From positions 20,044 through 52,043 of the forward strand of contig JAITBP010000001.1 in assembly GCA_031283585.1 (NCBI GenBank): a stretch of 32,000 nucleotides of DNA, in the 5' to 3' direction. Numbering within the stretch: position 1 is the stretch's first letter; each line of letters begins with the position of its first letter. Both the position numbers and the translations under genes were made by a program. Origin of the DNA: Puniceicoccales bacterium. Lineage in GTDB: Bacteria; Verrucomicrobiota; Verrucomicrobiia; Opitutales; LL51. This document shows, piece by piece, positions 1 through 32,000 of this stretch. The notes under the pieces were generated by a model, which worked only from the letters and a program-made list of their open reading frames with translations, did no database searches and was not told where the DNA came from.

Positions 1-103
1 CACAGCCGCTTCCTATAATCACAACATTTTCCACCACCAGGGTCAGAATGAAATGGTTTTGATGGCCATCTGCAAGTAAAATACGTCCTCAGGATTTTAC
101 CTG

Positions 104-1063
104 TCAATGATAGTGCCGGACCCGGTTTTGCCAGGAGAAGCTATTAAGGTAGTAGGCTCCAATGACAGCCAGTGATAGCAGCAAAACCACAAAGGGCGAG
201 TCCGTAACCCTGTGAGTGCCGAAAAATGTAAGTGGTGCAGTGGAAATATGAGCAAATTCTTTGTATGTGAGCAGTGAAAAGACCATGCCCCAGTGGATGC
301 CGATGGCAATGGCCAGGGACTGATATCTCAATGTGATGAGGCAGAGCAACATGCCGAGTAGGGTAAGTGTTGAAAATTCGACAACAGAGAAGTAGGTTAT
401 CCAGGAAGTGATATAGGAATAGGCACATAGAAATCCATCTTTTATGCTGGTGTAACCATTTTCATCCAATGAAATATGCCCCTTGAAATGCATGTATGCA
501 AAGAACATGGAAGACAAAATAACGGCTATTATTGGCCTAAACGCTGTGTAAAATATTTTCAGTAGAATGTTTCTGAAGACTATTTCTTCAAAAAAGGCCA
601 CGCTGGCACTGATCATAAGAAAATATATGAGCGTTGTTATCGGGTTTTCTGGTTTGGAAATTGTTCTAGAGGATGGCGATAGGTAGCAATGTGGAATTGT
701 CGCCAGAAATACAAGAGCCAGGCCAATTAGAAAACCATAGCCCAGTGATTGCCATCGGAGCTTTCCGATAAAAATATCCTTTGTAAATCTAAATTTTTTT
801 GTCAGAACCACGATGCCGATGCCGATTGGAATCCAACGAATCCGATCAAAAAAAGCACCTAATCCTTTGGTTACTAAATACCTACCGACGCCAGTATGGT
901 AGTTTTTTTCAAAAAATAATACCAAATTAAACACCAGCGGTGATATAATGGCTGTGGATATCATCGATGTGGCCATGATAAGGATCAATGCGATCAACCC
1001 ATCGGATGAAAATTTTTCAACCTTGTTCGAGAGTAGGAATTCGCATTGCCTGGGTAGTGGCAT
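104..1063 (-). CDS. CPBP-family intramembrane glutamic endopeptidase (CAAX protease / Abi-like), polytopic membrane protein
   Basis: 319-aa ORF, very hydrophobic. CPBP motif 1 EExxxR is present as FFEEIVFRN. Motif 2 FxxxH is present as FAYMHF. A later GIHWG histidine motif is also present. Confidence 0.75.
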   Translation of the reverse strand: MPLPRQCEFLLSNKVEKFSSDGLIALILIMATSMISTAIISPLVFNLVLFFEKNYHTGVGRYLVTKGLGAFFDRIRWIPIGIGIVVLTKKFRFTKDIFIGKLRWQSLGYGFLIGLALVFLATIPHCYLSPSSRTISKPENPITTLIYFLMISASVAFFEEIVFRNILLKIFYTAFRPIIAVILSSMFFAYMHFKGHISLDENGYTSIKDGFLCAYSYITSWITYFSVVEFSTLTLLGMLLCLITLRYQSLAIAIGIHWGMVFSLLTYKEFAHISTAPLTFFGTHRVTDSPFVVLLLSLAVIGAYYLNSFSWQNRVRHYH

Positions 1064-1177
1064 AGTTGATTAGGTGATTTTAATAGTATTATGTCAATGG
1101 CATCATTGGAATTTTCAATGCAATGTGTCTAATTCGTATGGTTGACTTTCTATTATTTTGCCTCAGGCTCTAACTTT

Positions 1178-2176
1178 GTGAAAGCTCTTGTCACAGGAGG
1201 AAGTGGTTTCCTCGGTTTTCATTTAGTTACTCTATTGCAGAAGCATGGCATGGAAGTGCGTTCGTTTGCGAGGAAAAAACAGCATGTTTTACCCGAGCGT
1301 GGTGTTGAATGTGTGTCCGGCAACGTTACCTTTGAAGAGGAAGTTGACCTGGCCATGAGAGATGGCATTGATGTGGTTTTTCATACCGCTGGTAAGGCTG
1401 GCATTGGCTGCCAATTCGACGAGTATTTTTCCACCAATGTCCTGGGAACTGAGAATGTGATAAAGGCATGCAAGAAATACGGCGTGAAGTATTTGATATA
1501 TACCAGTTCGCCAAGTGTCGTTTTCAATGGTAAATCGTTTTCCGGTGGAGACGAAAGCCTTCCCTATGGTAACAATTATCACTGGCATTATGCCAGAACC
1601 AAGGCAATGGCAGAGAAATATGTATTGGGTGCCAATGGCGATGAATTGAGGACAGTAGCCGTAAGGCCGCATATGATTATTGGGCCTGGCGAGCCTCATT
1701 TTATGCCAAAAATCGTAGCAAGAGCCCAGATTGGAGAATTGAAAGTCGTCGGCGATGGGCAAAATGTGGTCGATATTACCATGGTAGAGAACGCTGCCTG
1801 GGCTCATTTTCTCGCATTTAAAGCTATAAAAGAGGATGATACTGCCTGTGGGAAAGCCTATTTCATCGGCCAGGAATCACCCATACGGTTGTGGGACTTT
1901 ATAAACGATGCCCTTGAATTCATTGGTATTGAAAGAGTTACTAGCTCCGTTCATCTATGGAAAGCCTATAGCCTAGGTTTTTTCTATGAAAAACTCTATT
2001 CGGCCATAAGTTTTTCGAAGGATCCGCCGATGACCAGGGCCCTGGCAATCGCCTTGAGCAAAAACCATTATTTTTCCCATGAAGCCGCCAAAAGAGACCT
2101 GGGCTATGAGCCGATAGTCTCATTGGCCGAGGGCAAACAAAGGATGTTTAAGTCATTAATAGATCTTATCCTGTGA
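1178..2176 (+). CDS. NAD(P)-dependent epimerase/dehydratase of the 3-beta-hydroxysteroid dehydrogenase/isomerase (NSDHL-like) family
   Basis: Rossmann motif VTGGSGFLG at the N-terminus and catalytic YxxxK (YARTKAMAEK). The block VFHTAG...NVLGTENVIKACKKYGVKYLIYTSSPSVVF is typical of the 3-beta-HSD family. The ORF track starts at TTG 1142. I prefer GTG 1178, which gives (M)KALVTGGSGF directly at the N-terminus. Confidence 0.8.
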   Translation: MKALVTGGSGFLGFHLVTLLQKHGMEVRSFARKKQHVLPERGVECVSGNVTFEEEVDLAMRDGIDVVFHTAGKAGIGCQFDEYFSTNVLGTENVIKACKKYGVKYLIYTSSPSVVFNGKSFSGGDESLPYGNNYHWHYARTKAMAEKYVLGANGDELRTVAVRPHMIIGPGEPHFMPKIVARAQIGELKVVGDGQNVVDITMVENAAWAHFLAFKAIKEDDTACGKAYFIGQESPIRLWDFINDALEFIGIERVTSSVHLWKAYSLGFFYEKLYSAISFSKDPPMTRALAIALSKNHYFSHEAAKRDLGYEPIVSLAEGKQRMFKSLIDLIL

Positions 2177-2217
2177 TACATACCACGCTGGAATAATCGA
2201 TTACGATGTATGTTGAT

Positions 2218-2769
2218 TCAAAGAGCTAGATGCTTTGCAAACTCTAATAAATCACGAAAGGAAGTAACTTTGCCAGAATTTATTAGGGCCGCCAGTGGAT
2301 CTGTCCTGGGCTTACCGGTGGCCACATGGATGGCATTGATGCCCGCGTTTATACCAGCCAATGCATCCAGGTCTTTGTCTCCTACCATATAACAGGCCCT
2401 GGGCGATAGGTCGTATTTTCCTATCATCTCTAGGATAAACCGTGGGGAAGGTTTCCGATAAAAGTATGAGTTTTCCTGGTTTGGTGGTTCGGTGGCGATA
2501 CAGATTTCATCAAAACAGTTGGGAATTCCTAGCAGGCTGATGAGTTTATTGTTACAGGCCTCCACGTCGGCAAGAGTATATTTACCAAGCGATACCCCAC
2601 TTTGATTCGTGAACAGAAATAGCTTATATTCAGCGTTTTTTAGCAAATGAATTGCTTCGGTTGTTCCGTCTAGTAATTGAATTTCTTCCGGATCGCAGAC
2701 ATAGCCATGATCCACATTTAGCGTGCCATCTCGGTCAAGAAAGATGCCAGAATTTTTAGATCTTTTCAT
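2218..2769 (-). CDS. gmhB: HAD-IIIA phosphatase, D-glycero-D-manno-heptose-1,7-bisphosphate 7-phosphatase (GmhB)-like
   Basis: IFLDRDGTLNVDHGYV is almost identical to the E. coli GmhB N-terminus. HAD motifs FTNQSG, RKP and MVGDKDLD are present. At 183 aa the size is right. Confidence 0.75.
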   Translation of the reverse strand: MKRSKNSGIFLDRDGTLNVDHGYVCDPEEIQLLDGTTEAIHLLKNAEYKLFLFTNQSGVSLGKYTLADVEACNNKLISLLGIPNCFDEICIATEPPNQENSYFYRKPSPRFILEMIGKYDLSPRACYMVGDKDLDALAGINAGINAIHVATGKPRTDPLAALINSGKVTSFRDLLEFAKHLAL

Positions 2770-2805
2770 CTTGCACAGGCATTACAATCCAGATAGTATC
2801 CGGCT

Positions 2806-3714
2806 GTGTTTGAGCTATTCAAGAAATTTCGGAGTAAGGTCAAAAAAACATCAACAAAGCTGTTCGATATAATCGATGGAATATTTTCAAAGGGGCTGGA
2901 CCAGAATACAATCGAAGCCCTTGAGGAGGCTATGTATAGTGCTGATTTCGGAGTGGATACAACCGGTGAAATTTTGGCCAGGATAAAAGAGGCTTATAAA
3001 ACCGACAAGCAACTCAAGGGTCAATCAGTTATAGACATAGCTTCTTCTGTGCTAAAAAAAATCATGGCCGGTGCCGATGTGGATGTGGATTTTCCCGATG
3101 TGCCCACGGTGATATGTTTAGTTGGTGTAAATGGTTCTGGTAAAACGACCACAGCGGCAAAGTTGGCAAATAAATTTTCAAACGAGGGTAAAAGTGTCCT
3201 GGTCGGTGCCTGTGATACTTTTAGGGCTGCGGCAAACGAACAAATAAAGGAGTGGTCAAAAAAATTGGGATTTGATCTAATTGGTAGTCAACATGGTGCA
3301 GATTCTGCGTCGGTTGCCTTCGATACCTATGAAGCTGCGATTGCAAGAAAAAAAAATGTGGTTATTCTGGATACCGCCGGGCGGTTACATAATAAGGATT
3401 CTTTGATGGTCGAGCTTGATAAACTAAAACGCGTTTTAGGTAAAAAAAATGCAGCTGCACCTCATCATAGCTGGCTTGTTCTGGATGCCGGAGTCGGTGT
3501 AAATTCTCTGGCTTCGGCAAAAAAATTTCACGAAGCTTTTGGCCTGACCGGTATTATAATTACGAAATTGGATGGCACCAGTAAGGCTGGAGCGGCCGTA
3601 GGTATATACAAAGAACTTGGATTGCCAATCAATTTTGTTGGGCTAGGCGAGGGCCCCGACGACATCCACAGGTTTTCCGTCGATTGGTACATCGATCTGT
3701 TGTTTTCGCGGTGA
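2806..3714 (+). CDS. ftsY: Signal recognition particle receptor FtsY (short form, no acidic A domain)
   Basis: SRP-GTPase motifs GVNGSGKTTTAAKLA, DTAGRLHNK and TKLDGTSKAG. N-terminus MFELFKKFRSKVKKT is typical. GTG start. Confidence 0.93.
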   Translation: MFELFKKFRSKVKKTSTKLFDIIDGIFSKGLDQNTIEALEEAMYSADFGVDTTGEILARIKEAYKTDKQLKGQSVIDIASSVLKKIMAGADVDVDFPDVPTVICLVGVNGSGKTTTAAKLANKFSNEGKSVLVGACDTFRAAANEQIKEWSKKLGFDLIGSQHGADSASVAFDTYEAAIARKKNVVILDTAGRLHNKDSLMVELDKLKRVLGKKNAAAPHHSWLVLDAGVGVNSLASAKKFHEAFGLTGIIITKLDGTSKAGAAVGIYKELGLPINFVGLGEGPDDIHRFSVDWYIDLLFSR

Positions 3715-3818
3715 CCACAGCTTCCAATGGATTAGTCCAGTTATTTTTTTGGCGAATATTTTTACAATTTTTTATCTTTTTGGTTGACTAGATCGGCCAT
3801 TATCATGATATCACATTC

Positions 3819-4271
3819 GTGTTGGGACTTGCCACGGGATGCCTAGAATACATATTACGGCTAATCACTGTGGCTCCGTTTTTCATTAGTTTAGCTCAAG
3901 CCGAGCCAATTTATTTTTCCATCCAGACTGGACAGGTCGATTTGGCCACGGGGTTACATCAGGATAATGGATTTGGCCGGGAAAATAATGAAGTGATTGC
4001 CCTCCCCAATGTGATAGAACTGCCCGTAGCAGAAGCAGAAAACGATATTGAGAATTTTTGGTATCCAGTTATCGATGTTCGTGCAGATATCTATTATCGG
4101 TGGTTTGGTAAACAACGTTGCAGTAAAAAACATCGTCGTAACCAAACACAATTTCATAAAACTAGGGATAGGAAGCCTAATAAGCCTAATAGATATTGCG
4201 GACAGAATCGTACGTCTGCTAGACAGAACGATTGGCTTAGCAGAGAAGATGATATGGATAATTGGTGGTAA
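3819..4271 (+). CDS. Hypothetical protein; coding status ambiguous. Signal-peptide-like N-terminus, basic C-terminal third.
   Basis: 150-aa ORF with a GTG start. The N-terminus LRLITVAPFFISLAQA/EP resembles a Sec signal. The C-terminal part is R/K/N/Q-rich. The +1 frame (4030..4299) and an antisense ORF (3954..4295) are open over the same DNA, so the call is weak. Confidence 0.25.
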   Translation: MLGLATGCLEYILRLITVAPFFISLAQAEPIYFSIQTGQVDLATGLHQDNGFGRENNEVIALPNVIELPVAEAENDIENFWYPVIDVRADIYYRWFGKQRCSKKHRRNQTQFHKTRDRKPNKPNRYCGQNRTSARQNDWLSREDDMDNWW

Positions 4272-4311
4272 TTTTCCAATTATTGACTTGCTCAATTGAT
4301 ATTAAAAGGCA

Positions 4312-4339
4312 TTGACTTTATCGATGTCGAAAGTACAAG
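4312..4339 (+). promoter_or_regulatory. Candidate sigma-70-type promoter for tRNA-Phe (TTGACT-N16-TACAAG)
   Basis: TTGACT at 4312-4317 and TACAAG at 4334-4339. The tRNA 5' end is at 4352. Hexamer matches only. Confidence 0.3.
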
Positions 4340-4351
4340 TCACGACGGCAG

Positions 4352-4427
<76 letters not shown>

Positions 4428-4457
4428 TTTTTTAATTTTGTTTTACATTTTTTTAAA

Positions 4458-4480
4458 ATAACTAACTGTCAGTTAGTTAT
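4458..4480. repeat. Perfect 23-bp palindrome (11-bp arms, 1-nt centre) ATAACTAACTG-T-CAGTTAGTTAT overlapping the ATG at 4479
   Basis: Read directly from the sequence: both arms are exact reverse complements. It lies 31 nt after the tRNA-Phe 3' end. The last two bases are the A and T of the downstream start codon. Confidence 0.9.
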
Positions 4481-5321
4481 GAAAACAAAAATTAAATCGT
4501 TGTTATTGCTTTGTGCTCTGGTTTTTGGCCAGGCCAACGCTGGTCCACCCTATGGATCCAATGACTATAATATACTATATAAAGTAGCTAGGACCATGAC
4601 CTCCGGATCGCCAGAGGTAATGGTCATGGATGCTAGTATTGTCAAAGCTGGGCTGAAAAGCGCAATGCGTATATTATTATGCAAAAAACATCCCCGTAAA
4701 CTGTATGACATTTTGAAGGACTATTATGATAGTATGAGAATCTATACATATAACGTTGATGCTGTTGTTAGCGGTGGATTATGTATACCTTTATATCAAG
4801 GGGGGTATGCCTACCAAAGTGGCGATTATTCAGGGTTCATAGAAAATGAGCAACGGTCAATTGTACTTAATTTATCAGATGAAGATATTGTAGGATATAC
4901 AATACGTGATATGCATACATGGCATGAGGCCCATTGTTATTCCAAATTTTTTAACCCTCAGGAAATTGATAAAATGTTTGATGAAGACAATGAAGACCCA
5001 GCTGTACTTAGGCAGTGTGCAAATCTGAAAGCAGCTTTACTTGCTTTAGCAATGGAAATGTTAATGCTTATCTATGATATAAGTAACTATAGAGGAAATG
5101 ATTATCTGAGTGAATTTATGTCATTTTGTATCAATTACTTGAATACTGTTACCCCATTGCCTCCACTACGGTTAGACATATATAACACAGATAACTACTG
5201 CAATTACAACCATTACCTCTTACGTGTGGATGCGGTCATGAGTATATGTTTATTTATTCGTAAATTTATCGATGAAATGATAAACCAATTTACAAATTTA
5301 CCTATGACCATTTCTGATTAA
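4479..5321 (+). CDS. Hypothetical secreted, Cys-containing protein (Sec signal peptide); no recognisable family
   Basis: The internal ATG at 4479 gives MKTKIKSLLLLCALVFGQANA/GPP, a canonical signal peptide. The longer ORF-track start (4395) would overlap tRNA-Phe. The gene looks more AT-rich than its neighbours. Confidence 0.7.
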   Translation: MKTKIKSLLLLCALVFGQANAGPPYGSNDYNILYKVARTMTSGSPEVMVMDASIVKAGLKSAMRILLCKKHPRKLYDILKDYYDSMRIYTYNVDAVVSGGLCIPLYQGGYAYQSGDYSGFIENEQRSIVLNLSDEDIVGYTIRDMHTWHEAHCYSKFFNPQEIDKMFDEDNEDPAVLRQCANLKAALLALAMEMLMLIYDISNYRGNDYLSEFMSFCINYLNTVTPLPPLRLDIYNTDNYCNYNHYLLRVDAVMSICLFIRKFIDEMINQFTNLPMTISD

Positions 5322-7718
5322 ATAGGTGGTATTTTTCTCAATGGCTGCTTGGATTTTTTCAAAAGCCAGATTTACTGCTTCTGATTCAAGGGTTTTTTCA
5401 ATTGGTCTGAAACTTAGTTCAAATGATAGACTCTTTGAATCCGGTGGTAGGCCTTCGCCTCTATAGATATCAAACAGGTTGATTTCTTCTAAAAAGAAAC
5501 TGTTATCACAGGCAGCTTTGGCCATAGTGCTTAACTTATCTGTCACAACAGCAACTGGTTCGGAGCTACTGACCAGTAGTGAAATGTCCCGCAGAGCCCT
5601 GGGCAGTGGAGAAAACTTTTTGTATCGATGGATTTTTGGATTATCGCTAATTGCTGAGAAATCAGCGATAAGTTCAGCGGCAATAACCGGCAGGCCTATT
5701 TTGTGTGAATTGCATACTTTGTAATCAATGTACCCGACCCGCAGGCAGTAGGAATTCTTATCGATGTCACCAACGTAGGCCGAGTAATTTTTTTGCCAAA
5801 ACCTATTATTTAGTTCCAAGAAAAGAGGATGGGTCTCGATGCCTGCCAGTCCAGCAATGGCCAGTATTAGCTGCTTGGCGTCGTAAAAATTTGGCTTTTT
5901 ATGCGCTAGCCAGGATCTTTTAAGGCTTTCTGTCAGAATTACAAAGGCTACCGATATGGCTTCGGTTAAAATATTATCTTTGCAGCGAAACACGTTACCA
6001 ATCTCGAAGAGTCGCTGAGGGTTATTGCCGTTCTGGATATTATACCTGATGGTTTTTAGCAAGCCAGGCAACAGCGATGGCCTCAGATGGGTTTGATCAT
6101 CCAGCAATGGATTTGCAAGTTTTAACCCAGTGACGGAGGAAGTTATTGATTCCAGGTCGTTGATGGCCAGGAGCGTATAGTTATAGCATTCGTTGAAGTT
6201 ATTGTTTGCCAGAAAAATTCCGGCATTTTTTGTAAATTCTGAGATTTTATCAGATTTCCTATTAGAGACTTTTGTAACAAATTGCGTCTTTGGAATCCGA
6301 TCGGTTCCGTGTATACGTAGAATTTCTTCCACCAGATCGATGGGCCTGGTTACTTCCCAACGAAACGTTGGCACAGAGACTGTTATGGTACCATTTCCTG
6401 ACTCAACCACACCATACTGCAGACGCTTTAGCAGGGAAAGAATCTCTTCATCATCTATTTTAAATCCAAGAGTTTTTCTGACAAAATCCAGAGAAAGATC
6501 TATGGCAACGGCTTTCCTCCTGTTGTTGTCAACAACCAGGCAAGGTTCCTGGAGTTCGCCGCCGCATATTTCTAGTATCATGTTGACAGCCAATGCTCCA
6601 GCATCCGGGGTAAAATCAGAGTCTATTTCCCTGGAGTAGCGATAGGAGCTGTCGGTGTTTATTCCGAGTTTTCTTGCCGTTCGGTAGACTTTATTGGCAT
6701 CGAAATAGGCACTTTCCAGTAGAATATCTGTGGTGTGGCTGTCTATGCAGGAATCACTTCCGCCGATTATACCGGCTATGGCCAGTGCTCGGTTTGTATC
6801 GGCAATTACCGTATCATCGCTATCCATTTGATATTCGATTGAATCCAATGCAAGGATTTTTTCACCGCTATGTGCTTTGCGCACAATTATTTTGTTGTCG
6901 GTTATTTTTGATAGATCAAAGGCATGAAGCGGTTGTCCGAAGGAAAACATGATCCAATTCGTTATGTCCACTAGATTATTTATCGTTTTTACTCCAATGG
7001 ACTTTAGGTCTCGGATCAGCCAGGCCGGCGCCGGCCCAATTCTAACTCCTGAGATCTTCCAAGCCGAGTAGTATTTACAACAATCCGAGGAGATATCTAC
7101 GGAAAATGAATTCCCGTTGGCCTTGGGAGTGGGCTTCGAAACCCGGCGAGGTTTTAATGTCAGATTGTGGTATGCGGCCAGCTCTCGCGCGACACCATGA
7201 TGACAGAGCACATCACCCCGGTTTGCCGTTAGACTCAATTCAAAGGTAATATCTTCGGGGTCAAATAGTTCGTGAAATTTTTTGCCGATGGGTGTGTTTT
7301 TTTCGAGAATTAGCAGCCCGGAGTGATCGTTGGTCAATCCTAGCTCCATGCCGCTGCACATCATACCATCTGATGGAATGCCCCTCAGGTTGGATTTTTT
7401 GATTTTCGTACCATCGGGAAGAACTGTTCCGGGCAGTGCCACCGGTACATGATCATTGAGTTTGAAGTTATTTGCGCCACAGACGATCTGCCTTGTATCA
7501 TTTGATCCGACCATCACCTCGCATAGGCTAAGCCGTTCAGCATTAGGATGTTTCCCTATTTTTATTATCTCGCCGACCACCAGCGTATCCTGAGGTTTTA
7601 TTTCTTCACCGGAAATCGACTCTACCTCCAGGCCTAGATTAATAAGAGAATCCGTCAGTTCATCTTTTGTAACCTCAATATCAATAAATTTCTTTAGCCA
7701 CTTTAAATTTATTTTCAT
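5298..7718 (-). CDS. pheT: Phenylalanine--tRNA ligase beta subunit
   Basis: 806 aa. The N-terminus MKINLKWLKKFIDI...LTDSLINLGLEVE is typical of PheT. It is followed by the tRNA-binding OB domain, B3/4, B5 and C-terminal anticodon-binding-like regions. No pheS is adjacent. Confidence 0.95.
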   Translation of the reverse strand: MKINLKWLKKFIDIEVTKDELTDSLINLGLEVESISGEEIKPQDTLVVGEIIKIGKHPNAERLSLCEVMVGSNDTRQIVCGANNFKLNDHVPVALPGTVLPDGTKIKKSNLRGIPSDGMMCSGMELGLTNDHSGLLILEKNTPIGKKFHELFDPEDITFELSLTANRGDVLCHHGVARELAAYHNLTLKPRRVSKPTPKANGNSFSVDISSDCCKYYSAWKISGVRIGPAPAWLIRDLKSIGVKTINNLVDITNWIMFSFGQPLHAFDLSKITDNKIIVRKAHSGEKILALDSIEYQMDSDDTVIADTNRALAIAGIIGGSDSCIDSHTTDILLESAYFDANKVYRTARKLGINTDSSYRYSREIDSDFTPDAGALAVNMILEICGGELQEPCLVVDNNRRKAVAIDLSLDFVRKTLGFKIDDEEILSLLKRLQYGVVESGNGTITVSVPTFRWEVTRPIDLVEEILRIHGTDRIPKTQFVTKVSNRKSDKISEFTKNAGIFLANNNFNECYNYTLLAINDLESITSSVTGLKLANPLLDDQTHLRPSLLPGLLKTIRYNIQNGNNPQRLFEIGNVFRCKDNILTEAISVAFVILTESLKRSWLAHKKPNFYDAKQLILAIAGLAGIETHPLFLELNNRFWQKNYSAYVGDIDKNSYCLRVGYIDYKVCNSHKIGLPVIAAELIADFSAISDNPKIHRYKKFSPLPRALRDISLLVSSSEPVAVVTDKLSTMAKAACDNSFFLEEINLFDIYRGEGLPPDSKSLSFELSFRPIEKTLESEAVNLAFEKIQAAIEKNTTYLIRNGHR

Positions 7719-7775
7719 TATTCGCTGTTTATCTATCTCAAGTTTTAGCTGTAATGCAATATAATTTGCTGCAAA

Positions 7776-8978
7776 TCACCTCAGTCTGATTGATCTGCCG
7801 ATAAAATAAAATCCCAGCATGCCTATCAAAATCATCCCCATGGATATCTTACCAACGGTGGCTGGACTGCTCTGGGTTAGCAAAAAGTATCCAATACCTG
7901 GCGATATGAAATTTCTAAGGCCGACCACCGCTGTGTCAGCACTCATATATTCACTTAACTTATTATCTGGGGCTATCTTAGTAACCCAAAGACTCCAGGC
8001 AATTAGGCCGCCGCCGTAGCCTAGGCCGAGGAAAACACTGGCCAGAGCAATGGAAAATGTGTCTCTGGTTGTTAGAAACAATGGAACGCCTATTAGATAG
8101 CATAGATTTACCAATTGCTTCATGGTAACGAATTTGAATCTATCAAAAATTATTCCCCAACACTGGGAACTTATAATTCGCAAAGCAGATGGTATGATTA
8201 CTATAAAGCATGCCACGGTTTGATTGGAAAGATTCATCCCGTATTTTTTATTGACTAGATACTCCACGCGCAATGGTATGGTCATCTGATTGGCGATACC
8301 TATCAATGTCCAGCACAACAGGATGCATCCAAATAACCTGTCCTTCCAAATCAGGTGAAAATTTTCCAATAATTTTCTGCTATTTACATTTGGCAAAGGT
8401 TTTGATGGTATGCCGAGAAATGACAGACCGCATAGCAATGATGCCACAGCAGCAATGGCGAGTACCACTCTGAAGTTTGCTAAGTCTTTATCTAATAATG
8501 CACTACTTATTTCTGAAAAGACCAGGCCAGAAATCGCCATGAAAGTCATCGAAAGACCAAGCCTGGCTCCTCTTTCCTCTTTTGTGTAATTTTGACTATA
8601 GATGTCTATGGTTATGGATACCGGTTGCTTATAGATAAATCTGGAGATTGCCGAGAAGATGAAATACATTTGCCAGCAGTTAGAGATGGCCGATAATGAT
8701 ATTGCTATCGATATAATTAGGAAAAAGATACAGCACATGGTGGTGATTTTTAATCCGGATCGGCAGGTAAGTTTTTGTGTTATTGGTGCCACAAGCATGC
8801 CCGAGAACCCAATGGTTTCGAGCAATGCCTTCATTTCGGTGGGCATATGAAATTGTCTTATTGCTATGAGAAGCATAAGTGTCCTAAACTCTACATCTAC
8901 AATGCCCTGCAGTGCGCATCGGATGGAGTCATGCCTGAACATACGCCTGGACAGCGTTAGTTGATCTGCTTGTTGCAT
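7776..8978 (-). CDS. Polytopic membrane transporter, MFS-like
   Basis: 400 aa with about 12 hydrophobic segments. A DRF(K) loop motif (IIFDRFKF) sits in the second half. The substrate is not identifiable. The start at 8978 overlaps the upstream TPR gene by 22 nt. An alternative ATG is at 8942. Confidence 0.6.
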   Translation of the reverse strand: MQQADQLTLSRRMFRHDSIRCALQGIVDVEFRTLMLLIAIRQFHMPTEMKALLETIGFSGMLVAPITQKLTCRSGLKITTMCCIFFLIISIAISLSAISNCWQMYFIFSAISRFIYKQPVSITIDIYSQNYTKEERGARLGLSMTFMAISGLVFSEISSALLDKDLANFRVVLAIAAVASLLCGLSFLGIPSKPLPNVNSRKLLENFHLIWKDRLFGCILLCWTLIGIANQMTIPLRVEYLVNKKYGMNLSNQTVACFIVIIPSALRIISSQCWGIIFDRFKFVTMKQLVNLCYLIGVPLFLTTRDTFSIALASVFLGLGYGGGLIAWSLWVTKIAPDNKLSEYMSADTAVVGLRNFISPGIGYFLLTQSSPATVGKISMGMILIGMLGFYFIGRSIRLR

Positions 8979-9364
8979 GACTTCGTTTTATTCATTCTCT
9001 TACTAGAAACCATGTCTTTGAATTTTTGACAACTTCTCAGCGAATCTAGATCGGTGTCGTCATTGAGCCATTGCCAATCATTGTAGCCAAGTTCAATGGC
9101 CCGGGTGATCTCCAGAATGGCTCCGGTTTTTTTACCTATCAGCGCTAAGCTACAGGCGAGATTATAATGTGCTATAGGACTTGTTGGATCAAGCTTGACA
9201 TATCTTCTATCCATTTTCACACTCTTTTTCAGATCGCCGCTTTCAGAGTATAACCTGGATAATAGGCGAACAATCTCGATGTCATTTTTCCTTTTTGCGT
9301 AAAGATCTTCGTAAAATTTTTTGTAAAAATCCATGTCGCTAGAGTACATACCGACCTCCATCAT
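8957..9364 (-). CDS. Small cytoplasmic TPR-repeat protein, possibly a T3SS class II chaperone-like protein
   Basis: 135 aa with no signal peptide. TPR-like helices include AHYNLACSLALIGKKTGAILEITRAIELGY. A typical TPR-protein end motif (DDTDLDSLRSCQKFKDMV) is present. It lies immediately downstream of sctC on the same strand. Confidence 0.65.
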   Translation of the reverse strand: MMEVGMYSSDMDFYKKFYEDLYAKRKNDIEIVRLLSRLYSESGDLKKSVKMDRRYVKLDPTSPIAHYNLACSLALIGKKTGAILEITRAIELGYNDWQWLNDDTDLDSLRSCQKFKDMVSSKRMNKTKSCNKQIN

Positions 9365-9432
9365 TACATGATCAGGTTAATGGCTAAAAAGCAAGCACAT
9401 ATTCGTGGATATATTACATATTTTAATAGGTC

Positions 9433-11691
9433 TTACCAGCGACGACGACGACGATGTATGTCCGTAGCCGTGGGTTCCTTCGAATTGGATCCTTCTTCTT
9501 TGGAGGTTGATGTGGATTTTTTGGACAAGTTTTTCAGTTTTTTTTCTGCAATTTTTTCCCTACGTTCTTTTCTACGTTTCTTTAGCTGTTCTTTTTTTTC
9601 TTTTTCCTTACGCTTTTTTTCCTCTTTTTTAGCAGCTCTGTTTTTGATCCTACGTTCTTCTTTGGTGGTCTTGTAGTCTTTTTCTTTGTAGTCATGAAGC
9701 AGGTTAAATTCTTTGGAATCCATGGTTGCTTCGCCGGATAGGTGGCTGTCGTTAAAAAATCTATTATACCTTTTATCCGCCTGGCTTTCTAGCTTTATTA
9801 CCTTTGGGGTGATTAAATATATTCGTTCCAGGATGTTATTGGAATTCATTTTATTTTTGAATATATTTCCCAAAATTGGTATGTCCTTGAGGATTGGTAT
9901 GCCGGTATCACCCTTATCGTGTTGCTCATGGAAGTAGCCACCAATGAAAAGACTTTGGCCTTCGTAGAGCACGGCTTCGGTATTGATAGAACTGGTACTT
10001 GTGGTTGGCGTTCCTGAGGCTCCGAACCTTGGATCTTTGTCCACAGAACCATCGGATACTTCCACGAGTAATTTTATTTTTGGATTCCCTTCTTCGTCGA
10101 ACTCTTCTGGTATTATATGGGGAACGACCACGAGTTTCGTAGAAGCTGTCACATCATATAGGCCCTGGGATTCTTTGCCAGAAACCTGTACATATACGGT
10201 GTTTGAGCGATCTATTACAGCGGCTATGTTATCTACGGTTAACACGGATGGTCTGGCTAGGGTTTGGGCATCACCGGCTTCTTCCAGTGCCTGGATCGTT
10301 GCTGTTAGGGTATAGTTTTTGAAGATACCATTGATACTTGCTTTCGATTTTTCATTATCTGCTGGATTGAACAGGGCTTCCAATCTAGGGCCCTTTAGTT
10401 CTAGGAGATTTGTACCAAATTGCTCTGTAATACCTTTGCGTATGTCTACTATGGCCACATCGATCCTTATGGCCTGCTGGGGCACATCGAGTTGCTCGAT
10501 AAGGTTTCCTAGCAGCTCCATGTCCTGTTTTTTAGCTTTTACGATGACTGAATTTAACCTGGAATCATAGGTTATGAATATATCTTTCCAGGATTTTTCG
10601 ACTTTTGTACCATCATCGCCCTCTTTTGTACCATTACTATTGGTAGCTTTGGTGGCTTTGGAATTTTCATTTTCATCGCTGTTTTTCTTGGATTTATCGT
10701 AGTCGGGCTTAAAGTAATTGCAATTGTCCGTCAGGTCTTTCACCGCCGTGGCCTTATGGACATTCTTACTGTTGATAGCTACACCTATGTTGGTATCACC
10801 GATGGCCCCTGGTTTATTATACAGTAGGGCTTGCAACATGGTTGCGACGCCTGGGATTGTTACAGATCCGCCTTTATAATTAAACGACATGTCGTAGGCC
10901 CAGGCATTTTTTAATCTAAACGATTTTATGTCATAGATATCTGTCATGCGTTCCACAATTATTTTTGATGATAGATCTGAAATAACTTCCATCAGTTTTG
11001 GTGGGCCGCTGACCACCAGTATGCCTGATTTTTCCATGGGTCTAAAGGAAAAATTTGAACTGGAAAACCCTAGCTGGCTCATGACTTTTGCCAAAGAACG
11101 CATTTCGTCCGAGCTCATTTTCCATACATTTGATAGGATTTCGTTGCCTTTGTACACATATAAAATACTGCCATCAAAGAGCCAGGTGAGACCGTAGGCC
11201 TGGGTTATGTCGTGCCAAAATTGTTTCGGCACCACATTGCTAAATTTACCATTTACTATGTCGGTTATCTTCTCACTTACTACCACCTCTACGCCCTGCA
11301 TGGCACAGAAATTTTTTATTAATTCTGTGAGCTGCTGATCCTTGGAGAAATGATAATAGTTAGAATCTTTCCAAGGAATTCCGTCATCGGAGGATTTAAC
11401 CGGACTGACTATCATGCCATAGTCATTTTCTATGGTACCTTGTATTGTGCTGCAGATCAATTCCTTGTCGTCATTAACCTTCTTGGCCTCCTGGCTAGAT
11501 GTTTTTGGGAGGACATTTTCGGTTTTGTTATCGACGGTTTCTTTGGCTTTGTTTACCTGATCGGCTTCAGCTTTATGTACCACGGCTGGTGTCGGTGTAC
11601 CGGATGGGTTTTCACTGGTTTTCTGCAAAGCAGAGGCACATGCATCTGTGAAGAGACATATTAGACATAAGCATGTTGGTATGTAGTTCAT
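9433..11691 (-). CDS. sctC: Type III secretion system outer-membrane secretin SctC (YscC/InvG/CdsC family) with an unusual charged C-terminal extension
   Basis: T3SS-type N0 domain: VVVSEKITDIVNGKF...YGLTWLFDGSILYVYKGNE. Secretin domain: ATIQALEEAGDAQTLARPSVLTVDNIAAVIDRSNTVYVQV ... GIPILKDIPILGNIFK...RIYLITPKVI. I chose the ATG at 11691 (MNYIPTCLCLICLFTDACASA, signal-like). The ORF-track start at 11820 would overlap the upstream gene. Confidence 0.9.
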   Translation of the reverse strand: MNYIPTCLCLICLFTDACASALQKTSENPSGTPTPAVVHKAEADQVNKAKETVDNKTENVLPKTSSQEAKKVNDDKELICSTIQGTIENDYGMIVSPVKSSDDGIPWKDSNYYHFSKDQQLTELIKNFCAMQGVEVVVSEKITDIVNGKFSNVVPKQFWHDITQAYGLTWLFDGSILYVYKGNEILSNVWKMSSDEMRSLAKVMSQLGFSSSNFSFRPMEKSGILVVSGPPKLMEVISDLSSKIIVERMTDIYDIKSFRLKNAWAYDMSFNYKGGSVTIPGVATMLQALLYNKPGAIGDTNIGVAINSKNVHKATAVKDLTDNCNYFKPDYDKSKKNSDENENSKATKATNSNGTKEGDDGTKVEKSWKDIFITYDSRLNSVIVKAKKQDMELLGNLIEQLDVPQQAIRIDVAIVDIRKGITEQFGTNLLELKGPRLEALFNPADNEKSKASINGIFKNYTLTATIQALEEAGDAQTLARPSVLTVDNIAAVIDRSNTVYVQVSGKESQGLYDVTASTKLVVVPHIIPEEFDEEGNPKIKLLVEVSDGSVDKDPRFGASGTPTTSTSSINTEAVLYEGQSLFIGGYFHEQHDKGDTGIPILKDIPILGNIFKNKMNSNNILERIYLITPKVIKLESQADKRYNRFFNDSHLSGEATMDSKEFNLLHDYKEKDYKTTKEERRIKNRAAKKEEKKRKEKEKKEQLKKRRKERREKIAEKKLKNLSKKSTSTSKEEGSNSKEPTATDIHRRRRRW

Positions 11692-11710
11692 ATCATTTAC
11701 ATTGTGCAAC

Positions 11711-12148
11711 TTAGTATGGCTGTAGGGATTGAATTGGTATTTGTTGGGTTGTCGTTGCGTCGGCCCAAAAAGATAGATTAGACACAAAGGATTCGGCTTG
11801 ATGAATGATTTCACAATCATCGATATGCTTTAGTCCAAGCCGCCGTATAATCAGTAGCTTTTGCTGGGCCATATCGATAGAAACCACATCGTTGTTGTCT
11901 TTTAATCGACCAAAATTCCATTGAAGGATTTTTTTTAAAACCGATTCAGATTGTTTGTTGTCCCCAATTGGTTCTCCGACGGTACCGTTAAGTCCAATGG
12001 TGTTATTATCGATTTTGTATACCTTGAGATCGATGGCTTTATCTAAAACAACTTCGTATACACCGCCAATCTCGGTGGCCCAATCTTCGACTCTAAAAAA
12101 TTCCGATAGGATAACAACCGCCTCACTCCACTCCATACGCCAACTCAA
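11711..12148 (-). CDS. Type III secretion class I chaperone-like protein (CesT/SycE fold family)
   Basis: About 141-145 aa, acidic, no signal peptide. The pattern matches T3S chaperones: LKKILQWNFGRL...SIDMAQQKLLIIRRL...ESFVSNLSFW. It lies directly upstream of sctC. The ORF-track start is TTG 12148. An ATG is at 12136. Confidence 0.55.
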   Translation of the reverse strand: MSWRMEWSEAVVILSEFFRVEDWATEIGGVYEVVLDKAIDLKVYKIDNNTIGLNGTVGEPIGDNKQSESVLKKILQWNFGRLKDNNDVVSIDMAQQKLLIIRRLGLKHIDDCEIIHQAESFVSNLSFWADATTTQQIPIQSLQPY

Positions 12149-12311
12149 TTCTGTAATTTAGTGAAAAATATGCAAGCATTCATTGCGTTAAGCTTTAGAA
12201 TATTATTATTTTTATGCCGGCGGTATTATAAATATTTTTTAATGCAGCACCTTATTGTGCAAAACATTATACATTTGTTGCACCTCAGGCATGGGGTTTT
12301 ATTAGGTTTTA

Positions 12312-12340
12312 TTTGCTTTGGTGGCCTAGTTTATTATAAT
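12312..12340 (+). promoter_or_regulatory. Candidate promoter (TTTGCT-N17-TATAAT) for the 12364 gene
   Basis: Perfect -10 TATAAT at 12335-12340 and a weak -35 at 12312-12317. A strong Shine-Dalgarno AAGGAG at 12351-12356 precedes GTG 12364. Confidence 0.35.
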
Positions 12341-12363
12341 TTATTGTAAAAAGGAGATGATCA

Positions 12364-12855
12364 GTGAAATTAAAAATATTTTTACTTTTTAATATGGGAT
12401 TGTGGTTAAATTTAGGTTCTTTGGATGCAGGTATAGAACAATCAGTTGATTCGACAGGAAATCATAGAAACCACAGTAAAAACAGGGTCAATTATAATTA
12501 CTATAATCAGGATCTTCGTCAGCGTATACGCAATAGGATAGCAGGGTTATCGATTAATGAAATTGTAAATATAATTATTGAATATTTATCCATCGGCAGT
12601 GGTGCTGCTTTGAGTTGTGTATTTTTTGATGTGCCCATGGATAGTATTCAAAGTATAATCGGCAGGTTGACCAATCGGCAGATTGTAGATATCCTAGATT
12701 TGGTTATTAACCAAGGGGTAGCAGGTAGTGTTAAAAATATGATCAGGTATTTAGGTATAGAAAATAGGCTTTATGAGATAAGAAACCTGGCTATGGAATT
12801 ACACAGAGACCGGGTTTGGTCATATATAGATTCCGTTAATGAGGATTATATTTAG
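12364..12855 (+). CDS. Hypothetical small exported protein; no recognisable family
   Basis: 163 aa. The GTG start is preceded by AAGGAG at good spacing. The N-terminus KLKIFLLFNMGLWLNLGSLDAG is signal-peptide-like. An AT-rich hairpin with a T-tract follows the stop. Confidence 0.65.
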   Translation: MKLKIFLLFNMGLWLNLGSLDAGIEQSVDSTGNHRNHSKNRVNYNYYNQDLRQRIRNRIAGLSINEIVNIIIEYLSIGSGAALSCVFFDVPMDSIQSIIGRLTNRQIVDILDLVINQGVAGSVKNMIRYLGIENRLYEIRNLAMELHRDRVWSYIDSVNEDYI

Positions 12856-12859
12856 CGAT

Positions 12860-12900
12860 AATATTCATTAGGGTTCAATGAATATTTTGATTATTTTATT
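12860..12900 (+). terminator. Candidate intrinsic terminator (10-bp perfect stem AATATTCATT / AATGAATATT, 7-nt loop, T-rich tail)
   Basis: The arms at 12860-12869 and 12877-12886 are exact reverse complements, followed by TTGATTATTTTATTT. The stem is almost all A/T, so stability is modest. Confidence 0.45.
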
Positions 12901-12974
12901 TGATTAATAAAATCACCGCTGTCCGATCGAATAACGATGGTTAGTTTTTACCCATGAAGGTCCCTTATCCAAGT

Positions 12975-14027
12975 CTAGGCAACTGTTATGGACTTTTCTA
13001 GGTACACATCCTGAATTGTGTTTAACAGAGCAATCCCGTCTTTCAGCGATCGCTGGAAGGCTTTTCTGCCACAGATTAGACCGGAACCGCCGGCTCTTTT
13101 ATTTATTATTGCTGTCATAACGGCTTCCTGGAAATCATTTTTACCCGAAGCACCGCCGGAGTTTATAAGACCAATTTTACCCATATAGCAGTTTGCCACT
13201 TGATAACGGGTCAAATCGATGGGATTATTGCTGGTCAATTTGTCATATACATCATCGTGGGTTTTACCAAATTTTAGGTCCCTGAAGCCACCGTTGGTTG
13301 TGGGAAGCTTTTGTTTTATTATATCAGCCTCGATTGTTACGCCAAGATGGTTTGCCTGGCCGGTTAGGTCTGCCGCTGTGTGGTAGTCTTTTTCCTTTGT
13401 GGAAAAGGCTGAGTTTCGCAGATAACACCACAGGATTGTTACCAGGCCAAGCTCATGGGCATATTCGAAGGCCTTGGTGGTTTCCTGGATTTGCCTGGTG
13501 GATTCATCGGATCCAAAATAAATGGTGGCACCTATGGCTGCGGCTCCCAGGTTATAGGCCTGGCTGACGCTGCCAAAGTATATCTGATCGTGCTTATTAG
13601 GGTAGGTAAGTAGTTCGTTATGATTGAGTTTTACAACAAACGGTATCCTGTGGGCATATTTTCTGCTCAGCAATCCCAGGCATCCAATCGTAGATGCCAC
13701 GGCATTGCAACCACCTTCAATGGCCAGTTTAACTATATTCTCCGGATCAAAATACAGAGGGTTTGGTGCAAAACTCGCTCCGGCCGAATGTTCTATGCCC
13801 TGATCCACGGGCAGAATCGAAGTATAGCCGGTGCCGGCTAGCCGACCTGAGTTTAGGATTCTGGCAAAGTTATTCAGAACAGTGGTTGGCCGGTCGGAAT
13901 GAACAAGAATTCTGTCGATATAATCTGGGCCAGGCAGATGTAGATCCGATTTTTTAATCGCCGTACATTTATGCTCAACTAATTTGTGTTTGTCCCCATC
14001 TATGAAATCTATAATATGCTTGTTCAT
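12975..14027 (-). CDS. fbaB: Class I fructose-bisphosphate aldolase (FbaB/DhnA type)
   Basis: [43 protein letters not shown] and the downstream blocks match the FbaB/DhnA family. The start is taken at ATG 14027 (MNKHIIDF), giving 350 aa, the length of E. coli FbaB. The longer ORF (to 14240) would overlap ppdK by 143 nt. Confidence 0.9.
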
Positions 14028-14097
14028 GAGGTTATGGTATTTGTAAATCAATGGACTTGCAATAAAATAATAAAGTATCAACGGAATTTTGGTTGTC

Positions 14098-16794
14098 CTA
14101 TTTAGCCATGAGATTGGCCTGGGCTGCGGCGATTCTTGCAATGGGAACTCGATTTGGTGAGCAGCTTGTATAGGCCAGACCAATGCGATGCCAGAACATG
14201 ATAGATGCTGGATCTCCGCCATGTTCACCACAGATACCAATTTTTATATTTGGCCTGGTTGCTTTACCACGCTCGCAGGCAAGCTGGATTAGCTGTCCTA
14301 CGCCTTCGCTATCTATCGATGCAAATGGATTCGTTTTTATTATTTCCTGTTCAATATATTCCGGAAGAAATGTGCCGGAATCGTCGCGGCTCATACCCAG
14401 GGCTGTTTGGGTCAAATCATTTGTACCAAAACTGAAAAATTCTGCTGTTTCGGCTATTTTATCTGCTAGCAATGCGGCTCTCGGCAGTTCTATCATTGTG
14501 CCTACGGTATATTTGATATCCAGGCCGGTTTTTTGCATCACGGCCTTGGCAGCCTGATGGATTAGCGTTACCTGAGAATCAAGTTCTTCTTTATAGGCGA
14601 CCAGAGGAACCATTATTTCCGGATTCACCGCTGTGCCGCTTTGAATGACACTGGCTGTGGCTTCAAAGATGGCTGTGGCCTGCATGGTTGTTATTTCCGG
14701 GTAGGTTACGCCGAGACGGCAGCCTCGATGGCCTAGCATAGGATTTAATTCATGCAATGCCTGAACCCGACTGCGGACTTTATCTTCAGGAATGTTAAGT
14801 TTTTTAGCCAAAGCAGCTTGAGTATCTTGAGTATTTGGTAAAAATTCATGCAGAGGCGGATCTAGCAGACGAATTGTCACCGGGAAGCCTTTCATTGCCC
14901 TGAAAATGCCTTCGAAGTCGCCACGTTGCAGCGGTTGTAGTTTATCCAAAGCCCGTTGCCTGTCCTCGGTACAATCGGCCAGAATCATCTCACGCATAAA
15001 ATCGATACGATCTCCCTGAAAAAACATATGCTCGGTTCTGCAAAGACCTATGCCTTTGGCACCCAATGCCACTGCCATGGCGGCCTGTTCCGGCGTATCT
15101 GCATTGGTTCGTATATCTAATTTGCGATATTGATCAGCCCAATTCATCACTGTGTCGAACAGCCTGAATGTGTAGCTCTCTTCAGCCTGCATTGCGCCGG
15201 CTAACACCCGATTTACTTCGGAAGGTATGGTGGTGACCTGGCCAATAAATACCTCTCCGGAAGTTCCGTCGATGGATAGATATTCGCCTTCCTTTATTAT
15301 TGTTTCGCCGACGGAAATGGTTTTTGCCGAGTAATCCATATGGAGCGCACCGGCTCCACAAACGCATACTTTTCCCATTTGTCTTGCCACCAGTGCTGCG
15401 TGAGAACTTACTCCGCCGCGGGTGGTTAAGATACCTTCCGAGGCTAGCATTCCTCTTATATCCTCGGGAGATGTTTCGATCCTGCAAAGTATGGCTTTTT
15501 CACCTCTAGCGTGGGCCTCTTCGGCCGTTTTTGCCGAAAAATATACCTTTCCTGAGGCGGCTCCTGGGCCCGCTGCTAGACCCTGGGCTATTTTCTTTAC
15601 GGCTTTCTTACCGTTTGGATCGAAGACCGGCACCAGTAGAGATGAAATCGATTCAGCTGCTATGCGAGTCAGAGCCATTTCCTTGGTTATTCTGTTTTCT
15701 CCGACCATTTCGACGGCAATTCTAACGGCGGCCATGCCGGTTCTTTTGCCATTGCGAGTCTGCAGCATATACAGTTTGCCCTGCTGGACGGTGAACTCGA
15801 AGTCCTGCATATCCTTGAAATGATCTTCAAGGGTTTGGCATACTTTTACCAGCTGTTCATATACCCCTGGCATATCCTGTTTGAGACCTGCAATGGGCTG
15901 TGGTGTTCTTATGCCGGCAACCACGTCTTCCCCCTGGGCATTGATTAGATATTCTCCATAAAATACTTTTTCACCGGTGGCCGGATTTCTCGTGAAAGCA
16001 ACGCCGGTGGCACAATCGTCACCCCTGTTGCCAAACACCATGGATTGCACATTCACCGCCGTACCCCATTCGGCCGGAATGTTATATTTTCTTCTATAGA
16101 TTATGGCCCGTTCATTATGCCAGGATTCGAACACTGCTCCAATGGCACCACTGAGTTGTTCGTAGATATCCTGGGGGAATTCTCTGCCCGTAGTGCTACG
16201 GATCAATGCCTTGTATTCCTTTATTATTTCGATCAAATCTTCCTGGGACAGCTGGGTGTCATCGGAAACGTTCGCCTTGGCTTTGGCCTTGTCTATTATT
16301 ATTTCGAATGGATCTCTGGAGTGTTCATCCTTGGCATGGACACCCATCACCACATCGCCGTACATTTGAATGAATCTTCTATAGCAGTCCTGGGCAAATC
16401 TCTGGTTATTGGTATTTTTAGCAAGTCCTTCGACGGTTTCGTCATTTAATCCAAGGTTAAGGATTGTGTCCATCATACCTGGCATGGATTCTCGAGCACC
16501 AGATCTGACAGAAAATAGTAGTGGATTAGCTTTATCTCCAAATAGCTTGTCCTGCTGTTTTTCTACATTTTTTATAGCCAACAGAACCTGTTGCCATACC
16601 GGTTCAGGTAGCTTTTTGCCATTGGAATAGTATTCCATGCAGACTTCGGTTGGTATAGTAAACCCTGGAGGTACCGGTAACCCGATCTTTGCCATTTCGG
16701 CGAGATTGGCACCTTTGCCACCAATGATGCTCTTCATAGAAGCGTCGCCATCGGTTTTAATTCCGAATTCAAATATATAATTTTTTGGAGCCAT
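14098..16794 (-). CDS. ppdK: Pyruvate, phosphate dikinase
   Basis: 898 aa. N-terminal ATP-grasp [10 protein letters not shown], phospho-histidine swivel motif [19 protein letters not shown], and C-terminal PEP-utilising TIM barrel ([19 protein letters not shown]). Confidence 0.97.
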
Positions 16795-16910
16795 AATGAT
16801 GATTAAGAAGCTAAAAATTTGCTAGTAATATTACAAGAAAAATGATGGGAGTAGTTTTGTCATGCTGTTTTTAAAAGTTTAATTATAGTAAAATTTTTAC
16901 AATTTTTTTA

Positions 16911-16939
16911 TTGACAAGAAATAAAATCCACGTTGAGAT
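16911..16939 (+). promoter_or_regulatory. Candidate promoter (TTGACA-N17-TGAGAT) for the 16966 gene
   Basis: Perfect -35 at 16911-16916 and a weak -10 at 16934-16939, preceded by an A/T UP-like tract. If real, it excludes the TTG 16933 start and supports ATG 16966, which follows AAAGGAAAAGGG. Confidence 0.35.
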
Positions 16940-16965
16940 GCCAGAAATTTAAAAAAGGAAAAGGG

Positions 16966-18411
16966 ATGAAAAAACTATATAATTATGTGTGTATTATCTG
17001 CTGGGCTGTGGCCATGTTCTGTCCAGAATCGGCGTTAGCTTTCAAATGCGATGGTGTAAGATTCAATGAGCATAACTATGCTATTGGCAAAGGTGATTGG
17101 ATAGGTCCTATGGATCAAGATCAATATGTGAATAAGCATGGATTGAAGTGGATTCTTGAAATTGAAGAAACTGACTATTATGATGATATGCAAGATAGAA
17201 TAGACAAATTGGGTGCAAGTGTTAAATATTATTTACTTTTTGAGAAAAAAAGTAATGAAATAAATCTAGAAAAAACCGAAATTGATAAGTTGTCTAACCT
17301 TATAAAAATGAGCACTGATACTAGCTGCTGGGTCAATATTAGTAATAATGCTAATAAGCCTGAAGAGCCTGAAGGACGGTTAAATGGAAGACATTATATG
17401 AAAAAGAAAACATGGTTCGATAAGGGTGTAAAACGTATCGATGAATGTGAAGATTTTTATGAAATAGACAATGAAAAGTCTACCACTTTAAATGTAGTCT
17501 TTCAAATACAGTATGGTGTGCCTTACTATAGGTATTCGCATACAATGTCCATCCCATCACACCATAAGTATCAGATGACGGAAAAATCGGTAACAAATGC
17601 TATAGGCTTTGCTCTGAGAGATGATCAAAGTAAAGTGATTGAAATTTATGAAATTGATGGAATAAAAAAATACTTGGCCGATTTTTTGGTAGATAATAAA
17701 GCTGCCTGGGATGCGATTTTACGTGACTACAACACACAGACGGGAAAGGTAATTTTTTATAACATGTCATCCCTGATAATTGAGACTATTCTCAATATTT
17801 GTAATAATGAGGTACCAAATTTAAAGGAAATAACTGAAAATAGCCTGAATGAGATCATTAAAGACTTATACGAAATTGATTATTTATTTTCAGAATGGAA
17901 ATATTTTATGCCTATAAAAGTTTGTGAATATTTTGATGCTGTACTCAAAATTATATATGGCGTTTTTGATGTAGGTGTGTTAAAAAATATCTTTAGTATG
18001 AATGGGCCAGATTTCGATAATGCCATGATTGAGGAGTGTAAATGCTGTATTACTAGAGAGCTTTGTATTATTATTAAAGTTTTAAATGAGATTGGTAAAA
18101 TTTTGGATACTGAAACTGCTATAGGTCCTTACGAAGTTCCTAGCCGTTCAACTTCTAGTTCTACAACTTCTACAACTTTTAGCTATTCAACCCCTAGTTC
18201 TACAACTTTTAGCTATAATAGTTATGGAATGGATTACTTATATTCAAAATCTGAAAATGTAGGATATCAAAGAAATAACGGAAAAAGTAGAAGAGGCAGA
18301 AGAAATAGGCGTAATTCCAGGCGTCGCCGTATCACTAGAAAAAATAGAAAAAGAAACAGAAGAAACAGAAGAAACAGAAAAATTAGGAAAAACAGAAGAA
18401 CCAGAAGGTAA
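16966..18411 (+). CDS. Hypothetical exported Cys-rich protein with a Ser/Thr-rich linker and a 45-residue poly-arginine C-terminal tail
   Basis: Signal peptide MKKLYNYVCIICWAVAMFCPESALA/FK. The roughly 400-aa body has many Cys and no family I recognise. A STTFSY-type repeat follows. In the last 45 residues I count 23 Arg and 5 Lys, with no acidic residue. A hairpin terminator follows the stop. Confidence 0.8.
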   Translation: MKKLYNYVCIICWAVAMFCPESALAFKCDGVRFNEHNYAIGKGDWIGPMDQDQYVNKHGLKWILEIEETDYYDDMQDRIDKLGASVKYYLLFEKKSNEINLEKTEIDKLSNLIKMSTDTSCWVNISNNANKPEEPEGRLNGRHYMKKKTWFDKGVKRIDECEDFYEIDNEKSTTLNVVFQIQYGVPYYRYSHTMSIPSHHKYQMTEKSVTNAIGFALRDDQSKVIEIYEIDGIKKYLADFLVDNKAAWDAILRDYNTQTGKVIFYNMSSLIIETILNICNNEVPNLKEITENSLNEIIKDLYEIDYLFSEWKYFMPIKVCEYFDAVLKIIYGVFDVGVLKNIFSMNGPDFDNAMIEECKCCITRELCIIIKVLNEIGKILDTETAIGPYEVPSRSTSSSTTSTTFSYSTPSSTTFSYNSYGMDYLYSKSENVGYQRNNGKSRRGRRNRRNSRRRRITRKNRKRNRRNRRNRKIRKNRRTRR

Positions 18412-18430
18412 TTCTTTTCAATAAATTAAG

Positions 18431-18470
18431 TAGACAGAGGCTATCTATCGGGTAGCCCTTTGTCTATTTA
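18431..18470 (+). terminator. Candidate intrinsic terminator hairpin
   Basis: TAGACAGAGGCTA (18431-18443) pairs with TAGCCCTTTGTCTA (18453-18466), with one G-U pair and one bulge. It is followed by TTTA and begins 20 nt after the stop codon. Confidence 0.5.
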
Positions 18471-18666
18471 TCGATAGTTGTTGCCATGGTAACAATGTAT
18501 TACTGATCAGCACGGAAGTGTGTCGGTAATGGCGATATTGACAGGAATAGCCCCTGGATAGTTAAGCAGGATTCAGAGATAATAGACGAGGGCCGGGGCT
18601 AAATGGTTCTCGGTTGTGGTTTATTTGTGATTTCAAGGCAGTCATAAAAAACATTATAGCCTGAAC

Positions 18667-19275
18667 TTACCATAATTTATCTATGATTGCGTCGGCTAGA
18701 CCGTATTCTATGGCTTCCTTGGCATTCATATAAAAATCTCTATCGGTGTCCTTACGTATTTTTTCCATTGGCTGGCCCGAAGCATCTGATAATATTTTAT
18801 TCATCTCATCCCGAGTTTTTTCCATCTCCTGGGCCTGGATATCTATGTCAACAGCCGGTGCAACAATCCTTCCGGTTATGAGTGGTTGATGGATTAGGAC
18901 TCTAGCGTTGCGGTATAGAAATCTGCTGCCTTTTTTTGGTACACATAGTAATATTGAGCCCATGCTAGCAGCGAGGCCGGTCACGATTATCTGGATCGGC
19001 GAAGTCATCAATTTCATCGTATCGTAGATGGCCATGCCAGCGGTGATCGATCCTCCGGGCGTATTCATAAAAAATTGTATTTTTTTCCCAGGATCAGTAA
19101 GTTCAAGATACAAAAGTTTTTCCGTTATGTCTTTGGCCGAACTGTCTTCGATAGCGCCCCAAAGGAATACCTTTCTTTCTTCAAGAAATTTTTTTTGTAT
19201 CATCGAATCGATGATTTTGTTGTAATTATTATGACAACATTCGTCATCATCTTCGCAAAATCTAACGGGATTCAT
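18667..19275 (-). CDS. clpP: ATP-dependent Clp protease proteolytic subunit
   Basis: Catalytic-triad context: GLAASMGSILL (Ser), LIHQP (His), DTDRDFYMNAKEAIEYGLAD (Asp). 202 aa. Confidence 0.93.
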   Translation of the reverse strand: MNPVRFCEDDDECCHNNYNKIIDSMIQKKFLEERKVFLWGAIEDSSAKDITEKLLYLELTDPGKKIQFFMNTPGGSITAGMAIYDTMKLMTSPIQIIVTGLAASMGSILLCVPKKGSRFLYRNARVLIHQPLITGRIVAPAVDIDIQAQEMEKTRDEMNKILSDASGQPMEKIRKDTDRDFYMNAKEAIEYGLADAIIDKLW

Positions 19276-19353
19276 ATTTTAACGCTAATTGTCGCCGCAG
19301 CGAAATCAACTCAATATTTATAATAAATGCATCCATTGTAGTTGATAAAAATA

Positions 19354-19384
19354 TTGACATGTTTTCAAGGAATCCAACTATAAA
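19354..19384 (+). promoter_or_regulatory. Candidate promoter (TTGACA-N19-TATAAA) for rpoZ-smpB
   Basis: Hexamers at 19354-19359 and 19379-19384. The spacer is long (19 nt). ATG is at 19407. Confidence 0.3.
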
Positions 19385-19406
19385 AATCCGGTAGGGTATT
19401 TATTAA

Positions 19407-19610
19407 ATGAGAGATGATTATTTGCAGACGGCACAAAATATAATTGAAGATCCGATGATATTGATAAATATCGTATCTAAGCGGGTCCGCCAATTGAGGT
19501 TTGGTGCAACTCCTTTTATAGATTCTCTGGAGAGTCTTAGGGTTGAAGACATAGTACTTAGGGAAATAATAGAAGGAAAAATTTCCTATGAGTTGGGCCA
19601 GGATGACTAG
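19407..19610 (+). CDS. rpoZ: DNA-directed RNA polymerase subunit omega
   Basis: 67 aa. It aligns by eye to E. coli omega: LINIVSKRVRQL against LVLVAARRARQM, and IVLREIIEGKI against IALREIEEGLI. Confidence 0.8.
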   Translation: MRDDYLQTAQNIIEDPMILINIVSKRVRQLRFGATPFIDSLESLRVEDIVLREIIEGKISYELGQDD

Positions 19611-20089
19611 TGGTGTTTCTAGTGTTGAAGCATAACAGTGATAAGTTTTTTGAAATAAGGAACAGGAAGCTGCACCGAGAATACGAAGTCAGTTCAGTCT
19701 ATGAAGCTGGGGTAGTTCTTTTAGGTACCGAAGTAAAATCTGTGAAAGCCGGTTGTGCTGAGATCAATGATTCGTTTGTAATGGTGGACAGAGCTGGTTT
19801 TTTATTGCTATGTAATGCGCGTATCGATGAGTACAAATTTGGCAATTATGCCAACCATGAGGTTTGCCGGAAGCGCAGATTGTTATTACATGCCAGAGAG
19901 ATACGTAAAATTCGAGCCGGCATAGAGAAGGACGGTATCAGTGTGGTGCCGTCGCGTATGTACCTAAAAAATGGCCTCATAAAGGTTGAACTGGCTCTGG
20001 GTAAAGGCAAGAAGCTCTATGATAAAAGAGCGGACCTAAAGGCAAAGACCATCAAACGGGAAACCGATAGATTTTTGCTAAATAGATAG
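19610..20089 (+). CDS. smpB: SsrA-binding protein SmpB
   Basis: NRKLHREYEV..YEAGVVLLGTEVKSVKAG ... NH...RKRRLLLHAREI ... LALGKGKKLYDKR are canonical SmpB blocks. The GTG start overlaps the rpoZ stop. Confidence 0.93.
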   Translation: MVFLVLKHNSDKFFEIRNRKLHREYEVSSVYEAGVVLLGTEVKSVKAGCAEINDSFVMVDRAGFLLLCNARIDEYKFGNYANHEVCRKRRLLLHAREIRKIRAGIEKDGISVVPSRMYLKNGLIKVELALGKGKKLYDKRADLKAKTIKRETDRFLLNR

Positions 20090-20189
20090 GTTATTTCTTT
20101 ATATCTATCTTCTTTAAATTTACTCCAAGAGCCTCTGCTGCTTGCTGCGTAGTTGTGTATTCAATTTTTTGTGCAGGTGGAGTTTCGGA

Positions 20190-22256
20190 TTATGCACCTG
20201 TGCCTATTTCACTAACCTTTTCCTGTTTTTTGCCTTTGTAGTGTATTATACTATCGGCCAATGACATGGACATGGTGGTATTTTGTGCTGAGCCCATTCC
20301 AAGAGCCGTATTACCTGCCACGCCTCTCTGGTCTTCTTTTATTGTTCTTGTATCTCTGAAAAAGCCTGAAACTCCTCGTTTGATTCCTCTCCAGATGCTT
20401 TCGTCTATCTTTTCTGTAAAACCCTGCATCTTTTCATTGGCAAGCATTCTGGCCAGGTAATCAATTGATGAACCATTCCAATCACCTGTATATACCTCAT
20501 CGTTTTTTATTATTTCGAAAACCGTTTTGCGGAATTCTTCTATCTGGCCTGGAGCGACTTTTGATGAAGATAGCATCGATTCAAAATACGTTAAAGCCTG
20601 GAGTTTTTCTTTAACACTGGCAGGTAAGGTTCCTGTAATTGGTTGGCCAATGGTAAATCCTGTTTCCAGGGTTAGTCCATTGTAGGCATTGTTGACGTTT
20701 CCTTTTTGTAGCGCTTTTACTCGTCTAGCCTTTGAAACCGTCGAATTATAGGCGGCGTTTCTTAGGGTTGTCTCGAGCCTTTCTGGATTTTTAAGCACAG
20801 CTTCACGTTCGGATGGACTCAATGATTTGAATGATGCCACGATATATCTGGTGGCTCTATCATCACCCTTTTTCCCAATTTCACCGAGAACCCTTTCGAA
20901 TATGTCCTTATTTACTTTGCTTATAGCATCTTTTATGGCAGCGATATCTCCACCGGAAACATCACTATATATATCTATTATTATCGAATCACCCTCTGCT
21001 TTATTGGCCGATTGAGATGAGGCAAGTGGGTCAATGAAAGGTTGTTTCGGCGTTTCCACCTTTGACTCCGATGGAACTCCCTGTTGCTTTGGCGTATTGA
21101 CTTCCGGTATCTTTGTCTCATCTACTGTTGTCTTTGGTGTATGATGATGTTCATGTATATGTATTGAATTATCAACATTAATCCTTGAATTATCAGCATA
21201 TTTGGTTGTATTACCATTGGGATCTGCAGCTTTATCAGTACCTGATGTAGTGCTAGTCGCTGTGTTTTGACCGACTTTCTGAGAACCGTCGTCGCTGCCG
21301 CTGATCTTAGTATTTGGCGTGATGTCTTGACCAACTTTCTGGGAATCGCTACCTGCAATGGGTTTGCTACCAGAACCTATCGAAACATTAGGTTTAGTGA
21401 AAGGTTGACCCTTATTAAAATAGTCTACTTTATCTTTAAAAGGCATGTTAGATTGTCTATCAGTAAACTTATTGGGCTTGGCTTGATTTTGGTCGACTTT
21501 CTGGGAATCGCCACCTGCAATGGGTTTGCTACCAGAACCTGACGAGGTGTTTATTGGTTTGTTATCGCCCAGGTTGATACCTTTTCCATAGTTTGGCAAC
21601 AGTGGTACTATCGAAACACCTCTGATTTGGTTTCCTTTAAGGTTATCGGTGGTGCGTACATGACTAGGTGACATAGCTTGAATATCCTCCAATGGTGTCT
21701 CTATAATTTGAGGTGGTTCTGGTAAGCTTGGTGTTTTGCTTGATTGGGTTTTAAGAGATCTTAAAGCTTCTTGTACTTCCTGTCGTGGTAAAGCGTTATA
21801 GGTATTGGTGGCAACTTCTTTTGGAGTGCCAGACGTTCCCTGGGCTGCTTTGTATTGTTCGTTCTTTTTATTGATTATGTTTCTGCAAAATGACTCCATG
21901 GTAGCTGGCGAAGCTAGCACTTGCGTTCTTTCATCAGGTGTTAACAAAGTAAATGCCATTGCAGTAAATTTATCAGCGTCATTTTTAACTTTATCATATG
22001 CTTTTAAAGGTAACAATGTGGCAGTGTCTATTTTGTAATCTTTGAAGATGGCTGTTACAACCGTTTGGGCCGTTTCTGCTTTTTTTTGATCCAGTTCAGT
22101 TAGTTTTAATGTGGAATAACCGCTAGCATTCATTACAGTTGGACCACTTCCGTTGAGTTGCTTTAATTTAAAATTGCCAAATTCACCCTGTAGGTTTTTG
22201 ATCTTCTCGGATGCAGCTGATTGGGTAACTTGAGTTACTGACGAAATCGATGACAT
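20190..22256 (-). CDS. Large hypothetical repeat-containing protein without a signal peptide; T3SS effector candidate
   Basis: 688 aa. The N-terminus is polar and S/T/Q-rich (MSSISSVTQVTQSAASEK) with no hydrophobic segment. The centre is low-complexity with repeated SGSKPIAG(G/S)DSQKV units and a HIHEHHH cluster. Two paralogous about 60-aa modules are present. No family recognised. Confidence 0.8.
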   Translation of the reverse strand: MSSISSVTQVTQSAASEKIKNLQGEFGNFKLKQLNGSGPTVMNASGYSTLKLTELDQKKAETAQTVVTAIFKDYKIDTATLLPLKAYDKVKNDADKFTAMAFTLLTPDERTQVLASPATMESFCRNIINKKNEQYKAAQGTSGTPKEVATNTYNALPRQEVQEALRSLKTQSSKTPSLPEPPQIIETPLEDIQAMSPSHVRTTDNLKGNQIRGVSIVPLLPNYGKGINLGDNKPINTSSGSGSKPIAGGDSQKVDQNQAKPNKFTDRQSNMPFKDKVDYFNKGQPFTKPNVSIGSGSKPIAGSDSQKVGQDITPNTKISGSDDGSQKVGQNTATSTTSGTDKAADPNGNTTKYADNSRINVDNSIHIHEHHHTPKTTVDETKIPEVNTPKQQGVPSESKVETPKQPFIDPLASSQSANKAEGDSIIIDIYSDVSGGDIAAIKDAISKVNKDIFERVLGEIGKKGDDRATRYIVASFKSLSPSEREAVLKNPERLETTLRNAAYNSTVSKARRVKALQKGNVNNAYNGLTLETGFTIGQPITGTLPASVKEKLQALTYFESMLSSSKVAPGQIEEFRKTVFEIIKNDEVYTGDWNGSSIDYLARMLANEKMQGFTEKIDESIWRGIKRGVSGFFRDTRTIKEDQRGVAGNTALGMGSAQNTTMSMSLADSIIHYKGKKQEKVSEIGTGA
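21274..21540 (-). repeat. Intragenic direct repeats: two 45-bp copies differing at 1 position (21334-21378 and 21496-21540, period 162 bp), plus a degenerate third copy starting near 21274
   Basis: Read directly from the sequence: ACTTTCTGGGAATCGC[T/C]ACCTGCAATGGGTTTGCTACCAGAACCT. In frame (54 codons apart), encoding GSGSKPIAG(G/S)DSQKV. Confidence 0.9.
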
Positions 22257-22389
22257 TACTTTTACTAGTTTAAGTATTTTTTTTACTTTTTAAAGCATTT
22301 TAACCATCGGACAAGATATGAATATGGGTTGCTAACTAGTAAAATCCTTGCCTTTGTTTTTTTGTTATACAAGTTAAGTTAACACCAAA

Positions 22390-22465
22390 GGGGGAGTAGC
22401 TCAGTGGATAGAGCAACGGTCTTCTAAACCGAAGGTCGAGAGTTCGAGTCTCTCTTCCCCCGCCA
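22390..22465 (+). tRNA. tRNA-Arg (anticodon UCU), CCA encoded
   Basis: Hand-folded. Acceptor GGGGGAG/TTCCCCC, D arm GCTCAGTGGATAGAGC, anticodon loop CTTCTAA, T arm GAGAG-TTCGAGT-CTCTC, then GCCA. Confidence 0.93.
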
Positions 22466-22471
22466 TGACAT

Positions 22472-23047
22472 TCAATCAGCGTTGTTGTGATTTTTTTCAA
22501 CCGGGCAGCATTCGTAGTAGTCATATTTCACCACCACAGTCCTTGAAATCATGTCGTAGCCGAAGGAACCTGTGGCCGAGATCAGCCCAAAGAAGAAGTT
22601 TGTCGATGATAACGCACAGATTGTTATATTGGTTATGTCTATGCAATAGAAAGCCGTAATACACTTAAGGCTAGATCGTATCAATGTTTGTAACGCCGAT
22701 GGACTCGAGGCTGGGTCGTTGATGTCAATGGTTTTTATCTTCATGAGTCTCTTGCCTAGGGTCGATCCATGGCTCAATATTTCACTGATGCTGAAATATA
22801 TAATGCTAATTATGATGCTTATGATCATTATGCCCTGAAATGGCTCGGTTAGATTTTTTGCTATCACGTTTAGATCGTCTGCTTTGAGCAGTGCGGATGT
22901 ATCGGGCATTAGGGCAGACAAATCTGGCATTTTGTCTCTAAGAAAAGGAATGGAGATAAGGCCTATCACTAAACAGTCTATATTAAAAGCCCAGGCCCTG
23001 TTGTTTAGGGTAGCTGGTATAAACCTAATATTGTTCTTGCTCAGCAT
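22472..23047 (-). CDS. RDD-family integral membrane protein
   Basis: 191 aa. N-terminal NRAWAFNIDCLVIGLISIPF (Arg/Asp of the RDD motif). A central HGSTLGKRLMKIKTIDI loop is typical of the RDD domain. Three to four hydrophobic segments. Confidence 0.55.
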   Translation of the reverse strand: MLSKNNIRFIPATLNNRAWAFNIDCLVIGLISIPFLRDKMPDLSALMPDTSALLKADDLNVIAKNLTEPFQGIMIISIIISIIYFSISEILSHGSTLGKRLMKIKTIDINDPASSPSALQTLIRSSLKCITAFYCIDITNITICALSSTNFFFGLISATGSFGYDMISRTVVVKYDYYECCPVEKNHNNAD

Positions 23048-23176
23048 AACTCCACTTTAATTTTATTTGTATGAAAGTTTTGTCAATCTGAATCAGGATT
23101 CGGATTATTTTGTGTGCTGGACCGCGTATCTTGGTTGACAACACAGACAAAGTGTTGAGATTTGTCCACTGTTTAT

Positions 23177-23254
23177 GGTGGCTGTAGCTCAGCTGGTTAG
23201 AGCATCGGATTGTGGTTCCGAGGGTCGCCGGTTCGAATCCGGTCTGCCACCCCA
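23177..23254 (+). tRNA. tRNA-His (anticodon GUG) with the extra G(-1), CCA encoded
   Basis: G-1 followed by GTGGCTG. Anticodon stem TCGGA/TCCGA with loop TTGTGGT. T arm GCCGG-TTCGAAT-CCGGT. 3' end CTGCCAC-C-CCA. Very close to E. coli tRNA-His. One T-T mismatch in the acceptor stem. Confidence 0.93.
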
Positions 23255-23386
23255 GGCTGTAAATTCGTATAAATATTACGTAGTTGGTGAAATTTTTTGT
23301 TCGCGTTTTGCGTTTCGATTATTTATTTGTCTTCCCATTCCGTTAGTTGCCATGGAATAGTTGTCTGAGATTGTCTAATATACTAG

Positions 23387-25897
<2,511 letters not shown>

Positions 25898-25915
25898 CCT
25901 ATTGGAGACCCTAGG

Positions 25916-28348
25916 ATGATACAAGAAAACGAAGGAATAATTTCATCGAACATAACGGACATCATGCAGAAATCCTATATAGATTACTCGATGTCTGTCA
26001 TAGTCAGTCGGGCACTGCCGGATGTGCGTGATGGGCTTAAGCCAGTCCAACGCAGGGTATTGTATGCCATGTTGCGGGAAGGTCTCCTGAGTAATCGGCC
26101 CTTCGACAAATGCGCCGGTGTGGTCGGCGAAGTTTTAAAAAATTACCATCCCCATGGCGATGCTTCGGTATATGATACCATCGTACGTCTTGGTCAAAAT
26201 TGGGTGCTGCGCTATCCATTGATTATGCCCCAGGGTAATTTTGGTTCCATAGATGGTGATCCTCCGGCAGCCTATCGTTACACCGAGTGCAAGCTCGAGC
26301 GCCTGGCCGAAGAGATTTTGCGCGATATCGACGAAAATACCGTTGATTTTCAGCCAAACTACAAGGAAAGCGCTGTTGAGCCGACGGTCTTGCCATCGGC
26401 ATTACCAAATTTGCTGATGAACGGTTCGACGGGCATCGCCGTTGGGATGACAACAAATATCCCGCCGCATAACCTTGGCGAGTTGATCGATGCTCTCTGT
26501 GCGATGATCGATGACCCAAATCTGAGTGTGGACGAGCTGTGCCATATAATAAAAGGTCCTGATTTCCCGACCGGTGGTGTGGTGGTTGGTTCGGAAAGCG
26601 TAGAAAAATATCTCAAAACAGGCCGTGGAATCATAAAAAATCGTGGCATTGTAGAGATAGAAGAACTGGAAGGTGGTAGAGAACAGGTAATTATAACCCA
26701 GGTGCCCTACAATGTCAATCGGGCGGCACTGGTAATAAGAATCGCCGATCTGATAAACAGCAAAGCCATCGAAGAGGTTAGCGATCTGCGGGATGAATCC
26801 GATGAAAACACCCGTATAGTTATTGAGTTAAAGCGCGGTGAATCCTCCCGAGTATTAATAAATAAGCTCTACAAAATGACCCAGCTGGAGTCATCGTTTG
26901 GTGTCATAATGTTAGCTCTGGATAATCGACGGCCTAAGCAGATGAATATCAAGGAGATGCTAGAATGCTATCTTGAACATAGACAACGAGTTATTTATCG
27001 TAGGACCGAATTTAGGTTGCAAAAGGCCGAAGCCAGGGCCCATATCCTCGAAGGCTATCGTATCGCGCTGGATAATCTGGATGACTTCGTAAGGATAATC
27101 CGCCAGTCTGCAAATAGAGATCAGGCCAAATCAGAATTGATGGCAAAATTTCCACTGTCCACCGAGCAGGCCGATGCAATCCTGGAACTGAGATTGTATC
27201 AACTAACTGGTATGGAACGAGATAAGATCGAACAAGAGTATGCCGAGCTGCAGAAGCTAATAGATGAATATAGGGCGATTTTGACCGATGCAGGGCTGCT
27301 ATTTAGCTTGATAAAATCCGATCTGATCGAGATGAAAGAAAAATATTCTTCTCCAAGGAAGACGAGCATTATTCCAGAGGAAGGCGAGTTCAGAATCGAG
27401 GATGTCATTGCCAATGAAGGATGTATCATAACCGTTACGCATAATGGTTTTATAAAGCGGACGAATATCGATGCATATAAATCACAGCGGCGTGGTGGCA
27501 AAGGAGTTATTGGCGTTGGCCAGCACGAGGATGACACCGTGGAACATCTGGTTTCGGCCGGTACCCATGATAATGTCATGTTTGTGATGAATAACGGTAG
27601 AATATATGTGGAAAAGGTCTACGATATCCCTGAAGGTGTGCGTACAGCCAAAGGACGATCAATAATAAATGTGCTGGAGATGCAAAAGGACGAATATATG
27701 GCTGCCATGCTGTGCTTCAGAATGTTTTCCAGTGAGCAATATGTTGTGATGTGCACCCGCAATGGTGTGGTGAAAAAAACCTGTTTGAGCTCCTATGAAA
27801 ACTATCGGCGTAGTGGTATTATTGGTATCGATGTGGATGACGGAGATATTGTCATCGATGCCAGACTGTCTAACGGTAGCGATGAGCTGGTGCTGATAAC
27901 CCATAAGGGTATGTCTATCAGGTTCAGTGAGAAAGATCTTAGAGATCAGGGTCGAGCCACAAGAGGTGTGCGTGGTATAAGCCTAAAGGACGGTGACCGG
28001 GTGGTTGCGATGACGGTGGTTAGAGATGAGGAAACCTTCCTGGTTGCAGCGGAAAATGGTCAGGGTAAACGATCAAAATTTGATAGCTATAGGCTACAGA
28101 AACGCGCTGGCAGCGGCGTGATTGCCATCAGGATGGCCAAAAATATCGGTGTGGCTGGGGCCTTATCCGTCAGGGAGGATGACGAGATCCTGATGCTGAC
28201 AAAGTTTGGTCAGGCGGTGAGGTCTCCGGTTCAAGACATAAGAATAATTGGCAGGACTACCCAGGGCGTAAGATTGATAAATTTAGAAGATAAAGATCGC
28301 TTGATACGAATTAGCCGCGTGATGGAAGTCGATGGAGATGAGATATGA
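25916..28348 (+). CDS. gyrA: DNA gyrase subunit A
   Basis: YSMSVIVSRALPDVRDGLKPVQRRVLYAM, HPHGDASVYD, the active-site Tyr context AAYRYTE, and C-terminal beta-pinwheel repeats. 810 aa. It starts 18 nt after gyrB. Confidence 0.98.
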   Translation: MIQENEGIISSNITDIMQKSYIDYSMSVIVSRALPDVRDGLKPVQRRVLYAMLREGLLSNRPFDKCAGVVGEVLKNYHPHGDASVYDTIVRLGQNWVLRYPLIMPQGNFGSIDGDPPAAYRYTECKLERLAEEILRDIDENTVDFQPNYKESAVEPTVLPSALPNLLMNGSTGIAVGMTTNIPPHNLGELIDALCAMIDDPNLSVDELCHIIKGPDFPTGGVVVGSESVEKYLKTGRGIIKNRGIVEIEELEGGREQVIITQVPYNVNRAALVIRIADLINSKAIEEVSDLRDESDENTRIVIELKRGESSRVLINKLYKMTQLESSFGVIMLALDNRRPKQMNIKEMLECYLEHRQRVIYRRTEFRLQKAEARAHILEGYRIALDNLDDFVRIIRQSANRDQAKSELMAKFPLSTEQADAILELRLYQLTGMERDKIEQEYAELQKLIDEYRAILTDAGLLFSLIKSDLIEMKEKYSSPRKTSIIPEEGEFRIEDVIANEGCIITVTHNGFIKRTNIDAYKSQRRGGKGVIGVGQHEDDTVEHLVSAGTHDNVMFVMNNGRIYVEKVYDIPEGVRTAKGRSIINVLEMQKDEYMAAMLCFRMFSSEQYVVMCTRNGVVKKTCLSSYENYRRSGIIGIDVDDGDIVIDARLSNGSDELVLITHKGMSIRFSEKDLRDQGRATRGVRGISLKDGDRVVAMTVVRDEETFLVAAENGQGKRSKFDSYRLQKRAGSGVIAIRMAKNIGVAGALSVREDDEILMLTKFGQAVRSPVQDIRIIGRTTQGVRLINLEDKDRLIRISRVMEVDGDEI

Positions 28349-28364
28349 TATATTACATAATGTG

Positions 28365-28395
28365 TTGTTAATGTCTTTATTTTTTCTTGTATAAT
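28365..28395 (+). promoter_or_regulatory. Candidate promoter (TTGTTA-N19-TATAAT) upstream of the autotransporter gene
   Basis: Perfect TATAAT at 28390-28395. The -35-like hexamer at 28365-28370 has a long spacer. Confidence 0.3.
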
Positions 28396-28484
28396 GTAAA
28401 AAATACGTATAGTATCCACCAAGATATTTTGGTTAGGGTTAGCGATGGCTCAAAGTTAAACCTAAAAGTCGAAATGCTTTCAAT

Positions 28485-31400
28485 ATGGAAGGTAAGGAAA
28501 TTGATAAAGATGTTTTAACAAAGCGATTTAGCCAGGTTTGCCTATTGACTGTCGTGGGTATGGGCTTTGGTGTCGTGGATTTGCAGGGTGATGTTACAAC
28601 TAAGGACAGTGGCGTTAGATCAACCTTAACAGATATTAACAGTTCCACTGATACTGGTTATCTTGAGACCACCGCGGTTGATAAATTCGCAGTTATTGAG
28701 ATTTCAGGCAATACGGGTAATAATGAAGTTAGTGAGCATGATTTTACGTTGAAAGGTGGTGGTACCGTTGGTCTTAGCTTTAACGCAACATCAGCTACGG
28801 ATGAATTTATAATGAAGCGTAACAGCAAATGCATAAAGATCGAAGGTACGCCAAAATTAGTGTTTTTTGATGCTACCTATTCCACCAATGATGTAAAAAT
28901 CAAAGCTGATGAAACGTTAAATTCCTTTTCCGGTCAATTATTGCTGAAAACCGGCGATAAGAAATTGATTTTCAGCGATGGTAAAATTAATCCTACTGGT
29001 GCTGCGTTGCGTGTTGTAACCACCAAGACTGGTGCTGTTCAAGTTGGTGCAAGTGGTTCGATATTGGATTCTGGTTTTACCGTAAAAAATCTGATACTTG
29101 GTGCGAATCCAGGCGAAGATTTGAAAATTGTGAAATACACCGATGCTTCCGGTGGTACGGCAGGTAATAACATGGATTTCGTCGATATCGGCACCGATGG
29201 CAGTGGCGGTAACCTGATTGCATTTGTAGATACTGAAAAAGGTGTTTTGATCACCGAAGGAGGTATCGTCTATGGTGAAAGCTCGTTGAAGTTAGCAAAT
29301 AATACAGCAAATGGTGAATTGAATATTGCCAACAGCTTGGAGGTTAAGGCAGGTGCGACATTGACACTTATGGGTGTAAAAGATGATGGTACGACTGCTA
29401 ATGACCTAACGATCAGGGCAGCAAAGGATTTAGCTGGAGCAGAGGTTGATGAAGCAACCAAAGGACGCATCATCATCAATGGTGGTGCTATGGTAAAGCT
29501 TGGCAGTAATATTAATTTTACAGTAAAGGATAAAAAAATTAACGCCAGTTTTGTGCTTACTGGCACCGGTGATAGCGATGCCTTAATAGCTAAATTGGTT
29601 GCCGATGGTTCTGGTGGGACCCTATCGATGATGGGAGAGATGGTTAATCCGGCGATATTGGTTTCTGATAATTGCTTTGGTTCCATCGGTGGTGAGAAAA
29701 AATTGATCATATCTGGTGATAGTACAAAAAATGTCTTGGTCCAGGTTGGTGCTAAAAGTACGTTGAAGATTGCTGGCGAAGTTGTGCTGAATTCCTCCTC
29801 GGCTACTCCGGGTGAAAAATCCTTTGTGGTTGGAGAAAAAGCCAACCTTGTATTTACCGATGCGGCTAAGCATCGGCTGGAAATTGGTGCAAATGATAAG
29901 ATAATTTTTAGTAATGAATCTGAGATTCGATTCGCGACGCCGGAAGATAGCAATGTACGTGGCCAATTATTTTTAGCCAAGGTCGATAATTTTGTTGGCC
30001 AAAACAGTACCAAGGTAGCGCTTTCTTGCGGCCTATTGGTCAAGGACATGGTTAGGAAAGCTCCAGGTATTAGTGTGAACAAATTGACATTGGTTGAGCT
30101 TGGAGATAATAAGGCCAGTGTATTTGCCGAAAGAGTTGACGTTAGCGGTGCCGATAATTTTATCTCAGACTATGTTTTTGGCCCTACAGACGGTAGTGGA
30201 TCTAAATATGGTATTGTTAGCACAACCATACATACCTACGGCGAAGCTTTTGAAGCCAATGAAATCGATGATACTGGTGTCTCCGGAGACTTTATCGATA
30301 AAGTAGAAGAGATGCAGGGTAATAGCAGTGTAAGCAATGATGAGGTCAAGCTGTTCGGTATGTTGATTGCCGATTATGATAAGGACGAAGATGGTTTTGA
30401 TAATGGTGATATCGCCAGATCCATATCTCGCAGTACGGTGGAGGAACGTAACCGGGTGACCATTGCTTTGGCCAATATGGCTCGCCAGGCAATCTATGGC
30501 CATATGGCTAGAGAAACCCATAACCGGGAGCTTTGGCTGGCCGGTATGGTGGATATGGTCCGCCAGAATGAGGTCAATGGCTATGGTATGCATGCCGGAT
30601 TATGGGGTGCTGTAATAGGCTATGATGCCGGCGTTAATGATGAGTTGGTGCTTGGATTGATGGCTGGCTGTGTCCATGCCACCGTGAGGTATAACGGGAT
30701 GACGTTGCTAGGTGGTAACAATGGTAGGCAGCTGACCGGTTTTGGTGGTTTCTACGGTGAATGGGAATCCTTGGTCCGGGATCTTTGGATCAAGTTTTCC
30801 GGATTGTTTGGTCAAGTAAAATATAAGGAGTGGGGAAATAGGCCTATTCCCGATGAAGAAGGTGACCATGAGGCAGAGATCGGTAGATTTTTCAGTTCAC
30901 ACAAGGGCCACTGGCTATCCTTTAATATGGATAGTGTTTGGCTAACCGGTGAGTACAAGGACCTGAAGTTTGGGCCCTGGCTGGCTTTATCCTATGATTA
31001 TGTCCACCAGAGGTCCGGTAGCGAGGTTGTGACGATGGAAGACGAACCCGCTCCCGACCAAACCAAGACTGCGGCGGCTGTTCAACCAGCTCCGGCGGCT
31101 CAACCGGCGACGGCGACCCAACCGGCGGCCCAGCCGGATCAACAGACACCGGCGGCTACCCCAGCGGCCAAGGCCGATGAAGATAATGACGAGGATGGCA
31201 TAGTCTATGGCAAGTCCGGCCGTCATATGTTGTCCGGCGTGTTTGGCGTTCACATGGAGGGCGAGTTACCTTTGGGGAAAATCTTTGTCGAGGTTGGTTA
31301 TAAACGCGAATTTTGTCGAAGAAACCGGATCGGCGATAGTCAATTTTTGGGTCTGGAGTACGCTCCGGCCATCGGTCATGCCACGAAAAACCTCTGTATT

Positions 31401-31520
31401 ATTCGAACCGGCTATGGGTTGACAAAGAACCACTGGGGCCTGGATTTTGGTCTGGAGGGCCAGCTTGGCCGTAATTTTAAAGATTGTTCTGCCAACATCG
31501 TGGCCACCTATTCGTTCTGA
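28485..31520 (+). CDS. Autotransporter (type Va) outer membrane protein, Pmp-like beta-helical passenger plus C-terminal beta-barrel
   Basis: 1011 aa. Hydrophobic N-terminal segment FSQVCLLTVVGMGFGVV. The long G/T/V/N/S-rich passenger has scattered GGx and FxxN-like motifs. The C-terminal translocator signature is RELWLAGMVDMVRQNEVNGYGMHAGLWGAVIGYDAGVNDELVLGLMAG. It ends in ATYSF, a terminal aromatic residue. Confidence 0.85.
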   Translation: MEGKEIDKDVLTKRFSQVCLLTVVGMGFGVVDLQGDVTTKDSGVRSTLTDINSSTDTGYLETTAVDKFAVIEISGNTGNNEVSEHDFTLKGGGTVGLSFNATSATDEFIMKRNSKCIKIEGTPKLVFFDATYSTNDVKIKADETLNSFSGQLLLKTGDKKLIFSDGKINPTGAALRVVTTKTGAVQVGASGSILDSGFTVKNLILGANPGEDLKIVKYTDASGGTAGNNMDFVDIGTDGSGGNLIAFVDTEKGVLITEGGIVYGESSLKLANNTANGELNIANSLEVKAGATLTLMGVKDDGTTANDLTIRAAKDLAGAEVDEATKGRIIINGGAMVKLGSNINFTVKDKKINASFVLTGTGDSDALIAKLVADGSGGTLSMMGEMVNPAILVSDNCFGSIGGEKKLIISGDSTKNVLVQVGAKSTLKIAGEVVLNSSSATPGEKSFVVGEKANLVFTDAAKHRLEIGANDKIIFSNESEIRFATPEDSNVRGQLFLAKVDNFVGQNSTKVALSCGLLVKDMVRKAPGISVNKLTLVELGDNKASVFAERVDVSGADNFISDYVFGPTDGSGSKYGIVSTTIHTYGEAFEANEIDDTGVSGDFIDKVEEMQGNSSVSNDEVKLFGMLIADYDKDEDGFDNGDIARSISRSTVEERNRVTIALANMARQAIYGHMARETHNRELWLAGMVDMVRQNEVNGYGMHAGLWGAVIGYDAGVNDELVLGLMAGCVHATVRYNGMTLLGGNNGRQLTGFGGFYGEWESLVRDLWIKFSGLFGQVKYKEWGNRPIPDEEGDHEAEIGRFFSSHKGHWLSFNMDSVWLTGEYKDLKFGPWLALSYDYVHQRSGSEVVTMEDEPAPDQTKTAAAVQPAPAAQPATATQPAAQPDQQTPAATPAAKADEDNDEDGIVYGKSGRHMLSGVFGVHMEGELPLGKIFVEVGYKREFCRRNRIGDSQFLGLEYAPAIGHATKNLCIIRTGYGLTKNHWGLDFGLEGQLGRNFKDCSANIVATYSF

Positions 31521-31570
31521 TTTTTCCAGTTTTTTTAGTTTTTTCACTTTTCATTTTAGTTACCTATTCG

Positions 31571-31602
31571 GCGTCGGTTCACCTCTCGGACCGGCGCTTT
31601 TT
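31571..31602 (+). terminator. Rho-independent terminator of the autotransporter gene
   Basis: GCGTCGGT (31571-31578) pairs with ACCGGCGC (31590-31597): 8 bp including one G-U, with an 11-nt loop, followed by TTTTT (31598-31602). It begins 51 nt after the stop. Confidence 0.65.
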
Positions 31603-31884
31603 GGCTTTCCCGTTGGCTTTTGCGGACCCTCCGCTGGATTTTCCGAGTCCGATCGTTTATCCTGCTGGCCTTTACCTAGAGATAGGAATCGTCGGGAAAT
31701 CGGAAGTCACTGGTCCGGAATGGCGCTACGATCCGGAGTGTGGTGTTCAAAAGTTTAAAAAATGCTTGCATAGGGTAAAAAATATGTATAACATTAGAAC
31801 AGATGTTTAGGTTGGGGCCGGTGAAAGCCGGGGCCGAAAACAAAAATAAATATATAAAATATAAAAACACATAAATATAATACT

Positions 31885-32000
31885 ATGAGTAAATTAACTA
31901 AAGTGAAGAAGGGACCGAGGGGGTTCCAGAGTGATGAAGATAAGAATTACGAGAAGGAAGTGAATACCCGGATCGAAGAGCTGAGAAAGGCGCTGATGGA
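31885..32000 (+). CDS. Possible 5' end of a gene running off the window (hypothetical)
   Basis: The ATG at 31885 opens a frame (MSKLTKVKKGPRGFQSDEDKNYEKEVNTRIEELRKALM...) that is still open at the window edge. A very AT-rich promoter-like tract precedes it. It is too short to identify. Confidence 0.3.
   Translation, partial: MSKLTKVKKGPRGFQSDEDKNYEKEVNTRIEELRKALM

What the first reader, a model, noticed from the sequence alone, without database searches (positions are those of the whole stretch)
9433..9696. T3SS secretin with an ~87-residue E/K/R-rich C-terminal extension ending in RRRRRW
The conserved secretin core ends around ...RIYLITPKVI. The ORF then continues in frame for about 130 residues. 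The last 87 are HDYKEKDYKTTKEERRIKNRAAKKEEKKRKEKEKKEQLKKRRKERREKIAEKKLKNLSKKSTSTSKEEGSNSKEPTATDIHRRRRRW. The alternating E/K/R stretch has the composition of an ER/K single alpha-helix spacer. In characterised SctC proteins the C-terminus is a short S-domain that binds a pilotin lipoprotein, and I know of no described secretin with a tail like this. It may replace pilotin-dependent targeting, tether the secretin to another envelope component, or recruit a partner. The terminal Arg cluster resembles the poly-Arg tail of the exported protein at 16966-18411. That raises the possibility of a shared envelope-targeting or anchoring module.
Basis: partly seen in the sequence, partly recalled or inferred. 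Interest (0 to 1): 0.65.

Follow-up and report, generated by a model that had tools for sequence, protein, structure and literature searches.

The report
Polybasic tail on a verrucomicrobial secretin
A type III secretion outer-membrane pore protein from an uncultured Puniceicoccales (Verrucomicrobiota) bacterium really does carry an extra 83-residue, strongly positively charged tail; the part conserved in its relatives is the arginine-rich end, whose function is untested.

Summary
ORF 9433..11820 (-) is a T3SS secretin (SctC). It runs in frame 83 residues past the S-domain equivalent and ends HRRRRRW. Two independent assemblies have in-frame tails of the same type, so a frameshift artefact is very unlikely.

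The interpretation needs correcting.
- The organism is Puniceicoccales (Verrucomicrobiota), not Chlamydiota.
- The S-domain is retained; the tail is added after it.
- AlphaFold predicts the K/E/R stretch as one 53-67-residue helix. It is strongly polycationic (net +17 over 50 residues), and its charge pattern is no better than shuffles. It is not a canonical balanced ER/K single alpha-helix.
- The K/E/R stretch contains an internal duplication and occurs only in the three closest sequences. An analogous tail in another lineage differs by 84 residues between near-identical strains.
- The conserved element is the polybasic C-terminus. It is present in 41 of 49 clade secretins, 4 of 123 distant SctC representatives and 5 of 125 neighbouring ORFs.
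- The proposed shared module with the 492-aa protein is not supported. That protein is an ORFan and uses different Arg codons.

My best guess, which is inferred, is an electrostatic anchor or partner-docking terminus on a spacer of non-critical length. I rate it a new variant of a known kind, of moderate interest.

The parts
9433..11691 (-). sctC gene (T3SS secretin), from the likely start M44 to the TAA stop; the mechanical ORF extends upstream to 11820
   Evidence: Pfam hits: T3S_SPI-1_N0, Secretin_N 6e-15, Secretin 4.8e-32. phmmer to PDB: MxiD 3.6e-51, InvG 3.3e-40.
11629..11691 (-). Predicted Sec signal peptide MNYIPTCLCLICLFTDACASA (A-x-A cleavage site, no canonical lipobox)
   Evidence: Read directly from the sequence. 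Homologues have comparable N-terminal signal peptides.
9793..10290 (-). Secretin (C-domain) beta-barrel core, Pfam PF00263, residues 511-676 of the 795-aa ORF
   Evidence: AF2 predicts strands here with pLDDT 75-92.
9676..9792 (-). S-domain equivalent (KLESQADKRYNRFFNDSHLSGEATMDSKEFNLLHDYKEKDYKT), conserved across the clade
   Evidence: The alignment to the MxiD C-terminal region extends to query residue 648 of 731. The clade alignment shows a conserved NRFF..L.GE.T...EF.L motif.
9517..9675 (-). K/E/R-rich low-complexity segment predicted as a single long helix (mature residues 652-704, about 8 nm); net charge +17 over 50 residues
   Evidence: AF2 with a 61-sequence MSA: helix 652-704, pLDDT 87-93. 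AF2 single sequence: helix 638-704, pLDDT up to 98. Charge statistics.
9553..9645 (.). Imperfect 47-bp x2 tandem duplication inside the K/E/R-coding DNA
   Evidence: TRF score 114, 78% matches.
9457..9516 (-). S/T/E-rich flexible linker (STSTSKEEGSNSKEPTATDI)
   Evidence: AF2 pLDDT below 50 in the full-length model.
9436..9456 (-). Terminal polybasic cluster HRRRRRW, with Arg codons CGT x4 + CGC; the stop codon follows at 9433-9435
   Evidence: The clade-wide conserved basic terminus is shown.
11711..12148 (-). CesT-like small gene immediately upstream; a small gene occupies this position across the clade
   Evidence: Pfam CesT 5.6e-7. A small ORF lies upstream of sctC in L004, L005, L008, L009 and L010. 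The L008 copy gives a weak CesT hit (0.002); the L005 and L009 copies give no Pfam hit.
8957..9364 (-). Small cytoplasmic TPR protein 68 nt downstream, with no terminator-like site between (probably co-transcribed); found only in the window lineage and L004

Best explanation
The region encodes a genuine C-terminal extension of a Puniceicoccales T3SS secretin, added after a retained S-domain equivalent.

It has three parts:
- A K/E/R-rich, strongly polycationic low-complexity segment, predicted to form one continuous helix of about 8-10 nm.
- A short S/T-rich flexible linker.
- A terminal HRRRRRW. This is the local form of a polybasic C-terminus (roughly RRxR-hydrophobic-RxxxRRR) that nearly all secretins of this clade carry.

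Proposed mechanism (inferred, not shown). The selected element is the polybasic terminus. It emerges next to the S-domain, at the periplasmic face of the outer membrane, on each of the ~15 subunits. There it would act as an electrostatic anchor to an anionic envelope component: inner-leaflet phospholipid, peptidoglycan, or an acidic partner. This would help target or stabilise the secretin ring, a job done in model systems by a lipoprotein pilotin that binds the extreme C-terminus. The K/E/R helix would be an evolvable tether of non-critical length. It arose by internal duplication and adds further positive charge.
For: Shown:
- Secretin identity and a retained S-domain equivalent.
- An in-frame tail in three independent assemblies.
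- Helix prediction both with and without an MSA.
- Net charge +17 over 50 residues and +20 over 87.
- A terminal basic cluster (5 or more K/R in the last 12 residues) in 41 of 49 clade secretins against 4 of 123 distant SctC representatives (Fisher p=7e-27), and in 9 of 9 secretins against 5 of 125 neighbouring ORFs in nine loci (p=7e-11).
- The exact sequence of the terminus varies while its charge is kept, and acidic residues are nearly excluded (40 of 49 have at most 1 acidic residue).
- The K/E/R segment is confined to WIN, P0002 and P0003. It contains a 47-bp tandem duplication and becomes unalignable after about 25 residues.
- No lipobox-bearing small ORF was found in the window, L004 or L001.

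Established knowledge:
- Pilotins bind the extreme C-terminal peptide of the S-domain in T2SS and T3SS secretins (PMC6532946, read).
- No pilotin is encoded in the C. trachomatis T3SS operons (PMC4682100).
Against: - No experiment or structure bears on the binding target.
- The enrichment statistics ignore phylogenetic non-independence.
- A polybasic peptide could equally dock on an acidic protein, such as an unidentified pilotin encoded elsewhere. Only about 20-30 kb around each gene was inspected.
- Eight of 49 clade members lack a terminal cluster. In P0043, P0045 and P0046 it has become internal, and P0012 and P0020 end differently.
- AlphaFold tends to predict helices for any K/E/R-rich sequence, and +17 net charge would destabilise an isolated helix.
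- Exporting such a cationic tail through Sec is energetically unfavourable, which makes its retention puzzling rather than self-explanatory.
Confidence: 0.35

Rival explanations
1. The polybasic terminus is the docking peptide for a dedicated protein partner, and the K/E/R helix is only a linker. The partner would be a pilotin-like lipoprotein or another acidic periplasmic or outer-membrane protein. This would parallel MxiD-MxiM, InvG-InvH and PulD-PulS.
For: In all characterised systems the extreme C-terminus of the secretin is the pilotin-binding site (PMC6532946). The clade motif has a weak positional pattern, RRxR-hydrophobic-RxxxRR[RH], often with a Cys. That is more than bare composition.
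Against: No candidate lipoprotein lies next to sctC in any of the loci examined. Conservation is mainly of charge, not of specific residues. Known pilotin-binding peptides are amphipathic and hydrophobic (Ala-Phe signature), not poly-Arg.
Confidence: 0.22
2. The K/E/R-rich stretch is a selectively near-neutral low-complexity expansion with no specific function. It would have arisen by slippage or duplication in A-rich DNA and be tolerated because it sits in a disordered tail. Only the terminus, if anything, would matter.
For: A 47-bp tandem duplication and six A-runs of 6 nt or more lie within the tail DNA. Tail length is 123, 166 and 202 residues in three close relatives. P0020 and P0217 fall in the same 90% cluster yet differ by an 84-residue internal duplication. 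The charge pattern is indistinguishable from shuffles. Tails of 5 to more than 1000 residues occur among SctC representatives.
Against: The frame stays open through 83-165 codons in three lineages and always returns to a basic terminus, whereas the alternative frames contain stops. Charged helical tails arose at least twice in the clade and also occur in distant SctC (P0214, P0198, P0084), which hints at a recurrent advantage.
Confidence: 0.3
3. The segment is a true ER/K single alpha-helix that acts as a rigid molecular ruler. It would place the terminus at a fixed distance, for example outer membrane to peptidoglycan, like Lpp or TolA domain II.
For: AF2 predicts a long uninterrupted helix with pLDDT up to 98. 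The segment is 74% charged, and its hydrophobic residues are too sparse for a heptad seam (read directly from the sequence). About 8 nm is comparable to the outer membrane-peptidoglycan spacing set by Lpp (established knowledge).
Against: Net charge is +17, with 22 favourable against 29 repulsive pairs and no excess over shuffles; the E4K4 control gives 77 against 12. Most clade members lack the helix altogether. An 84-residue length polymorphism between near-identical strains in the analogous P0020 lineage argues against a fixed ruler.
Confidence: 0.1
4. The poly-Arg end is a sorting or anchoring module shared with other exported proteins of this organism, such as the 492-aa protein at 16933-18411.
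For: Both proteins have an N-terminal signal peptide, an S/T-rich linker and an Arg-rich C-terminus. A non-homologous protein at the syntenic position in L004 also has a long K/R/N-rich tail.
Against: The 492-aa ORF has no homologues. Its 48-residue R/N/K tail uses AGA codons, whereas the secretin uses CGT. Among 125 non-secretin ORFs in nine loci only this one has 5 or more Arg in its last 12 residues. There is no PEP motif or transmembrane helix as in PEP-CTERM-type sorting signals (read directly from the sequence).
Confidence: 0.06
5. The tail is an assembly or sequencing frameshift artefact that removes the true stop codon.
For: A-runs up to A8 within the tail are error-prone.
Against: Independent assemblies encode in-frame homologous tail starts (DY..TKEER...) and basic termini. 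There is no stop near the S-domain end in any clade member.
Confidence: 0.02

Closest known systems
T3SS secretins SctC (Shigella MxiD, Salmonella InvG) with a pilotin-binding S-domain
   Same: The N0, Secretin_N and Secretin domain order is the same. There is strong sequence homology (MxiD 3.6e-51). The alignment continues through the region equivalent to the S-domain, to MxiD residue 558 of 566.
   Different: MxiD and InvG end within about 10-20 residues of that point. This protein continues for 83 more residues carrying net charge +20 and a poly-Arg end. No pilotin gene was seen nearby.
Chlamydial CdsC (PVC-type T3SS secretin)
   Same: Both are atypically large secretins with a hydrophilic N-terminal extension and insertions in the N-domains. 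No pilotin is encoded in the C. trachomatis T3SS operons (PMC4682100). The disordered regions 1-80 and 272-344 here are comparable. sctC lies apart from the other T3SS genes.
   Different: The phylum differs: the best hits are all Puniceicoccales or Opitutales MAGs. Some more distant relatives have Cys-rich rather than polybasic tails (P0053, P0054, P0056, P0092; their taxonomy is unverified).
ER/K single alpha-helix (SAH) domains (e.g. myosin VI/X, caldesmon)
   Same: High E+K+R content (74%), a predicted long uninterrupted helix, and no hydrophobic seam.
   Different: The charges are not balanced (+17 over 50 residues). The i/i+4 salt-bridge network is not enriched over shuffles, and like-charge pairs outnumber opposite-charge pairs.
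Periplasm-spanning charged helices (TolA domain II, Braun lipoprotein Lpp)
   Same: A long K/E/A-rich helix in an envelope protein that could bridge outer-membrane-proximal and deeper periplasmic layers. Lpp ends in a basic residue that contacts peptidoglycan (established knowledge).
   Different: No homology was detected (only secretin-family Pfam hits). There is no evidence of trimerisation or covalent attachment. Helix length is highly variable, or the helix is absent, in relatives.
C-terminal sorting signals ending in an Arg cluster (PEP-CTERM/exosortase, common in Verrucomicrobia)
   Same: An extreme C-terminal run of Arg residues.
   Different: There is no PEP motif and no hydrophobic transmembrane segment before the Arg cluster (read directly from the sequences).

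Membership tests
T3SS secretin SctC | N0 + Secretin_N + C-terminal Secretin (beta-barrel) domains with an N-terminal signal peptide | tested here: met
   Pfam PF21304 (26.8 bits, just under its cutoff of 27), PF03958 (6e-15), PF00263 (4.8e-32). Signal peptide read from the sequence. The AF2 fold is consistent.
T3SS secretin SctC | Closest solved homologues are injectisome secretins rather than T2SS or T4P secretins | tested here: met
   MxiD 3.6e-51 and InvG 3.3e-40, against PilQ and GspD at 1e-16 or weaker.
T3SS secretin SctC | Genomic association with other T3SS components | tested here: inconclusive
   Only a CesT-like chaperone gene (upstream) and a TPR protein gene (downstream) are adjacent. 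The other T3SS core genes are not in the window or in the flanks of relatives.
Pilotin-dependent secretin (S-domain class) | A C-terminal S-domain whose last helix binds a cognate lipoprotein pilotin | tested here: inconclusive
   An S-domain-equivalent sequence is present. No lipobox-bearing small ORF was found in the window, L004 or L001. Whole genomes were not available.
ER/K single alpha-helix | Predicted continuous helix without a hydrophobic seam | tested here: met
   AF2 helix 652-704 (with MSA) and 638-704 (single sequence), pLDDT 87-98. Hydrophobic residues are sparse (read from the sequence).
ER/K single alpha-helix | Approximately balanced E versus K/R, with a dense i to i+4 / i+3 opposite-charge network | tested here: not met
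   10 E against 27 K+R. 22 favourable against 29 repulsive pairs, shuffle p=0.37. The (E4K4)6 control gives 77 against 12.
PEP-CTERM / exosortase sorting signal | PEP motif, then a hydrophobic transmembrane helix, then a terminal Arg cluster | tested here: not met
   The tail reads ...SKEPTATDIHRRRRRW. There is no transmembrane segment, and no PEP motif is conserved in relatives.
Liposecretin (self-piloting, e.g. HxcQ) | N-terminal lipobox with Cys at +1 | tested here: not met
   The signal peptide ends ...FTDACASA|LQ with no canonical L-[AS]-[GA]-C. Most homologues have type I signal peptides; P0020 has an LVGC lipobox-like motif.

The most novel reading that the evidence does not exclude
Secretins of a whole Puniceicoccales clade of host-associated-type T3SS carry a built-in polybasic C-terminal anchor. 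This anchor would replace the lipoprotein pilotin by binding anionic lipid or peptidoglycan directly. In some lineages it would sit on an expandable charged helical tether, giving a third, electrostatic route to secretin outer-membrane targeting or stabilisation besides pilotins and N-terminal lipidation.
Probability: 0.25. Interest if true: 0.6.

Novelty: new variant of a known kind. Interest (0 to 1): 0.4.

Why it matters
How secretins reach and stay in the outer membrane is known only for a few proteobacterial models: pilotins, GspAB-type accessory complexes and liposecretins. PVC-type T3SS appear to lack pilotins. A clade-wide conserved polybasic terminus gives a concrete, testable candidate for a pilotin-independent determinant. 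It also shows that the secretin C-terminus is an evolutionary hot spot, carrying polybasic, Cys-rich or charged-helix tails in different uncultured lineages.

Tried and rejected
1. Frameshift artefact: rejected from independent in-frame relatives and the stops in the other frames.
2. Chlamydiota origin: rejected. All close hits are Puniceicoccales or Opitutales MAGs.
3. Canonical ER/K SAH: the charge-balance and salt-bridge criteria are not met.
4. Coiled coil: hydrophobic residues are too sparse for heptads (read from the sequence).
5. PEP-CTERM-like signal: no PEP motif or transmembrane segment.
6. Module shared with the 492-aa ORF. The homologue search returned only the protein itself. BLASTP against the L004 protein at the syntenic position found nothing. 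Arg codon usage differs.
7. Pilotin next door: a lipobox scan of the window, L004 and L001 found nothing. The downstream TPR protein has no signal peptide and is absent downstream of sctC in the four non-syntenic clade loci whose called genes were listed (L005, L008, L009, L010).
8. Naming the outgroups with Cys-rich or charged tails: the cluster look-up returned no organism names.
9. Literature searches for Puniceicoccales T3SS or secretin C-terminal extensions found no description of such tails.
10. Pfam on the neighbouring ORFans (492 aa, 688 aa, 163 aa) gave nothing.
Full report
**Observation**

It terminates HRRRRRW, followed by TAA. Pfam finds T3S_SPI-1_N0 (residues 159-223), Secretin_N (299-449) and Secretin (511-676), so 119 residues follow the secretin core.

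The ORF start is probably M44. That residue opens a typical signal peptide (MNYIPTCLCLICLFTDACASA) 17 nt after the stop of the upstream gene. The mature protein is then about 731 aa, which is the numbering used below.

Across the tail only this frame is open. The two nearest relatives come from independent assemblies:
- P0002: 73% identity, JGI metagenome 3300042596, locus L004, syntenic with the window.
- P0003: 80% identity, NCBI JAIRXD010000034.1, 'Puniceicoccales bacterium Gsp477_bin142', locus L001.

Both carry in-frame K/E/R-rich tails. The tails start homologously (DY..TKEER...) and end in basic clusters. A frameshift artefact is therefore very unlikely.

**Whose gene it is**

All close homologues are from Puniceicoccales or Opitutales MAGs (Verrucomicrobiota), not Chlamydiota. 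Non-flagellar T3SS are known in Verrucomicrobia (PMC3459982).

In every locus examined sctC sits among housekeeping genes, away from other T3SS core genes. A small gene lies immediately upstream in every locus; it matches Pfam CesT in the window, weakly in L008, and not in L005 or L009. The downstream TPR gene is present only in the window and in L004. No terminator-like site separates it from sctC.

**Where homology stops**

phmmer against PDB sequences gives MxiD 3.6e-51 and InvG 3.3e-40. The MxiD alignment runs to query residue 648, which corresponds to MxiD 558 of 566. The protein therefore keeps an S-domain equivalent, and this region is also the best-conserved post-barrel segment in the clade (NRFF..L.GE.T...EF.L). 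The truly extra part is residues 649-731, which is 83 aa. It also means the tail is appended to the S-domain rather than replacing it.

**Anatomy of the tail**

AlphaFold2 with a 61-sequence alignment predicts one helix at residues 652-704 (pLDDT 87-93), followed by a low-confidence stretch at 706-731. The tail folded alone, without an alignment, gives a helix at 638-704 with pLDDT up to 98. That is 53-67 residues, or about 8-10 nm.

The segment is not a canonical ER/K single alpha-helix:
- The 50-residue core has 10 E against 27 K+R, a net charge of +17.
- Opposite-charge i/i+3 and i/i+4 pairs (22) are outnumbered by like-charge pairs (29).
- The arrangement is no better than composition-preserving shuffles (p=0.37).
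- An (E4K4)6 control scores 77 against 12.

The coding DNA contains an imperfect 47-bp tandem duplication (9553-9645) and six A-runs of 6 nt or more. After the helix come an S/T-rich linker and the terminal HRRRRRW. The Arg residues are encoded CGT x4 + CGC.

**What is conserved**

I aligned the post-barrel regions of the clade. The alignment shows four zones:
- a conserved S-like segment of about 47 residues;
- a moderately conserved E.PSF..ATF / W-containing stretch;
- a variable, often acidic patch;
- a polybasic extreme C-terminus of the form RRxR-hydrophobic-RxxxRR[RH].

Counts of sequences with 5 or more K/R in the last 12 residues:

| Set | With basic terminus | Total |
|---|---|---|
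| Clade secretins | 41 | 49 |
| Next-closest hits (P0051-64) | 3 | 14 |
| Closest 50%-identity SctC representatives (P0073-92) | 7 | 20 |
| Remaining, distant SctC representatives (P0093-215) | 4 | 123 |
| Secretins in nine loci from these bacteria | 9 | 9 |
| Other ORFs in the same nine loci | 5 | 125 |

Fisher tests give p=7e-27 for clade against distant representatives and p=7e-11 for secretins against neighbouring ORFs. These tests ignore shared ancestry. However, the sequence of the terminus varies while its charge is kept, which argues for selection on charge.

The long K/E/R helix occurs only in the window, P0002 and P0003. An analogous, more charge-balanced tail occurs in P0020. Its 90%-identity cluster mate P0217 differs from it by an 84-residue internal duplication. 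The helix is therefore a young, quickly changing insertion between two conserved elements.

**Wider context**

Among 143 representatives of SctC diversity, post-barrel tails range from 5 to more than 1000 residues. A few others are charged and look helical (P0214, P0198, P0084). Some are Cys-rich (P0053, P0054, P0056, P0092, P0058, P0097; taxonomy not recoverable). Extended secretin tails are thus common in uncultured lineages, but my literature searches found no description or characterisation of them.

**The proposed link to the 492-aa ORF**

That protein (16933-18411) has a signal-peptide-like N-terminus, an S/T-rich linker and a 48-residue R/N/K tail. It has no homologues. Its Arg codons are mostly AGA, whereas the secretin uses CGT. 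It is the only one of 125 non-secretin ORFs with 5 or more Arg in its last 12 residues. A non-homologous protein at the syntenic position in L004 also has a long basic tail. This is curious, but it is not evidence for a module shared with the secretin.

**Mechanism**

Shown:
- the anatomy of the tail;
- clade-specific conservation of the basic terminus;
- the predicted helix;
- rapid length evolution.

Inferred: in solved secretins the S-domain lies on the outside of the barrel at the periplasmic face of the outer membrane, and its extreme C-terminus is where pilotins bind (PMC6532946). A ring of ~15 polybasic termini at that position would most plausibly bind an anionic surface, either inner-leaflet phospholipid or peptidoglycan, or else an acidic partner. 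Either would aid targeting or stabilisation. The K/E/R helix would act as a tether of non-critical length that adds more charge.

No lipoprotein candidate lies nearby, and no pilotin is encoded in the T3SS operons of C. trachomatis, another PVC-superphylum bacterium (PMC4682100). I give the electrostatic-anchor reading about 0.35. I give a protein-docking peptide about 0.22 and a rigid SAH ruler about 0.1. I give about 0.3 to the view that the K/E/R part specifically is a near-neutral low-complexity expansion; that view is compatible with either role for the terminus.

**Verdict**

The feature is real. It is a new variant of a known kind: a T3SS secretin with a lineage-specific polycationic tail and a clade-conserved polybasic terminus. 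Interest is moderate (0.4).

Noticed in passing
window 16933-18411 (+): A 492-aa ORFan with a signal-peptide-like N-terminus, an S/T-rich linker and a 48-residue Arg/Asn/Lys tail carrying about 30 basic residues. It has no homologue in the 5.8-billion-protein database other than itself. It could be a host-targeted or surface protein.
   Followed up: partly
L004 1312-2949 (-): A 545-aa protein at the syntenic position next to PPDK, also with a K/R/N-rich C-terminal tail of about 70 residues. BLASTP detects no similarity to the window's 492-aa ORF.
   Followed up: partly
P0020 vs P0217 (locus L005 10001-12619): Two secretins in the same 90%-identity cluster differ by an 84-residue internal duplication within their charged C-terminal tail (872 vs 956 aa). 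This is a strain-level length polymorphism.
   Followed up: partly
window 9517-9630: Six A-runs of 6 nt or more (two of them A8) lie inside the tail-coding DNA. A slip of one base would truncate the tail and remove the Arg cluster, so phase variation is conceivable. Reads were not available to test this.
   Followed up: no
window 12364-12855 (+); L004 7275-7883, 8171-8782, 8766-9305 (-): Small ORFs with signal-peptide-like N-termini and no Pfam match lie between the aldolase gene and the CesT-like gene. There is one copy in the window and three in L004. They may form a lineage-specific secreted family.
   Followed up: no
window 20190-22256 (-): A 688-aa S/T/G/P-rich ORF with internal repeats (SGSKPIAG.DSQKV occurs twice) and no Pfam match. 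It is a possible T3SS substrate.
   Followed up: no
window 11711-12148 (-) and the equivalent position in L004, L005, L008, L009, L010: A small gene (136-176 aa) sits directly upstream of sctC throughout the clade, although sctC is otherwise isolated from T3SS genes. It matches Pfam CesT in the window and weakly in L008, but not in L005 or L009.
   Followed up: partly
P0053, P0054, P0056, P0092, P0058, P0097 (distant SctC homologues): These secretins have Cys-rich post-barrel tails instead of basic ones, so the C-terminal tail appears to be an evolutionary hot spot. The source organisms could not be identified.
   Followed up: partly
window 28485-31520 (+): A 1011-aa autotransporter with a Pro/Ala/Gln-rich linker inside the C-terminal region. 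The Pfam Autotransporter beta-domain hit is only partial.
   Followed up: no

Follow-up and report, generated by a model that had tools for sequence, protein, structure and literature searches.

A singleton gene of an uncultured Puniceicoccales bacterium that combines a predicted signal peptide with a 45-residue polyarginine tail

The ORF described here (16966..18411, + strand, 481 aa counted from the ATG) lies in the window, i.e. the whole stretch of 32 000 nucleotides that was analysed, and its product has a real modular layout of four parts, namely a signal-like N-terminus, a body without recognizable relatives, a Ser/Thr spacer and a polyarginine tail. The protein is a strict singleton in the collections searched, found in one uncultured Puniceicoccales bacterium. 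We tentatively prefer to read it as a lineage-specific exported protein whose tail would bind polyanions non-specifically, made as a pre-protein in which a Sec/SPase I signal peptide that can be cleaved off precedes an acidic body, the spacer and a tail of 45 residues consisting largely of Arg, Asn and Lys. The pairing of a signal with polyarginine is puzzling, since of all residues arginine is the most difficult to export; it is rate-limiting and the slowest residue through SecYEG, and it is depleted in Sec substrates, for which a bias of Lys over Arg has been reported (PMC9110029). The features of the locus are as follows.

16911..16939, + strand: weak promoter-like element, read directly from the sequence; the consensus scan gave no call there.
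16955..16965, + strand: Shine-Dalgarno-like purine tract (AAGGAAAAGGG), immediately 5' of ATG 16966.
16966..17040, + strand: N-terminal 25 residues (MKK / LYNYVCIICWAVAMFC / PESALA), predicted to be a Sec/SPase I signal peptide that is cut ahead of F26.
17041..18141, + strand: predicted mature body, residues 26-392, acidic, with Lys far exceeding Arg and a helix-rich C-terminal half.
18142..18225, + strand: Ser/Thr-rich spacer, residues 393-420 (SRSTSSSTTSTTFSYSTPSSTTFSYNSY), with in-frame 9- and 15-nt tandem repeats.
18263..18426, + strand: alternative +1 frame (DIKEITEKVEEAEEIGVIPGVAVSLEKIEKETEETEETEKLGKTEEPEGNSFQ, then stop), open over the entire tail, 54 codons.
18274..18408, + strand: polycationic tail, residues 437-481, the distal part an in-frame 9-nt tandem array of RRN/RKN units.
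18427..18470, + strand: terminator-like hairpin with a 20-bp stem and a weak U tract, starting 16 nt past the stop codon.

The gene is real, as its ORF is far longer than expected by chance (P ~1e-19 for a stop-free run of 481 codons at the composition of the gene) and its tail was reproduced in a second haplotype. With a GC content of 0.324 versus 0.41-0.47 for its neighbours, it is more AT-rich than they are, as had been claimed in a preliminary description of this DNA, and the terminator placed there after the gene is also supported, the hairpin having a dG of -24 kcal/mol (z = -6.1) with an equally good folding in 0 of 200 shuffles. The same description credited the gene with its own promoter-like site, and this could not be upheld. 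A perfect -35 element (TTGACA, 16911-16916) is followed after a 17-nt spacer by a poor -10 element (TGAGAT, 16934-16939) that agrees with TATAAT at 3 of 6 positions, and a consensus scan of the region returned 12 promoter-like sites against 9.5 +/- 3.0 expected, which is no excess over chance. No paralogues of the gene were found inside the window. Across the whole window, Rfam identified three tRNAs only.

The last 45 residues (NNGKSRRGRRNRRNSRRRRITRKNRKRNRRNRRNRKIRKNRRTRR) include 23 Arg, 5 Lys and 9 Asn and no Asp or Glu, in exact agreement with the earlier count of the charged residues, and thus contain more than the minimum of about 8 Arg in a short acid-free stretch that is taken to define an arginine-rich motif. 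None of the 1724 non-overlapping ORFs compared, which were taken from the window and 160 related loci, exceeds the net charge of this tail, +28. The runner-up among ORFs with a signal-peptide-like N-terminus reaches +13, derived from lysine, and the other highly basic tails in the related loci are AKKA-type Lys tails on proteins that have no signal peptide (e.g. in L038, L091 and L092). Direct repeats are found in the tail, where a 9-nt unit (AAGAAACAG) is present in 6.3 copies at 18351-18407, and in the spacer, where arrays with periods of 9 nt (2.2 copies, 18159-18178) and 15 nt (3.1 copies, 18171-18217) bear out the earlier claim of a Ser/Thr linker encoded by such repeats. Both periods preserve the reading frame, and the tail may have grown by in-frame expansion of the 9-nt repeats. 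Arg is encoded in the tail by both codon families (15 AGA, 4 AGG, 3 CGT and 1 CGC), and a GC-rich patch, AGG CGT AAT TCC AGG CGT CGC CGT, reads RRNSRRRR, with at least 6 Arg among the 8 codons in only 4 of 200 000 shuffles. Where repeat units differ, the change is conservative or synonymous in the Arg frame (an exchange of R and K, AGA and AGG, or AAC and AAT). Since both Arg codon families are used, the patch is GC-rich, the unit differences are conservative and the periods keep the frame, the Arg frame looks selected, not accidental.

The +1 frame, overlooked in the preliminary description, is Glu-rich and natural-looking and ends just short of the terminator hairpin. We consider it somewhat unlikely that the gene is a young or decaying singleton whose tail is either a functionless purine-repeat (AGA/GAA) expansion or the outcome of a real frameshift of an ancestral Glu-rich C-terminus (…EKVEEAEEIGVIPGVAVSLEKIEKETEETEETEKLGKTEEPEGNSFQ). 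Several observations are consistent with such an origin, namely the presence of two open frames together, seen in 0.6 % of shuffles only, the position at which the second of them stops, the simplicity of the 9-nt array, the singleton status and AT-richness of the gene and the fact that the sole SNP by which the two haplotypes differ within it changes an amino acid (V to E). The Glu frame is also slightly ahead of the Arg frame on codon-usage likelihood (-3.63 versus -4.09 per codon), a measure that does not discriminate between the two because it is dominated by amino-acid frequency. However, when T is confined to the wobble positions of the Arg and Asn codons of the Arg frame, the Glu frame is open automatically, and the Arg-richness continues through the non-repetitive CGN/AGG patch, which in the Glu frame would need 4 of 8 codons ending in C compared with 12 % in the body (P ~0.01). 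The unit differences that are conservative in the Arg frame would reverse the charge in the Glu frame, exchanging E and K, and the ORF of 436 codons upstream of the tail is intact in both haplotypes.

The second haplotype comes from the Logan assembly of run SRR14710909 (L001), which is distinct from the contig studied here by 7 SNPs and a 3-nt indel over 12 kb and has identical DNA in the tail. That the tail is identical in an assembly of a different haplotype makes it highly improbable that a sequencing or assembly frameshift produced the Arg tail as an artefact of a true gene that stays in the Glu frame. Though a run of five A residues (GGAAAAAGT, ~18284) lies exactly at the possible 1-nt switch point and the alternative frame is open, the two independent assemblies agree here and the CGN patch is Arg-coding. 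Hence, the frameshift or assembly error against which the preliminary description advised a check is not indicated by this assembly-level comparison.

Whether the protein begins with a signal depends on the start codon, for which the public calls differ. NCBI uses GTG 17008 (467 aa) and IMG uses ATG 17014 (465 aa), both of which remove the signal-like N-terminus, and Logan uses ATG 16966 (481 aa). The protein has the accession MDR2735249.1 and the locus tag LBB20_00160 in the MAG. The Shine-Dalgarno-like tract, with its AGGA core 6 nt from ATG 16966, favours the start at that position, as there is no purine tract ahead of GTG 17008 or ATG 17014. Shine-Dalgarno motifs are mostly missing from the housekeeping genes of the window. 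An in-frame TTG at 16933 would merely extend the basic n-region. From ATG 16966, the N-terminus has the parts expected of a Sec/SPase I signal, a basic n-region (MKK, charge +2), an h-region (VCIICWAVAMFC, KD 2.69 over 12 residues) within the usual 7-15 residues and a c-region (PESALA|F) with Pro at -6 and small residues, Ala, at -3 and -1, though the crude heuristic that recognizes such signals also passes 111 of 1723 background ORFs. Outside the N-terminus the maximum KD over 19 residues is 1.49, too low to span a membrane. What had been called a textbook Sec signal peptide thus has the classical n/h/c anatomy, but it is deleted by the NCBI and IMG starts. A Tat substrate was rejected because neither the n-region MKK nor MRCQKFKKGKGMKK, read from the upstream TTG, includes the twin-arginine motif (S/T-R-R-x-F-L-K), and a lipoprotein cleaved by SPase II was rejected because the residues ahead of Cys 9, 12 and 19 are V, I and F and not the G, A or S of a lipobox, the motif [LVI][ASTVI][GAS]C that closes the h-region. 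Two further AT-rich orphans in the window have similar N-termini, MKTKIKSLLLLCALVFGQANA/G and MKLKIFLLFNMGLWLNLGSLDA/G.

The part of the protein that precedes the tail (residues 26-436) includes 35 Lys, 11 Arg and 63 Asp or Glu. The K:R ratio of 35:11 would fit the bias of Sec substrates, and the AT-richness of the gene would push in the same direction. A single-sequence AlphaFold2 model of the protein reached a pLDDT of 36.9 and a pTM of 0.25, too low for the model to be of use. The body had also been described as Cys-rich, but the Cys content of the protein, 2.5 % (12 of 481 residues, with three inside the predicted signal peptide), is within the range for proteins of the window (0.1-3.1 %).

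Passage of 23 Arg in 45 residues through SecYEG should be very hard, and no route over the outer membrane was identified for a Sec substrate. It is possible, though unlikely, that the protein is not exported, either because translation starts at GTG 17008 or ATG 17014 and the product is cytoplasmic, or because the tail stalls Sec and the protein becomes tethered to the inner membrane. In that case the partners of the tail would be nucleic acids or anionic lipids of the bacterium itself, as with the basic tails of nucleoid proteins. The start calls of NCBI and IMG are in line with this, as are the rate-limiting effect of Arg on SecYEG and its under-representation in secreted proteins (PMC9110029), and none of the other highly basic tails in the related loci belongs to a protein that has a signal peptide. 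However, a perfectly ordered in-frame n/h/c signal upstream of those starts would then be a coincidence, the Shine-Dalgarno-like motif is found before ATG 16966 only, and the body is acidic, with Lys far exceeding Arg, and is followed by a Ser/Thr spacer of a kind typical of extracytoplasmic linkers.

The bacterium carries genes for type III secretion and therefore probably lives in association with eukaryotic cells. The secretin SctC (TIGR02516, 355.7 bits versus a cut-off of 238.45) and a CesT-family chaperone (30.2 bits versus a cut-off of 22) are encoded 5-7 kb away and, with a TPR protein, fall 5-8 kb upstream of the gene. These two proteins indicate that an injectisome is encoded, and they strengthen the earlier suggestion that the bacterium is host-associated. 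They also bring in a type III effector, which would be injected into a eukaryotic host and use its tail for nuclear or nucleolar targeting and nucleic-acid binding, the N-terminus not being a Sec signal. We regard this as very unlikely. The genes upstream are compatible with it and, like many effector genes, this one is AT-rich and an orphan. Type III secretion signals are polar and disordered, whereas the N-terminus here is strongly hydrophobic and includes an A-x-A site; the chaperone gene is not adjacent, and the protein resembles no known effector.

Relatives of the protein were sought in several ways. A word-indexed search of 5.8e9 proteins and an exhaustive HMMER search with the body against 1.84e9 representatives each returned only the protein itself, and a search with the tail only gave six candidates, none of which scored. 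No relatives came up when genome, viral and metagenome collections were scanned for peptide patterns, tblastn found no match in phages and plasmids, and Pfam, NCBIfam, PHROGs, PADLOC and the PDB sequences gave no significant match, the best hits being short with E values of at least 0.065. The earlier remark that the body matches nothing recognized therefore holds. The adjacent PPDK gene was used as the synteny anchor for the locus in relatives. The best genomes by this measure are 'Puniceicoccales bacterium' MAGs that share only 69-72 % PPDK identity, and neither a conserved neighbourhood nor a homologue of the gene was found in them; PPDK identity to metagenome contigs is at most 65 %. Hence, this is an accessory gene, so far strain-specific, of an uncultured Puniceicoccales bacterium. 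From the style of their isolate names, we presume that the nearest MAGs are perhaps from termite guts. A connection with protist endosymbionts, those of the 'Nucleococcus cluster' (PMC8204192), is only a lead.

Known systems resemble parts of the protein to differing degrees, and an autotransporter passenger was considered and rejected. The arginine-rich motifs of HIV Tat (RKKRRQRRR), the HIV Rev ARM (TRQARRNRRRRWRERQR) and synthetic oligoarginine are cell-penetrating, RNA-binding or nucleolar-targeting. The tail shares with them a dense acid-free run of Arg, and by analogy it would be expected to bind polyanions, heparan sulphate, RNA and DNA. The segment RRNRRNSRRRR resembles the Rev ARM, though low-complexity strings permit no claim of homology. 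These motifs are 8-17 residues long, viral, eukaryotic or synthetic, and act in the cytosol or are added from outside, whereas the tail has 45 residues and ends a bacterial protein that begins with a Sec-type signal. SAP11 of phytoplasmas and LntA of Listeria are Sec-dependent effectors or nucleomodulins that combine a signal peptide with a basic NLS, and as here they have a signal-like N-terminus and a basic element and come from bacteria that live, or in the present case are likely to live, with eukaryotic cells. Their organisms are single-membraned, so that Sec export is enough for release, but the present bacterium is diderm, and their NLSs are short. The proteins share no sequence similarity with the present one.

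PEP-CTERM/exosortase sorting signals are common in Verrucomicrobia, and substrates of the PEP-CTERM and LPXTG types also combine an N-terminal signal with a Ser/Thr-rich stretch close to the C-terminus and an Arg cluster at the very end. This assignment was rejected, as there is no PEP motif and no C-terminal transmembrane helix (maximum KD as above). No PEP-CTERM model was found at E <= 0.1 in the NCBIfam scan, and the Arg cluster has 45 residues compared with ~3-6 in PEP-CTERM proteins. The chlamydial histone-like proteins Hc1 and Hc2 and the AKKA tails likewise have a long, low-complexity, repeat-built cationic C-terminus. A histone-like protein was rejected because tails of the Hc1/Hc2 type are rich in Lys and Ala and are found on cytoplasmic proteins without a signal, whereas here an Arg/Asn tail follows a predicted signal peptide. 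A polycationic terminal peptide is also found in engineered Artilysins and, naturally, at the C-terminus of some phage endolysins, where it lets the secreted enzyme bind or cross LPS-containing outer membranes, but an endolysin was rejected as the body includes no lysozyme, amidase or other catalytic domain and there is no phage context.

In the reading that we tentatively prefer, that of a lineage-specific exported protein, the protein would cross the inner membrane and lose its signal by cleavage, the spacer would keep the tail apart from the body, and the tail would serve as a non-specific electrostatic module for polyanions. Its targets may be the bacterium's own lipopolysaccharide or other envelope polymers or, on the side of a host, membranes, surface glycans and nucleic acids, and the protein may also enter host cells and accumulate in the nucleus or nucleolus. 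The most far-reaching form of this proposal, that a natural polyarginine module of 45 residues is released via Sec and acts, independently of the injectisome, as a cell-penetrating device targeted to the nucleus or nucleolus in a protist- or animal-associated Verrucomicrobium, we consider decidedly unlikely; its release would demand that the known kinetic barrier to Arg in SecYEG be overcome. As the evidence is drawn from sequence in a single lineage, the practical impact is limited for now. Were the tail a product of repeat expansion or frameshift in a young orphan gene, it would exemplify how, in purine-rich repeats, a shift of 1 nt is enough to turn a protein end from polyanionic (Glu) to polycationic (Arg) or back. 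Export of the protein together with its tail would make it a natural exception to the avoidance of arginine by Sec substrates, a useful substrate for studying the passage of positive charge through SecYEG and a natural bacterial polyarginine module akin to engineered cell-penetrating peptides, and in a probably symbiotic Verrucomicrobium that bears a type III secretion system it could mean a second path to host cells or their nuclei.

The orphan gene reads, as first described, from 16966 to 18411 on the + strand, with 481 residues counted from ATG 16966. Given the base composition of the gene, the chance of 481 codons without a stop is ~1e-19. An in-frame TTG further upstream, at 16933, would add only 11 residues, mostly basic. 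The greater AT-richness and the terminator noted in the preliminary description were both recovered, the gene having a GC content of 32.4 % compared to 41–47 % in neighbouring genes. However, 'Cys-rich' was an overstatement, as the 12 Cys residues (3 of them inside the predicted signal peptide) make up 2.5 % of the protein, which lies within the 0.1–3.1 % spanned by the rest of the window's proteins. The proposed promoter did not hold up either, since its −10 element is poor and promoter-like sites in the region are no commoner than in shuffled sequence (12 vs 9.5 ± 3.0). The elements of the gene are as follows.

16911–16939: promoter-like element, a perfect TTGACA (16911–16916) and, beyond a 17-nt spacer, a poor TGAGAT
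16966–18411, + strand: orphan gene
18142–18225: Ser/Thr/Phe/Tyr spacer of 28 residues (residues 393–420), upstream of the tail
18274–18408: Arg-rich tail, the last 45 residues
18427–18470: terminator-like hairpin of 20 bp after the stop codon (dG −24 kcal/mol, z = −6.1)

The ~200 nt from this hairpin to the clpP stop codon (18471–18666) contain no gene and no Rfam match, and include a second terminator-like hairpin (18587–18612) and two differences between haplotypes, a 3-nt indel after 18567 and a SNP at 18580.

The claim that the body of the protein matches nothing was borne out. A search of 5.8 billion clustered proteins with the full protein found only itself (MDR2735249.1, 'hypothetical protein LBB20_00160, Puniceicoccales bacterium'), as did an exhaustive HMMER search of 1.84 billion representatives with the body alone. 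No relatives were found in pattern scans of species-representative genomes, viral contigs and JGI metagenomes, there was no match in Pfam, NCBIfam, PHROGs, PADLOC, PDB sequences, phage genomes or plasmids, and the tail used as the only query also had no match. A single-sequence AlphaFold2 model reached a pLDDT of 36.9. When 160 related loci were retrieved by anchoring on the adjoining PPDK gene, the closest, from 'Puniceicoccales bacterium' MAGs with 69–72 % identity, had a different gene order and lacked the orphan. In the collections searched, the gene of this uncultured bacterium is thus a singleton.

At the N-terminus, MKKLYNYVCIICWAVAMFCPESALA|FKCDG, a basic n-region precedes a core of 12 residues (mean Kyte–Doolittle value 2.69), with Pro at position −6 and Ala at both −3 and −1. 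The rest of the protein lacks a segment capable of spanning the membrane (maximum 19-residue value elsewhere 1.49). A twin-arginine motif and a lipobox are both absent, ruling out a Tat substrate and a lipoprotein; in the tests made, the protein also did not fit an autotransporter passenger, an endolysin or a histone-like protein. Though the anatomy supports the Sec signal claimed earlier, the start calls differ, and those of NCBI (GTG 17008, 467 aa) and IMG (ATG 17014, 465 aa) delete the signal that the Logan call (ATG 16966) retains. ATG 16966 is preceded by AAGGAAAAGGG and neither downstream start has a purine tract, and the upstream sequence therefore favours ATG 16966. Most housekeeping genes in the window, including PPDK, ClpP, GyrB and PheT, lack a Shine–Dalgarno-like motif, so genome-trained callers probably gave this one no credit and chose downstream starts. 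Such a motif is present at the AT-rich orphans starting at 12364 and 16966, and may reflect foreign origin. A cleavable signal peptide is predicted and probable.

The tail consists of 23 Arg, 5 Lys, 9 Asn and 2 each of Gly, Ser, Ile and Thr with no Asp or Glu, in agreement with the composition first reported. The Ser/Thr linker is built from repeats, as also reported, with tandem units of 9 nt (×2.2, 18159–18178) and 15 nt (×3.1, 18171–18217); a further 9 nt unit, AAGAAACAG, is repeated 6.3 times in the tail (18351–18407), and all periods are multiples of three. Both Arg codon families are used in the tail (15 AGA, 4 AGG, 3 CGT and 1 CGC). Housekeeping genes of the window use AGA more than any other Arg codon (97/353), so the 15 AGA codons of the tail are not rare ones in this organism. 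The gene for tRNA-Arg(TCT), which decodes AGA, lies 4 kb downstream (22390–22465, + strand).

The +1 frame (Glu frame) is open across the entire tail (18263–18426), where it encodes an ordinary-looking acidic terminus, DIKEITEKVEEAEEIGVIPGVAVSLEKIEKETEETEETEKLGKTEEPEGNSFQ*, and an A5 run is located exactly where a 1-nt error would convert the Arg frame to it. Codon usage is also mildly in favour of the Glu frame (log-likelihood per codon −3.63 vs −4.09), though this score is dominated by amino acid frequency. The open frame and the A5 run would fit an assembly error, while the open frame, its acidic product and the codon usage would fit a functionless tail, generated by expanding repeats or by a frameshift in an orphan that is either young or decaying. 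However, the third member of the protein's cluster was predicted from an independent Logan assembly (run SRR14710909), and that contig, which over 12 kb shows 7 SNPs and an intergenic indel of 3 nt relative to the window, hence represents a different haplotype. The two genes differ by a single V→E substitution and their tail DNA is identical, revealing no artefact in the repeat and making an assembly error extremely improbable. Bearing on the functionless tail, a GC-rich non-repetitive patch, AGG CGT AAT TCC AGG CGT CGC CGT, encodes RRNSRRRR, and at least 6 Arg were obtained in 4 of 200 000 shuffles; read in the Glu frame, half of its codons (4/8) end in C compared to 12 % gene-wide (P about 0.01). 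The tail repeat units differ by R↔K, AGA↔AGG or AAC↔AAT, changes that the Arg frame makes conservative or silent; read in the Glu frame, they become E↔K, E↔G and T↔I. Only 0.6 % of shuffles left the Glu frame open, though its openness would be automatic if T occurs solely at the wobble positions of codons for Arg and Asn. The identical second haplotype, the patch with both Arg codon families and the conservative repeat variation argue that the Arg frame is true and selected, and we regard a functionless tail as less likely, though still a serious rival.

The net charge of the tail, +28, is the highest in a set of 1724 non-overlapping ORFs drawn from the window and from the 160 related loci, and the runner-up among the 112 that pass a crude signal-peptide heuristic reaches +13, due to lysines. 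The remaining highly basic tails (+25 or +26) consist of Lys/Ala 'AKKA' repeats and sit on proteins that lack signal peptides. One is a conserved protein of about 260–330 aa encoded on the − strand near PPDK in marine Puniceicoccaceae-type loci (L038, 5668–6457; L091, 1041–2040; L092, 5647–6559; also L096, L110 and L135), with an N-terminus including TSPLTFDLQQELLDKLKQLQKK and a long tail like that of histone H1.

Arg is rate-limiting for transport through Sec, Sec substrates contain less of it relative to Lys, and runs of positive charge hinder passage (Allen et al., eLife 2022, PMC9110029). This preference is obeyed by the mature body (35 K, 11 R, net charge −17) and flagrantly broken by the tail. 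Three outcomes would fit: costly export of the tail, a C-terminus that the tail prevents from crossing, or a protein that does not use Sec. Together with the NCBI and IMG starts, this breach speaks for a protein that stays inside the cell, through a downstream start or blocked translocation, with the tail acting there; as the purine tract precedes ATG 16966 and not the downstream starts, we consider this unlikely.

Housekeeping genes make up most of the window (FtsY, PheT, DeoC-type aldolase, PPDK, ClpP, RpoZ, SmpB, GyrB, GyrA), interspersed with host-interaction genes and several orphans.

About 4479–5321, + strand: AT-rich orphan, GC 0.36, signal-like N-terminus MKTKIKSLLLLCALVFGQANA/G, directly 3′ of tRNA-Phe (4352–4427)
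8957–9364, − strand: small TPR protein
9433–11820, − strand: SctC, type III secretion secretin (TIGR02516, 355.7 bits, cut-off 238.45)
11711–12148, − strand: CesT-family chaperone
12364–12855, + strand: AT-rich orphan, GC 0.34, signal-like N-terminus MKLKIFLLFNMGLWLNLGSLDA/G, adjoining the chaperone gene, with a strong SD-like AAAGGAG
20190–22256, − strand: orphan of 688 aa with 1 Cys
28485–31520, + strand: autotransporter of 1011 aa, beta-domain PF03797, passenger domain unrecognised

The longest ORF for the DeoC-type aldolase (12975–14240, − strand, 421 aa from TTG) overlaps the end of PPDK (14098–16794, − strand) by 143 nt; Logan gives 368 aa, which puts the probable start downstream of this TTG.

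The type III secretion genes (SctC, the CesT chaperone and the small TPR protein) are set among housekeeping genes. An injectisome implies dealings with eukaryotic cells, making such interaction likely, and the dispersal of these genes recalls the scattered type III secretion clusters of Chlamydiae. The autotransporter is a candidate surface or host-interaction factor. Names of the nearest MAGs resemble, as we take it, those of termite-gut bins, and this is a lead only. The same holds for a link to the 'Nucleococcus cluster', verrucomicrobial endosymbionts that live in the nuclei and cytoplasm of termite-gut protists (PMC8204192).

Delivery of the Arg-tailed protein by this type III system is very improbable, being contradicted by its hydrophobic N-terminus. 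The 688 aa orphan, with a polar, Ser-rich N-terminus (MSSISSVTQVTQSAASEK), internal repeats (SGSGSKPIAGGDSQKVDQNQ / IGSGSKPIAGSDSQKVGQD), a His-rich patch (IHIHEHHH) and no match in Pfam, NCBIfam, PHROG or PADLOC, looks more like a substrate. The N-termini of the two AT-rich orphans, which have no family match, are very similar to the signal-like peptide of the Arg-tailed protein, suggesting that the three form a set of lineage-specific secreted proteins.

Verrucomicrobia frequently carry PEP-CTERM sorting signals, in which a signal peptide is combined with a Ser/Thr-rich region and terminal arginines. The likeness is superficial, as the protein has neither a PEP motif nor a transmembrane helix, and a PEP-CTERM substrate is ruled out. 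In function, the tail is comparable to arginine-rich motifs for cell penetration, RNA binding and nucleolar targeting, and in layout the protein resembles Sec-dependent effectors with basic nuclear localisation signals, though membership of either group is not claimable.

Our preferred reading, held tentatively and with rather less than even confidence, is that the gene is a lineage-specific accessory gene whose product would be exported and cleaved, with the Ser/Thr spacer presenting the tail as a non-specific polyanion-binding module. Such a module may bind the LPS or envelope of the bacterium itself, or else the surface, membranes or nucleic acids of a host. In an improbable special case, it would penetrate cells and then accumulate in the nucleus or nucleolus. 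The combination of features is real and unusual, and the functional interpretation first offered (cell penetration or nucleolar targeting, or anchoring to the envelope) is plausible. In type, the protein would belong with bacterial secreted proteins that bear basic targeting or adhesive tails.
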